From an uncultured Anaerolineales bacterium (lineage in GTDB: Bacteria > Chloroflexota > Anaerolineae > Anaerolineales > UBA11579), in NCBI GenBank assembly GCA_965370435.1, contig CBDUUP010000002.1:1-40327 (forward strand): 40,327 bases of DNA, written 5' to 3'. Positions within the stretch are counted from its first letter, which is position 1. The number at the start of each line of letters is the position of its first letter. The position numbers and the translations under genes are program-made. Below the pieces are notes generated by a model. The model did not search any database. It was not told the origin of the DNA and saw only the letters and a program-made list of their open reading frames with translations. Positions 1 through 40,327 of this stretch are shown here, in pieces.

Positions 1-4
1 AATT

Positions 5-102
5 TGCATGTGGGCAGGATGCAAGTGGGCAAGTTGCAGGTTGCAGGTGGCCGGCTGGGTCGGGCAGGTTGGTAAATTTCAGGTTGCGGGTTGTTTGGGT
101 GG
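5..102. repeat. Degenerate tandem array of 7-8 nt units, GCA[A/G]GT-type (e.g. GTTGCAG GTTGCAG)
   Basis: The G of GCA[T/A/G]G cores falls at 6,14,21,29,36,43,(50),64,86, i.e. spacing of 7-8 nt or multiples. The same unit family occurs in either orientation at 2141-2217, 36556-36622 and 39422-39490. Confidence 0.6.
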
Positions 103-105
103 TGG

Positions 106-142
106 AAAAAACCCTAAGGGCGTTGAAGTCCTTAGGGTTTTT
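106..142 (-). terminator. Rho-independent terminator for the minus-strand permease gene (potentially bidirectional)
   Basis: 9-bp stem ACCCTAAGG (111-119) / CCTTAGGGT (130-138) with a 10-nt loop. It is flanked by an A-run (106-111) and a T-run (139-142). The minus-strand RNA reads stem-loop followed by UUUUUU, about 43 nt after the stop at 185. Confidence 0.65.
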
Positions 143-184
143 GTGAGGGAGGGGGGTTATCTTATCAAGGGGAGCCTTGATGGT

Positions 185-1732
185 TCAGTTAAAACGGATG
201 CGAGGGTCTACAAAGGTGTAGAGCACATCGCGTACCAGGGTGGCGACCACGACCAGAACCGAGGTGATGAAGAGCAGAACCATCACCACCGGCCAGTCGT
301 TGGCCCCCAGAGCGTCAAAGTACAGGCGTCCCATGCCGGGGTAGCTGAAGATGGTCTCGGTGAGGATGGCGCCGCCGAAAATGCCGGGGATTTGGAAAAC
401 TACGATGGTGATGATGGGGATCATGGCGTTGCGCACCGCGTGTTTGACGATCACCAGCCGTTCGGTCAGGCCCTTGGCCCGAGCCGTGCGGACGTAGTCC
501 TGGCGGAGCACTTCCAACATGGAGGTGCGCATGAAACGGCTCCATCCAGCCATGTAGAGCAAGCTGAGGACTGTGACCGGCATGAAGAGGTGGACAATGC
601 GGTCTACCAGGCTGCCGGGTTGGGTTTTCAGCGCCGCCAGCAGGCTGCCTGAGGGAGCGGTGCGAACCATTTGGATTCCGCCGGAAGGCAAGAAGGGCCA
701 ATCCATATTCTTGAACACGTAAGAAAAAATAAGGATCATCATCAGGCCGAACCAGAAGACCGGCATGGCGGAGCCGAAGAAAGCGAAGGTGGTCACGGCG
801 TAGTCAAGCTTGCTGTACTGATGAATGGCGGAGTAGATCCCGATGGGGATGGCGATAAGGAGTGAGAGCACGACCGCCGAAGTCATCAGGATGAGAGTGT
901 TGCTGAGGCGAGAGCCGATCATGTCGATCACCGGAAGATGCGTGTTCCAGGAAGTGCCGAAGTCCAGGCGCAGCAGGCCGTGCCCGTTCCCTCGATAACT
1001 GGCGTATTTCGCCAATATCCCTGCGGGGCTGGTCAACCAGGAGATATTCAGCCAGTCGCCTTCTTCGGGGCGCGGTTTGCCTTCGCCTGGCGGGAAGGTG
1101 TAGGCTGTTTCCACGCTGGTGTTGAGAGTGTAATTATTTCCGTTGAGGTCTTCAATGATTATGGTTAGACCCTCTTGCTCCAGCACAACTCCCCACACGA
1201 TTACGTCTTCGGGGCGTTCTTCGGTGGAGGCTGGTTTGACGCGGATGGCTGTGGCGGTATAGGTCTCTGGGGAGGTTTCCTCACCCCATACCCAGAGCAT
1301 GTAATTGGGTTCCACTAATGCCACGCCGGGGTCGGCCCAGAAGCGGAAAGTTTCCTGGACGATGGTCTTCTCGCCGGTGTCGCGGTTGGTTTTGAATATC
1401 GGATTCCCCTTCGCGCCGATCTTGTCTTGCTTGAAAGGCGTGAGGCCTACGTAGACCCAGTCCGCGCCCAGCCAGTCGTCACCCAGAAGCCAGGTGATGT
1501 AGCGCAGGGCCAGGGGTTTGTCCAGCCCTAGATAGGCCTCCATACGGGCTTTTTGGGCTTTGGTGGGTTTTTGTTGGGGGGGAAGGAGATTCAAGCCTGC
1601 CAGCGGTCCCCCCGGCGCGATATTGAGCAGGATGTAGATGGCGATGGTGGATAGGAAAACCACAATCGCCATTTGGAACAGACGGCGGATCAGATAATAG
1701 GTCACAGGACACCTCCTCTTGGGATTGTTCAT
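185..1732 (-). CDS. ABC transporter permease, DppB/OppB (binding-protein-dependent) family, with a ~170-190 aa insertion after TM1
   Basis: 515 aa. The N-terminus (YYLIRRLFQ...IYILLNIAPGGP) and C-terminus (VLYTFVDPRIRFN) are typical of DppB/OppB. The LLRLDFGTSW segment matches the usual GDLGxS segment but lies about 170 aa later than normal. Confidence 0.85.
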   Translation of the reverse strand: MNNPKRRCPVTYYLIRRLFQMAIVVFLSTIAIYILLNIAPGGPLAGLNLLPPQQKPTKAQKARMEAYLGLDKPLALRYITWLLGDDWLGADWVYVGLTPFKQDKIGAKGNPIFKTNRDTGEKTIVQETFRFWADPGVALVEPNYMLWVWGEETSPETYTATAIRVKPASTEERPEDVIVWGVVLEQEGLTIIIEDLNGNNYTLNTSVETAYTFPPGEGKPRPEEGDWLNISWLTSPAGILAKYASYRGNGHGLLRLDFGTSWNTHLPVIDMIGSRLSNTLILMTSAVVLSLLIAIPIGIYSAIHQYSKLDYAVTTFAFFGSAMPVFWFGLMMILIFSYVFKNMDWPFLPSGGIQMVRTAPSGSLLAALKTQPGSLVDRIVHLFMPVTVLSLLYMAGWSRFMRTSMLEVLRQDYVRTARAKGLTERLVIVKHAVRNAMIPIITIVVFQIPGIFGGAILTETIFSYPGMGRLYFDALGANDWPVVMVLLFITSVLVVVATLVRDVLYTFVDPRIRFN

Positions 1733-1813
1733 CCCAAGGGCTGATAGGATCCGCAGGGCGGCCGAAGCCTTAGCTGCTTACCTTGCTTTCAGGCAAGATA
1801 AGGGGTGAATGAA

Positions 1814-2014
1814 TCAGGTGAACTCAATACCCGGCATAGGGGACACGCAGATGGAGAGCATCTGCTTCCGTTTGGGCGGGTTTCTAGACATCCATATGAA
1901 TAGATACTTTAAAGCTCCCCCTCGCGCCAGGTTCATCGCAGTGTAGATAAGGATGCTGGCGAGGAAAAACGTCAGCATGGATCGCGACCCCCATCGGAGG
2001 AGGTAATTTTTCAT
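1814..2014 (-). pseudogene. 66-aa fragment resembling the N-terminal TM1 of a DppB/OppB permease (remnant or small TM ORF)
   Basis: [31 protein letters not shown] aligns with YYLIRRLF..VVFLSTIAIYILLNIAPGGPL of the downstream permease. The ORF stops after about 66 aa. The start is taken at the internal ATG (2014) of ORF 1814-2074. Confidence 0.3.
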
Positions 2015-2140
2015 GGCCGATTGGTTCCCTTTCTTTCGATTACAGGTATGCTCAGGGTCAAGCCCGCGTCCCACGCGCCGAACCCTTCTACATTGTATAC
2101 TCCCCGCCGGGGAAAAGGTTCGACAACCTGGATCGCCACA

Positions 2141-2217
2141 TTCTTCAACCCGTAACCTTCAACCTAGCAACTTGCAACTTTCAACCTCCCCCTCCAACCC
2201 TTGACACTCCCCCAACC
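2141..2217. repeat. Heptanucleotide tandem array (AACTTGC / AACCTTC-type, complement orientation of the 5-102 array)
   Basis: About 11 consecutive 7-nt units: TTCTTCA ACCCGTA ACCTTCA ACCTAGC AACTTGC AACTTTC AACCTCC CCCTCCA ACCCTTG ACACTCC CCCAACC. The array runs into the -35 box of the gmd promoter. Confidence 0.6.
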
Positions 2218-2244
2218 CAAGTTATAATTCAGCGACTGAATTAT
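2201..2244 (+). promoter_or_regulatory. Near-consensus sigma70 promoter with an overlapping inverted-repeat operator, upstream of gmd
   Basis: TTGACA (2201-2206), 16-nt spacer, TATAAT (2223-2228). Inverted repeat ATAATTCAG (2224-2232) / CTGAATTAT (2236-2244) with a 3-nt spacer. The block AGTTATAATTCAG-N3-CTGAATT recurs at 7724-7746. Confidence 0.7.
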
Positions 2245-2259
2245 GAAAAGGAGAACTAC

Positions 2260-3243
2260 ATGCCCACTGCATTGATCACCGGCATCACCGGCCAGGACGG
2301 CTCCTACCTGGCGGAATGTCTGCTCGCCAAGGGCTATACCGTCGTCGGCATGGCCCGCCGCTCCAGCACGATGACCTACGAACGCATCCAACACATTCAG
2401 GATGACATCATCCTAGAGCAGGGAGACCTGCACGACCAGAGTTCGCTGTTGAGGTTGATGGAAGAGTACCAACCCGATGAAGTGTATAATCTGGCCGCCC
2501 AATCTTTCGTGCCCGCCTCCTGGAACCAGCCGGCGCTGACCGGTGAAGTGACCGCTCTGGGCGTGACCCGCATTTTGGAAGCCCTCCGGCTGGTGAAGCC
2601 CAAAGCCCGTTTTTACCAGGCCTCCTCCAGCGAGATGTTCGGCAAGGTTCGCCAAACGCCGCAAAGCGAGGAAACCCCCTTCCACCCGCGCAGCCCCTAC
2701 GGGGTAGCCAAGGTCTACGGCCATTGGATCACGATTAATTACCGCGAATCTTATGACTTATTCGCCGTATCGGGCATTCTCTTCAACCACGAAAGCCCCC
2801 GCCGCGGCCTGGAGTTTGTGACCCGCAAGATCACCCACGGGGCAGCTCGCATCAAGCTGGGACTGGCCCAAGAACTGCGCCTGGGCAACCTGGAATCCCG
2901 GCGGGATTGGGGTTTCGCCGGAGATTACGTCGAAGCCATGTGGCGGATGCTCCAGCAAGATGAACCCGACAATTACGTGATCGGGACCGGGGAGACCCAC
3001 TCGGTGCGGGAGTTCTGCGAGGCCGCTTTCAGCCGCCTGGACCTGGATTACGAGGAATTCGTGGTGAAGGACGAGCGTTTCTACCGCCCCGCGGAAGTGG
3101 ACCTGCTGGTCTCTGACCCCGGCAAGGCCAAAGCCAAGCTGGGCTGGGAGACGGAAGTGGACTTCAAGGGGCTGGTGCAGATGATGGTGGACGCCGATAT
3201 GGAAAAACTGAAACAGCAGGCCGCCGGGGTTCAAAGCGGTTAG
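2260..3243 (+). CDS. gmd: GDP-mannose 4,6-dehydratase
   Basis: 327 aa. N-terminus [23 protein letters not shown], plus [19 protein letters not shown] and [10 protein letters not shown], all hallmark Gmd motifs. GGAG RBS 6 nt upstream of the ATG. Confidence 0.95.
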
Positions 3244-3259
3244 TGAGGAGCGATTGCCC

Positions 3260-4963
3260 ATGCTGCCAATGACCTACCAAACCCTTACCGAGCCGGTCAT
3301 CGCCCGCGCCGGGCAAGACCCCGACCACCTGACGCTGGTATACCTGGGCGAGGATGGCTCCGTGGCTCGAATCAACGCCGGAGAGTTCCATCGCCGAGCC
3401 TTGAACTTTGCCTGCGCTTTGCAAAACATTGACATTGGGGAAGAAGACCTGGTGATCCTGGTGCTGCCCCATTCGCAGGCGCTGCTCTCGGCGTTCTGGG
3501 GGGCGCTGTATCGGGGCGCCATCCCCTCCATTTTCCCCTTCTTGACCGAAAAACTAGACCCGGACATCTACAGGGAACGGGTGCGAGCTTTGGTCGCTCA
3601 TTCAGGGGCCAAGGCGGTCATTACCTATCCAGCCTTCAAAGAGGACCTGTCCGCGCTGCTTGCGGAGGTGGACTGCCGGGCGCTCAGCATTGATGAAATA
3701 GAGAAGGCAAACCTCCCCCAGGTTCAGACGCCGGAAGATGAAGCCTCCCTCTGGAAGACTCCCGACGGCGAGAAGATCGCCTTCTTGCAGCACAGCAGCG
3801 GCACCACCGGCTTGCAGAAGGGCGTGGCTCTCTCGCACCGGGCGGTCTTGAGCCAGATACGGGAATACGGCCAGACCCTCCAACTCGCCCCAGAAGACGT
3901 GATCGTCAGTTGGCTGCCGCTCTATCACGACATGGGCTTGATCGCCGGGTTCGTGATGCCTATCGCAGCGGGGATACCGCTGGTGTTGATGTCGCCCTTC
4001 CAATGGGTGCGCGACCCCAAGATCCTGCTGAGCGCCATCCAGGAATACAAAGGAACCCTCTGCTGGCTGCCCAACTTCGCCTACAACCACAGCGTGCGCA
4101 AGATCCGAGCGCGCAAGCTGGAAGGCTTGGACCTCAGTTCTCTGCGGGCGGTCATCAATTGCTCCGAGCCGGTGCGCGACGACAGCCACCAGATGTTCGT
4201 CGAACGCTTTGCGCCCTACGGCTTCCGAGAGAGCGCTCTGGGGACCAGCTACGCTATGGCGGAGAACGTCTTCGCGGTCACTCAGAGCGAGATGGGGAAG
4301 CCCCCCCGGGTGGACTGGGTGGAACTGCGGACCTTGCAGGAGGCGCGCCAGGCGGTTCCAGCCTCTCCTGACGATCCGGACGCGACGCCGATGGTCAGCA
4401 ACGGGCCGCCTATCGGGGGCGTGGAGATCGCGGTGGTGGATGAAAGCGGGGAACGCCTGCCGGAACGCCGCGTGGGAGAGATCATTCTTCGGGGCAGCTC
4501 AATGTTGAGCGGCTACTATCGCCGCCCAGACCTCACTGCCGAGGCCATTAAAGACGGTTGGTACTACACCGGCGACATGGGCTACCTGGCGGAGGGCGAA
4601 CTCTACGTCTCCGGGCGCAAGAAAGACCTCATCATCGTGGGCGGGAAGAACGTCTATCCTCAGGATTTGGAAGCCATCGCCAATGAGGTGGAAGGCATCC
4701 ATCCGGGACGAGCGGTGGCCTTTGGCCTGATGGACGAGGCGATGGGTTCGGAGAAGATCATCATGGTCTGCGAACTGCTAGACCCGGTGGACGAGGAAGC
4801 AACCCGCCTCATCGAACGAGCCTTGCGCACCTCAATCGTGCAGCAGACCGAGGTCACCCTGGCGGGCGTGCGCCTGGTGGAGGGCGCCTGGGTGCTGAAG
4901 ACCTCCAGCGGCAAGATCGCCCGATCCGCCAACCGAGATAAATATTTGCAAGTGTTTCATTAG
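3260..4963 (+). CDS. AMP-dependent synthetase/ligase, fatty acyl-AMP ligase (FAAL)-like
   Basis: Motifs LQHSSGTTGLQKGVALSHRAV, SWLPLYHDMGLI, YYTGDMGY..GELYVSGRKKDLIIVGGKNVYPQDLE and a C-terminal SSGKIARS. Start set at ATG 3260 (GAGGAG RBS at 3245-3250) rather than TTG 3254. Confidence 0.8.
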   Translation: MLPMTYQTLTEPVIARAGQDPDHLTLVYLGEDGSVARINAGEFHRRALNFACALQNIDIGEEDLVILVLPHSQALLSAFWGALYRGAIPSIFPFLTEKLDPDIYRERVRALVAHSGAKAVITYPAFKEDLSALLAEVDCRALSIDEIEKANLPQVQTPEDEASLWKTPDGEKIAFLQHSSGTTGLQKGVALSHRAVLSQIREYGQTLQLAPEDVIVSWLPLYHDMGLIAGFVMPIAAGIPLVLMSPFQWVRDPKILLSAIQEYKGTLCWLPNFAYNHSVRKIRARKLEGLDLSSLRAVINCSEPVRDDSHQMFVERFAPYGFRESALGTSYAMAENVFAVTQSEMGKPPRVDWVELRTLQEARQAVPASPDDPDATPMVSNGPPIGGVEIAVVDESGERLPERRVGEIILRGSSMLSGYYRRPDLTAEAIKDGWYYTGDMGYLAEGELYVSGRKKDLIIVGGKNVYPQDLEAIANEVEGIHPGRAVAFGLMDEAMGSEKIIMVCELLDPVDEEATRLIERALRTSIVQQTEVTLAGVRLVEGAWVLKTSSGKIARSANRDKYLQVFH

Positions 4964-4978
4964 CCTTTGAGAGTCGTG

Positions 4979-7684
4979 ATGACAGAGCCGAAAGCCACAT
5001 CGCTCCCTTGGAAACTAGCCCTCCTGCGGTTATTTTCCTTTCTCAGCGCCCTGGAGGGGGTGATAGCCCTGGGAATGGTTTTGGATATTCCTGCCGACCC
5101 AAAGAATGTCTGGCTCTGGGGATATTCTCGCACGCGGATAATGATTGCGGCAAGCATTATTTTACTCATAGTATTCTTTTTCTCGGTGGCGATCAAAGCC
5201 TGGCGCAACCCCGTTTGGGCAAGCAGCCTGGTGAAGGCGCTGGAGGGATGGTTATTCGCAACCCGGTTCTGGCTGCTCCCCGCTGCGCTATGTGTGGTTT
5301 TTTTTGTGAGTGGGTGGACCTTTCTGATCCCGTTCCAACGTCAACTGCCTTCTTTTCTAGGAATCGAATATTACCAGCGTTTGTTCCCGCTCGTTTCTTG
5401 GGTCACCTTGTTGAGCGCCCAGACATTATTCGCGATCCTGGCTCTGCGCAGTAAGTTTGATTGGGAGCACTTGAGCCGCAAAGTCGTCTACGCCAGCGGG
5501 ATCACTTTAGCTGTGTTTCTGCTGCTGTGGGGATGGGTCGCCTGGACCGATGTAGGCCTGGAACCGGACGATATTTATTGGGGCGTCCCTGGCGTTCCGG
5601 TGTTGGCTGGTCAGGTATTTCTTGCTTTGCTGTTTGGACTGGGATACTTGGGGATGGAAATAATTGGCGATGGTTTGTGGAAGGGAGAACGCTGGACAAG
5701 ATTAGTCGCCCACCGCCCCTCTGGGGTTGATGTGTTCATTGGCCTGTTGATATGGATCGTGGCTGCCCAGATGTGGATCGCCCAACCCGCGCCGTTCAAT
5801 TACTTTTCTCCCCGCGGCCGGCTTCCCAACATGGAGCGCTATCCTTATTCAGACGCCGCAGTCTATGATTCGGCGGGGCAGATGCTGCTCATCGGGGAGG
5901 GGTTCGAGCGCTCGCTCCCCACCGGGGATGCGCTGATTCCCCGGCGGGCCTTCTATTCCGAATTGTTGGCTCTCCTGAACTTGGTCGCAGGGCCGGACAT
6001 CAATCGGGTCATCGCCGGGCACGTTATCTTGATCGCGGCTTTACCAGTCCTGGTGTATCTGTTAACCGCCATGCTTCATCACCGGGCGTCTGGCGTGCTG
6101 GTTGCGGTCTTGCTCATCCTGCGAGAGCGCAATGGGTTGGCTCTTTCAGGGAGGATTCCGGTCGTCCAATCTAAAATGTTCATGTCAGACTTGCCCACGG
6201 CGCTGGGTGTGGTTTTAATTGCGTTGTTGATCCTTCTCTGGCTTCAAAAACCTCAGACCCGCCCGCTGCTGCCTCTGGTAGCGGGCGGCGTGCTCGGCGC
6301 GACGATGCTCATCCGCACCCAATCTTTGTTGTTAATCCCTTTTATCATCCTGATTGCCGCGTTGGCATTACGCCATTGGGGCTATTGGACCCGAAGCATG
6401 CTTTTCCTGGGAAGCGGCTTGATCTTATTTACAGCCCCTTTACTGGGGCGCAATTGGCAGGTGAGTGGAGGGGTGGCGCTTGAGTCATCCCAACAATCCT
6501 GGGCCATCATCGGCCGCTATGCCGGATTGACCCAGGAGGATTTCCCCCGGCTGTCTGGGGAGACAGAATCCGAATATTCTAAACGTATGATGGCGCTCAC
6601 CATGCAGTTTATTCGAGAGCATCCTTTGGAAGTGGCCGGTTTTGTCGGGGGCCAGATGATGCACAACGTTGTGACGACAGTAATTGTTCTACCAGCTTCG
6701 CTGCTGTTGGATGATCTGGGGGATTATGTGGACCAGATGCCCATGTGGACATTCAAGGACAACAATTTTGTCAGCGACTGGTCCACCTGGACGGGCGAAA
6801 TAGGGGATGAATCCCGGATGCTATTATTCATAAATCTGGTTTTGGTCTCTGTGGGGATCGGAACAGCTTGGGGGAAATATCGCTTCGCGGGCTTGGTTCC
6901 CCTGGTGATCGGTCTGGGATACATGGCGAGCAATTCTGCGGCCCGGATATCAGGATGGCGTTTTCAACTACCTGCGGATTGGGTGGTGTTTGTTTACTAT
7001 GGCATCGGTTTGATTCAGATCGCGGGGTGGTTGTGGTATGGCTTGTATAAAGGAAAGCCTGTTCGGGTCGCAGAGCGATATTTTAAAGCTGGCAGGTTGG
7101 AATCTTCTAAAGGTGATGAAAGGGTCTTGCTGGCGCCAGGCAAAGTTTTGCTGGTTGGGGGGATCGTCTTGCTTTTTGGCTTTTCGCTGCCGCTGACAGA
7201 ATGGGCCGTTCCTCCCCGTTACGCGGACCTGGAACCACAAGCGCTGTTAGCCTATCTTGAGGGCCAGGGAGCCTTGGCTCAGGTGGATGCGGATGAACTC
7301 CAGATGTTGAAAGACTATCTGGAGGAGACTGAAGAGGCGGTTGTTTTGTGGGGTCGAGCGCTGTATCCGAAATTTTATACCTATGACCAGGGTGACTCCG
7401 GTTCTTACTGGCCTAGTTTTGCGCCCAGAAAATATAATCGTCTGGGATTTCACCTCATCGGCCCGCGGGAGGAGGCGGTGGTTCTCCCGATGTTCACCTA
7501 TCCCCAACATCTGCCTCATGCCGCCGACGTTTTGGTTTTCGGTTATTTAAGAGGCGATCACTTTGAAGCCGTGGCGGTTATCGTGCTGGATGGATCTGGC
7601 GCGGTTTTAATTGCCTCGCCGCCCCATGTTTTGCGTTTTCCAATTTATGAAAGCAAAGCCGGTAATGAGAGGGCGGTGCGGTGA
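4979..7684 (+). CDS. Polytopic membrane protein (~901 aa), GT-C/ArnT-PMT-like putative glycosyltransferase with a C-terminal soluble domain
   Basis: Many hydrophobic segments. The loop RYPYSDAAVYDSAGQMLLIGEGF resembles the ArnT/PMT first-loop motif (DEARYAEIAREML..G). The last ~180 aa are hydrophilic. The function call rests on motif resemblance only. Confidence 0.4.
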   Translation: MTEPKATSLPWKLALLRLFSFLSALEGVIALGMVLDIPADPKNVWLWGYSRTRIMIAASIILLIVFFFSVAIKAWRNPVWASSLVKALEGWLFATRFWLLPAALCVVFFVSGWTFLIPFQRQLPSFLGIEYYQRLFPLVSWVTLLSAQTLFAILALRSKFDWEHLSRKVVYASGITLAVFLLLWGWVAWTDVGLEPDDIYWGVPGVPVLAGQVFLALLFGLGYLGMEIIGDGLWKGERWTRLVAHRPSGVDVFIGLLIWIVAAQMWIAQPAPFNYFSPRGRLPNMERYPYSDAAVYDSAGQMLLIGEGFERSLPTGDALIPRRAFYSELLALLNLVAGPDINRVIAGHVILIAALPVLVYLLTAMLHHRASGVLVAVLLILRERNGLALSGRIPVVQSKMFMSDLPTALGVVLIALLILLWLQKPQTRPLLPLVAGGVLGATMLIRTQSLLLIPFIILIAALALRHWGYWTRSMLFLGSGLILFTAPLLGRNWQVSGGVALESSQQSWAIIGRYAGLTQEDFPRLSGETESEYSKRMMALTMQFIREHPLEVAGFVGGQMMHNVVTTVIVLPASLLLDDLGDYVDQMPMWTFKDNNFVSDWSTWTGEIGDESRMLLFINLVLVSVGIGTAWGKYRFAGLVPLVIGLGYMASNSAARISGWRFQLPADWVVFVYYGIGLIQIAGWLWYGLYKGKPVRVAERYFKAGRLESSKGDERVLLAPGKVLLVGGIVLLFGFSLPLTEWAVPPRYADLEPQALLAYLEGQGALAQVDADELQMLKDYLEETEEAVVLWGRALYPKFYTYDQGDSGSYWPSFAPRKYNRLGFHLIGPREEAVVLPMFTYPQHLPHAADVLVFGYLRGDHFEAVAVIVLDGSGAVLIASPPHVLRFPIYESKAGNERAVR

Positions 7685-7704
7685 TGATTAGATCAATTTT
7701 ACTC

Positions 7705-7748
7705 TTGACCTATGCCTGACTGCAGTTATAATTCAGTAACTGAATTTT
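7705..7748 (+). promoter_or_regulatory. Sigma70-like promoter with an inverted-repeat operator upstream of the MarR-type regulator gene
   Basis: TTGACC (7705-7710), 16-nt spacer, TATAAT (7727-7732). Inverted repeat AATTCAG (7730-7736) / CTGAATT (7740-7746). It shares AGTTATAATTCAG-N3-CTGAATT with the gmd promoter. Confidence 0.65.
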
Positions 7749-7758
7749 AGAGTTAAAT

Positions 7759-8244
7759 ATGGACAAACAAATCGAAGCCCATTCGGAAACCGCCCTCAAC
7801 TTGCTTGAGCGGATAGAGCACGACCCGGACGTAACCCAGGCCTCCCTGGCATCCCAGTTGGGCGTGGCGGTCGGCACGGTCAACTGGCACCTCAAACGCC
7901 TGGTAGCCAAGGGATACGTGAAAGTTAAACGCGCCGAGCGGAAGAAGCTGCGCTACATCATCACCGGCAAAGGGATTTCGCTGCGCGCCAGGCTGACGGT
8001 CAAATTCATCGAGAATTCTTTCAAACTGTACCGTCGGACCCGCAAGAGCGTGGCCGGCTTATTAAATGAAGTGCGTGCGGCAGGCTTTGACTCCGTGAGC
8101 ATTCAAGGCCAGGGCGACGTCGCCGATATCTGCCGTCTATCCTGCCTGGAGCAAGGCGTCACCGTGGTGGAGAATGCCAACTCCCCGGTTCTGGAGGTGG
8201 ACGGCCTGAAAGTGGTTCTGCACCTGGAGGAAATCCATGAGTGA
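7759..8244 (+). CDS. Winged-helix transcriptional regulator, EPS-associated MarR-family type, with a ~55-aa C-terminal extension
   Basis: The segment TQASLASQLGVAVGTVNWHLKRLVAKGYVKVKRAERKKLRYIITGKGISLRARLT matches the pattern of EPS-associated MarR regulators (HTH followed by the 'K..Y.LT.KG' wing). Confidence 0.75.
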   Translation: MDKQIEAHSETALNLLERIEHDPDVTQASLASQLGVAVGTVNWHLKRLVAKGYVKVKRAERKKLRYIITGKGISLRARLTVKFIENSFKLYRRTRKSVAGLLNEVRAAGFDSVSIQGQGDVADICRLSCLEQGVTVVENANSPVLEVDGLKVVLHLEEIHE

Positions 8245-9250
8245 ACCTGGACACGTTCTGATCACCGGAGGGGCCGGATATGTCGGCTCGGTGTTGGCCG
8301 GGGAATTGCTGCGGGCCGGTTACCGGGTGACGGTGATTGATGACCTGCTCTTCGGCGGCGATTCGCTGATCGCCTATCTATCCCATCCCAACTTCTATTT
8401 CGTCAAAGCCAACGTGTGGGAGTCACGCGCTATCCGCGATTCGGCGCCGGAGAGGTGGCCGGTCCCCCAGGCGGTGATCCATCTGGCGGGCATCGTCGGC
8501 TTTCCGGCTTGCCAGGCGGTGGGGCGGCAAGTGGCCTGGCGTTACAACGTGGAGGCCACCCAGCGGGTATTCGAGCAGTCCGAGCATCTGGGCGTGGCCC
8601 GGTTCATCTACGCTTCAACCTACAGCAATTATGGCCTTTCCCCGGATGGGGAGCCGGTCACCGAAGATTCGCCCCTCAACCCCCAATCGCTTTACGCCGA
8701 GACCAAGATCGCCTCCGAACGCTACTTGCTCGGCCAGATCGAGGCCGCCTGCGCCCCGTTGATCTTCCGCGTCGCCACCTTGTATGGTTTGTCCCCTCGC
8801 ACCCGCTTTGACCTGATCGTCAACCAGTTCGTGCTGGAGGCCTACACCAAGCGCGAGCTGTTGATCTACCAGCGCGGGTATTCGCGCTCCTTTTTGCATG
8901 TGCGGGACGCGGTGGGCGGCATCATGCTGGGGCTGGAAGCGCCGGACGAGAAGGCCCGCGGCCAGGTGTACAACCTGGGCATGGACGAGGGCAACCACAC
9001 CAAAGACGAGGTGGTAGCCTTGATCTTGAAACGCCTGCCAGAGACTACGGTGCGCTACAAAGACCTCACTTTCGGCGGCGACATGCGAGACATCACCGTC
9101 TCCTTTGAGAAGATACGGGACCAGTTGAACTTCAAAACCGAATTGACTGTGGATGACGGCGTGCGGGAAGTTTTGCACGCCTTGCGTCATGGCCTGATCC
9201 GCAGCCCCCAAGACCAGCGTTATCGCAACGCCCAATTTATCGTGCAATGA
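8237..9250 (+). CDS. NAD-dependent epimerase/dehydratase (extended SDR), specificity unknown
   Basis: VLITGGAGYVGS Rossmann motif, ASTYSNYG, and YAETK (YxxxK). The ATG overlaps the regulator stop by 8 nt. Confidence 0.8.
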   Translation: MSEPGHVLITGGAGYVGSVLAGELLRAGYRVTVIDDLLFGGDSLIAYLSHPNFYFVKANVWESRAIRDSAPERWPVPQAVIHLAGIVGFPACQAVGRQVAWRYNVEATQRVFEQSEHLGVARFIYASTYSNYGLSPDGEPVTEDSPLNPQSLYAETKIASERYLLGQIEAACAPLIFRVATLYGLSPRTRFDLIVNQFVLEAYTKRELLIYQRGYSRSFLHVRDAVGGIMLGLEAPDEKARGQVYNLGMDEGNHTKDEVVALILKRLPETTVRYKDLTFGGDMRDITVSFEKIRDQLNFKTELTVDDGVREVLHALRHGLIRSPQDQRYRNAQFIVQ

Positions 9251-9305
9251 TTTGCGTCACACGATTGAGAGAAATTATCAAAATGAAAGCTATTTCAAAC
9301 TTTTT

Positions 9306-9382
9306 ACCACAGAGACACAGAGTTCACAGAGTTTTTAAGCTTTTCTCTCTAAGCGAAGCGACGCACTCTGTGTCTCTGTGGT
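9306..9382. repeat. Hairpin repeat element, CACAGAGA subtype (perfect 17-bp inverted repeat, 43-nt spacer)
   Basis: ACCACAGAGACACAGAG (9306-9322) is the exact reverse complement of CTCTGTGTCTCTGTGGT (9366-9382). Each arm is itself a tandem of 8-nt CACAGAGA units. Confidence 0.85.
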
Positions 9383-9440
9383 GATATGTTTATAGATTTT
9401 GCATAATTAGATAATCGAAAACAACAATGAAGAGGTAGAC

Positions 9441-10397
9441 ATGGCAGAGAGAGATTTTTGGAAAGACCGGCGAGTTTGTGTCACAGGAGGGGCGGGGTTC
9501 TTGGGGTCGTTCATCCTGGAAAAGCTGGAAGAACGCGGGGCGGAAGACGTTTTCGTCCCCCACATTGAGGACTTCGACCTGACCCGGATGGAGGACATCA
9601 ACCGTATGCTGGACGAGGCCAAGCCGGACCTCATAATCCACCTGGCCGCGCTGGCGGGCGGCATCGGCATCAACCAAGAACGTCCGGCGGATTTCTTCTA
9701 TTATAACCTGATGATGGGTGTTCCGCTGATGCACCGCGCCTGCGAGGTTGACGTGGAGAAATTCATCGCCATCGGCACAGTCTGCGCCTACCCCAAGAAC
9801 ACTCCCATTCCTTTTAAAGAGGAGAATCTCTGGAAGGGCTACCCGGAGGAGACCAACGCGCCCTACGGGTTAGCCAAGAAGATGCTGCTGGTGCAGGCCC
9901 AGGCCTACCGCGAGCAGTACGGCTTCAACGCCATTTACCTGCTGCCGGTCAACCTCTACGGCCCCCGGGACAACTTCAACCTGGAGACCTCCCACGTCAT
10001 CCCGGCCCTGATCCGAAAGTGCATTGACGCCCAGGCGCTGGGCGACAAGGAGATCGTGGTGTGGGGCACCGGTTCCCCGACCCGCGAGTTCATCTACGCC
10101 GGGGACGCCGCCGAAGGCATCCTGCTGGCCGCCGAGCGGTACAACGACAGCGAGCCGGTCAACCTGGGGTCGGGCATGGAGATCAGCATCAAAGACCTGG
10201 CGATGAAGATCGTCCGCCTGACCGGGTTTGAAGGGGAGATCGTCTGGGACTCCAGCAAGCCGGACGGACAGCCGCGCCGGGCTTTGGACACCCAACGGGC
10301 CTTAGATTTTTTCGGCTTCCAGGCCCAGATGGACTTTGAAGAGGGTCTCCGCCGCACGATTGAATGGTACCGCTCTACGCTAGAGGACGGCGCGTAG
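9441..10397 (+). CDS. fcl: GDP-L-fucose synthase (GDP-4-keto-6-deoxymannose 3,5-epimerase/4-reductase)
   Basis: 318 aa. [64 protein letters not shown] and HVIPALIRK are typical Fcl/WcaG motifs. Confidence 0.9.
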
Positions 10398-10434
10398 GAA
10401 GGTCCAGTTTATAGGATTACATCCGAGAAACGCT

Positions 10435-11316
10435 ATGATGACCCCAGACCCAACCTTGATCTTCTTACATGTGCCCAAAGCCGCGGGGAGCACGCTGCAT
10501 GGGGTCATCAGCCGCCAATTTGTGCGCGGCCTCATCTATACTTGTGAGGTTGCGCGCCCGGAAAAGGTCATCGCCAACTTCAGGCAGCGTCATGGCCCTA
10601 CCGAAGAGCGCATACAGATGTTCAGCGGCCACATGCAGTTCGGATTGCACGAGTATATTTCCCGGCCCTGCTCCTATCTCGCCATCTTGCGCGACCCCAT
10701 CGAACGGGCCATATCCCATTATCATTATTTCTTGCGCATGCCCAAACTCCGGCTGCACCAGAAGGTCGAGGGGAAAGAGATCAGCTTTCAGGAATACGTC
10801 TCCGGCGGCATCACCCGTGAAATGGATAACGGCCAGACCCGCATCCTGGCGGGCGCAAAGGGCGTGCCTTTTGGAGGAAGCGCCCAGGAGATGCTGGAGC
10901 GGGCCAAAGCCAACATGCAAAAACACTTCGCCCTGGTAGGGCTGACCGAACGGTTTGACCAGATGTTGATTTTGCTGCGCTATATCCTGGGCTGGCGGAA
11001 CCTGTACTATTACAAGGCCAACGTCACCCGCAACCGCCCGCGCCGGGAGGATTTCCCCGCGGAAACCATTCGTATCATAGAAGAACACAACCAGTTGGAT
11101 CTGGCTCTTTATGCGCATGCGCAAAAGGTGTTTGACCATAAGGCCGCCCAACTGGACTCCTTTGAAAGCGAATTACAAACCTTCCAGGCCCGCAACCGGC
11201 GTTTTGGTTGGATCCTGTCCCGCACGTTGAGCCTGTGGATGCGGGGGAGGTCGTTGGCTTATAGTTTATCTTCTGGTTCTGGCCGGGGAGCGGCCTCAGA
11301 GAAGGGTGTCAATTAA
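10435..11316 (+). CDS. Sulfotransferase, family-2 type (Sulfotransfer_2-like)
   Basis: FLHVPKAAGSTL (PAPS 5'-phosphosulfate-binding loop type), ILRDPIERAISHYHY, and ALVGLTERFDQMLILL. It is a paralogue of the next gene. Confidence 0.75.
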   Translation: MMTPDPTLIFLHVPKAAGSTLHGVISRQFVRGLIYTCEVARPEKVIANFRQRHGPTEERIQMFSGHMQFGLHEYISRPCSYLAILRDPIERAISHYHYFLRMPKLRLHQKVEGKEISFQEYVSGGITREMDNGQTRILAGAKGVPFGGSAQEMLERAKANMQKHFALVGLTERFDQMLILLRYILGWRNLYYYKANVTRNRPRREDFPAETIRIIEEHNQLDLALYAHAQKVFDHKAAQLDSFESELQTFQARNRRFGWILSRTLSLWMRGRSLAYSLSSGSGRGAASEKGVN

Positions 11317-11317
11317 G

Positions 11318-12169
11318 ATGAACGCTTCCGCGCCGCTGGTGATCTTCCTGCACATCCCCAAGACCGCCGGGACCACCTTGCACCTTATCATGGCCCAGCA
11401 GTACGATCCCTGGGTGGTCTATCATTTTGCCAACAACCGCCCCTCCAAAGCGATCCATGATTTCCGGGCGCTGCCGCAAACCCGCCAGGAGGGCATGACG
11501 GCCTTGTACGGTCACGTTCCCTTCGGCCTGCACGAACACCTGGACCGGCCCTGCAAGTACATCACCATTCTCCGCGATCCGGTGGAGCGGATCATCTCCA
11601 ACTACTATTTTGTACTGCGCAGAGAGCGGCATTTTGCCCACCAGGGCGTGCGGGACGGCCAGATGTCGCTCAAGGATTTCGTCACCAGCAATATCGTGCC
11701 CCGAATGGACAACACCATGACCCGCATGTTGGCTGGTGCGCGGCGCATCCCCTTTGGCGAATGCCCTCCTGAGTTGTTGGAGGAGGCCCAGGCCAACCTC
11801 CGAGATCATTTCGCCCTGGTAGGACTCACCGAGCGGTTTGACGAAACCCTGATGCTCTTGCGCTCCATGCTCGGCTGGCCGGAGCCGTATTACGCCCGAT
11901 TCAACGTCACCCCCAACCGGCCCCGCCAGGCTGAGATCCCCGCCGACACCCTGAGCGCCATTGAAGAGATCAACCATCTGGATGTTGAATTGTACCGGCA
12001 CGTTCAACAATTGTTCGAGGAGAAGATCAGCCAGATGGATGGCTTTGACCGCCAGCTTCAGGCGTTCAAGGCACGCAACCAACGCTATGGCAAGCTCTTT
12101 TTCTCCTTCCGGCGCACGCTGGCCCGCGGCAAGAAGTTGTTCTACCGGATCACGCGAGACTACGAATAG
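11318..12169 (+). CDS. Sulfotransferase, family-2 type (tandem paralogue)
   Basis: FLHIPKTAGTTL, ILRDPVERIISNYYF, and ALVGLTERFDETLMLL. Colinear similarity to 10435-11316 along the whole length. ATG 11318 lies 1 nt after the upstream stop; the track's GTG 11306 is an alternative start. Confidence 0.75.
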   Translation: MNASAPLVIFLHIPKTAGTTLHLIMAQQYDPWVVYHFANNRPSKAIHDFRALPQTRQEGMTALYGHVPFGLHEHLDRPCKYITILRDPVERIISNYYFVLRRERHFAHQGVRDGQMSLKDFVTSNIVPRMDNTMTRMLAGARRIPFGECPPELLEEAQANLRDHFALVGLTERFDETLMLLRSMLGWPEPYYARFNVTPNRPRQAEIPADTLSAIEEINHLDVELYRHVQQLFEEKISQMDGFDRQLQAFKARNQRYGKLFFSFRRTLARGKKLFYRITRDYE

Positions 12170-12171
12170 AT

Positions 12172-13029
12172 ATGACAACTGACACACCTTTGACCGAACC
12201 CAAGACCGAAATCCAGCCCCTCATCCTGCGGCCCTCGCGAGGTTGGGTCTCTCTGAACCTGCGCGACTTGTGGCTGTACCGCGAGCTGATCTATTTCCTC
12301 ACCTGGCGGGACATCAAGGTGCGCTACAAGCAGACCTTGTTGGGCGCGGCCTGGGCCATCATCCAGCCGCTGCTCAACATGGTGGTGCTGACCGTCATTT
12401 TCGGCAGCCTGGCGGGATTATCATCGGAAGGGTATCCGCGCCCGGTTTTCATCCTGGTGGCGCTGCTGCCCTGGGGATTGTTCTCCAAAGCCTTGAGCGA
12501 TTCGGGGCGTTCGATGCTGGCGAACCGCAACATCATCACCCGCATCTACTTCCCCCGCTTGATTATCCCCCTGGCCTCGGTGTTGGGCGGCGTGGTGGAT
12601 TTTCTCATCGCCTTTGTGGTCTTGCTGCTGATGATGGCCTATTACAAATTGATTCCCACCGTGGCGGTATGGACGCTGCCCCTCTTCGTCCTGCTGGCGG
12701 TCTTCACCGCCCTGGGCGTGGGCCTGTGGCTTTCGGCCCTCAACGTCGCCTACCGGGACGTGGGCTACGTCTTGCCGTTCATGACCCAACTCTGGCTGTT
12801 GATAACCCCGGTGGGCTACTCCTCCACCGAGATCCCGGAGCAGTGGCAGATGCTCTACGCCCTCAACCCTATGGTGGGCGTGGTGGATGGCTTCCGCTGG
12901 GCCTTATTAGGCACCGATACCGGCCCCGGCCCGACCATGCTGGTTTCGGTGACGGTGGCATTGGTATTGCTGGTCAGCGGCTTGATCTATTTCCGGCGCA
13001 TGGAGCGCACTTTTGCGGACACGGTGTAA
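12172..13029 (+). CDS. wzm: ABC-2 type polysaccharide exporter permease (Wzm/TagG-like)
   Basis: 285 aa. LWLYRELIYFLTWRDIKVRYKQTLLGAAWAIIQPL is the canonical ABC-2 N-terminal motif. About 6 TM segments. Confidence 0.9.
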   Translation: MTTDTPLTEPKTEIQPLILRPSRGWVSLNLRDLWLYRELIYFLTWRDIKVRYKQTLLGAAWAIIQPLLNMVVLTVIFGSLAGLSSEGYPRPVFILVALLPWGLFSKALSDSGRSMLANRNIITRIYFPRLIIPLASVLGGVVDFLIAFVVLLLMMAYYKLIPTVAVWTLPLFVLLAVFTALGVGLWLSALNVAYRDVGYVLPFMTQLWLLITPVGYSSTEIPEQWQMLYALNPMVGVVDGFRWALLGTDTGPGPTMLVSVTVALVLLVSGLIYFRRMERTFADTV

Positions 13030-14309
13030 TGACGATGTCTGATATAGCTATTCGAGTTGAGAATTTGGGCAAGCGCTACCGGATCGGGGCCTATCAGGAC
13101 AAATACCGCACGCTGCGCGATTCCCTGGTGGAGGCGGTCACCTGGCCGGTGCGCCGCCTGCGGGGGCAGCTTCCGCCTTCCACCAACATCATCTGGGCCT
13201 TGCGGGAGATCACCTTCGAAGTGCCCCGCGGCCAGGTGTTGGGCGTGATCGGCCGCAACGGGGCGGGCAAAAGCACCCTGCTCAAGGTGCTCTCCAGAGT
13301 CACCGAGCCGACCGAGGGCTATGCCGAGATCTATGGGCGGGTGGGTTCCCTGCTGGAGGTGGGCACCGGCTTCCACCCCGAACTGACCGGGCGGGAGAAC
13401 ATCTACCTCAACGGCGCCATCCTGGGGATGCGGCGGGCTGAGATCAATCGCAAGTTCGATGAGATCGTGGACTTTTCGGGCATCGAGAAGTTCATTGATA
13501 CCCCGGTCAAACGCTATTCGAGCGGGATGTACCTGCGGCTGGCCTTCTCGGTGGCCGCTCATCTGGAGCCAGAGATATTGGTGGTGGATGAGGTCTTGGC
13601 GGTCGGGGACGCCGAGTTCCAGCGCAAGTGCCTGGGCAAGATGAGCGACGTGGCCCAGGCGGGCCGCACGGTGCTGTTCGTCAGCCACAATATGTCGGCG
13701 GTGCTGCGCCTGACCGAGCGGGCCATCGTCCTGGACAAGGGGAGGTTGATCTACGACGCCCCCTCGGGGGAGGCGGTGGACCATTACCTCTCCTCGGGGT
13801 TCTCCCAGGCCGGGGAACGAATCTGGGAAGCGGACGCTATCCCTCCCGGAGCGGCCCCCCTGCGCCCGGTCGCCCTGCGAGTCTGCGACCCAACCGGCCA
13901 GGTGGCCGACACCTTCCGCTCGGTGGAGCCGGTGACAATTGAGATGGAATATCAGTTGGATGAACCCATTCAGGGGCTGCGGGTGGGCTTCTATTTAATG
14001 ACCGCCCGGGGCGAGTTCGTGATGACCTCCTTCGACACCGACGCGCCGGAGCAGTATGAACGTTACGCCGTCCGGGAGGCGGGGCGTTACGTCAGCCGAT
14101 GCACCATCCCGGCGGACTTGCTCAACGAGGGCCGCTACGTGCTGGGTGTCAACGCCAGCGTCTACCGGGTCAAGCGTTATTTCCAGGATGAGAACGCGCT
14201 GGCTTTCACCGTGGACGGCAGCGGCGCGCCGGGCATGCAGTGGCCGGAGCCGCGTCCCGGACCGGTGCGCCCGCGCCTGGATTGGCAGATCGAGGAGGCC
14301 CCCGAATGA
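13029..14309 (+). CDS. wzt: Polysaccharide ABC exporter ATP-binding protein (Wzt/TagH-like) with a ~170-aa C-terminal beta-rich extension (Wzt_C-like)
   Basis: Walker A GRNGAGKST, signature YSSGMYLRL, Walker B ILVVDE. The ATG shares 1 nt with the wzm TAA. The part of ORF 12243-14309 upstream of 13029 is an out-of-context extension. The C-terminal domain call is by length and pattern only. Confidence 0.9.
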   Translation: MTMSDIAIRVENLGKRYRIGAYQDKYRTLRDSLVEAVTWPVRRLRGQLPPSTNIIWALREITFEVPRGQVLGVIGRNGAGKSTLLKVLSRVTEPTEGYAEIYGRVGSLLEVGTGFHPELTGRENIYLNGAILGMRRAEINRKFDEIVDFSGIEKFIDTPVKRYSSGMYLRLAFSVAAHLEPEILVVDEVLAVGDAEFQRKCLGKMSDVAQAGRTVLFVSHNMSAVLRLTERAIVLDKGRLIYDAPSGEAVDHYLSSGFSQAGERIWEADAIPPGAAPLRPVALRVCDPTGQVADTFRSVEPVTIEMEYQLDEPIQGLRVGFYLMTARGEFVMTSFDTDAPEQYERYAVREAGRYVSRCTIPADLLNEGRYVLGVNASVYRVKRYFQDENALAFTVDGSGAPGMQWPEPRPGPVRPRLDWQIEEAPE

Positions 14310-15904
14310 CCCCGGTGAGCAAGGCTGCTCTCAAACAGGCTCTAGGGGAACTCCCACTGACCGCCGAAATGTATTGGGCGCTGCGCCAGGGGCGGCGCGC
14401 CCCCAAAGGCTTCTCGTTGGACCGTTTGCAGGCGGCCTTACCGGAATGGCAGCGGCAGGCGGCGGCTTCGACCTGGAAGGCAGCGGCCCCGCGCAAGGTG
14501 ATGGTCTTCTGCACCCTGCGCTATTGGATCGAGCAGGCCGCGCTGATGGGCGCGGCCCTGGCCGGGCTGGGGCACGAGGTCACCCTGGCGTATCTGCCTT
14601 ACCGCCAATGGCAGCAAGAGGTCAACCGTTTCGACCTGCGCCGCCAGCAGGCTTACCTGCGCAGCGCGCTGAAGGGCAGCGCGCCGCTGATGCAGCCTCT
14701 CTCGCTGCTGGACGTAAAAACGGACGACGCCGAACTACCCGATGAGTTGATGAAGACCCTGCACGAGATTTCGGTGCGCGACGTCCAGTACACTGAGCAA
14801 GTCGAGGACGCCGACCTGGACAGCGATCTCTACCATTTCCGCCTGGCGCGCAACACCCAGGCCGCCCGCGCCGCTTCGACCTGGATGAAGGAAAACCAAC
14901 CGGATGTAGTGATCCTCCCCAACGGCAGCATCCTGGAATTCGGGGCGGTGTACGCGGCCGCTCGAAGCCAGGGCGTGCCGGTGGTGACGTACGAGTTCGG
15001 CGAGCAGCGCGACCGCATCTGGCTGGCGCGGGACGCCGAGATCATGCACCAGGATACCGACTCGCTCTGGGCCGCGCGCCAGGACCGGGAACTGTCCCCC
15101 GATCAATTGGCCCAGGTGCAGGACTTGTTCGCCTCCCGGCAGCGGGCCGACTTGTGGGAGAATTTCTCCCGCCGCTGGCAGGGCGTGGCCGCTCAGGGCG
15201 CGGAGAAAACGCGCGCTGAATTGGGTTTGGACGAACGCCCGGTGGCATTATTGGCCGCCAACGTCATCGGCGACAGCCTGACCCTGGGGCGGCAGGTCTA
15301 TACCGAGACCATGACCGACTGGCTCCAGCGCACGGTGCGATATTTCGCCGGACGCCCGGAGGTGCAGTTGGTGGTGCGGGTTCATCCGGGCGAGCGATAC
15401 CTGACCGGCCCCTCGGTGGAGGCGGTGGTTCAGGAAGCTCTGCCCGAACTACCGGACCACATCCACGTGGTGGCATTTGACGCCCAGATCAATACCTACG
15501 ACCTGGTCGCCTTCGCCGACCTGGGGTTAGTCTACACCACCACCACCGGCATGGAGATGGCGATGAGCGGCCTGCCGGTGATCGTCTCCGGCAAGACCCA
15601 TTACGCCCGCAAGGGCTTCACCCTGGACCCGGACACCTGGGAAGAGTTCACCCAATTGGTGGATCAAGCGCTGGGCGAGACAAACGGCCAGCGGATGTCT
15701 CAAGAGCAGGTGGAGCGGGCCTGGCATTACGCCTACCGGTTCTTCTTCGATTGCCCCCGCCCCTTCCCCTGGCATTTGCTGCACGTCTGGGAGGACCTGG
15801 AGACCTGGCCGCTGGCGCGTTTGTTCAGCGAGGAGGGCCAGGCCCAGTTTGGAGAGACGTTTGCTTACTTGGCCGGTGAGCCGATAGATTGGAATATGAA
15901 CTGA
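14306..15904 (+). CDS. Capsule_synth (KpsC/KpsS)-like putative glycosyltransferase, paralogue 1
   Basis: 532 aa from the ATG that overlaps the wzt TGA (ATGA). VVRVHPGE (HP motif) and TTTTGMEMAMSGLPVIV resemble capsule polysaccharide biosynthesis family motifs. Colinear with 34052-35650. Confidence 0.5.
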   Translation: MTPVSKAALKQALGELPLTAEMYWALRQGRRAPKGFSLDRLQAALPEWQRQAAASTWKAAAPRKVMVFCTLRYWIEQAALMGAALAGLGHEVTLAYLPYRQWQQEVNRFDLRRQQAYLRSALKGSAPLMQPLSLLDVKTDDAELPDELMKTLHEISVRDVQYTEQVEDADLDSDLYHFRLARNTQAARAASTWMKENQPDVVILPNGSILEFGAVYAAARSQGVPVVTYEFGEQRDRIWLARDAEIMHQDTDSLWAARQDRELSPDQLAQVQDLFASRQRADLWENFSRRWQGVAAQGAEKTRAELGLDERPVALLAANVIGDSLTLGRQVYTETMTDWLQRTVRYFAGRPEVQLVVRVHPGERYLTGPSVEAVVQEALPELPDHIHVVAFDAQINTYDLVAFADLGLVYTTTTGMEMAMSGLPVIVSGKTHYARKGFTLDPDTWEEFTQLVDQALGETNGQRMSQEQVERAWHYAYRFFFDCPRPFPWHLLHVWEDLETWPLARLFSEEGQAQFGETFAYLAGEPIDWNMN

Positions 15905-15907
15905 TGC

Positions 15908-15942
15908 GTCGTAGGGGCGCAGCATTGCTGCGCCCCTACGAC
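15908..15942. repeat. REP-like palindrome, CGTAGGGGCGCAGC family (16-bp stem, 3-nt loop)
   Basis: GTCGTAGGGGCGCAGC (15908-15923), ATT, GCTGCGCCCCTACGAC (15927-15942). Located 4 nt after the stop at 15904. No T-tract follows. Confidence 0.85.
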
Positions 15943-15961
15943 CTGCTGATTAAAATTAATT

Positions 15962-16825
15962 ATGACAGAAGACACCGAAGTTAAACAGAACGTGCGCCAA
16001 TTTTACGACCAGGTCGGCTGGCAGGAGGTCGAGGGGGGCGTGTACCAGAACGCCCTCTTTGAAGACCTGCGCCCGGTCTCGCAGGCGTACGTCCATCGCT
16101 GCCACATGCGCATCCCTCGCCACATCCGCCCCCGCGGGCGTTTCCTGCTGGACGCCGGTTCCGGCCCGGTGCAGTACCCGGAATACCAGACCTATTCGCA
16201 GGGATACGATTACCGGGTCTGCGCCGACATTTCAATCGTCGCCTTGCAAGAAGCCCGGCAGCGCATCGGCGATCACGGACTGTTCGTTGTGGCTGATGTC
16301 GCCAACCTGCCTTTCAAGCGGGAGGCCTTCGAGGGCGTGGTTTCCATGCACACCATCCACCACCTGCCTCCCGACGACCACCTCCAGGCCTATGACGGGC
16401 TGTATCGGGTGTTAGCTCCGGGCTGCGCCGCGGCGGTGGTCAACGGCTGGCAGGACGCGCCCCTGATGAAGTTCCTCAAGCCTCTCGTGCGCCTGTCCAA
16501 ACGCGCTCGAAGAGGCCTCAACCGCAGGCTGGGCCAGACCCAAACGCCCAACCCGGATACCCAACCCACGCCCCAGCAAGGCCTCCGCGGCAAGACCTTC
16601 GTGAAGAAGTACGACGCTGCCTGGCTCAAGCGAGAACTGGGATCCCGGATGGCGGTTGAGATTTGGGTCTGGCGGAGCGTGAGCGTGCGCTTCATGCGCA
16701 TCTTCATTCACCGTTGGCTGGGTGGGCGGCTGTTCCTATGGCTGCTCTTCTGGATAGAAGAGCGATTCCCCCATTTCTTCGGCGAGAAGGGGCAGTATCC
16801 GTTGATCGTGATCCGTAAACCTTGA
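15962..16825 (+). CDS. Class I SAM-dependent methyltransferase with a hydrophobic C-terminal tail
   Basis: LLDAGSGPVQ (motif I), VADVANLPF..FEGVVSMHTIHHL, and LYRVLAPGC. C-terminal segment LGGRLFLWLLFWI. Confidence 0.75.
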   Translation: MTEDTEVKQNVRQFYDQVGWQEVEGGVYQNALFEDLRPVSQAYVHRCHMRIPRHIRPRGRFLLDAGSGPVQYPEYQTYSQGYDYRVCADISIVALQEARQRIGDHGLFVVADVANLPFKREAFEGVVSMHTIHHLPPDDHLQAYDGLYRVLAPGCAAAVVNGWQDAPLMKFLKPLVRLSKRARRGLNRRLGQTQTPNPDTQPTPQQGLRGKTFVKKYDAAWLKRELGSRMAVEIWVWRSVSVRFMRIFIHRWLGGRLFLWLLFWIEERFPHFFGEKGQYPLIVIRKP

Positions 16826-16829
16826 TGTG

Positions 16830-16860
16830 CGTAGGGACGAGTCTGAGACCCGCCCCTACG
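16830..16860. repeat. REP-like palindrome, variant of the CGTAGGGGCG family
   Basis: CGTAGGGACGAGTC, TGA, GACCCGCCCCTACG: a 14-bp stem with two A.C mismatches. Located 5 nt after the stop at 16825. Confidence 0.7.
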
Positions 16861-16879
16861 GATAGAATTTGGAGAAAGT

Positions 16880-17887
16880 ATGAACTGGAATGATAAAGTT
16901 GTCCTCGTCACCGGCGGGACCGGTTCGTTCGGCAAGAAGTTTGTGGAGATCATGCTGGACGAATACCGCCCTGAAAAAGTGATCGTCTTCAGCCGGGACG
17001 AACTCAAGCAGCATGAGATGCGCACCGCCGGTTTCGACCAGCCCAACTTGCGTTATTTCATCGGCGACGTGCGCGACCAACAACGTCTGCGCCGGGCCAT
17101 GGATGGAGTGGACGTGGTGGTGCACGCCGCCGCGCTCAAGCAGGTCCCCGCCTGCGAGTACAACCCTATGGAGGCCATCAAGACCAACATCCTGGGAAGC
17201 AGCAACGTGGTGGAAGCCGCGCTGGATGCCGGGGTGAGCAAAGTGTTGGCTTTGAGCACCGATAAGGCGGTCAACCCGGTCAACCTGTATGGGGCTACCA
17301 AGCTGGCCGCCGAGAAGCTGGTGGTGCAGAGCAACGCCTACGCGGGCGGCAAGGTCACCCGCTATAGCTGCGTCCGTTATGGCAATGTGGTCGGCAGCCG
17401 GGGCAGCGTGGTTCCGCTGTTCCTCAAGCAGCGCGAGCAAGGCAAAGTCACCGTCACCGATGAGCGCATGACCCGCTTCTGGGTCTCGTTGGAGCAGGGT
17501 GTGCGTTTTGTGATCCGCTGCATCGAACAGATGCACGGCGGAGAGGTCTTCGTGCCCAAGATCCCCAGTACCACCACCGTGGACTTGGCCAGGGCCATCG
17601 CCCCGGAAGCGGAAATAGACTTCATCGGCATCCGTCCCGGCGAGAAGCTGCACGAGGTGTTGATCTCGGAGGACGAGGCCCGGGGAACCGTGGAACTTGA
17701 CGATATGTTCGTGGTGCAGCCGGTGCAGGCATTATGGTTCGGGTACGAATGGCGGGAGCTTGGCAAACCGCTGCCGGATGGTTTCCGCTACGCCAGCGAT
17801 ACCAATGAGGAACGGCTCAATCTCGACCAGATTCGAGAGATGGTCGCCCCCATCGAAGCGGCCTACAACGACGGGAGCTTAGCTTGA
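16880..17887 (+). CDS. UDP-N-acetylglucosamine 4,6-dehydratase, PseB/FlaA1/CapE-FnlA-like
   Basis: KVVLVTGGTGSFGKKFVE, VFSRDELKQHEM, GDVRD, and YGATKLAAEKL. About 335 aa, typical for this subfamily. Confidence 0.85.
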   Translation: MNWNDKVVLVTGGTGSFGKKFVEIMLDEYRPEKVIVFSRDELKQHEMRTAGFDQPNLRYFIGDVRDQQRLRRAMDGVDVVVHAAALKQVPACEYNPMEAIKTNILGSSNVVEAALDAGVSKVLALSTDKAVNPVNLYGATKLAAEKLVVQSNAYAGGKVTRYSCVRYGNVVGSRGSVVPLFLKQREQGKVTVTDERMTRFWVSLEQGVRFVIRCIEQMHGGEVFVPKIPSTTTVDLARAIAPEAEIDFIGIRPGEKLHEVLISEDEARGTVELDDMFVVQPVQALWFGYEWRELGKPLPDGFRYASDTNEERLNLDQIREMVAPIEAAYNDGSLA

Positions 17888-18804
17888 TGCGTTTATTGGT
17901 CACCGGCAGCAGCGGTTTATTGGGGTCTAACCTCTCCCTGGAGGCGGTGAAGCAGGGCCACGAGGTCTACGGCGTGGACCGCAATCCGTTGAACACCGAG
18001 ATTTTCAACCAACACCGTGCAGACCTTTTGGATCCAGGCGCGGTGGCGGAGGCCTTCGCCCAGATCAAGCCGGACTGGGTCGTTCACTGCGCCGCTCTCG
18101 CCAATCTGGAAGCCTGTGAAGCCGACCCCGACCTGGCCCATCAGATGAACGCGGACATGGCCGGGACTGTGGCGGCGGAGGCGGCCAAAGCTGGGGCGCG
18201 GATGGTGCATATTTCCACCGATGCAGTCTTTGATGGGATACGCGGCGGCTACGTTGAGACCGACGCACCCAACCCCCTCGGCGTTTACGCCCGGACCAAA
18301 TTGGCCGGGGAACATGCCGTGGCGGCTGCCCATCCAGAAGCCATCATCGCCCGGGTGAACTTCTACGGCTGGAGTCCAACCGGGGACCGCAGCCTGGCCG
18401 AGTTCTTCTTCAATAACATCTCGGCCGGGAAGAAAGTGAACGGCTTCACCGATCGTTACTTTTGCCCTATGCTGGTCAACGACCTGGTCCAAATCCTGAT
18501 GCAGATGTTGGAAGCCGGATTGCAAGGAATTTATCACACAGTCAGCGCTGAGCCGTTGAGCAAATATGCTTTCGGCCTCGTCATCGCCCGGCGGTTCGGG
18601 CTGGATGAGACCTTGATTCAGCCAATTGAATACACGCCCAGCGACCAGAACGCGGCCCGCTCCCCCAACCTGACCATGAACACCGGCAAGCTGGTCGGAG
18701 CTTTGGGCGAAGCCCCGCCCACCGTCATCTCAGGCATCCAACGCCTGTATGACTTATATAAGGAAGACTACCCGCAGAAACTGCGAGCGATGCTTAAAAA
18801 CTGA
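17887..18804 (+). CDS. RmlD-like (dTDP-4-dehydrorhamnose reductase family) NAD(P)H sugar 4-ketoreductase
   Basis: MRLLVTGSSGLLGSNL, HCAALANLEACE, and YARTKLAGE. The ATG overlaps the upstream TGA; the track start TTG 17884 is an alternative. Confidence 0.75.
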   Translation: MRLLVTGSSGLLGSNLSLEAVKQGHEVYGVDRNPLNTEIFNQHRADLLDPGAVAEAFAQIKPDWVVHCAALANLEACEADPDLAHQMNADMAGTVAAEAAKAGARMVHISTDAVFDGIRGGYVETDAPNPLGVYARTKLAGEHAVAAAHPEAIIARVNFYGWSPTGDRSLAEFFFNNISAGKKVNGFTDRYFCPMLVNDLVQILMQMLEAGLQGIYHTVSAEPLSKYAFGLVIARRFGLDETLIQPIEYTPSDQNAARSPNLTMNTGKLVGALGEAPPTVISGIQRLYDLYKEDYPQKLRAMLKN

Positions 18805-18807
18805 TCC

Positions 18808-18824
18808 ACCACAGAGACACAGAG
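18808..18824. repeat. Solo arm of the CACAGAGA hairpin element
   Basis: ACCACAGAGACACAGAG is identical to 9306-9322. No complementary arm lies nearby. Located 4 nt after the stop at 18804. Confidence 0.7.
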
Positions 18825-18846
18825 AACAACAAACTTAATTTACTAT

Positions 18847-18895
18847 CCACTGACCACTACCCACTGACAACTGCCTACTGCCTACTGACAACTGG
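18847..18895. repeat. Seven in-phase heptamers (CCACTGA-type tandem array)
   Basis: CCACTGA CCACTAC CCACTGA CAACTGC CTACTGC CTACTGA CAACTGG. The array ends in the GGAG RBS of the 18903 gene. Confidence 0.75.
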
Positions 18896-18902
18896 AGCGC
18901 CT

Positions 18903-19970
18903 ATGGAAATAAAAATTGGAGACCGCCTCATCGGCCTTGACCACCCCACCTACTTCATCGCCGACGTAGCTGCCAACCACGACGGCGATCTGGAGCGCGC
19001 CAAGATGCTGATCCGTCTGGCGGCGGAAGCTGGGTCCGATGCGGCCAAATTTCAGAACTTCCGCGGCCCCCAGATCGTCTCCGATTACGGATTCAGAGCC
19101 TTAGGCGGGCAGCTCTCCCACCAGGCGAGTTGGAAGAAGAGCGTGGTGGAGGTTTATGATGACGCCTCCATCCCTTTCGAGTGGACCCAGCATCTGGCCG
19201 AGGAGTGCAGCCAGGCGGGTCTGGATTATATTTCGTCTCCCTACGACGACGAAGCCATTGAAATGCTGGATCCCTACCTCCCGGCTTATAAGGCTGGTTC
19301 GGGGCTGATGTCCTGGCCGAGCGGCATAGTCCGCATGGCCGAGAAGGGCAAGCCCATCCTGATCGCCACCGGGGCGGCGGACCTCAGCGACGTGGTGCGG
19401 GCGGTGCGGATGGTGCGGGAGGTCAACGACCAGATCGTGCTGATGCAGTGCAACACCAATTACACTGCCAGCGACGAAAATTACGACCACCTGCACCTCA
19501 ATGTGCTCAAGACCTACGCCTCCCTTTTCCCCGACGTGGTTCTGGGCCTTTCCGACCACACCCACAGCGTCGCGCCGGTGTTGGGCGCAGTGACGCTGGG
19601 CGCAAGAGTGATCGAGCGCCACTTCACCGACGACAACGACCGCGAAGGGCCGGATCATAAATTTGCCCTGAACCCCGAAACCTGGGCCAACATGGTCGCA
19701 GAAACCCGCATCCTGGAACGCGCCTTAGGCTCGGCGGACAAGTTCGTGGCCGGGAACGAGAAAGACACTTATGTCGTGCAGCGACGCTGCCTGCGAGCGG
19801 CGCGGGACATCCAGGCCGGTGAAACCCTCACCCCGGAGATGGTGGAGGCCCTGCGCCCCGCCACGCCCGGCGCCATCCCGCCCTACGAGATCGAAAACGT
19901 GATCGGAACCCGCGCCCTGACCGACCTCCCTTTCGGCAAAGACCTGCGCTGGACGGATTTGGGCGTTTAA
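18903..19970 (+). CDS. NeuB-family nonulosonic/sialic acid synthase-like protein (SpsE/PseI/LegI-like) with a SAF domain
   Basis: HPTYFIADVAANHDGDLERAKMLIRLAAEAGSDAAKFQNF, VIERHFT..D..GPDH, and a C-terminal SAF-like segment (RAARDIQAGETLT). Confidence 0.8.
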   Translation: MEIKIGDRLIGLDHPTYFIADVAANHDGDLERAKMLIRLAAEAGSDAAKFQNFRGPQIVSDYGFRALGGQLSHQASWKKSVVEVYDDASIPFEWTQHLAEECSQAGLDYISSPYDDEAIEMLDPYLPAYKAGSGLMSWPSGIVRMAEKGKPILIATGAADLSDVVRAVRMVREVNDQIVLMQCNTNYTASDENYDHLHLNVLKTYASLFPDVVLGLSDHTHSVAPVLGAVTLGARVIERHFTDDNDREGPDHKFALNPETWANMVAETRILERALGSADKFVAGNEKDTYVVQRRCLRAARDIQAGETLTPEMVEALRPATPGAIPPYEIENVIGTRALTDLPFGKDLRWTDLGV

Positions 19971-19997
19971 CGTTCTAACGTTTAAACGTTTAACGAT
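19969..19997. repeat. Short tandem of ~8-nt units carrying the AACGTT palindrome
   Basis: AACGTT at 19969, 19977 and 19985, and AACGAT at 19992. This fills the whole 28-nt gap between the neuB-like and GT4 genes. Confidence 0.6.
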
Positions 19998-19998
19998 T

Positions 19999-21105
19999 AT
20001 GAGAGTACTGTACTTTACCAGAGACTACACTCCCCATGACCATCGCTTCTTGAGCGCGCTGGCGGGGACCGAGCATGAGGTGGTTTATCTGCGGCTGGAA
20101 CGGCGCGGGCGTCAATTGGAAGACCGCGCTTTGCCGCCGGAGGTCCAACAGGTATCCTGGGCGGGCGGGAAGTCCCCGGCGCGGCTGAGGGGCGGCCCCC
20201 GGCTGCTGCGCGGCCTCAAGCGAGTGATCGCTCAAGTCAAGCCCGACTTGATCCACGCCGGGCCGTTGCAGACGGTGGGCCTGCTGGCGGCGCTCTCCGG
20301 CTTCCATCCGCTGGTAACTATGCCCTGGGGTTCCGACCTGATGCTGGATGCGGATAAGGACGCCCGTTATCGCTGGGCGACGCGTTACGTCCTTCGGCGC
20401 AGCGACGTGATGGTAGGCGACTGCGAGGCCGTGCGCCAGAAGGCCATCGCCTTCGGCATGGAGGCTGACAGGATCGTCACCTTCCCCTGGGGCGTGGACT
20501 TGGCCCAATTCTCCCCCGGCGAGGACGGCGGCTTGCGCGCTCGCAAGGGCTGGGAAGAGAACTTCGTTCTGCTCTCCACTCGCTCCTGGGAGCCGGTCTA
20601 CGGCGTGGACGCGCTGGCCCGGGCCTTCGTCCTGGCCGCCCAACAGCGGCCCGAACTGCGCCTTTTCATGCTGGGAGGCGGTTCGCAGGCCGGATTGCTC
20701 CGCCAGATAGTCTCGCGGGGCGGCGTGCAGGACAAAGTGTACTTCCCCGGCCGGATCGGGCAGGATGACCTGCCCCGCTACTACCGGGCCGCCGACTTGT
20801 ACCTCAGCGCCTCCCACAGCGATGGCTCTTCGGTCTCGCTGATGGAGTCCCTGGCGTGCGGCTGCCCTGCGCTGGTCTCCGACATCCCCGGCAACCGCGA
20901 ATGGGTGACCCCCGGCCAGCAGGGCTGGCAGTTCCCCGACGGCGACCCGCAGGCCCTGGCGAAAGCTATCCTGCGTGCCGTGGAAGAACGCGGCCGCCTC
21001 CCGGAGATGGCCCAAGCCGCCCGCTCCCTGGCCGAAGACCGCGCCGACTGGAACAAGAACTTCAAGGAATTGTTGAGAGCTTATGAGATTGCTACGTCAG
21101 ATTAA
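19999..21105 (+). CDS. Glycosyltransferase family 4 (GT-B, GT1-superfamily)
   Basis: MRVLYFTRDYTPHDHRF N-terminus. The C-terminal domain has SHSDGSSVSLMESLACGCPALVSDIPGNREWV (EX7E-type motif). Confidence 0.85.
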   Translation: MRVLYFTRDYTPHDHRFLSALAGTEHEVVYLRLERRGRQLEDRALPPEVQQVSWAGGKSPARLRGGPRLLRGLKRVIAQVKPDLIHAGPLQTVGLLAALSGFHPLVTMPWGSDLMLDADKDARYRWATRYVLRRSDVMVGDCEAVRQKAIAFGMEADRIVTFPWGVDLAQFSPGEDGGLRARKGWEENFVLLSTRSWEPVYGVDALARAFVLAAQQRPELRLFMLGGGSQAGLLRQIVSRGGVQDKVYFPGRIGQDDLPRYYRAADLYLSASHSDGSSVSLMESLACGCPALVSDIPGNREWVTPGQQGWQFPDGDPQALAKAILRAVEERGRLPEMAQAARSLAEDRADWNKNFKELLRAYEIATSD

Positions 21106-21168
21106 CCACGAAGACACGAAGTCACTAAGAAAAAACAAAAAAACTTTGTGTCTTGGTGTCTTTGTGGT
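21105..21168. repeat. Hairpin repeat element, CACGAAGA/CACAAAGA subtype (~25-bp imperfect stem, A-rich loop)
   Basis: ACCACGAAGACACGAAGTCACTAAG, then AAAAAACAAAAAAA, then CTTTGTGTCTTGGTGTCTTTGTGGT. By hand alignment it is ~88% identical to the reverse complement of 31151-31210. It starts on the last base of the TAA stop. Confidence 0.8.
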
Positions 21169-21185
21169 AAGAAAATGAGAAACGA

Positions 21186-21950
21186 ATGACCAAACCAAGA
21201 ACCCTCGCCATCATCCAGGCCCGCATGGCCTCCCAACGCTTGCCCGGCAAAGTGTTAGCCGACATCGCCGGGCAGCCGATGCTGGCCTGGGTGGTGGAGC
21301 GCAGCCGCTTGGCCGAGACCCTGGATGGGGTGGCAGTGGCGACCACGGTTGACCCCTCCGATGACCCGGTGGCAGCGCTGTGCGAAGCCCGCGGCTGGGC
21401 CTACACTCGCGGCAGCATGCAAGACGTACTGGACCGCTACTACCAGGCCGCCAAACAGCATCAGGCTGAGGTCATCGTCCGCATCACCGCCGACTGCCCG
21501 TTGATGGACCCCGGATTGATTGACCACATGGTCAACATCTTTCTCTCCGCCGATCCGCCGCTGGACTTCGCCGCCAACCGCCTTCCGGAGGGGCGCACCT
21601 ATCCTATTGGCCTGGATATCGAGGTCTGCACTTTCGCGGCGCTGGAGACCGCCTGGCAGGAAGCGACCGCTCCCCACCAGCGCGAACACGTGATGCCTTT
21701 CCTCTACGAGAACCGGGAGCGCTTCAACGTGCTGCTGGTCCATCACCCGGAGGACTACGGCGCGCTGCGTTGGACGGTGGACACGCCCCAGGACCTGGAA
21801 GCGGTGCGCCAAATATTCGCCCACCTGGAAGGGCGGGAGGCGTTCACCTGGCTGGAAGCGCTGGAGGTCTACCGGCAAAACCCGTCCCTGGCCGAGATCA
21901 ACGCCTCGGTGAAACACAAATTTTATAGCGAAACAGAAGATATTAAGTAA
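21186..21950 (+). CDS. Cytidylyltransferase, SpsF/CTP_transf_3 family (CMP-sugar synthase-like)
   Basis: LAIIQARMASQRLPGKVLADIAGQPML is the canonical SpsF-type N-terminus. 254 aa. Confidence 0.8.
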   Translation: MTKPRTLAIIQARMASQRLPGKVLADIAGQPMLAWVVERSRLAETLDGVAVATTVDPSDDPVAALCEARGWAYTRGSMQDVLDRYYQAAKQHQAEVIVRITADCPLMDPGLIDHMVNIFLSADPPLDFAANRLPEGRTYPIGLDIEVCTFAALETAWQEATAPHQREHVMPFLYENRERFNVLLVHHPEDYGALRWTVDTPQDLEAVRQIFAHLEGREAFTWLEALEVYRQNPSLAEINASVKHKFYSETEDIK

Positions 21951-21968
21951 GATATTTTGTATAATCAG

Positions 21969-22844
21969 ATGCCTGAAACCGTCGAGAACTGCCTTTTGTG
22001 CAATAGCAACCAGAGCCGCCCTTTTGACCGGCGTCAATTCCGCGGCCATCCGGTGACCAACCGCCTCTGCGCCAACTGCGGTCTGGTCTACCAGTCCCCG
22101 CGCATGACCCCGGCGGAAATGGAGGCCTTCTACGAGGCCGAGTACCGGGACCTCTATCAAGGCGGAGAAGGCCCCGCCGAGAAAGACCTGGTCCAGCAGC
22201 GAGGCCGGGTCAAATCCCTGCTGGCCTTCGCCCAGAGACGGGTGAACGAGGTCAACCGCCACCTGGATATCGGCTGCTCCGCCGGGATCCTCTTGCAGGG
22301 GTTTCAGGGCGCGTATGACTCATCACCCGCCGGGGTGGAGCCGGGCGATGCTTACCGGGCCTACGCCCAGGCGAGCGGTTTGACGGTGTACGCCTCGCTG
22401 GAAGAACTCAAGGAAGGCCAGACGGAGCGGTTTGATCTGGTCAGCATGGCCCACGTGCTGGAGCACATCGGCGATCCGGTCGCCTATCTGGCCGACTTGC
22501 GGGAGAGCTTGCTCGCCCAGGATGGTTGGCTGCTCCTTGAAGTCCCCAACCTCTACGCCCACGACAGCTTCGAGGTGGCCCATAACGTATCGTTCAGCGC
22601 CCATACCTTGACCCAAACCCTGGCCCAGGCCGGATTCGAGACCGCCGCAATGAAGAAGCACGGCCAGCCGCGCTCCCAGCTTTTGCCGCTCTATCTGACC
22701 GCCCTGGCGCGCCCACTATCCGATCCGAAGCCCGTCCCGGTCCGACCCGAACGAAGCGTGGCCCTCAAACGGAAACTGGGCTTCTTACGCCGCCGCATCC
22801 TAACCCGTTTGGCTCCCCGCCGAGCCTGGATCAAACCCTCGTGA
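21969..22844 (+). CDS. Class I SAM-dependent methyltransferase with an N-terminal CxxC...CxxC zinc-ribbon
   Basis: CLLCNS...CANCGLVYQSP, then LDIGCSAG (motif I) and FDLVSMAHVLEHI. Start taken at ATG 21969; the track uses TTG 21957. Confidence 0.75.
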   Translation: MPETVENCLLCNSNQSRPFDRRQFRGHPVTNRLCANCGLVYQSPRMTPAEMEAFYEAEYRDLYQGGEGPAEKDLVQQRGRVKSLLAFAQRRVNEVNRHLDIGCSAGILLQGFQGAYDSSPAGVEPGDAYRAYAQASGLTVYASLEELKEGQTERFDLVSMAHVLEHIGDPVAYLADLRESLLAQDGWLLLEVPNLYAHDSFEVAHNVSFSAHTLTQTLAQAGFETAAMKKHGQPRSQLLPLYLTALARPLSDPKPVPVRPERSVALKRKLGFLRRRILTRLAPRRAWIKPS

Positions 22845-22848
22845 CAAC

Positions 22849-23742
22849 ATGACCTTTCTGACGATCTTCACCGCCCCCAAACCCTTCACCGACCCCCACG
22901 TTGCCACCATCCAGCGCAATGCGGTCCGATCCTGGCTGCAACTGGGGGATGACGTAGAAGTGCTGATGGTCGGCGACGAGGAAGGCATGGCCGAAGCCTC
23001 CGCCGAGATGGGAGTCCGCCACCTGACCGGCGTGGCCGTCAACGAGTACGGCACCCCGCTGGTCAGTTCGATCTTCGAGTTGGCCCGTCAAGCCAGCCAG
23101 GGGTCTTTGCTGGCCTACGTCAATGCCGACATCCTGCTCATGCCTGACCTGGTTGAGACTGCCCGCCGAGTCAGCCAGCAGACCGATGATTTCCTGATGG
23201 TCGGTCAGCGCTGGAACCTGAGCGTGGACCGGATATTGAATTTCGATGATGGCTGGGTGGGACGCCTGCGCGATGACGTGGCGCAGCGCGGCCAACTTCA
23301 TCTCCCCACCGGCAGCGATTATTTCATCTTCCCCCGCCGCCTGTATACCCAGATCCCCGATTTCGCCATCGGGCGGGCCGGTTGGGATAACTGGATGATC
23401 TACCACGGCTGCCAGCAGCCCTGGCCGGTGGTGGATACCACCCAATCGGCGATGGTAGTGCACCAGAGCCACGATTACGGCCACCTTCCCGGCGGCCGGG
23501 TGCATTACAAACTGGGTGAGACCGAGCGCAACGCCCAGTTGGGCGGCGGGCACGTGAATATGTATATCTTGTTGGATGCGGGCCACGAAATTGTGAACGG
23601 CAAGCTGCGCCCGGCCCGTCTCACCCCGGCGCGCCTGGTCCGGCGGGTGGAACTGCGCCTGACACCGCCCGACGACCAACGCCGCGGCCTGCGCTGGCGG
23701 GCGGTGCGCGGCCTTCGCCGCCTCCGCCGGAGGATGACTTAG
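22849..23742 (+). CDS. Conserved hypothetical protein, possibly a GT-A-like nucleotide-sugar transferase; Arg-rich C-terminus
   Basis: MTFLTIFTAPKPF..IQRNAVRSW N-terminus. An acidic YVNADIL segment could be a DxD analogue. The function is a guess. Confidence 0.3.
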   Translation: MTFLTIFTAPKPFTDPHVATIQRNAVRSWLQLGDDVEVLMVGDEEGMAEASAEMGVRHLTGVAVNEYGTPLVSSIFELARQASQGSLLAYVNADILLMPDLVETARRVSQQTDDFLMVGQRWNLSVDRILNFDDGWVGRLRDDVAQRGQLHLPTGSDYFIFPRRLYTQIPDFAIGRAGWDNWMIYHGCQQPWPVVDTTQSAMVVHQSHDYGHLPGGRVHYKLGETERNAQLGGGHVNMYILLDAGHEIVNGKLRPARLTPARLVRRVELRLTPPDDQRRGLRWRAVRGLRRLRRRMT

Positions 23743-23743
23743 C

Positions 23744-24742
23744 ATGAGTCGAGTCGGCATCAACCCCGCCCGGGGCAAGTTCACCGCTTACCGTCCCACC
23801 CGGGTCACGGCCGCGGTCTTGACCTTCGTCCCCCACCTGGACGGCTACTTCCGGCAACGGCTGGATGTTCTGCGCCTGACACTGGCCAGTCTGCGAGCCC
23901 ATGCCGGACAGCCCCTGGACTTGATGGTGTTCGACAACGGGAGCTGCGCGCCGGTGGTGGATGCGCTGCGGGAACTGCGCGACCAGGGCGTGATCCAATA
24001 CTTACTGCTGTCGGGCAGCAATATCGGCAAGATCGGCGCGTTCCAGATGATCTTCAACGCCGCGCCCGGCGAGTTGGTCGCCTACTGCGATGATGACATC
24101 TTCTTTTACCCCGGCTGGCTGGATGTCCACCTACGCATCATGGACGCCTTCCCCAAGGTAGGGATGGTGTGCGGAGCGCCGGTGCGCAACGCCGCCAACT
24201 ACACCCGCCAGACCGCCGAACTGCTGACCGCCGCCTGGGGCGGGTCATTGACCGTCTCCCATTCCCGCCGCATCCAGGATGAATGGGAGGCCGATTGGGC
24301 CAGCAGCACCGGCCGCGACCCCCAAGAACACCTCACGGCCACCCAGGATCACCTGGACCTGGTGGTCAAGTCCGGCGAGGTGGAGGCCATCGCTTCGGGC
24401 AATCATTTTCAGTTCCTGGCCCGTAAAAAAGCCATCCAGGAAGCCCTGCCGGAGGATTGGAGCGGCAAGCTGATGGGGAAAATGGTGGAACTGGATTATG
24501 CCGTCGAAGACCTGGGCTACCTGCGCCTCTCCACCGTGGACCGCTGCGTCCGCCACATCGGAAACCTGGTCAGCCCCGCGCTGGCGGAAGAGGCCCGCGC
24601 CCTGGGCTTGGACGTGGAGCAGGAGCTTGGACGGCCGACCGCCGCGCGGCGGCATTGGCTGCTGCGCCTTCCGGGGATGGGCCGGGTCTTGCGGGCGGTC
24701 TACAACTGGATATTCAATATTTTGCACGGCGTGGACGGATAA
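23744..24742 (+). CDS. Glycosyltransferase family 2 (GT-A)
   Basis: VTAAVLTFVPH..., LMVFDNGS, and AYCDDDIFFYPGWL (DxD region). Confidence 0.7.
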   Translation: MSRVGINPARGKFTAYRPTRVTAAVLTFVPHLDGYFRQRLDVLRLTLASLRAHAGQPLDLMVFDNGSCAPVVDALRELRDQGVIQYLLLSGSNIGKIGAFQMIFNAAPGELVAYCDDDIFFYPGWLDVHLRIMDAFPKVGMVCGAPVRNAANYTRQTAELLTAAWGGSLTVSHSRRIQDEWEADWASSTGRDPQEHLTATQDHLDLVVKSGEVEAIASGNHFQFLARKKAIQEALPEDWSGKLMGKMVELDYAVEDLGYLRLSTVDRCVRHIGNLVSPALAEEARALGLDVEQELGRPTAARRHWLLRLPGMGRVLRAVYNWIFNILHGVDG

Positions 24743-24744
24743 CG

Positions 24745-25608
24745 ATGCGGACGGATATTGTGGTTAAACATTGGCTCAAGCTGCTGCGCTGGCGTTTCCG
24801 GCGTGCGGGCGCGGCCCTGCGCTGGGGCAATGCTCAATTGCAGCAGACCCCGGCGGTCCTCGGCGCCGCCATGCCTAAATCCGGCTCGCATTTGATCAGC
24901 CAGATATTGCGCGGCCTCACCCAACTGGGGCCTTTTGTGGCCCCGGGTTTCCCCCCGGTCAACCGGCGCGAGGATAACAGCATCCTGCCTCCCCAGGCTG
25001 TGTTGGCGAATATTCAGAGGATGTGTCCGGGCGACCTCCGCTATGGCTACATCCGCCACGAAGCGCCTTTTGTGGAAGCCTTGACCCAACCGGGCCGAGC
25101 CATGACATTTGTCTACCGGGACCCCCGCGACCTCATCATCTCTTCCATTCATTATGCCACCGAGATGCACGAAGGCCACGGGATGCACACCTATTACACC
25201 GAGCGCCTTACCAGCATAGAAGCGCGCATCAACGCCGAGATATTCGGAGTGGAAGAGCCGGGCTTCGAGTTCCCCGACATCCGTACGCGCTATGAACGCT
25301 ATCTGGGCTGGTTGGCGCAGCCCGAAACGCTCAGCCTGCGCTTTGAAGACCTCATCCTGGACCGGGACGCCGCTCTGGGCCGGATATGGGATTATCTGGA
25401 GACCCGAGGTTTCACAGCTACCGTGTCCAGGGAGCGGGCCGTGGAAGTTCTTAAGGAGAGCATCGCCCCGAAGAAGTCAGGCACTTTCCGCAAGGGACAA
25501 CCCGGTAACTGGCGAGAGCACTTCACCGAGGCCAATAAAACCGCTTTCAAAGAGGCCGCCGGAGACTTATTGATGCGGTTGAAGTATGAGCAAAACAATG
25601 ATTGGTAA
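24745..25608 (+). CDS. Sulfotransferase (Sulfotransfer_1/3-type, PAPS-dependent)
   Basis: AAMPKSGSHL (5'-PSB loop), FVYRDPRDLIISS (3'-PB), and RKGQPGNWREHF. True start is ATG 24745, 2 nt after the GT2 stop; the upstream part of ORF 24457-25608 overlaps GT2. Confidence 0.8.
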   Translation: MRTDIVVKHWLKLLRWRFRRAGAALRWGNAQLQQTPAVLGAAMPKSGSHLISQILRGLTQLGPFVAPGFPPVNRREDNSILPPQAVLANIQRMCPGDLRYGYIRHEAPFVEALTQPGRAMTFVYRDPRDLIISSIHYATEMHEGHGMHTYYTERLTSIEARINAEIFGVEEPGFEFPDIRTRYERYLGWLAQPETLSLRFEDLILDRDAALGRIWDYLETRGFTATVSRERAVEVLKESIAPKKSGTFRKGQPGNWREHFTEANKTAFKEAAGDLLMRLKYEQNNDW

Positions 25609-25613
25609 ATCGC

Positions 25614-25707
25614 AACCTCCCGCAGGTTTCTCGTCAACATCTTGTTGGCGTGTGGAAGTATATGCGAGCAGTATTGTTTTGTCCGCACCAAGAACCTGCG
25701 GGAGGTT
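25614..25707. repeat. 15-bp perfect inverted repeat with a 64-nt spacer in the ST3/oxidoreductase gap
   Basis: AACCTCCCGCAGGTT (25614-25628) pairs with AACCTGCGGGAGGTT (25693-25707), followed by TTT. An internal mini-hairpin CAACA-TCT-TGTTG sits near 25635-25647. Confidence 0.7.
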
Positions 25708-25745
25708 TTGGTCAATGATTGGTGAGCGAGGTACGAGACGGTAAG

Positions 25746-26738
25746 ATGAAATTCATGATCGCCGGTCTGGGTTCGATTGGCCGCCGCCACCTGCGCAATT
25801 TGCTTGCGCTGGGTGAGCGGGATGTCCTGCTGTACCGCACCCACCAAAGCGCCCTGCCGGACGATGAACTGGCCGAATTCCCGGTGGAGACCGACCTGGC
25901 CGCCGCGCTGGCACAAAAGCCGGACGCCGTCATCATCTCCAACCCCACCGCCTTCCACCTGGATGTCGCCATCCCTGCGGCGGAGGTGGGCTGCCATCTC
26001 CTGCTGGAGAAACCCATCTCGCATACCCTGGATCGTGTGGATGAATTGCAGCTCGCGGTGCAGCGCGGCGGCGGGAAGGTATTGATTGGTTTCCAGTTCC
26101 GCCGCCACCCCGGCCTGCGTAAGGCCAAAGAATTGCTCACCGAGGGCGCAATTGGGCGTCCGCTTTCGGCCCGCGCCGTGTATGGAGAATACCTCCCCGG
26201 CTGGCATCCCTGGGAAGACTACCGCCAGAGCTACAGCGCCCGCAAGGACCTGGGCGGCGGTGCGGTATTGACCCTCTGCCACCCCCTGGATTATATGCGC
26301 TGGCTGCTGGGCGAAGTGGATAACTTGTGGGCTTTCACCGGCCAATTGAGCGACCTGGAAATGGAAGTCGAGGACACAGCCGAGATCGGCTTGCAGTTCG
26401 CCCAGGGGACCCTGGGAAGCGTGCGCCTGGACTTCAACCAGCGCCCCCCCGCCCACAACCTGGAAATCGTAGGGACGGAGGGGACTCTGCGATGGGATAA
26501 CGGCGACGGCGCGCTGCGGATGTACCGGGCTGAAGAGGATTCTTGGGAAACCTATCCAACTCCTCCCGGCTTTGAGCGCAATGACATGTTCCGAGCGCAG
26601 ATGGAACACTTTTTAGCTGTGGCGCGCGGTGAAGTTGAACCGGACTGCACCCTGGATGACGGAATTCGAGCTTTAGAATTGGCCCTGGCGGCGCTTCAAG
26701 CCGCGACGAGTGAGCGCTTGGTGAACCTGAGTGAATGA
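25746..26738 (+). CDS. Gfo/Idh/MocA family NAD(P)-dependent oxidoreductase
   Basis: MKFMIAGLGSIGRRHLRNL Rossmann N-terminus and the LLEKPIS motif. Start at ATG 25746; the track's TTG 25719 is an alternative. Confidence 0.8.
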   Translation: MKFMIAGLGSIGRRHLRNLLALGERDVLLYRTHQSALPDDELAEFPVETDLAAALAQKPDAVIISNPTAFHLDVAIPAAEVGCHLLLEKPISHTLDRVDELQLAVQRGGGKVLIGFQFRRHPGLRKAKELLTEGAIGRPLSARAVYGEYLPGWHPWEDYRQSYSARKDLGGGAVLTLCHPLDYMRWLLGEVDNLWAFTGQLSDLEMEVEDTAEIGLQFAQGTLGSVRLDFNQRPPAHNLEIVGTEGTLRWDNGDGALRMYRAEEDSWETYPTPPGFERNDMFRAQMEHFLAVARGEVEPDCTLDDGIRALELALAALQAATSERLVNLSE

Positions 26739-26739
26739 G

Positions 26740-27737
26740 ATGATGAACGATCTCCGTGACCGTCCGGTGTTCATTTGCGGGCATCCCAAGTCGGGGACCA
26801 GCCTGCTGCGCAACCTGCTGGACTCGCATCCTCAACTGGTCGTTTACCCTGAAGAGACCGCATTCTTCCGCCGCTACCTGCCGGAGGCCGGTGACGCCTC
26901 CCTGGAGGAGAAACTGTCCCTGGCGGAGCGGCATTTGATCCACATTTTCGAATGGAACACCCAGGAGCCGCCTTCCCACCAGGAGGGTTTCCCCGACCGG
27001 GATTATTCCGCTATTTCGTTTGAAGAAGTGGCTGCCGCGCTGAGACAGAGCGCTTCTCAAGCAGCGTTGCGCCACGCAGGCGACATCTTGAGCGCCGCCG
27101 CGCTGGCCTTTGGTCAGGTGTCTGGGCAGTTGAGGCCGGATACCCAACGCTGGGTGGAGAAGACTCCTTATAATGAAAGGTATGCGGAGAGGATATTCAC
27201 CTGGTGGCCGGAGGCGCTTTGCGTTCATCTGGTGCGCGACCCGCGGGATAACTACGTTTCCTATACCCGCAAACACCGCAGTTGGACGGCGGAGTTCTTC
27301 GCCGGGAATTGGGTGACTTCCACCCGATCAGGCCTGGCGAACCGGGAACGATTCGGGGTGGAGCGTTACTTGCTGGTTCGATACGAAGACCTGGCGCTAA
27401 CCCCAGAGGAAGTTCTGGAAAAGCTGCGGTTATTTCTAGGCATCGAGGACCATCCAACCCTGCGGACGCCCACCCGCGTGGGCGCGCCCTGGGGAGGCAA
27501 CTCGATGTTCCTGGACCGTTTCAACCAGATCAGCGCCACGCCGATTGGGCGGTGGAAAAATGATCTCCCCCTGGCGGAGGCGGCGGTGATTGAGATGATC
27601 GCCGGCGCGCCAATGCAAGCCTTAGGCTATGACCTCCAGGGCGAAACCCCATTCCAGGCGCGGCTGCGGGCCGCGCGATGGGCGCTGCGCCGAAAGATAA
27701 GCATGCTTCTTAAACAGAGGGAAAGGAATTCAGGTCA

Positions 27738-27741
<4 letters not shown>
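26740..27741 (+). CDS. Sulfotransferase (Sulfotransfer_1/3-type, PAPS-dependent)
   Basis: FICGHPKSGTSLL (5'-PSB), LVRDPRDNYVS (3'-PB), and IGRWKNDL. First ATG at 26740; the track's GTG 26731 is an alternative. Confidence 0.8.
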
Positions 27742-30300
<2,559 letters not shown>

Positions 30301-30319
30301 ATGACAAGCTGATTGAGCG

Positions 30320-31141
30320 ATGTCCAAAATCCCTGAACTATTCGATCTGAGCGAGAGAGTCGCGGTGGTGACCGGCGGAGCCGGACTCCTGGGGGAGGAG
30401 TTTTGCCGCACGCTGGCGGAAGCTGGCGCGGCGGTCGTCATCGCCGATATTGACGCTTCGGCTGCCAAGTCTTTGGCTGATGAGATTGCCCAGGACGGAT
30501 ACGCCGCTCTGGGCGTCGAGACCGACATCACTCAGCCCGAATCGGTTCAGGCGATGGTGGAGGCGGCCCTGAAAAAATTTGGCCGTCTGGACATCCTGGT
30601 CAACAACGCAGCGCTGGACCCCAAGTTCGACCCCCAGCGCCGCGGCCAACATGTGAACGCTTTTGAAGACTATCCCCTGGAGGCCTGGAACCAGGCCCTC
30701 TCCGTCAACCTGACGGGGATGTTTCTGTGCTGCCAGGCCGCCGTACACCCCATGCTGAAGCAGGAGAGCGGCGTCATCATCAACCTCTGCTCGATCTACG
30801 GCGTGACCGGACCCGACCAGCGAATCTACCAACGCGAGGGCCAGCCCCCGCAGTACAAGCCGGTGACCTACTCGGTGACCAAAGCTGGGGTGCTGGGCCT
30901 GACCCGATATCTGGCGACTTACTACACCGGGAAGAACATCCGGGTGAACGCCCTCACGCCGGGCGGCGTCTTCAACCAGCACGACGATGAATTCGTCAAA
31001 GCCTACTCGGCCCGCGCTGTGCTGGGTCGCATGGCCCGCAAAGACGAGATGACCGGCGCCCTGCTCTTCCTGGCCTCCGAGGCCTCCTCCTACATGACCG
31101 GGGCCAACCTGGTCGTGGATGGGGGGTGGACGGCTTGGTGA
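30320..31141 (+). CDS. Short-chain dehydrogenase/reductase (classical SDR)
   Basis: VAVVTGGAGLLGEEF (TGxxxGxG), NNAA, and YSVTKAGVLGLTR (YxxxK). Confidence 0.8.
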   Translation: MSKIPELFDLSERVAVVTGGAGLLGEEFCRTLAEAGAAVVIADIDASAAKSLADEIAQDGYAALGVETDITQPESVQAMVEAALKKFGRLDILVNNAALDPKFDPQRRGQHVNAFEDYPLEAWNQALSVNLTGMFLCCQAAVHPMLKQESGVIINLCSIYGVTGPDQRIYQREGQPPQYKPVTYSVTKAGVLGLTRYLATYYTGKNIRVNALTPGGVFNQHDDEFVKAYSARAVLGRMARKDEMTGALLFLASEASSYMTGANLVVDGGWTAW

Positions 31142-31150
31142 AAAATATTA

Positions 31151-31210
31151 ACCACAAAGACTCTAAGACACAAAGTTTTGTTTTTCTTCGTGTCTTTGTG
31201 TCTTCGTGGT
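31151..31210. repeat. Hairpin repeat element, inverted copy of the 21105-21168 element
   Basis: ACCACAAAGACTCTAAGACACAAAG, then TTTTGTTTTT, then CTTCGTGTCTTTGTGTCTTCGTGGT. A 25-bp stem with 4 mismatches, located 10 nt after the stop at 31141. Confidence 0.8.
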
Positions 31211-31223
31211 AAAAAAAAATACA

Positions 31224-31979
31224 ATGACTGAAGTCCTCGCCTTGATCCCCGCCCGGGGCGGCTCCAAGAGCATCCCCCGGAAGAATATCCACCCCTTTGG
31301 AGAGCATCCGTTGATCGCCTACAGCATCGCGGCTGGTCTGGCCGCCGAGACGGTGAGCCGGGTGGTGGTCTCCACCGATGATGAGGAGATCGCCAAGGTG
31401 TCCCGGCGCTATGGGGCCGAAACGCCCTTCCTGCGCCCGGACGAACACGCCCAGGATGACACCCCCGACCTGCCCGTCTTCCAGCACGCGCTAGAATGGC
31501 TGGCCGAGAACGAAGGCTACCAGCCGGACATCGTGGTGCAGCTTCGCCCGACCTCTCCCTTCCGGCGGGTCTGGCACATAGACCAGGCCGTCCAACGCCT
31601 TATCGAACAGCCGGAGGCCGACGCGGTGCGCACGGTCTGCATCCCTTTCCAGAATCCTTTCAAGATGTGGACTCTCGCGCCCGATGGGTTGATGCAGCCC
31701 TTGATACAGACCGAGTTCGACGAACCCTACAACATGCCCCGCCAGACCCTGCCCGAAGTGTACTGGCAGACCGGCTACGTGGACGCGACCTGGGCAAATA
31801 CCATTCTAGAGAAAAATTCCATGACCGGCGAGCGCATCCTGCCGCTGGTCATTGACCCCGGCGACTGGGTGGACATCGATTCCCCCGACGATTGGCGATG
31901 GGCGGAACGGCTGTTGGCCGGAGGCGAGATCACCCTGGATGACCTGGGCTTCCAGGTCACGGAGGTTTCAGATGCCTGA
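31224..31979 (+). CDS. Acylneuraminate cytidylyltransferase family (NeuA/LegF-like CMP-nonulosonate synthase)
   Basis: ALIPARGGSKSIPRKNI canonical N-terminus. ATG 31224 is preferred over the track's GTG 31206. Confidence 0.8.
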   Translation: MTEVLALIPARGGSKSIPRKNIHPFGEHPLIAYSIAAGLAAETVSRVVVSTDDEEIAKVSRRYGAETPFLRPDEHAQDDTPDLPVFQHALEWLAENEGYQPDIVVQLRPTSPFRRVWHIDQAVQRLIEQPEADAVRTVCIPFQNPFKMWTLAPDGLMQPLIQTEFDEPYNMPRQTLPEVYWQTGYVDATWANTILEKNSMTGERILPLVIDPGDWVDIDSPDDWRWAERLLAGGEITLDDLGFQVTEVSDA

Positions 31980-33864
31980 GATCAAGATAGGCGACCGCCT
32001 GATAGGCGACGGCCATCCAACTTACATAATCGCCGAGATCGGCGTGAACCACAACGGCATTCTGCCGTTAGCCATCGAGTTGATTGACGCCGCGGTGGAC
32101 GCCGGCGCCGACGCGGTCAAATTCCAGAAGCGAAACCTGGAAAACCTGTATCCCCGGAAATACCTGGAAAATGTCAACGCCGGAGAGAAGACCCTGCGCT
32201 ACATGCTGCCTATCTTGCAAAAAGTGGAGCTTTCCGACGAGGATTACTGGCGCATCAAAGAACACTGCCAGAAGAAAGACATCACCTTCCTGTGCACACC
32301 CTGGGACAACGACAGCGCCGACTTCCTGCTCGAGTTGGGCATCCCGGCTTTCAAGGTCGCCTCCCCCGATATGATCAACCTGCCGTTGATCGAACACCTG
32401 GTGAAATTTAACAAACCCTTGATCCTCTCCACCGGCATGTCGCGGATGGAGGAGGTGGAAACCACGGTGGAATTCCTCCAGGAGCGGGGGGCCGAGTTCG
32501 CCCTGCTGCACTGCAACAGCGCCTACCCCGCCGCTTTCGAGGACATCAACCTGCGCTTCATGGAGCGCCTGCGTGAGTTCGGCGTCCCGGTGGGCTATTC
32601 CGGCCACGAGCGGGGCATCGCCGTCTCTACGGTGGCGGCCGCCATGGGCGCAACAATTGTCGAACGCCACATCACCCTGGACCGGACTATGGACGGCCCC
32701 GACCACGCCTCCAGCCTGGAGCCGGGTGGTTTCAAAAAGATGATCCGTGACATCCGGCAGACCGCCGCCGCGATGGGCGCTGGGAAGGAAAAATTCATCA
32801 GCATGGGGGAGATCCTCAACCGCGAGGTGTTGGCCAAGAGTCTGGTAGCCGCCCGAAATATTGAATCGGGAGAGAAGATCACATCCGAGATGGTGACGGT
32901 GAAAGGGCCAGGACAGGGCCTCTCCCCGCAGCATTACCTGGAACTGGTGGGCCGCACTACGGAACGCGCCATCGAAGAGGACGAACCTTTCCTGGAAGCC
33001 GACCTGGGGATTGAACTGGACCTGGACGTTGAGCACACCCTGCCCATGCAATGGGGCGTTACGGTGCGCTTCAATGACTTCAAAGATATGCTTGACCTCG
33101 ACCTGCGCATGCTGGAGTTCCACTTCACCGATAAAGACCTGGACGATCCCTATCCCGGCGGCGACTACTCCATGAAGATGGTCGTCCATGCCCCCGAATA
33201 CTGGGACAATACCCTGGTGGACCTCTGCACCACCGATGATATTCAGCGCCGCGACTCCATCGCCCTGGTGCAGAAAGCGATCAACGTGGCCCGCAGCATC
33301 GCCCCCCACTTTGAGGGCGCTCCCAAGGTCGTCATCCATCCCGGGGCCATGAGCATCGACCATCCCATCGAAGACCGCCAGACCCTGTATGACAATCTGC
33401 GGCGTTCGGTTGAGGCTTTGGATCACGAGGGTGTAGAACTGCTGCTGGAGAACCTGCCCCCCCGGCCCTGGTATTTTGGCGGCCAATGGCTGACCAACGC
33501 CTTCATGGACGCCCACGAGATCGTGGAATTCATCGAATCCACGAGCCTCACCGGGTTCTGTTTCGACACCTCCCATTCCAAACTGTACTGCAACTGGGCG
33601 CAGGTGGATTTCTACGAGCAGGTGGAAGTCGCGCTGCCCTACATCCGCCACCTGCACCTCTCCGACGCCGCCGGATTGGACGGCGAAGGGTTGCAGATCG
33701 AGGAAGGGGTGATTGATTGGGTGAAATTCTTCAAAGTATTGGGCGACTATAAGGACACCATGATCCCGGAGATATGGCGCGGCCACCAACGCCACGGCGA
33801 GGGCTTCCGCATCGCCATCCGCCGCCTCTCGGAGGCCTATTTCAAAGCTCAGGAGGGCGGATAG
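31972..33864 (+). CDS. Fusion protein: NeuB-like synthase + SAF domain (N-terminal) fused to a xylose-isomerase-like TIM-barrel domain (C-terminal)
   Basis: 630 aa from ATG 31972, with an 8-nt overlap with the upstream gene. The N-terminal half has HPTYIIAEIGVNHNG, FKVASPD, ERHITLD..GPDH and SAF (ARNIESGEKIT). From about 33040 onward the motifs VVHAPEYW, VVIHPGAM, LLLENL, FCFDTSH and HLHLSDA are typical of AP_endonuc_2/sugar-phosphate isomerase barrels. Confidence 0.8.
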   Translation: MPEIKIGDRLIGDGHPTYIIAEIGVNHNGILPLAIELIDAAVDAGADAVKFQKRNLENLYPRKYLENVNAGEKTLRYMLPILQKVELSDEDYWRIKEHCQKKDITFLCTPWDNDSADFLLELGIPAFKVASPDMINLPLIEHLVKFNKPLILSTGMSRMEEVETTVEFLQERGAEFALLHCNSAYPAAFEDINLRFMERLREFGVPVGYSGHERGIAVSTVAAAMGATIVERHITLDRTMDGPDHASSLEPGGFKKMIRDIRQTAAAMGAGKEKFISMGEILNREVLAKSLVAARNIESGEKITSEMVTVKGPGQGLSPQHYLELVGRTTERAIEEDEPFLEADLGIELDLDVEHTLPMQWGVTVRFNDFKDMLDLDLRMLEFHFTDKDLDDPYPGGDYSMKMVVHAPEYWDNTLVDLCTTDDIQRRDSIALVQKAINVARSIAPHFEGAPKVVIHPGAMSIDHPIEDRQTLYDNLRRSVEALDHEGVELLLENLPPRPWYFGGQWLTNAFMDAHEIVEFIESTSLTGFCFDTSHSKLYCNWAQVDFYEQVEVALPYIRHLHLSDAAGLDGEGLQIEEGVIDWVKFFKVLGDYKDTMIPEIWRGHQRHGEGFRIAIRRLSEAYFKAQEGG

Positions 33865-33952
33865 CGTTGGGAAGAATTAACGACTCACTTTTAATTCCGG
33901 CGTGGGTAAGGGATTTTTGCCTCTTGAATTCTCGCGCTGTGAGGATGCAGTG

Positions 33953-34013
33953 CGTAGGGGCGCGATCCGTAGGGGCGCAGCGCGCTGCGCCCCTACGGAT
34001 TGGCGCCCCTACG
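33953..34013. repeat. Nested double REP-like palindrome (CGTAGGGGCG family)
   Basis: Outer arms CGTAGGGGCGC (33953-33963) and GCGCCCCTACG (34003-34013). They enclose the loop-less inner palindrome CCGTAGGGGCGCAGCG|CGCTGCGCCCCTACGG (33967-33998). Confidence 0.85.
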
Positions 34014-34051
34014 AAATCAGGATCAACGATTGAATTTGTTGGAGGTGAAGG

Positions 34052-35650
34052 TTGATCTCCCGTCTCCGCACCGCCTGGATCGGATGGCGCAGCGCCCGCC
34101 GTCTGATGAGTATGGCCCGCCAGGTGGCGGCCCAGGCGACTCCCTCCGATGGGAAGCGCCCGGTGGCGTTCTTCAACGCCTCGGCTCGTATCACCGGACT
34201 CAGCCTCAACGCGGCTTTTTCGCTGCTGGCCGCCTGGAGTCTGCGATTGGCGGGCGTTCCGGTGGCGCATTTCGTCTGCCGGTCGGGGATGAGCCGCTGC
34301 GTTCTGGGGTCCAACCGGGACGACCACACCGCCCCCCCGCCCTGTGAATCCTGCATCGAGACCTCCCGCCGCCTGTATCACCAGGCCAACCCGCACTGGT
34401 TTTCCTACGTACCCGATGACACCTTGACCAGGACGATCCAGCGGCTCAGCGTGGACCAATTGATGGATTTCGTGTATCAGAGCCGTCCGCTGGGCGCGCT
34501 GGCGCTGCCCTCCCTGCGCTGGACCTTGCGACGCCACACCCTGCTGGACGACGTTCCTACCCGCCACCTGTTGAGGGAATACATCCTCTCCGCCAACCGG
34601 GTGATGGATGAGTTCGACGCTTTCCTGGCGCAGGTCAACCCCTCCGCGGCGGTGATCTTCAACGGGACCATGTTCCCGGAGGCGGCCGCGCGTTGGGTGG
34701 CCCAGCGCCGCGGCGTGCGGGTGATAACCCACGAAGTCGCCTTCGAGCCGTTTTCGGCCTTTTTCACCGGCGGGGAGGCGACCGCCTATCCGGTGGACAT
34801 CCCCGAGGATTTTGAGCTTTCCCCGGCCCAGGACGAACGCCTGAACGTACACTTGGCCCAGCGTTTCCAGGGCGAGTTCACCATGGCGGGGATACGGTTC
34901 TGGCCCCAGATGCAGGGCCTGGACGAGGACTTCCTTGCTCGCGCCGCCCAATTCAAGCAGATCGTCCCCATCTTCACCAACGTGGTCTTCGATACCAGCC
35001 AGGTGCACGCCAACACCGTCTTCCCCCACATGTTCGCCTGGTTGGACACCGCGTTAGAGATCATTCACGCCCACCCGGAGACGCTTTTCGTCATCCGCGC
35101 CCACCCGGACGAGATGCGCCCCGGCACCGGCAAGCAGAGCCGGGAGAGCGTCCGCCAATGGGTGGAGGGCCAGGGCGTCAGCGATCTTCCCAACGTGGCC
35201 TTTATCGATTCGGAGGAGTACGTCAGTTCCTATGAATTGATCCAGCAGGCCAAGTTCGTCATCGTCTATAACTCCTCCATCGGCCTGGAGGCGACCTTGC
35301 TGGGGAGGCCGGTATTGTGCGGCGGCCAGGCCCGCTACACCCAGTATCCCACCGTCTTCTTCCCCCAGACCCCCGATTCATACCGCCAGCAAGCAGAGGA
35401 GTTCCTGACCGCCGAAGCCATCCCCCTGCCGGAGGAGTTCGTCCGCAACGCCCGGCGTTTCTTGTATTTCCAGCTTTTCCGCACCTCCCTGCCCCTGGGA
35501 GAGTTTGTAGAGAACCATCCCCGGCCTGGTTTCATCCAGTTGCGTCCCTTTGATCTGGCGCAGCTTCGGCCAGAACACTCTATGTCGTTGAAGGTCATCC
35601 AGGAGGGGATTTTGGAGGGCGGCCCTTTCCTGGCGAACGAGGACTCATGA
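34052..35650 (+). CDS. Capsule_synth (KpsC/KpsS)-like putative glycosyltransferase, paralogue 2, with a Cys4 cluster
   Basis: FVIRAHPDE (HP motif) and VYNSSIGLEATLLGRPVL. N-terminal C-x6-C-x14-C-x2-C (HFVCRSGMSRC...CESC). TTG start 34052 has a GGAGG 6 nt upstream; ATG 34106 is an alternative. Confidence 0.5.
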   Translation: MISRLRTAWIGWRSARRLMSMARQVAAQATPSDGKRPVAFFNASARITGLSLNAAFSLLAAWSLRLAGVPVAHFVCRSGMSRCVLGSNRDDHTAPPPCESCIETSRRLYHQANPHWFSYVPDDTLTRTIQRLSVDQLMDFVYQSRPLGALALPSLRWTLRRHTLLDDVPTRHLLREYILSANRVMDEFDAFLAQVNPSAAVIFNGTMFPEAAARWVAQRRGVRVITHEVAFEPFSAFFTGGEATAYPVDIPEDFELSPAQDERLNVHLAQRFQGEFTMAGIRFWPQMQGLDEDFLARAAQFKQIVPIFTNVVFDTSQVHANTVFPHMFAWLDTALEIIHAHPETLFVIRAHPDEMRPGTGKQSRESVRQWVEGQGVSDLPNVAFIDSEEYVSSYELIQQAKFVIVYNSSIGLEATLLGRPVLCGGQARYTQYPTVFFPQTPDSYRQQAEEFLTAEAIPLPEEFVRNARRFLYFQLFRTSLPLGEFVENHPRPGFIQLRPFDLAQLRPEHSMSLKVIQEGILEGGPFLANEDS

Positions 35651-36555
35651 GCGACCCCATAGACCGAATCGAAATCCTGCCTGTATCCTTGCTTGACGAG
35701 GAGCGTCCCCGGGTGGATGAACTCCGCCGGTTGGCCCGCAAACTGGGGCTGGAATTCGGCTGGCATTATTTACTCGACCTGACTTGGATGCTCAAACACT
35801 TGGGCCAAATCCAGGGCCAGCGAATCATGGATGCCGGGGCGGGCATCGGCGTGATGCAATGGTATCTAGCCGAAAATGAGGCCGAAGTCATCAGCGTAGA
35901 CCGGGGCAGCCGGGCCAATTTATCCCTGCGCTTCCGGGAGCGATACGAGATACGAGGTCTGGGAGAGGCGGATCTAGCTTCCGTCACTGCGGTGGTTCGG
36001 CACGAGTTAGCCCAACCAGTGAACGCCGCTGCCAAGCTGAAGAAGCAAGTCCGCAACCTGATTTCGTTGGTTCGTATGGCCTTGCCGCCCACTGGGGAAG
36101 GCCGGGTCCTCATTTATAATCAGGATTTGAAAGAACTCACCGACCTCGCCAATGACTCGCTGGACGCGGTGGTGGCGGTCTCCTCCCTGGAGCACAACAC
36201 CCCCGAAGGCCTGCGGGAAGTGGTGGTCGAATTGATGCGAGTGCTCAAGCCGGGCGGCGTCCTTTTGGCAACTCTGGGCGCGGCCCGCGACCAGGATTGG
36301 TTCCACGAGCCGTCCAAAGGCTGGAACTACACCGAGGCTGCCCTGCGGCGTATCTTCGACCTCGCCCCGGAAGCCCCCGCCAACTACGACCGCCACGATG
36401 AACTCCTCGCCGACCTCCAAGACTGCGCCGAACTGGGCGACAACCTGGCGAGTTTTTACGCCCGCTCCGGCGATAACGGGATGCCCTGGGGAAAATGGGA
36501 CCCGCAGTACCAGCCGGTGGGCGTGTGCAAGGTGAAGAGGCAAGTGAGCGAGTAG
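35647..36555 (+). CDS. Class I SAM-dependent methyltransferase
   Basis: IMDAGAGIGV (motif I), EVISVD, VVAVSSLEH, and LKPGGVLLATL. ATGA overlap with the upstream gene. Confidence 0.75.
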   Translation: MSDPIDRIEILPVSLLDEERPRVDELRRLARKLGLEFGWHYLLDLTWMLKHLGQIQGQRIMDAGAGIGVMQWYLAENEAEVISVDRGSRANLSLRFRERYEIRGLGEADLASVTAVVRHELAQPVNAAAKLKKQVRNLISLVRMALPPTGEGRVLIYNQDLKELTDLANDSLDAVVAVSSLEHNTPEGLREVVVELMRVLKPGGVLLATLGAARDQDWFHEPSKGWNYTEAALRRIFDLAPEAPANYDRHDELLADLQDCAELGDNLASFYARSGDNGMPWGKWDPQYQPVGVCKVKRQVSE

Positions 36556-36622
36556 GCAGGTTGCAAGTTGGCAAGTAGCAAGTAAGTAAGTAGACAGGTA
36601 TACAAGGAGCAGGTTTGCGTGG
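36556..36622. repeat. 7-8 nt tandem array (GCAAGT-type)
   Basis: GCAGGTT GCAAGTT GGCAAGT AGCAAGT AAGTAAG TAGACAG... starts immediately after the TAG stop at 36555. Same orientation as the 5-102 array. Confidence 0.65.
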
Positions 36623-36721
36623 AAGAAGTGATTCGATAACAGAACGAGAATAGTGAACCGATATTGGCTGCGATCTATTCACGATTTCCCATTCACCATT
36701 CACGAATTACAGGAGCAACGG

Positions 36722-36976
36722 ATGAGCGTAGAAAATCAGACCGAATTACTAGAACGGGTGCAATCCGTGCTGGCGGAGGTCTTTCAGGTTGAGCCTGGCG
36801 AGGTGGGACCGGAGTTGGAATTTGGCGACCTGCCGCAGTGGGACTCGATGGGGCACATGGACGTGATGATAAGCCTGGAGACCGAGTTCGGGGTCGAGAT
36901 CAACGCCGACACCATCGCCGGACTGGTCAACGTCTCCGCCATTTGCGCCCATATATTGGAGAACGATCATGGCTGA
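36722..36976 (+). CDS. Acyl/aminoacyl carrier protein (phosphopantetheine-binding)
   Basis: 84 aa, acidic, with a carrier-protein Ser motif in LPQWDSMGHMDVMISLE. AGGAG RBS upstream of ATG 36722. The upstream part of ORF 36653-36976 is ignored. Confidence 0.8.
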   Translation: MSVENQTELLERVQSVLAEVFQVEPGEVGPELEFGDLPQWDSMGHMDVMISLETEFGVEINADTIAGLVNVSAICAHILENDHG

Positions 36977-38153
36977 GTCCACCCTGGAGATCACCCCCCA
37001 GATCACCATCCCCGTCCATCTGGTGGGAGAGGTGCGGGCCAAGCTGGCCTACGTGGACGAGGCCATCGCCGAGGCGCAGATCGCCGCGAGCGGCGACCGC
37101 ATCACCCTCATCCTTCACCGTGAAATTGAAAACCGCGCCGCCCTGGAGGAGAAGGTCCAGCGGGTGGTGGAGGCGATGGCGAAGGGAGCCATCCAGCCCA
37201 AAGTGGAAGTGTTGGAAGATCATCTAGACCGCCCTACGCCATACACCGCCGACCCTATGGATGAATTGATGGCCCGCGGCGAGGTCAGCCGGGAGGCGGA
37301 GGGAATCTTCACCCTCGGCCCGTTGGTGACCCGCCTGATTGATTACTTTGAGGGCCGCTTCCTGGAACTGGCCGCTTCCTTTGAGGCCCAACCCTACCGT
37401 TTCCCCACCCTGATCTCGGCGGAATATTTGGATCGGGTGGACTATTTCAACGCCTTCCCCCATTCCCTCACCTTCGCCACTCACCTGCGCGAAGACCTGG
37501 ACGTGATCGAGCATTTCGCCGAGCATGCCGCCTATGAGGAGGACGGCCTCAACGCCCCGCCGGAGTCTTTCTCCAAGATGAAGGCCTTGCTCTCCCCGGC
37601 GGTCTGCTATCATCTCTATTTCTCGTTGGCCGATAACCCCCTGCCGGAGGGGAAGATGGTCGTCACCGCGGTGGGAAACTGCTTCCGCTATGAGTCCTTC
37701 AATCTGGTTTCGCTGGAACGCCTGTGGAACTTCACCATGCGGGAGGTCATCTTCGTCGGCCCCAAGGACTTCGTGCTGGAGAACCGCGAGACCGGCCGCC
37801 AACGCATGCAGAAGGTTTTCGAGGAGATCGGCCTGGCCTACAGCGTGGAGAGCGCCAACGATCCCTTCTTCATCGGCGAGTTCCGCAAGCAGGCCGCTTT
37901 CCAGAGCGCATTCCAGCTCAAATACGAAATTCGCGCCCGGCTGCCCTTCCAGGACAGCACGCTGGCGATTGGCTCTTATAACTACCACCAGGATTTCTTT
38001 GGCCGCCATCTGAACATCCCCCTGCCGGACGGCTCTCCGGCTCACACCGGCTGCCTCGCCTTTGGTCTGGAACGGGCGGCCTTCGCTTTCCTGGCCCAAT
38101 ATGGCCTAGACCCGGCCGACTGGCCGCCGTCTATGCAGGAGGCGCTGACATGA
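36969..38153 (+). CDS. Amino acid:[carrier protein] ligase, a class-II aaRS (methanogen-type SerRS) catalytic-core homologue lacking a tRNA-binding arm
   Basis: FPTLISAEYLDRVDYFNAFPH, LSPAVCYHLY, GNCFRYES (motif-2-like), FQLKYEIR, and HTGCLAFGLERAAFAFL (motif-3-like). 8-nt overlap with the carrier protein gene. Confidence 0.65.
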   Translation: MAESTLEITPQITIPVHLVGEVRAKLAYVDEAIAEAQIAASGDRITLILHREIENRAALEEKVQRVVEAMAKGAIQPKVEVLEDHLDRPTPYTADPMDELMARGEVSREAEGIFTLGPLVTRLIDYFEGRFLELAASFEAQPYRFPTLISAEYLDRVDYFNAFPHSLTFATHLREDLDVIEHFAEHAAYEEDGLNAPPESFSKMKALLSPAVCYHLYFSLADNPLPEGKMVVTAVGNCFRYESFNLVSLERLWNFTMREVIFVGPKDFVLENRETGRQRMQKVFEEIGLAYSVESANDPFFIGEFRKQAAFQSAFQLKYEIRARLPFQDSTLAIGSYNYHQDFFGRHLNIPLPDGSPAHTGCLAFGLERAAFAFLAQYGLDPADWPPSMQEALT

Positions 38154-38644
38154 GCGAAGTTACCTATCGTCTGGGGATCGAGGCGGACCTGCCGACCATC
38201 ACCGAGATGTACGTCGAGCTTAACAGCTACTTCTACCAGATGGGCTACCGCCTGCCCCACCCCGAAAATGTCGGACAGGTCTGGCAAGACTCCTTCCGGC
38301 GCACTCTGGGACGCTTCAGCGTGATCTACGTGGCCGAGATGGAGGGCGAGGTGGTGGGCTTCATGCTGGCCCGCATCAAGCGCGTGCCCGCCTACATGGG
38401 CGGGGTGCTGGTGGGCGAACTCAGCGACATGTGGATATTGGACAAGGCCCGCCGCCTGGGCATCGGCGATAAACTCTCCCGCCTGTCAATGGCCTGGCTG
38501 CGCGAGCAAGGCGCCCACTCGGTGGAAATCCAGGTGCTTCGGGATAATGAAGCCAGTTGGAAACTCTACGAGCGAATGGGCTTCCAGTTGGAATTCCGCG
38601 CCGGGCGCTTATTATGGGACGACTACGTTGACGAAGATGCGTGA
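38150..38644 (+). CDS. GNAT family N-acetyltransferase
   Basis: 164 aa. The segment ...GELSDMWILDKARRLGIGDKLSRLSMAWLREQGAHSVEIQVLRDNEASWKLYERMGF contains the R/Q-x-x-G-x-G/A acyl-CoA motif. ATGA overlap with the ligase gene. Confidence 0.8.
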   Translation: MSEVTYRLGIEADLPTITEMYVELNSYFYQMGYRLPHPENVGQVWQDSFRRTLGRFSVIYVAEMEGEVVGFMLARIKRVPAYMGGVLVGELSDMWILDKARRLGIGDKLSRLSMAWLREQGAHSVEIQVLRDNEASWKLYERMGFQLEFRAGRLLWDDYVDEDA

Positions 38645-39395
38645 AGTCACCCGCCAAGGTCTCATCGAGATACTTCAAACGCTGGGCGTCCGTCCCGGCG
38701 ATGGATTGCTGGTCCATTCGGCCTTGCAGTTCCTGGGCCGCCCGGAGGAGGGCGTCAAAACTTACCTGGATGCCTTGTTGGACGTATTGGGCGATGAGGG
38801 CACAATAGCCGTCCCCGCCTTCAACTTCGACTTCGCCCGAGGGGAAGCTTACGACCCCCAGACTACCCCCGCCGACGGCATGGGCGTCTTTTCGGAATTC
38901 CTCCGCCAGCAGCCCGGCGCGCTGCGCACCCTCCACCCCATGCAGTCCCTGGCGGTGATGGGCCGCTGCGCCGCCGACCTGGCCGGGCGGGACACGCCCT
39001 CGGCCTTTGACCCCGGATCGGCCTTTGACCGCATGTTAGAACTGGATTTCAAGGCCCTGCTGCTGGGCGCGGACATTCAGGCCGTCGCCATGCTGCATAT
39101 TTGCGAACAGCGCGCCCAGGTCCCCTACCGTCACTGGAAAGACTTCACCGGCCGGGTGAAAATCGGCCAAGAATGGGAGCAGCGCACCTACCGCATGTTC
39201 GTCCGCGACCTGGAAATGGACGCCCAACTCGAACTCTACGCCGTCCAGTCCGCCCTGGAAACCCACGGCCAATGGTCAACCCAGCCCCTCAACTACGGCG
39301 CCCTTTCCCTCTTCCGCCTCACCGACTTCGTCGCCCAAACCCAATCCCTCCTCACCGCCGACCCCTGGTCCCTGGTCGCCAACCGCCCCCAATAA
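38637..39395 (+). CDS. Aminoglycoside 3-N-acetyltransferase (AAC(3)/Antibiotic_NAT) family acyltransferase
   Basis: LGVRPGDGLLVHSAL..LG, GTIAVPAFNF, ALRTLHPMQSLAVMG, and KALLLGADIQAVAMLHICE. 8-nt overlap with the GNAT gene. Confidence 0.75.
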   Translation: MREVTRQGLIEILQTLGVRPGDGLLVHSALQFLGRPEEGVKTYLDALLDVLGDEGTIAVPAFNFDFARGEAYDPQTTPADGMGVFSEFLRQQPGALRTLHPMQSLAVMGRCAADLAGRDTPSAFDPGSAFDRMLELDFKALLLGADIQAVAMLHICEQRAQVPYRHWKDFTGRVKIGQEWEQRTYRMFVRDLEMDAQLELYAVQSALETHGQWSTQPLNYGALSLFRLTDFVAQTQSLLTADPWSLVANRPQ

Positions 39396-39421
39396 AAACC
39401 ATGAATCCTTATTCATCATCC

Positions 39422-39490
39422 GCAATTCACCCACCCGCAACCCGCAAACTTGCAAACTTGCGACTTGCAACTTGCATACTTGCAACCTTC
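39422..39490. repeat. 7-8 nt tandem array (ACTTGCA-type)
   Basis: GCAA/GCGA/GCAT cores at 39437, 39444, 39452, 39460, 39467, 39474 and 39482. Reads ...CAAACTTG CAAACTTG CGACTTG CAACTTG CATACTTG CAACCTTC. The array ends 2 nt before ATG 39493. Confidence 0.7.
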
Positions 39491-39492
39491 TT

Positions 39493-40327
39493 ATGTCTCC
39501 CCTGATGCCCCTCATTGAGGAACTCTGGTTCCTCGAACGCAATATCGTCTCGGACGGCTTTGACCAGGCGCTGAATCGTCTGGCCGAAGAAGTCCCCATG
39601 ACCATCCACCAGTATCCCACCGGCGAACCCTGCTGGACCTGGGAAGTTCCTGAAAAATGGTCTTGCCAGGAAGCTTACCTGGAGACCCTGGACGGCCAAC
39701 GCCTTCTCGACCACGCCGACCATCCCCTGCACGTGGTCTCCTATTCGCTGCCCTTTGAAGGCGTGGTGAGCCGGGAGGAATTATTCCAGCATTTACACGT
39801 CCATCCCCGGCTGCCGGACGCCATTCCCTTTGTTTTCAAATATTACCAGCGCGATTGGGGCCTCTGCGCGCCGCAATCTTTGAAAGACACCCTCACCGAC
39901 GAGCAATACCGGGTCGTGATACGGACCCGCTTCGAGCCGGGGACGCTCAAAGTAGGCGAGGTCGTCATCCCCGGCGAGAGCGAGGAAACCTTCATGCTGG
40001 TCGCCCATCTCTGCCATCCCGCTATGGTCAACGATGACCTGACCGGCGTGGTGGTCGGATTGGAGGCGGCCCGCATCCTGCTGAATGGCCCCCGCCCTTA
40101 TTACACCTACCGCCTGCTGATCCTGCCGGAGACCATTGGCTCGGTAGCCTATCTAAGCCATAACGAAGAGTTGATCCCCCAGATGGTGGGCGGGCTTTTC
40201 CTGGAGATGCTGGGCAACAACTCGCCCCACGCCTTGCAGGGATCATTCACGCCCTCCAGCCAGGCCGATTTAACCCTGACCTCCGCCCTGCGAGATGCAG
40301 ACCCTCAGAGTTACACTGGCGCTTACC
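39493..40327 (+). CDS. Aminopeptidase-like (M28-fold) DUF4910/COG4310 protein, 3'-truncated by the window end
   Basis: Not in the ORF track because it is open at the window edge. My own translation from ATG 39493 gives MSPLMPLIEELWFLERNIVSDGFDQAL...FMLVAHLCHPAMVNDDLTGVVVGLEAARIL...LLILPETIGSVAYL with no stop to 40327. The CHP..NDxLSG/TG pattern is typical of COG4310 proteins found in polysaccharide loci. Confidence 0.65.
   Translation, partial: MSPLMPLIEELWFLERNIVSDGFDQALNRLAEEVPMTIHQYPTGEPCWTWEVPEKWSCQEAYLETLDGQRLLDHADHPLHVVSYSLPFEGVVSREELFQHLHVHPRLPDAIPFVFKYYQRDWGLCAPQSLKDTLTDEQYRVVIRTRFEPGTLKVGEVVIPGESEETFMLVAHLCHPAMVNDDLTGVVVGLEAARILLNGPRPYYTYRLLILPETIGSVAYLSHNEELIPQMVGGLFLEMLGNNSPHALQGSFTPSSQADLTLTSALRDADPQSYTGAY

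Follow-up and report, generated by a model that had tools for sequence, protein, structure and literature searches.

A lineage-specific pair of sulfotransferase genes beside a conserved Wzm/Wzt exporter in an Anaerolineales bacterium probably decorates the exported glycan rather than marking it for export

Introduction

In the window, by which we mean the whole 40,327-nucleotide stretch of DNA analysed here from an uncultured Anaerolineales bacterium, two sulfotransferase genes (ST1 and ST2) directly precede wzm and wzt, and the Wzt protein carries a long C-terminal extension. This arrangement raises the question of whether sulfate added by ST1 and ST2 is the terminal cap that the Wzt extension reads before the glycan is exported. 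A sequence-only reading of the region had suggested that this may be so, with methylation by one of three methyltransferases as an alternative cap, and had raised the idea of a carbohydrate-binding domain (CBD) specific for sulfate. The three Wzt CBDs that have been studied biochemically (8DKY with 3-O-methyl-mannose, 5HNO for a Kdo-capped saccharide, and 2R5O) all recognise a modification at the terminus (PMC9445017).

Results

ST1 and ST2 are packed against wzm and wzt

The block in question consists of the following features.

10435..11316, + strand: ST1, family-2 (HS2ST/Gal3ST-like) PAPS-dependent sulfotransferase, 293 aa (PF06990 42.2 bits, PF03567 31.6 bits)
11318..12169, + strand: ST2, paralogue of ST1 and second gene of the insertion (Pfam, pairwise alignment)
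12172..13029, + strand: wzm, ABC-2 permease (ABC2_membrane PF01061, 74.7 bits)
13029..13742, + strand: wzt, nucleotide-binding domain, aa 1-238 (ABC_tran PF00005)
13743..14309, + strand: wzt, linker and C-terminal CBD (Wzt_C PF14524 at aa 283-397, nt 13875-14219)

The ST1 stop codon (TAA, 11314-11316) lies 1 nt before the ATG of ST2 at 11318, the ST2 stop (TAG, 12167-12169) lies 2 nt before the ATG of wzm at 12172, and the wzm stop (TAA, 13027-13029) and wzt ATG (13029-13031) have the last A in common. All three junctions are as originally read. Inside this block no terminator-like site above chance was found, and judged by spacing only the four genes would be co-transcribed.

ST1 and ST2 align without gaps at 126 of 274 identical positions (46 %, E = 4e-94), far above chance. 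Both score above the curated cut-offs for Sulfotransfer_2 (PF03567) and Gal-3-O_sulfotr (PF06990) and share the motifs FLH[VI]PK[AT]AG[ST]TL, ILRDP[IV]ER and ALVGLTERFD, which bears out their description as colinear family-2 paralogues. Each is the other's best hit, and 99 of 200 neighbour-joining bootstraps place the two as sisters; the closest database relatives of ST2 are at most 49 % identical. The top PDB match of ST1 is heparan sulfate 2-O-sulfotransferase (E = 3e-7). Its 5'-PSB motif reads PKAAGST and its 3'-PSB motif RDPIERAIS; among 25 homologues of the pair, K15 of the former, R86 and S94 of the latter, and H66 and H72 are invariant or nearly so. With these PAPS-binding motifs intact, ST1 and ST2 look like active PAPS-dependent carbohydrate O-sulfotransferases.

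The acceptor of the pair cannot be read from sequence, and the window holds two Caps/MT/NeuB/CMP-transferase modules, the second a nonulosonic-acid module at 31-36 kb. ST1 and ST2 might then act on a lipid, a small molecule, a nucleotide sugar or the product of that second module instead of the glycan exported by Wzm/Wzt. We regard this as quite improbable, given that the pair sits between a sugar epimerase gene (Epi2) and wzm with successive gaps of 37, 1 and 2 nt, that its closest homologues all lie within polysaccharide loci rich in glycosyltransferases, and that a glycosaminoglycan O-sulfotransferase is its closest relative of known structure.

Wzt ends in a recognition-type domain

The exporter was correctly recognised as Wzm/Wzt from the outset. 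Wzm is 50-73 % identical to its orthologues in related loci. Wzt has 426 aa, with ABC_tran at aa 58-189, the Walker A motif GRNGAGKS at aa 75 and the signature YSSGM at aa 163, and the top PDB match of its nucleotide-binding domain is Aquifex aeolicus Wzt (8DKU/7K2T, E = 4e-67). Some 176 aa follow this domain, close to the 170 first estimated, and they score 43.0 bits against Wzt_C (PF14524; cut-off 30.4), with a conserved tail, GAPGMQWPEPRPGPVRPRLDW, C-terminal to the match. An AF2 model of the CBD is a beta-sandwich (pLDDT 86.7) whose top Foldseek matches are all three solved Wzt CBDs: Aquifex 6O14/8DKY, Klebsiella O12-type 5HNO and E. coli O9a 2R5O. Profile and predicted fold thus agree with the recognition-type domain that had been suggested, and on both grounds the tail is a genuine carbohydrate-binding domain of the Wzt_C type, with a predicted beta-sandwich fold.

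The window belongs to a locus conserved across Anaerolineae

Around this block, the window encodes the following.

7705..7732, + strand: promoter-like site upstream of the MarR gene, TTGACC, 16 nt, TATAAT (consensus match, 11/12)
7759..8244, + strand: MarR/winged-helix regulator, first gene of the conserved Anaerolineae locus (Pfam HTH_24/MarR)
8237..9250, + strand: Epi1, NAD-dependent sugar epimerase/dehydratase (Pfam Epimerase)
9441..10397, + strand: Epi2, NAD-dependent epimerase/reductase, GDP-fucose-synthase-like (Pfam Epimerase/GDP_Man_Dehyd)
14306..15904, + strand: Caps1, KpsC/KpsS-like GT-B protein, putative CMP-ulosonic/nonulosonic-acid transferase and candidate cap-adding enzyme (PF05159)
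15962..16825, + strand: MT1, SAM-dependent methyltransferase paired with Caps1, candidate cap-modifying enzyme (PF08241)
16880..21950, + strand: nonulosonic-acid module as a whole (NCBIfam, Pfam)
16880-17887, + strand: PseB (NCBIfam PseB equivalog, 488.9 bits; cut-off 407.75)
17884-18804, + strand: RmlD-like reductase
18903-19970, + strand: NeuB-family synthase (Pfam NeuB)
19999-21105, + strand: GT4 (Pfam Glycos_transf_1)
21186-21950, + strand: CMP-sugar cytidylyltransferase (Pfam CTP_transf_3)
21957-22844 and 35647-36555: further methyltransferases (profile matches)
24745..25608, + strand: ST3, Sulfotransfer_1-type sulfotransferase, 2 nt past the GT2 gene (PF00685)
26731..27741, + strand: ST4, Sulfotransfer_3-type sulfotransferase (PF13469, 109.7 bits)
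27738..30300, + strand: sulfate-activation module as a whole (Pfam)
27738-28502, + strand: TauE/SafE-family membrane protein (PF01925)
28552-30300, + strand: PAPS synthase, a bifunctional ATP sulfurylase/APS kinase (PF01747, PF01583)

The methyltransferase count of three in the earlier reading is confirmed (15962-16825, 21957-22844 and 35647-36555). The promoter-like site is the sole near-consensus one, such sites being at chance level in the region, and is a possible operon start.

Relatives of the CBD occur in at least 558 species-level genomes. We kept 80 genome loci with 10-kb flanks, all labelled Chloroflexota/Anaerolineae and including that of the cultured Anaerolinea thermolimosa IMO-1; the whole comparison set comprised 88 related loci, 82 searched by tblastn and 6 further ones gene-called. 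In the 82 loci the gene order is MarR, Epi1, Epi2, Wzm, Wzt, Caps1, MT1, PseB, RmlD-like, NeuB, GT4, CMP-transferase, with MarR in the same position in 67/82, Epi1 in 46/82 and the genes of the nonulosonic-acid module in 41-67/82. The window thus carries one example of a locus that is conserved class-wide.

Homologues of ST1 and ST2 were absent from all of these relatives (0/82 by tblastn, even at E = 0.01, and 0/6 gene-called loci). A lone marginal tblastn match of 102 aa turned out to come from a sulfotransferase of type 1/3 at another position of its locus. In 65 of 67 loci the gene directly before wzm is Epi2 (median gap 66 nt, maximum 889 nt), and the six gene-called loci all show the same; together these are 71 of the 73 loci whose sequence extends far enough upstream. 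In the window the distance is 1,774 nt. Because no homologue occurs in any of the 88 loci and Epi2 abuts wzm in 71/73, the pair is an insertion between Epi2 and wzm, in this lineage only.

The CBD does not track the sulfotransferase pair

If ST1, ST2 or both sulfated the terminal non-reducing residue and so stopped chain growth, a sulfate-specific CBD would have to bind this cap before export. The packing of the pair directly against wzm-wzt, the presence of a real CBD and PAPS synthesis in the same cluster as ST1 and ST2 all fit such a mechanism, as do four metagenome loci (L084, L131, L147 and L148) in which sulfotransferases lie directly against a Wzt_C-bearing Wzm/Wzt. However, in 82 Anaerolineae loci without any homologue of ST1 or ST2 the CBDs share 63-72 % identity with that of the window. 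The window CBD is no more divergent than they are (66.0 % mean identity to the others vs 63.8 % among the others), retains 66 of 71 highly conserved columns and has the most acidic net charge among 83 CBDs (-11). By its sequence it is an ordinary, if unusually acidic, member of its family, although at about 65 % identity its specificity could have shifted. Relatives of ST1 and ST2 are also found in Wzy-, YfhO- and ABC-type glycan loci, and they adjoin a Wzt with a long tail in six loci and one without in six, so that family-2 sulfotransferases stand equally beside CBD-less exporters or other pathways. A further counterexample comes from Aeromonas salmonicida, where wzt and wbbB flank a gene with a sulfotransferase domain but no sulfate was found in the O-antigen (PMC4483657). 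Since about 90 relatives have this pump and tail but lack the pair, the tail probably does not read ST1/ST2 sulfate. Both the export-licensing role proposed for this sulfate and the sulfate-specific CBD are therefore unsupported, and we consider the mechanism highly improbable.

Caps1 is a better candidate for making the cap

Caps1 starts at the wzt stop, with 4 nt (ATGA) common to both genes. This overlap had been overlooked and extends the tight packing downstream of wzt; it is retained in five of the six gene-called relatives. In 70 of 72 loci Caps1 comes right after the CBD, and such a strict, translationally coupled pairing suggests a functional link. MT1 follows Caps1 in 63 of the 72 and is missing in nine.

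The PF05159 match of Caps1 is marginal (22.6 bits, cut-off 20); across the family 26 of 32 members match this profile and none falls under Epimerase_2. There is also a partial NCBIfam BFO_1060 match. An AF2 model (pLDDT 82.9) gives its best TM-scores against KpsC, while its lowest Foldseek E-values are for UDP-GlcNAc 2-epimerases, which likewise have the GT-B fold. YE229-230, N319xxxD323 and HP360-361 are invariant. In sequence, motifs and predicted fold Caps1 resembles KpsC/KpsS-type transferases, whose activity it would share. Among the homologues of KpsC is a transferase for pseudaminic acid, and WbbB-GT99 transfers a beta-Kdo that terminates the chain (PMC12887879). No obvious UDP-sugar hydrolase for the nonulosonic-acid pathway was found in the conserved core of the locus, and Caps1 could instead be that hydrolase; it could also be a transferase that acts within the chain and does not terminate it. 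As far as sequence can tell, Caps1, with or without the adjacent MT1, is a better cap-making candidate than ST1/ST2, and the cap is possibly a methylation for which MT1 is the candidate enzyme.

The CBD might also have no dedicated cap to read, binding the repeating chain or serving mainly as a dimerisation or regulatory module, with length and export set otherwise. The window yielded neither a WbdD-like kinase/methyltransferase with a coiled-coil ruler nor a WbbB-like multidomain terminator. Strand-swapped dimerisation, as seen in the solved CBDs, may be the role of the conserved C-terminal tail, and the CBD fold is itself a predicted model. The terminal modifications bound by all three studied CBDs, and the wzt-Caps1 pairing, nevertheless make this alternative unlikely.

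Sulfation by other enzymes is not rare in the locus family

Homologues of ST4 (44-52 % identity) directly follow Caps1 in 7/82 loci spanning at least three CBD lineages, and one of them takes the place of MT1, in L063. In L032 a further type-1/3 sulfotransferase follows MT1; in total a sulfotransferase adjoins Caps1/MT1 in 8/82. Type-1/3 sulfotransferases follow GT2 in three of the six loci reaching far enough downstream (L088, L169 and L171). Sulfation as such is thus not rare in this family. Because these enzymes are common and the 10-kb flanks of the 80 genome loci end just before the expected position of ST3/ST4, the recognised terminal epitope may carry sulfate placed by ST3/ST4-like enzymes, with ST1 and ST2 adding sulfates only along the chain. 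Against this, many loci have no sulfotransferase within reach (L087, L170 and L172), PAPS synthase lies within 10 kb in only 1/82, and the CBDs of ST4-positive loci form no distinct group, with only three weakly discriminating columns. We therefore hold this version of a sulfate cap to be unlikely.

Discussion

The explanation that we favour, with some confidence, is a conserved nonulosonic-acid glycan locus in which the inserted ST1/ST2 pair decorates the glycan, is not the export signal, and the CBD reads a common Caps1-type terminus. On the cytoplasmic side of the membrane the locus would assemble a cell-surface glycan containing nonulosonic acid, for export via Wzm/Wzt. ST1 and ST2, inserted between Epi2 and wzm in this lineage and now packed into the presumed operon, would act with ST3, ST4, PAPS synthase and the TauE-like protein to place sulfate esters on the lipid-linked glycan before export; we infer this acceptor, and the ST1/ST2 sulfate would be an extra decoration on a glycan already sulfated via ST3 and ST4. 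Since the CBD is an orthologue of those in loci without the pair and has diverged no further than they have, it would read a terminal structure common to all related loci. The best candidate ligand is a residue added by Caps1 and possibly O-methylated by MT1; this proposed cap would have its parallel in the beta-Kdo with which WbbB caps chains in Klebsiella O12 and Raoultella terrigena. The export type of the locus would therefore be one that is already known.

Sulfotransferase genes adjoin the exporter genes

Two tandem family-2 sulfotransferase genes (ST1 and ST2) are packed against the genes of a Wzm/Wzt exporter. The sequence-only reading had described this block, and each of its structural statements matches the six-frame ORF list and the junction sequences. 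One overlap had been missed, between wzt and the next gene, which encodes Caps1, a KpsC/KpsS-like GT-B protein. The block reads as follows:

ST1: 10435-11316, + strand; stop codon TAA at 11314-11316, then a 1-nt gap to the ST2 ATG at 11318
ST2: 11318-12169, + strand; stop codon TAG at 12167-12169, then a 2-nt gap to the wzm ATG at 12172
wzm: 12172-13029, + strand; stop codon TAA at 13027-13029, its last A being the first base of the wzt ATG
wzt: 13029-14309, + strand; its stop overlaps the start of the Caps1 gene by 4 nt (ATGA)
Caps1 gene: 14306-15904, + strand; overlaps the wzt stop

This gene spacing suggests that the block, previously called transcriptionally fused, is co-transcribed. A consensus scan found no terminator-like sites above chance and a single strong promoter-like site, at 7705-7732, 5' of the MarR gene.

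ST1 and ST2 are 46% identical over 274 residues without a gap (E = 4e-94), and the motifs quoted for them in the sequence-only reading are common to both. ST1 matches the Pfam families PF06990 (Gal-3-O_sulfotr; 42.2 versus a cut-off of 27) and PF03567 (Sulfotransfer_2; 31.6 versus 22), as does ST2 (PF03567, 42.4 versus 22; PF06990, 41.3 versus 27). Both proteins carry the PAPS-binding 5'-PSB and 3'-PSB motifs and a conserved histidine region, and this region aligns to heparan sulfate 2-O-sulfotransferase (HS2ST). Across 25 homologues, residues P14, K15, G18, T20, R86, D87, P88, R91, S94, H66 and H72 (ST2 numbering) are invariant or conserved at 90% or more; their catalytic roles are presumably those of the corresponding HS2ST residues.

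Recent tandem duplication was considered and rejected: the two proteins are reciprocal best matches only marginally (268 versus 251-265 bits) and are sisters in 99 of 200 bootstraps. A tandem duplication is plausible, but old and weakly supported. Recent horizontal transfer was also considered and set aside, since GC3 (0.707 for ST1 and 0.796 for ST2; cluster mean 0.783, sd 0.047) carries no clear foreign signature. The nearest homologues are just 40-49% identical and come from mixed phyla, pointing to no donor. A metagenome scan with the ST alignment returned no relatives of the pair above 42% identity.

The C-terminal extension of Wzt is a predicted carbohydrate-binding domain

Wzm matches ABC2_membrane (PF01061) and Wzt, whose gene shares one nucleotide with wzm, matches ABC_tran (PF00005) at aa 58-189. 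The tail of Wzt had been proposed to be a recognition-type domain, with a profile search and structure prediction named as the checks. Both agree with the proposal. The Wzt_C profile (PF14524) matches aa 283-397 of 426 with 43.0 bits, above its cut-off of 30.4. An AlphaFold2 model of the last 188 residues (29 sequences) is beta-rich, with a mean pLDDT of 86.7 and a pTM of 0.81, and the best 17 Foldseek matches in the PDB are all Wzt carbohydrate-binding domains (CBDs) or full-length Wzt. Isolated CBD chains align with TMt values of 0.60-0.73. Among them are the Aquifex aeolicus CBD (6O14/8DKY; E = 2e-8, TMt 0.73), which in 8DKY holds 3-O-methyl-mannose, the Kdo-cap-binding O12-type CBD (5HNO/5HNP; E ~1e-6, TMt 0.62) and the Escherichia coli O9a CBD (2R5O; E = 4e-6, TMt 0.63). 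Thus, the predicted structure is a beta-sandwich like 2R5O, 5HNO and 6O14, which contradicts the possibility that the tail lacks such a fold, and at the level of the model it is confirmed as a real CBD. Among proteins of solved structure, the top sequence match of full-length Wzt is A. aeolicus Wzt (E = 4e-67), and the alignment reaches the CBD. Mapping of the Aquifex cap-pocket residues onto the window CBD was dropped because an identity of just 18-20% allows no reliable mapping.

Beyond the Wzt_C match lies a near-invariant tail, GAPGMQWPEPRxGPxRPRLxW (window 14190-14309, Wzt aa ~398-426), which is modeled with lower confidence and may be a strand swapped between CBD protomers. The RPxLxW end is retained in a CBD from a metagenome contig (L147) that is 34% identical to that of the window.

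A protein search with the Wzt tail gave 396 matches, of which the best 120 are 61-69% identical, and every taxon-labelled match is from Chloroflexota/Anaerolineae. At least 558 genomes encode a CBD relative in a scan with the tail alignment that took one genome per species. The 80 loci kept from it are all labelled Chloroflexota/Anaerolineae and include the cultured Anaerolinea thermolimosa IMO-1. Many database entries of 184-221 aa appear to be stand-alone CBD proteins ("Wzt_C-only") but were rejected as such: inspection of L001 (9307-10579) and L002 (9373-10666) revealed frameshift-fragmented genes, and the contigs of 0.5-5.4 Mb that bear these entries look like error-prone long-read assemblies.

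ST1 and ST2 are an insertion into a conserved Anaerolineae locus

Almost the whole window is taken up by a single glycan cluster, about 37 kb long and on the + strand. Its genes encode, in order:

Cluster start: GDP-mannose dehydratase, AMP-binding enzyme, 905-aa polytopic membrane protein
Next: MarR, two NAD-dependent epimerases (Epi1, Epi2), ST1, ST2, Wzm, Wzt, Caps1, methyltransferase MT1
Next: PseB, RmlD-like reductase, NeuB-family synthase, GT4, CMP-transferase
Next: methyltransferase MT2, a protein without assigned family, GT2, ST3 (Sulfotransfer_1)
Next: GFO-type oxidoreductase, ST4 (Sulfotransfer_3), TauE-like protein, bifunctional PAPS synthase
Next, a second set: CMP-transferase, NeuB fusion, Caps2, methyltransferase MT3
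Cluster end: aminoacyl-tRNA-synthetase-like protein, two acetyltransferases

All window proteins were compared with 82 related loci (L001-L082) by tblastn. The order MarR, Epi1, Epi2, Wzm, Wzt-CBD, Caps1, MT1, PseB, RmlD-like, NeuB, GT4, CMP-transferase (window 7759-21950) is conserved in these loci and in six gene-called ones (L087, L088, L169-L172). Even with the threshold relaxed to E = 0.01, no ST1/ST2 homologue appeared in the 82; the sole marginal match, in L032 (13007-13873), proved to be a type-1/3 sulfotransferase after MT1. With the gene-called loci included, homologues are absent from all 88 loci whose CBDs are 63-72% identical. Of the 67 loci that extend far enough upstream, 65 have Epi2 immediately beside wzm (median gap 66 nt, maximum 889 nt), and the same direct junction is present in all six further gene-called loci, which had been found through Caps1 homologues. 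In the window the Epi2-wzm distance is 1,774 nt and is filled exactly by ST1 and ST2. Because the pair is absent from related loci, where Epi2 adjoins wzm, it is an insertion specific to the lineage of the window.

Only one public sequencing run, a marine sediment metagenome, shares words with the ST region (8% of sampled words). Its contigs cross-map to conserved genes only, with essentially none over ST1/ST2 (window 8000-16000). The run bears on the habitat only, hinting at marine sediment as the source.

The CBD does not follow the sulfotransferase pair

The sequence-only reading had proposed that sulfation by ST1/ST2 (or methylation by one of the three methyltransferases) may be the export-licensing cap recognized by the Wzt CBD. 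The pair and the CBD do not co-vary: the 88 loci without ST1/ST2 encode closely related CBDs, and the window CBD is no outlier among them. Its mean identity to the other CBDs is 66.0%, versus 63.8% among the others, and it keeps 66 of the 71 columns conserved at 90% or more, two of the five differences being its two extra C-terminal residues. Five arginines are invariant. With a net charge of -11 it is the most acidic of 83 sequences, contrary to what recent adaptation to a sulfate-ester ligand would lead one to expect. Across the related loci, conservation of the CBD (63-72%) almost reaches that of the nucleotide-binding domain (NBD; 70-88%). The Wzt CBDs of E. coli O8 and O9a, which read different caps, are far more diverged from each other than are their NBDs. 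These comparisons do not support the sulfate of ST1/ST2 as the export-licensing cap, and we consider that role very improbable. They exclude ST1/ST2 as the conserved determinant of CBD recognition, but not sulfate in general. Literature searches turned up neither a sulfate-dependent Wzt CBD nor a description of this Anaerolineae locus.

Sulfotransferases are recurrent accessories of polysaccharide loci

ST2 has at least 1,460 homologues, none more than 49% identical; the taxon labels, which only a few of them carry, name Cyanobacteria, Chloroflexota and Dormibacteraeota. They lie in polysaccharide loci of different export types, with a fused ABC exporter (L083), Wzm/Wzt with Wzt_C (L084), YfhO (L085) or Wzy (L086). 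Of 41 loci of 6 kb or more in the metagenome scan, about 10 have a Wzm/Wzt-like exporter nearby. Among 12 Wzt proteins in metagenome ST loci, a long C-terminal tail is present in six and absent from six; therefore, adjacency of sulfotransferase and Wzm/Wzt genes is recurrent but independent of a CBD. Such adjacency fits cytoplasmic enzymes that act on polymers completed before export.

On two unrelated metagenome contigs, three or four sulfotransferase genes directly adjoin those of Wzm/Wzt proteins with Wzt_C. L148 (5989-10644) has the gene order of the window, with two family-2 sulfotransferases, a third sulfotransferase, wzm, and wzt with a strong Wzt_C match. On L147 (278-6789), four sulfotransferase genes directly follow the Wzt gene whose CBD is 34% identical to that of the window. 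No Caps1-like gene is in view on either contig. If a sulfate-reading CBD exists, loci of this type are better candidates for it than the window.

Beyond the tandem pair, which ST3 (24745-25608) and ST4 (26731-27741) bring to four sulfotransferases, the window has a dedicated PAPS supply (PAPS synthase, 28552-30300). The 10-kb flanks of the 80 genome loci stop just before the position of ST3/ST4, so that these genes could be scored only in the six loci that reach further; Sulfotransfer_1/3 genes follow GT2 in three of them (L088, L169, L171). An ST4-like Sulfotransfer_3 gene (44-52% identity) directly follows Caps1 in seven loci (L023, L027, L028, L043, L056, L063, L064), which come from at least three CBD lineages, and in L063 it stands in place of MT1. 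The Caps1/MT1 slot seems to be a hot spot for sulfotransferase gain, and type-1/3 sulfation is a common accessory of the locus family. In six of these seven loci the CBD tail motif reads GAPGKQW rather than GAPGMQW.

Caps1 and MT1 are candidate cap enzymes

Two other genes do keep company with the CBD. Of 72 loci, 70 have Caps1 after it and 63 have MT1; the 4-nt wzt/caps1 overlap recurs in five of six gene-called relatives. This conserved linkage makes Caps1 and MT1 the candidate cap enzymes. All Caps1 homologues are annotated as "hypothetical protein".

Caps1 is a single-module protein of 532 aa that matches Pfam Capsule_synth (PF05159) marginally (22.6 versus 20 bits). Among 32 members of its family, 26 match PF05159 and none is listed under the UDP-GlcNAc 2-epimerase model. 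It also has a partial match (aa 348-433, 33 bits, far under the 200-bit family cut-off) to the NCBIfam model BFO_1060, named after a member of the Tannerella forsythia pseudaminic/legionaminic-acid transferase family (PMC5420450). The AlphaFold2 model (pLDDT 82.9) has a GT-B fold, with its best TM-scores to KpsC (0.47-0.52). Single invariant motifs of the family are YE229-230, NxxxD (N319, D323) and HP360-361. YE, QXXXD and HP motifs have been described for retaining Kdo and Pse transferases (PMC12887879; PMC5420450), and NxxxD stands where QXXXD is expected. Among these enzymes, WbbB-GT99 attaches a single beta-Kdo, which stops chain growth and allows export, and a KpsC homologue transfers pseudaminic acid (PMC12887879).

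The Caps1 gene is flanked by a PseB/NeuB/CMP-transferase set, in which the PseB equivalog is followed by an RmlD-like 4-reductase and not a PseC-type aminotransferase (window 16880-18804). The conserved core shows no evident UDP-sugar hydrolase of the PseG/NeuC type. Together, the reductase in place of PseC and the lack of an evident PseG/NeuC suggest an unusual nonulosonic acid, which would be 7-hydroxy rather than 7-amino.

There are at least two other possibilities for Caps1. It could be a UDP-sugar 2-epimerase, or the missing UDP-sugar hydrolase of the nonulosonic-acid pathway; the lowest Foldseek E-values of the model are indeed to UDP-GlcNAc 2-epimerases, which share the GT-B fold. We did not adopt this assignment, as every signal at the sequence level favors the KpsC/KpsS type. 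Caps1 could also be a chain-internal transferase rather than a terminator. No WbdD- or WbbB-like multidomain protein was found in the window. In the mechanism we favor, Caps1 would add a terminal nonulosonic acid, which MT1 may methylate, and the CBD would read that terminus. ST1/ST2 would then contribute accessory decoration of the glycan. We consider it reasonably probable that ST1/ST2 are accessory and that the CBD reads a conserved Caps1/MT1-dependent terminus, the identity of the cap being the weakest part. The fuller proposal is tentative, and we rate it as rather unlikely: that the Anaerolineae Wzt CBD family reads a new cap, a possibly O-methylated nonulosonic acid added by a hitherto uncharacterized KpsC/KpsS-like single-module transferase translationally coupled to wzt, with sulfate perhaps replacing the methyl group in the case of L063 or of L147 and L148.

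Other genes of the cluster

A second nonulosonic-acid module (window 31206-36555) mirrors the Caps1-MT1 pairing. It comprises a CMP-transferase, a fusion of a NeuB-family synthase with a xylose-isomerase-like TIM-barrel (AP_endonuc_2) domain, Caps2 (a second KpsC/KpsS-like protein, 21% identical to Caps1) and MT3. The 82 loci scored by tblastn showed none of its genes in the 10 kb on either side of the CBD.

At the upstream edge, a GDP-mannose 4,6-dehydratase gene is followed by that of an AMP-binding (acyl-adenylate-forming) enzyme (window 2260-4963), with homologues of the latter in just two of the 82 related loci. The 905-aa polytopic membrane protein (window 4967-7684) has no Pfam or NCBIfam match. 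At the equivalent upstream position, related loci encode comparably large proteins (558-706 aa), several of which match PMT/PMT_2 (GT-C-like); in L170, DUF6798 proteins are encoded farther downstream. The 905-aa protein may be the enzyme that moves the exported glycan to its final acceptor. At the other edge (window 36969-39395) are a class-II aminoacyl-tRNA-synthetase-like protein (weak tRNA-synt_2b match) and GNAT- and Antibiotic_NAT-family acetyltransferases, which may transfer acyl or aminoacyl groups to an amino sugar. Homologues of the Antibiotic_NAT protein follow GT4 in 10 of the 82 loci.

Comparison with known systems

Like Klebsiella pneumoniae O12 and Raoultella terrigena (WbbB GT99; Wzt CBD 5HNO/5HNP), the window pairs Wzm/Wzt carrying a predicted C-terminal beta-sandwich CBD with a putative CMP-ulosonic-acid-type transferase of the KpsC/WbbB superfamily. 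Unlike theirs, this transferase is a single module with marginal KpsC similarity and NxxxD in place of QXXXD, and its sugar is probably a nonulosonic acid, not Kdo. To our knowledge Chloroflexota are monoderm and lack LPS, so the product of the window would not be an O-antigen.

Among solved structures, Aquifex aeolicus WzmWzt (7K2T, 8DKU) comes nearest both to full-length Wzt and to the CBD model. The cap recognized by the Aquifex CBD is 3-O-methyl-mannose or -rhamnose (PMC9445017), and the locus family of the window also has a conserved methyltransferase, MT1. The window CBD differs in its low identity to that of Aquifex and in its extra conserved tail. E. coli O9a/O8, where the pathway is cap- and ABC-transporter-dependent, shares the predicted CBD fold; unlike there, the window has no WbdD-like kinase/methyltransferase with a coiled-coil ruler, and the glycan chemistry differs.

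ST1/ST2 share with HS2ST and the galactose-3-O-sulfotransferases the 5'-PSB PKxxGxT, the 3'-PSB RDPxERxxS and a GH...H region, but are bacterial and cytoplasmic, without a membrane anchor, and the identity to HS2ST extends over only ~110 aa (E = 3e-7). A sulfotransferase-domain gene also adjoins wzt in Aeromonas salmonicida, whose O-antigen cluster has wzt, a sulfotransferase-domain ORF and the WbbB-type terminator gene wbbB in this order; no sulfate was found in the O-antigen and the role of the ORF was left open (PMC4483657). That ORF is single, of 216 aa and of another sulfotransferase type. Finally, the HP and YE motifs of Caps1, encoded beside its PseB/NeuB/CMP-transferase set, are those discussed for Acinetobacter baumannii KpsS1 and Tannerella Tanf_01245/BFO_1060-type transferases (PMC5420450; PMC12887879). 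The Tannerella enzyme, however, acts in a Wzx-type protein O-glycosylation pathway, and the Caps1 match falls far below the family cut-off.

Discussion

The exporter and its CBD belong to the known cap-dependent ABC-transporter type and the sulfotransferases to a known family. What is particular to the window is a lineage-specific extra sulfotransferase pair inserted beside the exporter genes. Three terminal modifications are known to license ABC-transporter glycan export: methyl, methyl-phosphate and beta-Kdo. A sulfate-reading CBD would be a fourth cap type, and the comparative evidence argues against it for the locus of the window.

Of greater interest than the pair is the broader locus family, which is uncharacterized and class-wide and has gained sulfotransferases repeatedly. 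Its glycan is probably capped with a nonulosonic acid. If the nonulosonic-acid cap reading is true, cap-dependent export would extend to Chloroflexota, and nonulosonic-acid and perhaps sulfate caps would join those already known. Hundreds of Anaerolineae species, a cultured one among them, share a single conserved Wzm/Wzt-CBD/Caps1/methyltransferase/nonulosonic-acid locus. Sulfation modules have been added to it repeatedly, and the window, with its four sulfotransferases, PAPS synthase and TauE-like protein, is the most heavily equipped example seen. Loci with and without sulfotransferases thus form a natural series for testing what the Wzt CBD tolerates and recognizes.

Follow-up and report, generated by a model that had tools for sequence, protein, structure and literature searches.

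The locus and the overlap of CS1 with wzt

The window, that is, the whole stretch of DNA analysed here (40,327 nucleotides from an uncultured Anaerolineales bacterium; GCA_965370435.1, CBDUUP010000002.1:1-40327), holds a cluster in which wzm and wzt, the genes of an ABC exporter, are followed directly by a gene that we refer to as CS1 (Table 1). As a sequence-only reading of this DNA had described, CS1 is a stop-free open reading frame of 532 amino acids that begins in an ATGA overlap with wzt, its ATG (14306–14308) sharing bases with the wzt TGA (14307–14309), and both of the motifs quoted in that reading lie in the translated protein (VRVHPGE at residues 356–363 and VYTTTTGMEMAMSGLPVIV at residues 409–427). 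In addition, a GAGGAGG Shine-Dalgarno sequence (14292–14298) is placed 7 nt 5′ of the CS1 start, within the 3′ end of wzt, and wzt and CS1 overlap in a similar manner, by ATGA, TAATG or TGATG, in 13 or more of 21 related loci from Chloroflexota. CS1 is a real gene and not a chance reading frame: full-length homologues at about 60% identity number in the thousands, and of 121 genomes sampled from its order 76 carry it, a count that also applies to the whole module of wzm, wzt, CS1 and a methyltransferase gene.

Table 1. Features of the locus, with positions counted from the first nucleotide of the window.
Feature	Position	Strand	Basis
Wzm, ABC-2 exporter permease	12172..13029	+	ABC2_membrane, E 9.6e-21
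Wzt, ABC exporter ATPase, 426 aa, with C-terminal Wzt_C carbohydrate-binding-type domain	13029..14309	+	ABC_tran; Wzt_C
wzt/CS1 coupling site, GAGGAGG ribosome-binding site and ATGA overlap	14292..14309	+
CS1, predicted KpsC-fold (Capsule_synth-like) transferase, 532 aa	14306..15904	+	ORF translation, profile, predicted fold
MT1, SAM methyltransferase, proposed partner of CS1	15962..16825	+	Methyltransf_11
PseB, inverting UDP-GlcNAc 4,6-dehydratase, step 1 of a Pse-type pathway	16880..17887	+	TIGR03589
RmlD-like 4-reductase	17884..18804	+	RmlD_sub_bind; 187 bits, under the rmlD cut-off of 224
NeuB1, divergent nonulosonic acid synthase	18903..19970	+	NeuB and SAF domains
GT4-type GT-B protein of the conserved core, backbone glycosyltransferase or possible PseG-like hydrolase	19999..21105	+
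CMP-sugar synthase 1	21186..21950	+	CTP_transf_3
CMP-sugar synthase 2, PseF-like	31206..31979	+	TIGR03584, 157.6 bits, under the cut-off of 205.7
NeuB2 fused to an AP_endonuc_2 TIM barrel	31852..33864	+
CS2, 532-aa paralogue of CS1 with a Cys4 motif in its N-domain	34052..35650	+
MT3, methyltransferase directly after CS2	35647..36555	+

The Wzt_C domain of Wzt, at 41.8 bits, exceeds its cut-off of 30.4, and in related loci Wzt is conserved at full length with 67–74% identity. The best solved relative of MT1 is a D-glucose O-methyltransferase (E 2.4e-5). PseB passes its equivalog model clearly (488.9 bits, cut-off 407.75); NeuB1 scores under both the NeuB and the PseI equivalog cut-offs, and the top scores of CMP-synthase 1 are to KdsB subfamily models, all of them under cut-off. 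NeuB2 probably starts at some point after 31852. Also part of the conserved core are GMD/Fcl-like genes for sugar nucleotides and distinct transferases of the GT4 and GT2 types. The sequence-only reading had counted two NeuB-like and two CMP-sugar synthase genes in the cluster, as well as a distant paralogue of CS1, and all of these are present, both CMP-sugar synthases being CTP_transf_3 proteins. The paralogue, CS2, matches CS1 by BLASTP (E 4e-16, 23% identity over 301 amino acids) and in a profile–profile comparison (probability 99%, E 3.5e-18, over CS1 residues 186–488), and each of the two adjoins its own NeuB and CTP_transf_3 set. The methyltransferases next to them, MT1 and MT3, have no similarity by BLASTP.

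CS1 and CS2 share a predicted fold with KpsC

Members of the KpsC/KpsS/WbbB/KpsS1 superfamily are retaining ulosonic-acid glycosyltransferases with a modified GT-B fold, and both profile and structural comparisons place CS1 and CS2 near them. Both proteins pass the gathering cut-off of 20 bits for PF05159 (Capsule_synth), CS1 with 22.6 and CS2 with 34.5 bits, with matches limited to profile positions 145–276 of 310, in the C-terminal half; they are the only PF05159 genes in the whole genome, which is 90% complete. The AlphaFold model of CS1 (pLDDT 86, pTM 0.85) is GT-B-like, and among 48,161 chains its best matches are the N-module of KpsC (Z 15.4, rmsd 4.2 Å, 284 of 321 residues) and the KpsC C-module (Z 14.6, rmsd 4.3 Å); WbbB follows with Z 12.1, and other GT-B chains superpose at 7–12 Å. 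Likewise, the N- and C-modules of KpsC are the top matches of the CS2 model (Z 16.4 and 14.4, rmsd 3.8 Å), the next match having Z 13.0 at an rmsd of 10 Å and WbbB reaching Z 11.4. In terms of sequence, CS1 and CS2 are only marginally similar to solved KpsC, with phmmer E-values of 0.28 and 0.005, respectively, and family-profile E-values of 0.032 and 0.008 over 45–55 residues only.

The earlier suggestion of a KpsC/KpsS-type protein thus stands at the level of the superfamily, where the PF05159 match, the fold and the aligned motifs agree, but not as strict membership of GT107 or GT99, which is unsupported: sequence resemblance to KpsC is no more than marginal, and QxxxD is replaced by NxxxD. 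Judged by its predicted fold, CS1 belongs to this superfamily as a soluble and highly divergent protein. KpsC itself (GT107, the dual β-Kdo transferase of group 2 capsules; PDB 6mgb, 6mgd, 6mgc and 8fuw) resembles CS1 in having genes associated with an ABC exporter, and it uses a CMP-activated 2-keto-3-deoxy acid as donor, as CS1 probably would. It differs in that CS1 is a single module with extra helical elements (residues 1–60, about 240–310 and about 445–532), that CS1 has a probable nonulosonic acid donor in place of Kdo, and that CS1 lies beside a Wzm/Wzt exporter with a carbohydrate-binding module (CBM), in a Chloroflexota host, where KpsC is paired with KpsMT.

The GT-B fold is shared with other enzymes of nonulosonic acid pathways, and in an alternative reading CS1 would be no transferase but a missing nucleotide-sugar hydrolase or 2-epimerase of the PseG or NeuC type. 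The Foldseek top 50 for CS1 comprises generic GT-B enzymes and epimerases, UDP-GlcNAc 2-epimerases among them and KpsC not, and CS2 has a weak match to Epimerase_2 (E 0.029). Furthermore, PseG was not found in the genome. Nonetheless, the rmsd to KpsC is far lower than that to the epimerases, the KpsC catalytic motifs are conserved, one operon holds both a CS homologue and a genuine Epimerase_2 gene, and the GT4-type gene between NeuB1 and the CMP-synthase could itself be the hydrolase. We consider a hydrolase or epimerase role very unlikely.

Catalytic motifs and a proposed mechanism

The motifs of CS1 comprise N319-x-x-x-D323-S, with D323 as the candidate nucleophile; R358-x-H360-P361-x-E363; T411-T-T-x-G415-x-E417; and E230 of a T-Y-E sequence as the candidate base. 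CS2 has the same catalytic set (E228; N310-x-x-x-D314; R349-x-H351-P352-x-E354; S408-S-x-G411-x-E413). In a HMMER alignment, Q-T-F-N-D of KpsC pairs with N-V-V-F-D of CS2, the aligned KpsC aspartate being the residue that is Asn in the variant chain 8fuw, and the HP and S-x-x-G-x-E motifs of KpsC fall on their CS2 counterparts. These residues are invariant within the CS1 and CS2 families. Across 84 diverse representatives, at most 50% identical to one another, the motif residues are kept in 77–83: in the nucleophile motif, D323 in 81 and N319 in 77, so that the Gln of QxxxD has become Asn, and in the CMP-binding-domain motifs H360 and P361 in 83, E363 in 81, G415 in 80 and E417 in 82. The E230 position is Glu in 68 and Asp in 10 of the 84, and T-Y-E230 is invariant within CS1's own family. 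D323 adjoins the sole low-confidence loop of the CS1 model (residues 324–331).

By homology with KpsC, WbbB and KrkA, the C-terminal Rossmann domain would bind the CMP-sugar through R358-x-H360-P361-x-E363 and T411-T-T-x-G415-x-E417; D323 would attack C2 of the sugar, giving a covalent sugar–enzyme adduct, and the acceptor hydroxyl would then displace the aspartate, so that the anomeric configuration would be retained. E230 may activate the acceptor hydroxyl. A general base in a Y-E motif has also been proposed for KpsS1 (GT118), the Acinetobacter baumannii transferase for Pse5Ac7Ac, to which CS1 can be likened by description: KpsS1 is of Capsule_synth type and transfers a nonulosonic acid from a CMP donor with retention, as CS1 would. 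KpsS1, however, acts in the making of a Wzx/Wzy capsule repeat unit, whereas CS1 lies beside Wzt.

The probable donor is a nonulosonic acid

The sequence-only reading had left open an eight- or a nine-carbon CMP-ulosonic acid as the donor. From the context of the synthases, a pathway survey of the genome and the neighbourhoods of homologues, we infer that a nonulosonic acid, with nine carbons and activated by CMP, is the most likely donor in place of Kdo. The NeuB family is known for nine-carbon acids, and the donor of CS1 would be made by the genes 3′ of it: PseB, the RmlD-like reductase, NeuB1 and the CMP-synthase. By analogy, NeuB2 and CMP-synthase 2 would supply CS2 with the second nonulosonic acid for transfer. 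What tells against a firm assignment of the sugar is that NeuB1 falls short of both equivalog cut-offs and that the conserved core lacks an aminotransferase and PseG. Some distant CS homologues have legionaminic- or pseudaminic-type surroundings, with examples in a Kiloniellaceae genome and within a Leg-type operon that is complete, and KpsS1 is a Pse transferase within the same superfamily. There is also a faint likeness to the BFO_1060 family (NCBIfam NF046086), which includes Tanf_01245 and TFUB4_00887, the genetically proven Pse/Leg transferases of Tannerella forsythia. These terminal nonulosonic acid transferases have an HP motif, and their genes adjoin the CMP-NulO locus, in one strain with only a methyltransferase gene between; they act on a protein-linked O-glycan, whereas we propose an ABC-exported polymer for CS1, and the scores of CS1 and CS2 are far under the family cut-off of 200 bits (33.2 and 37.8) over some 80–90 residues round the HP motif only.

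That CS1 is instead a literal β-Kdo transferase of GT107 or GT99 type, using CMP-Kdo as in Klebsiella O12, appears extremely improbable. The Capsule_synth match, the KpsC/WbbB-like fold and the KdsB-leaning, though sub-threshold, scores of CMP-synthase 1 would fit such an enzyme, but the adjoining synthases are of the NeuB family, and the genome, 90% complete, yielded neither WaaA nor a KdsA equivalog (the only related hit has 126 bits against a cut-off of 314, which the Bacillus and Thermotoga controls did not reach either).

A conserved exporter–transferase–methyltransferase module

The gene order HTH–epimerase–wzm–wzt–CS1–MT1–PseB–reductase–NeuB is kept in about 20 Chloroflexota loci. Wherever the sequence reaches 5′ of CS1, which it does in 21 related loci, the gene directly before it encodes a full-length Wzt, and MT1 comes next after CS1 in 19 of the 22 loci with downstream sequence. 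CS1 and MT1 are also found fused in frame, in P0242 and in G303 (L036:6260-8770), two fusion lineages only 46% identical to each other. In a distant lineage the order is Wzm–Wzt(Wzt_C)–MT–CS, adjoining NeuB and CTP_transf_3; another contig has two tandem pairs of ABC ATPase and CS genes followed by a methyltransferase; and two more have a fused ABC half-transporter, lacking the C-terminal CBM, directly 5′ of the CS homologue. Since these half-transporters have no CBM, and since some CS homologues (that of the Leg-type operon, for example) lie in operons with no exporter nearby, not every CS homologue is coupled to an exporter, nor does each locus have a cap reader.

The position of CS1 is that of a terminator gene in the published arrangement of cap-dependent systems, in which wzm and wzt are followed by the terminator and a CBM is attached to Wzt only where a cap is read. 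We propose that CS1 would work as a unit with MT1 and the translationally coupled Wzm/Wzt exporter: it would add a nonulosonic acid, methylated by MT1, to the non-reducing end of a finished cytoplasmic glycan, and this methylated cap would stop elongation and provide the epitope read by the C-terminal domain of Wzt. On comparative genomics a chain-terminator role is plausible, favoured by the conserved Wzt(CBM)–transferase–methyltransferase module and the natural fusions of transferase to methyltransferase. Taken as one reading, a KpsC-superfamily enzyme with a CMP-nonulosonate donor that builds an MT1-methylated export cap is one to which we give slightly better than even chances.

Several known systems come close to this proposal. 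In Klebsiella O12 and Raoultella terrigena (WbbB, GT99, with Wzt-CBM), and with the GT137 Kdo terminator of Klebsiella O4, an ulosonic cap from a CMP donor is the ligand of the Wzt C-domain; the terminator gene lies beside wzm–wzt, and the WbbB fold is related to that of CS1 and CS2. Those caps are Kdo, whereas the proposed CS1 cap is a nine-carbon, probably methylated acid, and WbbB forms one protein with a coiled-coil ruler and polymerase modules, whereas CS1 stands alone. The WbdD-type terminators of E. coli O8/O9a and Klebsiella O7, which are methyltransferases or kinase-methyltransferases, are encoded directly after wzm–wzt, as CS1 is; methylation is part of their cap, and their methyltransferase can be fused to another cap activity, as in the CS1–MT1 fusions. 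They differ in that the methyl or methyl-phosphate goes onto a backbone sugar, no ulosonic acid being added, and in that they have a coiled-coil ruler. Such a ruler is characteristic of known terminators, so its absence from the CS1 model, in which the longest helix has 24 residues (174–197), counts against a terminator role.

The absence of a ruler would equally suit an in-chain role, in which CS1 transfers nonulosonic acid within a repeat unit, as a side branch or as a polymerase, and MT1 modifies each residue. The evidence of family, fold and donor is the same for this as for the cap; KpsC, which polymerises Kdo, and KrkA are polymerising members of the superfamily; a dedicated pathway of at least five genes is a heavy cost for one residue per chain; and homologues exist away from any exporter. 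The polylegionaminic acid of Legionella, reportedly exported by Wzm/Wzt, would be a model for the polymerising variant. Against this, the GMD/Fcl-like genes and the GT4 and GT2 transferases of the core could build a backbone, and the strict adjacency and translational coupling to a Wzt of the cap-reading type, together with the methyltransferase fusions, fit a terminal modification better. An in-chain role therefore seems to us unlikely, if worth serious attention.

Less probable still is a KpsS-like primer, which would begin the chain by attaching an ulosonic acid to a membrane lipid, for instance phosphatidylglycerol; the chain would grow on this conserved reducing-end glycolipid, and the ABC exporter would recognise it, as in capsules of the KpsMT/KpsS/KpsC type. 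KpsC is the closest solved fold, the Pfam family is that of KpsS and KpsC, ABC exporter genes recur beside homologues, including the half-transporters with no CBM, and the 40-kb window showed no initiating transferase of the polyprenyl-phosphate type. However, Wzt_C here is of the type that reads non-reducing-end caps, the methyltransferase fusion has no counterpart in KpsS/KpsC systems, CS1 barely registers against the KpsS equivalog model (E 0.26), and no membrane-binding segment is evident in the CS1 model.

Implications

Returning to the methylated cap, a more specific version of the proposal can be put forward tentatively, at somewhat less than even chances: that CS1 with MT1 is a ruler-less terminator of a new kind, that an O-methylated nonulosonic cap is the ligand of the Wzt C-domain, that exporter ATPase, KpsC-fold NulO transferase and methyltransferase form a mobile unit in several phyla, sometimes as tandem Wzt–transferase pairs, each exporter reading its own cap, or as fused enzymes, and that the CS family with its NxxxD motif is a new glycosyltransferase family.

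To our knowledge, the caps described so far are methyl, methyl-phosphate and Kdo. If the proposal is true, a sialic-acid-like sugar would be a new type of cap, and the "cap, then export" quality control of ABC-dependent glycans would reach beyond Gram-negative O antigens to the Chloroflexota. It would also define a glycosyltransferase family that is uncharacterised and very large, a profile search having returned 5,890 clusters at 50% identity, and that probably serves nonulosonic acids, for which transferases are notoriously scarce; enzymes of the CS family would be useful tools for putting Pse- or Leg-like sugars on glycans. For the Anaerolineales, an abundant and poorly cultured lineage, the candidate catalytic aspartate, the fusion proteins and the paired Wzt domain would offer a testable handle on a surface polymer.

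Gene content of the cluster

The window is an entire contig of a 4.4 Mb genome that is 90% complete, and it holds a single glycan cluster with every gene on the forward strand. As the sequence-only reading had described it, the CS1 open reading frame, immediately downstream of the ABC-exporter genes wzm and wzt, encodes 532 residues; its ATG is joined to the wzt stop in an ATGA overlap (14306-14309), and both segments quoted from it, VRVHPGE and TTTTGMEMAMSGLPVIV, are present in the translation. A GAGGAGG ribosome-binding site lies inside wzt, 7 nt upstream of the CS1 ATG.

Genes of the cluster, in window order (grouped where no individual position is given)
Feature	Position	Strand	Remark
GMD, AMP-binding enzyme		+	first group
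Unknown 905-aa protein	4967-7684	+	first group
HTH regulator, two epimerases		+	first group; one epimerase Fcl-like
Two sulfotransferases		+
Wzm	12172-13029	+	ABC exporter
Wzt	13029-14309	+	with Wzt_C; C-terminal domain at about residues 255-426
CS1	14306-15904	+	KpsC-fold protein
MT1	15962-16825	+	methyltransferase
PseB	16880-17887	+	equivalog, above cut-off
RmlD-like reductase	17884-18804	+
NeuB1	18903-19970	+
GT4 protein	19999-21105	+
CMP-synthase 1	21186-21950	+
MT2		+
Unknown 297-aa protein	22849-23742	+
GT2 protein		+
More sulfotransferases, TauE, PAPS synthase		+
SDR		+
CMP-synthase 2	31206-31979	+
NeuB2	31852-33864	+	TIM-barrel fusion
CS2	34052-35650	+	paralogue of CS1
MT3	35647-36555	+	methyltransferase
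Synthetase-like ligase, GNAT, AAC(3)-type acyltransferase, DUF4910		+	last group

A sulfated polymer of 6-deoxyhexose (fucose-type) is a possible backbone; GMD and the Fcl-like GDP-fucose synthase stand alongside 4-5 sulfotransferases, TauE and PAPS synthase (2260-3243, 9441-10397, 10435-12169, 24457-30300). Neither the 297-aa nor the 905-aa protein has a Pfam or NCBIfam match. The former belongs to the core of almost every related locus, invariably between the CMP-synthase and GT2 genes; the latter is present in just one.

The proposal that CS2 is a distant paralogue of CS1 holds, with 23% identity over 301 residues (BLASTP E 4e-16) and a profile-profile match over residues 186-488 (probability 99%, E 3.5e-18), the N-terminal ~185 residues being unlike. 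Because the adjoining methyltransferases, MT1 and MT3, have no similarity detectable by BLASTP, a simple two-gene duplication of the transferase-methyltransferase pairs is ruled out. The N-terminal domain of the CS2 family carries four invariant cysteines within residues 76-101 (C76, C83, C98 and C101; C-x6-C ... C-x2-C), a set absent from CS1, which suggest a structural zinc site. Many distant members of the CS family likewise have at least four cysteines within their first 130 residues.

Fold and catalytic motifs

The family assignment, made by eye in the sequence-only reading, can be judged at several levels. Both proteins pass the Pfam Capsule_synth (PF05159) cut-off of 20, CS1 with 22.6 bits and CS2 with 34.5 bits, in a match limited to profile positions 145-276. 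Among NCBIfam models they match the BFO_1060 family weakly, far below its cut-off; this family includes the Tannerella forsythia transferases for pseudaminic/legionaminic acid, whose function has been proven genetically (PMC5420450). By sequence, solved structures are matched only marginally, KpsC being the sole relevant match: the CS1 and CS2 family profiles, searched against PDB sequences, reach KpsC over 45-55 residues only and do not reach WbbB, KrkA or KpsS1. The CS family itself is large (5,890 clusters at 50% identity with E <= 1e-3, and 828 with E <= 1e-30).

AlphaFold models built from the family alignments are confident (CS1, pLDDT 86 and pTM 0.85; CS2, pLDDT 85 and pTM 0.87). The top 50 Foldseek matches in the PDB contain generic GT-B enzymes and UDP-GlcNAc 2-epimerases and lack KpsC, whose likeness to the models is seen only by exhaustive structural alignment against 48,161 chains. 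In that comparison both KpsC modules rank first for both models, with Z scores of 15.4 and 14.6 for CS1 (rmsd 4.2-4.3 Å; 284 of the 321 residues of the N-module aligned) and 16.4 and 14.4 for CS2 (rmsd 3.8 Å). WbbB gives Z scores of 12.1 and 11.4, and every other GT-B match has an rmsd of 7-12 Å.

When CS2 and KpsC are aligned with HMMER, N-V-V-F-D of CS2 falls on Q-T-F-N-D of KpsC, A-H-P-D-E on its HP motif and S-S-I-G-L-E on its S-x-x-G-x-E. The KpsC aspartate aligned with that of the first CS2 motif, which is asparagine in the variant chain 8fuw, is the nucleophile in the double-displacement mechanism of WbbB, KpsC and KrkA (PMC12887879). Invariant in the CS1 family are N319, D323, R358, H360, P361, E363, T411-T413, G415 and E417. 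Across 84 representatives with no more than 50% identity to one another, these motif residues are retained in 77-83. A T-Y-E230 motif in the N-domain is likewise conserved, with E or D in 78 of the 84, and is reminiscent of the Y-E motif put forward as general base in KpsS1 and KrkA (PMC12887879). The KpsC-like fold of the model and these conserved motifs place CS1 in the superfamily of retaining ulosonic-acid transferases. The Capsule_synth/KpsC-type assignment stands on the Pfam cut-off, the fold and the motifs, but does not extend to strict GT107 membership: the resemblance in sequence is too slight, and NxxxD stands in place of QxxxD.

Donor sugar

Capsule_synth genes number only two in the whole genome, CS1 and CS2, as do NeuB genes, both of which lie in the window; a separate set of NeuB and CMP-synthase genes flanks each transferase gene. 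The genome, at 90% completeness, yielded no WaaA and no KdsA equivalog, the sole related gene scoring 126 bits against a KdsA cut-off of 314, below which control genes from Bacillus and Thermotoga likewise fall. Furthermore, distant CS homologues (26-36% identity) sit within nonulosonic acid gene sets: one in a Kiloniellaceae locus that carries two NeuB genes, two CMP-synthase genes and a PseB-like gene, and another inside a complete legionaminic-type operon (aminotransferase, CBS-nucleotidyltransferase, dehydratase, hydrolysing 2-epimerase, NeuB, HisF/HisH-like pair, CMP-synthase and acetyltransferase). There is also a precedent in KpsS1 (GT118), a retaining pseudaminyltransferase of the KpsC-type superfamily (PMC12887879). 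Taken together, these observations lead us to read the probable donor of CS1 as a CMP-nonulosonic acid, and make Kdo unlikely.

The core of the cluster (16880-21950) contains no aminotransferase and no PseG, and the only strong DegT gene in the genome is on a different contig; NeuB1 scores below both the NeuB and the PseI cut-offs. In this core PseB is followed directly by the RmlD-like 4-reductase, and then by NeuB and the CMP-synthase. The GT4 protein is a candidate for the hydrolase step. Such a pathway would be compatible with a 7-hydroxy, 9-deoxy acid; tentatively, its product would be a 5-acetamido-7-hydroxy-9-deoxy nonulosonic acid and not a 5,7-diamino sugar.

A conserved exporter-transferase-methyltransferase module

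In the 24 Chloroflexota loci found with CS1, gene order is kept: HTH, epimerase, wzm, wzt, CS1, MT1, PseB, reductase, NeuB1, GT4, CMP-synthase, the 297-aa protein and GT2. All 21 loci that have upstream sequence carry a full-length Wzt directly upstream of CS1, and in at least 13 of these the wzt stop overlaps the CS1 start. A structure prediction of the Wzt-CS1 complex scored 0.00 and is uninformative either way. CS1 was found in 76 of 121 genomes sampled from its own order, where by family it is all-or-none, but in just 12 of 201 sampled from the class, and a class-wide distribution in Anaerolineae is accordingly rejected. Two metagenome-assembled genomes built from long reads have an orthologue broken by stop codons or changes of frame (L023:10001-11531, first stop after 177 codons; L024:10001-11577, after 83), which may reflect assembly indels or pseudogenes.

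CS1 and MT1 are naturally fused in frame in two proteins: P0242 (893 aa) and the product of an 836-aa open reading frame (L036:6260-8770) in a species-representative genome (G303:C33). The two are only 46% identical and represent two lineages; the methyltransferase portion of the latter is 55% identical to MT1. Such fusions indicate that a CS1-type transferase and an MT1-type methyltransferase act as a functional unit. Beyond the Chloroflexota lineage of the module, a Wzm-Wzt(Wzt_C)-methyltransferase-CS arrangement adjoins NeuB and CMP-synthase genes. On the contig of the homologue P0280 (JGI 3300047160) two tandem ATPase-CS pairs occur in the order Wzm, ABC ATPase (446 aa), CS-like (537 aa), ABC ATPase (425 aa), CS-like (547 aa), Methyltransf_21, the start of the 547-aa gene overlapping the preceding ATPase stop, as though a separate cap-making enzyme served each ATPase. 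Fused ABC half-transporters are likewise found directly upstream of distant CS homologues, one of which is then followed by a methyltransferase.

Other distant homologues (P0310, P0320, P0369, P0381, P0363 and P0375) are fused at either terminus to TPR repeats and lie in unrelated, uninformative metabolic contexts; compared by description only, this architecture resembles that of FlmG, a TPR plus GT-B flagellin pseudaminyl/legionaminyl transferase. P0263, a further distant homologue, had no match when used as a query of genome contigs.

A candidate cap-making function

In cap-dependent systems the terminator gene is commonly 3′ of wzm-wzt, often with a methyltransferase. In these systems a Wzt with a carbohydrate-binding module (CBM) exports terminated chains only, and known terminators bear a coiled-coil ruler (PMC11231755), whereas the AlphaFold model of CS1 has none. 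A CBM-bearing exporter partner is also missing beside some CS homologues. CS1 might instead act in-chain or as a polymerase, which we regard as less likely. That CS1 is a KpsS-like enzyme priming a lipid seems more improbable still.

Retaining Kdo and Pse transferases of the KpsC-type fold (GT99, GT107, GT118, GT140) are already known, as are cap-reading Wzt exporters. The literature searched yielded no description of a nonulosonic acid as cap, of a ruler-less transferase-methyltransferase terminator, or of the wzm-wzt-CS1-MT1 module in Chloroflexota. The conserved Wzt-CS1-MT1 module, the fusions, the recurrence of the arrangement elsewhere and the published cap-dependent systems provide circumstantial evidence that favours the terminator role suggested by the sequence-only reading, with CS1 and MT1 together making the terminal cap.

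What the first reader, a model, noticed from the sequence alone, without database searches (positions are those of the whole stretch)
36722..40327. ACP + SerRS-like amino acid:[carrier protein] ligase + GNAT + AAC(3)-type acyltransferase + aminopeptidase-like protein: candidate glycan aminoacylation module
Seen: an 84-aa ORF with a carrier-protein Ser motif (WDSMGHMD) overlaps by 8 nt a 394-aa ORF. That ORF carries class-II aaRS-like core motifs (GNCFRYES; HTGCLAFGLERAAFAFL) and candidate Zn ligands (PAVCYH / FRYE / HTGC), but has no recognisable tRNA-binding arm. With 4-nt and 8-nt overlaps it is followed by a GNAT and an Antibiotic_NAT/AAC(3)-family protein, then a COG4310/DUF4910 M28-like protein. 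Established: truncated methanogen-type SerRS homologues (Bradyrhizobium japonicum Bll0957/Bll6282, Agrobacterium Atu2573) load Gly or Ala onto the phosphopantetheine arm of an adjacent carrier protein. The physiological fate of that aminoacyl-S-carrier has not been established. Inference: here the pair closes a 38-kb same-strand glycan cluster and is translationally coupled to two N-acyltransferases. Aminoacyl-S-ACP may therefore be the donor for N-aminoacyl decoration of an amino sugar or nonulosonic acid, with the aminopeptidase-like protein as a trimming, editing or transfer partner. This would give the orphan aa:CP ligase family a biological role.
Basis: partly seen in the sequence, partly recalled or inferred. 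Interest (0 to 1): 0.88.

Follow-up and report, generated by a model that had tools for sequence, protein, structure and literature searches.

The report
Synthetase-like ligase feeding sugar-coat aminoacylation
A relic of a seryl-tRNA synthetase, paired with its own small carrier protein, sits in a conserved gene set for a sialic-acid-like surface sugar in Anaerolineales bacteria, where it most likely supplies an activated amino acid that is attached to that sugar, which would be the first biological job proposed for this kind of enzyme.

Summary
The five ORFs are real and lie at the stated coordinates. They are a carrier protein, a zinc-type class II synthetase-like ligase, a GNAT, an AAC(3)-family acyltransferase and a DUF4910/DUF2172 protein cut by the window end.

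The ligase is closest to the solved Bll0957 glycine:[carrier protein] ligase, not to tRNA-charging SerRS. It belongs to a divergent long form with an ~85-residue N-terminal domain.

Across 80 Anaerolineales genomes the order ACP-ligase-(GNAT)-AAC(3)-DUF4910 is kept in about 95% of loci. It usually follows SDR, CMP-sugar synthetase, a NeuB fusion, a KpsS-like transferase and a methyltransferase.

Relatives at 39-50% identity also sit in glycan loci. There they pair with an MBOAT, a FemAB-like protein, or DUF4910 plus a formyltransferase. More distant relatives, including the Bll0957 type, sit in acyl-CoA dehydrogenase or PKS/NRPS contexts.

Published work ties DUF4910 (Cj1295) to N5-acyl replacement on pseudaminic acid, and finds AAC(3)-like domains fused to the ACP loader FkbH.

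Best reading: aminoacyl-S-ACP is the donor for N-acylation of a de-N-acetylated nonulosonic acid. This is a new variant of carrier-protein-dependent glycan acylation. Nothing is biochemically proven, and the amino acid and acceptor are unknown.

The parts
36722..36976 (+). Dedicated carrier protein (84 aa). The phosphopantetheine-site Ser lies in WDSMGHM.
   Evidence: Pfam PP-binding E 1.8e-7, 31.7 bits, above cutoff 20.8. An AGGAG lies 7 nt upstream of the ATG. The motif FGdlPqWDSmGHM is conserved at 90% or more in 70 orthologues. Present next to the ligase in 75 of 78 loci.
36969..38153 (+). Long-form amino acid:[carrier protein] ligase-like enzyme (394 aa). Residues 1-~85 form an N-terminal alpha/beta domain. 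Residues ~90-394 form a zinc-type class II aaRS core.
   Evidence: PDB 3mey Bll0957 E 1e-40 against methanogen SerRS 1.5e-20. NF005479 scores 173 bits, below cutoff 357. AF2 model pLDDT 75.6; Foldseek hits 2cj9 at 1e-22 and 4h2s at 5e-21 with TMt 0.73. Invariant in 53 diverse relatives: C213, R240, E242, R251, E259, D298, K318, E320, S336, N338, C362, G366, R369, G379.
38150..38644 (+). Small GNAT N-acetyltransferase (164 aa). Proposed to cap the alpha-amine of the aminoacyl group. An optional module member.
   Evidence: Pfam Acetyltransf_1 E 1.1e-16. Present in 60 of 68 loci and absent from 8 that keep ACP-ligase-AAC3-DUF4910. It also follows the ligase in MBOAT-type cassettes and is fused to a ligase in P0220.
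38637..39395 (+). AAC(3)/Antibiotic_NAT-family acyltransferase (252 aa). Proposed acyl-S-ACP:amino-sugar N-acyltransferase.
   Evidence: Pfam PF02522 E 1.9e-40, 139 bits. NCBIfam AAC_3 scores 110 bits, below cutoff 270, so it is not a resistance enzyme. The LH..E motif aligns with the catalytic His/Glu of AAC(3)-VIa (residue numbers from memory). Present in 65 of 68 loci. AAC(3)-like domains fused to FkbH occur next to DUF4910 genes.
39493..40327 (+). DUF4910/DUF2172 M28-like single-zinc protein, first 278 aa only (cut by the window end). Proposed de-N-acetylase, or alternatively a transacylase.
   Evidence: Pfam DUF4910 E 5e-48 and DUF2172 E 2e-29. PDB 3k9t CA_C2195 E 9e-51. The equivalents of zinc ligands His189/Asp195 are present (HLCHPAMVNDD), and the His324 equivalent is present in the full-length orthologue in L001. 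Present in at least 60 of 63 loci.
35647..36555 (+). SAM-dependent methyltransferase directly upstream of the ACP gene.
   Evidence: Pfam Methyltransf_11/25. Found upstream in 38 of 56 loci.
34052..35650 (+). KpsS/KpsC-like (Capsule_synth) ulosonic-acid transferase.
   Evidence: Pfam PF05159 E 2e-8. Found upstream in 49 of 56 loci.
31852..33864 (+). NeuB-family nonulosonate synthase fused to an AP_endonuc_2 TIM barrel. The true start is probably later than 31852.
   Evidence: Pfam NeuB E 2.6e-84, SAF, and AP_endonuc_2 E 3e-30. TIGR03569 scores 358 bits, below cutoff 400. Found upstream in 45 of 56 loci.
31206..31979 (+). CMP-nonulosonate synthetase (PseF-like).
   Evidence: Pfam CTP_transf_3. 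TIGR03584 PseF E 3.5e-46, below cutoff.
30320..31141 (+). Short-chain dehydrogenase that heads the conserved block.
   Evidence: Pfam adh_short_C2 E 2e-53. NF006619 scores 206 bits. Conserved order SDR-CMPs2-NeuB2TIM-KpsS2.
16880..18804 (+). PseB (UDP-GlcNAc 4,6-dehydratase, inverting) plus an RmlD-like reductase. A candidate source of a mono-amino sugar precursor.
   Evidence: TIGR03589 PseB scores 489 bits, above cutoff 408. rmlD scores 187 bits, below cutoff. No aminotransferase family hit in any ORF of the window.

Best explanation
The module is a cytoplasmic, carrier-protein-dependent N-acyl remodelling unit for a sialic-acid-like (nonulosonic) sugar of a sulfated surface glycan.

Step 1. 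The zinc-type, SerRS-derived ligase activates a small amino acid with ATP. It loads the amino acid as a thioester onto the phosphopantetheine arm of the adjacent 84-aa carrier protein. This is inferred from homology to the biochemically and structurally characterised Bll0957; the identity of the amino acid is unknown.

Step 2. The GNAT acetylates the free alpha-amine of the aminoacyl group, most simply while it is still on the carrier. This is inferred. The step is optional, because about 12% of orthologous loci lack the gene.

Step 3. The DUF4910 single-zinc M28-like protein removes the N-acetyl group that the sugar inherited from UDP-GlcNAc and so exposes the only amine available. This is inferred from the published Cj1295 hypothesis and from the absence of any aminotransferase in the cluster.

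Step 4. The AAC(3)-family enzyme transfers the (N-acetyl)aminoacyl group from the carrier onto that amine. This is inferred. The pantetheine arm of ACP mimics CoA, the catalytic His/Glu are kept, and the family is found fused to the ACP loader FkbH.

Step 5. The modified sugar is CMP-activated and added to the glycan by the KpsS-like transferase.

What is shown: the gene content, the intact active-site residues, the strict synteny and the glycan context.

What is inferred: every chemical step.
For: Ligase identity.

Translational coupling by 8-, 4- and 8-nt overlaps.

Synteny in 80 Anaerolineales species-level genomes:
- ACP in 75 of 78 loci
- AAC3 in 65 of 68
- DUF4910 in at least 60 of 63
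- GNAT in 60 of 68
- KpsS-like in 49 of 56 and the NeuB fusion in 45 of 56 loci upstream

The module proteins are 54-70% identical across these genomes, like the flanking PAPS synthase at 73%. The block therefore looks vertically inherited.

Independent contexts of relatives at 39-50% identity are all glycan loci:
- MBOAT-CP-ligase-GNAT (L089, L093, L094)
- ligase-CP-x-MBOAT (L087)
- CP-ligase-(GNAT)-AAC3 (L088, L091)
- CMP-synthetase-ligase-CP-formyltransferase-x-DUF4910 (L095)
- FemAB-like-CP-ligase-hexapeptide acetyltransferases in a Wzy locus (L099)

Fusions: ligase+GNAT and BtrH_N+ligase.

DUF4910:
- Cj1295 is required for 5-N-(di-O-methylglyceroyl) pseudaminic acid, and its authors proposed C5 de-N-acetylation (PMC3068675).
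- CA_C2195 neighbourhoods link DUF4910 with NeuB, ACP and AAC(3)-like genes (PMC4000134).
- AAC(3)-like domains fused to FkbH are listed among DUF4910 neighbours.
- The zinc ligands are conserved.

No aminotransferase is found in the 40-kb window or in two 21-kb orthologous loci. PseB is followed by a reductase rather than an aminotransferase.
Against: - There is no biochemical or glycan-structure evidence for any Anaerolineales member.
- The ligase scores below the NCBIfam equivalog cutoff (173 against 357 bits). It also carries an extra N-terminal domain of unknown role.
- All characterised AAC(3)-family enzymes use acetyl-CoA, not acyl-ACP (my knowledge).
- Das et al. note that DUF4910 lacks the M28 catalytic Asp and Glu, so hydrolase activity is not assured.
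- DUF4910 also occurs in loci without ACP or AAC(3), for example in Mesorhizobium. In L095 it occurs with a ligase and CP but with no detectable AAC(3).
- The acceptor sugar cannot be identified. The window has two NeuB and two CMP-synthetase sets.
Confidence: 0.55

Rival explanations
1. Same donor, different division of labour. [quoted passage not shown] The AAC(3)-like protein is then an ordinary acetyl-CoA-dependent N-acetyltransferase.
For: - DUF4910 is the partner shared by the Anaerolineales module and the distant L095 locus, where no AAC(3) homologue was detected.
- The family lacks the M28 catalytic Asp/Glu but keeps one zinc site.
- Cj1296/7 was out of frame in C. jejuni variants that still made the N5-acyl sugar.
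- All solved AAC(3) enzymes use acetyl-CoA (names; cofactor from my knowledge).
Against: - C. jejuni has a second AAC(3)-like gene of 263 aa in the same neighbourhood cluster, so the Cj1296/7 argument is weak.
- AAC(3)-like domains are fused to the ACP loader FkbH.
- With no aminotransferase in the cluster, a deacetylase is still needed.
- I know of no precedent for acyl transfer by an M28-fold protein.
Confidence: 0.2
2. The aminoacyl group ends up as an O-ester on the glycan, as in Dlt-type D-alanylation, rather than as an amide on a sugar amine.
For: The closest non-Anaerolineales relatives (41-50% identity) are paired with MBOAT proteins. MBOAT is the DltB family, which takes D-alanyl from a carrier protein for O-esterification (my knowledge).
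Against: - No ORF of the window matches MBOAT.
- The partners here are an N-acyltransferase family and a protein genetically tied to N5-acyl replacement.
- All module proteins look cytoplasmic by family, whereas Dlt-type esterification is extracytoplasmic.
Confidence: 0.12
3. The ACP-ligase pair feeds a small secondary metabolite or lipid rather than the glycan, and merely sits beside the glycan genes.
For: More distant family members lie in ACP/acyl-CoA-dehydrogenase/DUF1839, BtrH/FabH or PKS/NRPS clusters. A FAAL-like enzyme and a 905-aa unknown protein head the window cluster.
Against: - The genes overlap (8, 4 and 8 nt) with sugar-modifying enzyme families, and the order is fixed across 80 genomes.
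- No condensation, ketosynthase or acyl-CoA dehydrogenase genes occur in the window.
- At least five independent lineages place the pair inside glycan loci.
Confidence: 0.08
4. The ORF is a genuine or tRNA-dependent seryl-tRNA synthetase paralogue.
For: JGI annotates many orthologues as 'seryl-tRNA synthetase'. By fold, methanogen SerRS is the top Foldseek hit. About 40 residues of the N-terminal domain align to the SerRS profile.
Against: - The first ~148 positions of the methanogen SerRS profile, which form the tRNA-binding domain, have no counterpart.
- Sequence scores favour Bll0957 by 20 orders of magnitude.
- The gene overlaps a carrier-protein gene in 75 of 78 genomes.
- The score is far below the SerRS cutoff (133 against 611 bits).
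Confidence: 0.02

Closest known systems
Bll0957 / Bll6282 / Atu2573 amino acid:[carrier protein] ligases (Mocibob et al. 2010, 2013; PDB 3mey, 4h2s)
   Same: - Zinc-type class II aaRS core derived from methanogen SerRS.
- The Cys/Glu/Cys zinc ligands and the motif 2 and motif 3 arginines are conserved.
- The gene is adjacent to a dedicated carrier-protein gene.
- ~31% identity, Foldseek TMt 0.73.

   Different: - About 80 residues longer at the N-terminus.
- Below the NCBIfam equivalog cutoff.
- Different operon partners. The Bll0957 type sits with an acyl-CoA dehydrogenase and DUF1839. This one sits with GNAT, AAC(3) and DUF4910 in a nonulosonic-acid glycan cluster.
- Amino-acid specificity is unknown.
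Campylobacter jejuni Cj1295 region and Clostridium acetobutylicum CA_C2195-2199 (nonulosonic-acid N-acyl diversification in flagellin glycosylation loci)
   Same: - A DUF4910/DUF2172 protein (3k9t E 9e-51), AAC(3)-like acyltransferase(s), an ACP and a methyltransferase next to NeuB and CMP-synthetase genes.
- Cj1295 is genetically required for replacing the N5-acetyl of pseudaminic acid by another acyl group.

   Different: - The ACP loader there is FkbH/HAD-type (glyceryl) or another type, not an aaRS-derived ligase.
- The acyl group there is di-O-methylglyceroyl, not an amino acid.
- The context there is flagellin glycosylation and phase-variable genes. Here it is an ABC-transporter/KpsS-type sulfated glycan that is conserved across an order.
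Dlt (DltA/DltC/DltB/DltD) and Vibrio AlmEFG carrier-protein-dependent aminoacylation of teichoic acids and lipid A (my knowledge)
   Same: The logic is the same: amino acid + ATP to aminoacyl-S-carrier protein to a cell-surface glycoconjugate. The MBOAT-CP-ligase cassettes of relatives at 41-50% identity look directly Dlt-like.
   Different: - The loader is a class II aaRS-type enzyme, not an ANL-superfamily adenylating enzyme.
- The window has no MBOAT or LpxL-type transferase.
- The predicted product is an amide made in the cytoplasm, not an ester made outside it.
Butirosin side-chain pathway BtrI/BtrJ/BtrH/BtrG (my knowledge; BtrH_N Pfam family)
   Same: An amino-acid-derived acyl group is built on an ACP. 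Its amine is N-protected. It is transferred to an amino-sugar amine by an ACP-dependent acyltransferase, and a peptidase-like enzyme takes part. A BtrH_N+ligase fusion exists among relatives.
   Different: The loader there is an ATP-grasp enzyme, and the transferase and deprotecting enzymes belong to other families. The product there is an aminoglycoside antibiotic rather than a surface glycan.

Membership tests
Amino acid:[carrier protein] ligase (Bll0957 type) | Class II aaRS catalytic core of the methanogen-SerRS lineage, with motif 2 and motif 3 arginines | tested here: met
   Best PDB sequence hits are Bll0957 (1e-40) and methanogen SerRS (1.5e-20). Foldseek gives the same two. R240 and R369 are invariant.
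Amino acid:[carrier protein] ligase (Bll0957 type) | Zinc site Cys/Glu/Cys that binds the substrate alpha-amine | tested here: met
   C213, E259 and C362 align with the Bll0957 ligands (residue numbers from memory) and are invariant in 53 relatives.
Amino acid:[carrier protein] ligase (Bll0957 type) | Loss of the N-terminal tRNA-binding domain | tested here: inconclusive
   The first ~148 SerRS profile positions are missing. However, an ~85-residue beta-alpha-beta-beta-alpha-beta domain that is absent from Bll0957 is present and conserved. Its function is unknown.
Amino acid:[carrier protein] ligase (Bll0957 type) | Adjacent dedicated carrier-protein gene | tested here: met
   The ACP gene overlaps the ligase gene by 8 nt. 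The pair is kept in 75 of 78 orthologous loci and in every relative's locus long enough to judge except L098, whose small neighbouring ORF has no carrier-protein match.
Amino acid:[carrier protein] ligase (Bll0957 type) | Score above the curated NCBIfam equivalog cutoff (NF005479) | tested here: not met
   173 bits against a cutoff of 357. It is a separate subfamily, so I do not file it as an equivalog.
Amino acid:[carrier protein] ligase (Bll0957 type) | ATP-dependent aminoacylation of holo-carrier protein and no tRNA charging | not testable with these tools
   Needs an enzyme assay.
DUF4910/DUF2172 (CA_C2195 / Cj1295) family | Pfam DUF4910 with the inserted DUF2172 domain | tested here: met
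   163.5 and 102.2 bits, both above cutoff. 3k9t E 9e-51.
DUF4910/DUF2172 (CA_C2195 / Cj1295) family | Single zinc site His189/Asp195/His324, with the M28 catalytic Asp/Glu replaced (Ser or Ala 191, Pro225) | tested here: met
   The window fragment has H, A, D and P at the aligned positions. The third His is seen in the full-length orthologue in L001. The window copy is cut before it.
DUF4910/DUF2172 (CA_C2195 / Cj1295) family | C-terminal HTH_47 domain | not testable with these tools
   It lies beyond the window end. The L001 orthologue aligns with 3k9t to residue 419.
Antibiotic_NAT / AAC(3) family | Pfam PF02522 over its full length | tested here: met
   139 bits against a cutoff of 25, profile positions 1-231 of 232.
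Antibiotic_NAT / AAC(3) family | Aminoglycoside-resistance AAC(3) equivalog | tested here: not met
   NF033082 scores 110 bits against a cutoff of 270. It is a family member with a different, unknown substrate.
Dlt-type carrier-protein-dependent aminoacylation | ANL-type (DltA) ligase and an MBOAT (DltB) transferase | tested here: not met
   The ligase is aaRS-type. No MBOAT hit in any ORF of the window. MBOAT is present only in relatives' loci.
Nonulosonic acid biosynthesis cluster | NeuB-family synthase plus CMP-sugar synthetase, with a UDP-GlcNAc-modifying enzyme | tested here: met
   Two NeuB genes and two CTP_transf_3 genes. PseB is above the equivalog cutoff.
Pseudaminic/legionaminic acid pathway proper | PseC/LegC aminotransferase and PseH/LegH acetyltransferase | tested here: not met
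   No aminotransferase family hit in the window. The GNAT's PseH hit is only E 2e-4.

The most novel reading that the evidence does not exclude
A large long-form subfamily of SerRS-derived aa:CP ligases, each with its own carrier protein, is a general and previously unrecognised donor system for aminoacylating bacterial surface glycans. It plugs into at least three unrelated transferase types: MBOAT, AAC(3)+DUF4910, and FemAB-like. The amino group is usually capped by a GNAT, formyl- or hexapeptide transferase. In Anaerolineales it is a vertically inherited, order-wide trait that yields an N-(N-acetyl-aminoacyl) nonulosonic acid on a sulfated glycan. This would give the first physiological role to part of the orphan aa:CP ligase family. 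It would also give defined reactions to DUF4910 (nonulosonate de-N-acetylase) and to non-resistance AAC(3) homologues (acyl-ACP-dependent N-acyltransferases).
Probability: 0.45. Interest if true: 0.8.

Novelty: new variant of a known kind. Interest (0 to 1): 0.72.

Why it matters
- **An orphan enzyme family.** aa:CP ligases have had solved structures and in-vitro activity since 2010 but no known biological role. A 2022 review still says so. A conserved, testable pathway context for a large subfamily would close that gap.
- **Two more unassigned families.** The model gives concrete reactions to DUF4910/Cj1295, a phase-variable flagellin-glycan gene of Campylobacter, and to the many AAC(3) homologues that are not resistance genes.
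- **A predicted glycan.** It predicts a new class of aminoacylated, sulfated, sialic-acid-like glycans in Anaerolineales. These are abundant filamentous bacteria in sludge granules and sediments, where sialylated and sulfated polymers are known to matter.
- **Evolution.** It shows translation machinery being reused for cell-surface chemistry without tRNA.

Tried and rejected
1. An Rfam scan of the whole window, plus a permissive scan of the 166-nt leader before the ACP gene, looked for an amino-acid riboswitch or T-box that could name the substrate. Nothing was found.
The narrower alignment returned only Anaerolineales among the 80 loci kept out of 225 hits. Wider contexts had to come from 12 single look-ups and from plasmid tblastn.
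3. The original Mocibob 2010 paper (PMC2930448) is not held. The Bll0957 residue numbers and substrate preferences are therefore from memory, checked only against tag-offset arithmetic.
4. I tried to infer the amino acid from pocket residues. The segments around the zinc ligands are close to Bll0957 (PAVCYH against PAACYP, SYNYH against SFNYH, HTGC identical), but I have no validated specificity code, so I left it open.
5. The AF2 model has low confidence at residues 164-210, 240-245 and 298-316. The last segment corresponds to the carrier-binding loop that was swapped in the engineered Bll0957. No docking conclusion was drawn.
6. I considered the GNAT as the aminoacyl transferase, by analogy with FemX-type enzymes. 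I rejected it as the main reading because it is a 164-aa acetyl-CoA-type GNAT and is dispensable in 8 orthologous loci.
7. Literature searches for aaRS-like ligase together with MBOAT or polysaccharide found nothing.

Full report
**1. What is in the sequence**

The last 3.6 kb of the window holds five + strand ORFs.

| Coordinates | Product | Evidence |
|---|---|---|
| 36722-36976 | 84-aa carrier protein | PP-binding E 1.8e-7; AGGAG 7 nt upstream |
| 36969-38153 | 394-aa class II synthetase-like protein | see section 2 |
| 38150-38644 | 164-aa GNAT | Pfam Acetyltransf_1 |
| 38637-39395 | 252-aa Antibiotic_NAT/AAC(3) member | E 1.9e-40 |
| 39493-window end | first 278 residues of a DUF4910+DUF2172 protein | after a 97-nt gap |

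The first four genes overlap by 8, 4 and 8 nt.

The rest of the window is one + strand glycan cluster. It contains:
- GDP-mannose dehydratase;
- a fatty-acyl-AMP-ligase-like enzyme;
- Wzm/Wzt;
- two KpsS/C-like proteins;
- five sulfotransferases with a PAPS synthase and TauE;
- a PseB equivalog followed by an RmlD-like reductase;
- two NeuB-family synthases, one fused to a TIM barrel;
- two CMP-sugar synthetases;
- three methyltransferases.

No ORF matches an aminotransferase family.

**2. The ligase**

By sequence it is closest to the solved Bradyrhizobium glycine:[carrier protein] ligase Bll0957 (E 1e-40). Methanogen-type SerRS follows at 1.5e-20. NCBIfam ranks the aa--[ACP] ligase model first (5e-51). 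However, the score of 173 bits is far below the equivalog cutoff of 357.

An AlphaFold model (pLDDT 75.6) matches methanogen SerRS and Bll0957 about equally by Foldseek (1e-22 and 5e-21). TM-score is 0.73 over the Bll0957 chain at 31% identity.

A search of a 50%-identity representative library found 2003 relatives, 467 of them below 1e-30. Most are 390-410 residues long and align from about residue 10-20. The ~85-residue N-terminal beta-alpha-beta-beta-alpha-beta domain is therefore a family trait that the ~320-residue Bll0957 type lacks. Only its last ~40 residues align to the SerRS profile, at positions 149-190 of 518.

Across 53 relatives down to 28% identity the invariant residues include C213, E259 and C362. 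These are the zinc ligands by alignment to Bll0957. R240 and R369, the motif 2 and motif 3 arginines, are invariant too.

The enzyme is therefore a competent zinc-type aminoacyl-adenylate former of the aa:CP ligase lineage. It is a distinct long-form subfamily and not a tRNA synthetase.

**3. Conservation and context**

Orthologues at 66-76% identity are abundant in Chloroflexota/Anaerolineales metagenome-assembled genomes (MAGs). A pattern scan of one genome per species gave 225 confirmed hits, and the 80 best are all Anaerolineales.

I called ORFs in these loci and searched them with all window proteins.

| Gene | Loci with the gene / loci long enough to judge |
|---|---|
| ACP | 75 of 78 |
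| AAC(3) | 65 of 68 |
| DUF4910 | at least 60 of 63 |
| GNAT | 60 of 68 |
| KpsS-like (upstream) | 49 of 56 |
| NeuB-TIM fusion (upstream) | 45 of 56 |

A few loci have GT4 genes upstream instead. Downstream, beyond the window end, come two sulfotransferases, another CMP-synthetase and an SDR.

Mean identity to the window is 70% for the ligase, 69% for DUF4910, 58% for AAC(3), 60% for GNAT and 54% for ACP. The nearby PAPS synthase is at 73%. This looks like a vertically inherited core envelope trait rather than a variable serotype cassette. The carrier's FGdlPqWDSmGHM motif is conserved.

**4. Relatives outside this clade**

Representatives at 39-50% identity all lie in glycan loci but with other partners:
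- MBOAT-CP-ligase-GNAT in Wza/Wzc, PEP-CTERM or Wzx/Wzy loci (L089/L090, L093, L094).
- Ligase-CP-x-MBOAT (L087).
- CP-ligase-(GNAT)-AAC(3) on short contigs (L088, L091).
- CMP-synthetase-ligase-CP-formyltransferase-x-DUF4910 (L095).
- FemAB-like-CP-ligase followed by two hexapeptide acetyltransferases in a Wzy locus (L099).

Two further look-ups were uninformative. L092 is too short, and the genes around the ligase in L098 match no family.

Fusions exist between the ligase and a GNAT, and between a BtrH_N domain and the ligase.

Relatives at 36% identity or less on plasmids sit elsewhere:
- ACP/acyl-CoA-dehydrogenase/ligase/acyltransferase within PKS/NRPS genes (Streptomyces).
- BtrH_N, FabH-like and acyl-CoA dehydrogenase genes (Bacillus mycoides).
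- ACP/acyl-CoA-dehydrogenase/ligase/DUF1839, which is the Bll0957 type (Rhizobium).

The glycan association is thus a property of one subfamily and not of all aa:CP ligases.

An N-capping enzyme (GNAT, formyltransferase or hexapeptide transferase) recurs next to the ligase-CP pair whatever the transferase. The simplest reading is that it acts on the aminoacyl group itself.

**5. The partners**

The DUF4910 fragment matches CA_C2195 (PDB 3k9t) at E 9e-51. It keeps the family's zinc ligands and its non-peptidase substitutions, and the third ligand is present in the full-length orthologue.

Das et al. (PMC4000134) showed that this family is embedded in modified-sugar operons with NeuB, ACP and AAC(3)-like genes. 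They suggested a non-peptidase reaction such as transacylation.

Hitchen et al. (PMC3068675) showed that the Campylobacter member Cj1295 is required for 5-N-(2,3-di-O-methylglyceroyl) pseudaminic acid. They proposed that it removes the C5 N-acetyl group so that another acyl group can be added.

In the Das supplement the AAC(3)-like neighbours of DUF4910 include CA_C2197, Campylobacter proteins, and AAC(3)-like domains fused to FkbH, the enzyme that loads glyceryl units on ACPs. That fusion physically ties the AAC(3)-like domain to ACP-bound acyl donors.

The window's AAC(3)-like protein keeps the His/Glu pair that aligns with the AAC(3)-VIa catalytic residues (numbering from memory). It scores far below the resistance-enzyme cutoffs.

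**6. Mechanism proposed**

The proposed steps are:
1. The ligase makes aminoacyl-S-ACP.
2. The GNAT caps the alpha-amine.
3. DUF4910 removes the GlcNAc-derived N-acetyl from the nonulosonic acid or its precursor.
4. The AAC(3)-like enzyme transfers the acyl group from the carrier to that amine.
5. The sugar is CMP-activated and transferred by the KpsS-like enzyme.

The absence of any aminotransferase in 40 kb, together with PseB being followed by a reductase, means the only sugar amines available are N-acetylated ones. This makes a deacetylase logically necessary for any N-acyl exchange.

Every chemical step is inferred. I put 0.55 on the overall scheme. I put about 0.2 on the variant in which DUF4910 is the transferase, and 0.12 on an ester product.

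**7. Comparison with known systems, and novelty**

The logic matches several known systems:
- Dlt and AlmEFG: amino acid to carrier protein to surface glycoconjugate.
- The Cj1295-type N5-acyl exchange on pseudaminic acid.
- Butirosin side-chain transfer from an ACP to an amino-sugar amine.

Four things are new:
- the loader is an aaRS-derived aa:CP ligase;
- it is combined with AAC(3) and DUF4910;
- it is conserved across a whole order;
- the same ligase-CP pair is reused with MBOAT or FemAB-like transferases elsewhere.

A 2022 review still states that the biological role of aa:CP ligases is unknown. Full-text searches found no paper linking them to glycans.

I rate it a new variant of a known kind, with interest 0.72.

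**8. Limits**

- The amino acid and the acceptor are unidentified.
- No riboswitch or other RNA clue is present.
- The DUF4910 gene is truncated by the window end.
- Context sampling outside Anaerolineales rests on about a dozen loci.
- Several residue-number statements rely on my memory of the primary papers.

Noticed in passing
window 4-48, 2146-2187, 18842-18894, 36538-36593, 39437-39489: Short 7-8-nt tandem repeats (GCAAGTT, AACTTGC and ACTGACA types, 3-6 copies) occupy several intergenic gaps of the cluster. The repeat-bearing 97-nt gap between the AAC(3) and DUF4910 genes is specific to this genome: in L001 the two genes overlap by 4 nt. Their function is unknown.
   Followed up: partly
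window 3254-4963 and 4967-7684: A fatty-acyl-AMP-ligase-like enzyme (NF006624 359 bits, below cutoff) is followed by a 905-aa ORF with no Pfam or NCBIfam hit. This is a second acyl-activating system at the head of the cluster, with no carrier protein of its own in the window. It could serve a lipid anchor, or it could share the 84-aa ACP.
   Followed up: partly
window 16880-19970: A PseB equivalog (489 bits, above cutoff 408) is followed by an RmlD-like reductase and a NeuB, with no aminotransferase anywhere in the window. This predicts a mono-amino, 7-hydroxy, 9-deoxy nonulosonic acid rather than pseudaminic or legionaminic acid.
   Followed up: partly
window 31852-33864: A NeuB-family synthase is fused to an AP_endonuc_2 (xylose-isomerase-like) TIM barrel. 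The fusion is kept in 45 of 56 Anaerolineales loci. The role of the extra domain is unknown.
   Followed up: partly
window 10435-12169, 24739-25608, 26731-30300: Five sulfotransferase genes, a bifunctional ATP sulfurylase/APS kinase and a TauE-family exporter indicate a heavily sulfated glycan. Two more sulfotransferases follow the module in orthologous loci.
   Followed up: no
P0172, P0220 (relatives of the ligase): Natural fusions exist: BtrH_N domain + ligase (738 aa) and ligase + GNAT (743 aa).
   Followed up: partly
L089 8549-11661; L094 6128-9297; L093 1786-4900; L087 10001-13976: MBOAT + carrier protein + aaRS-like ligase (+ GNAT) cassettes lie inside exopolysaccharide loci of other lineages. 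They look like a Dlt-like system with a non-DltA loader. I found no description of them in the held literature.
   Followed up: partly
L099 610-4541: A FemAB-like (Acetyltransf_6) protein lies directly upstream of a carrier protein and ligase in a Wzy-type locus. This may be a Fem-type transferase that uses aminoacyl-carrier protein instead of aminoacyl-tRNA.
   Followed up: no
window 22849-23742: A 297-aa ORF with no family hit recurs next to the GT2 gene in several Anaerolineales loci, for example L025, L060, L062 and L072-L076.
   Followed up: no
L096 (Solidesulfovibrio carbinolicus plasmid pDCAR1) 11962-13272: A DUF4910 protein 61% identical to the window's lies in a plasmid-borne nonulosonic-acid locus with four radical SAM genes and no AAC(3) or ACP annotated nearby.
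   Followed up: no
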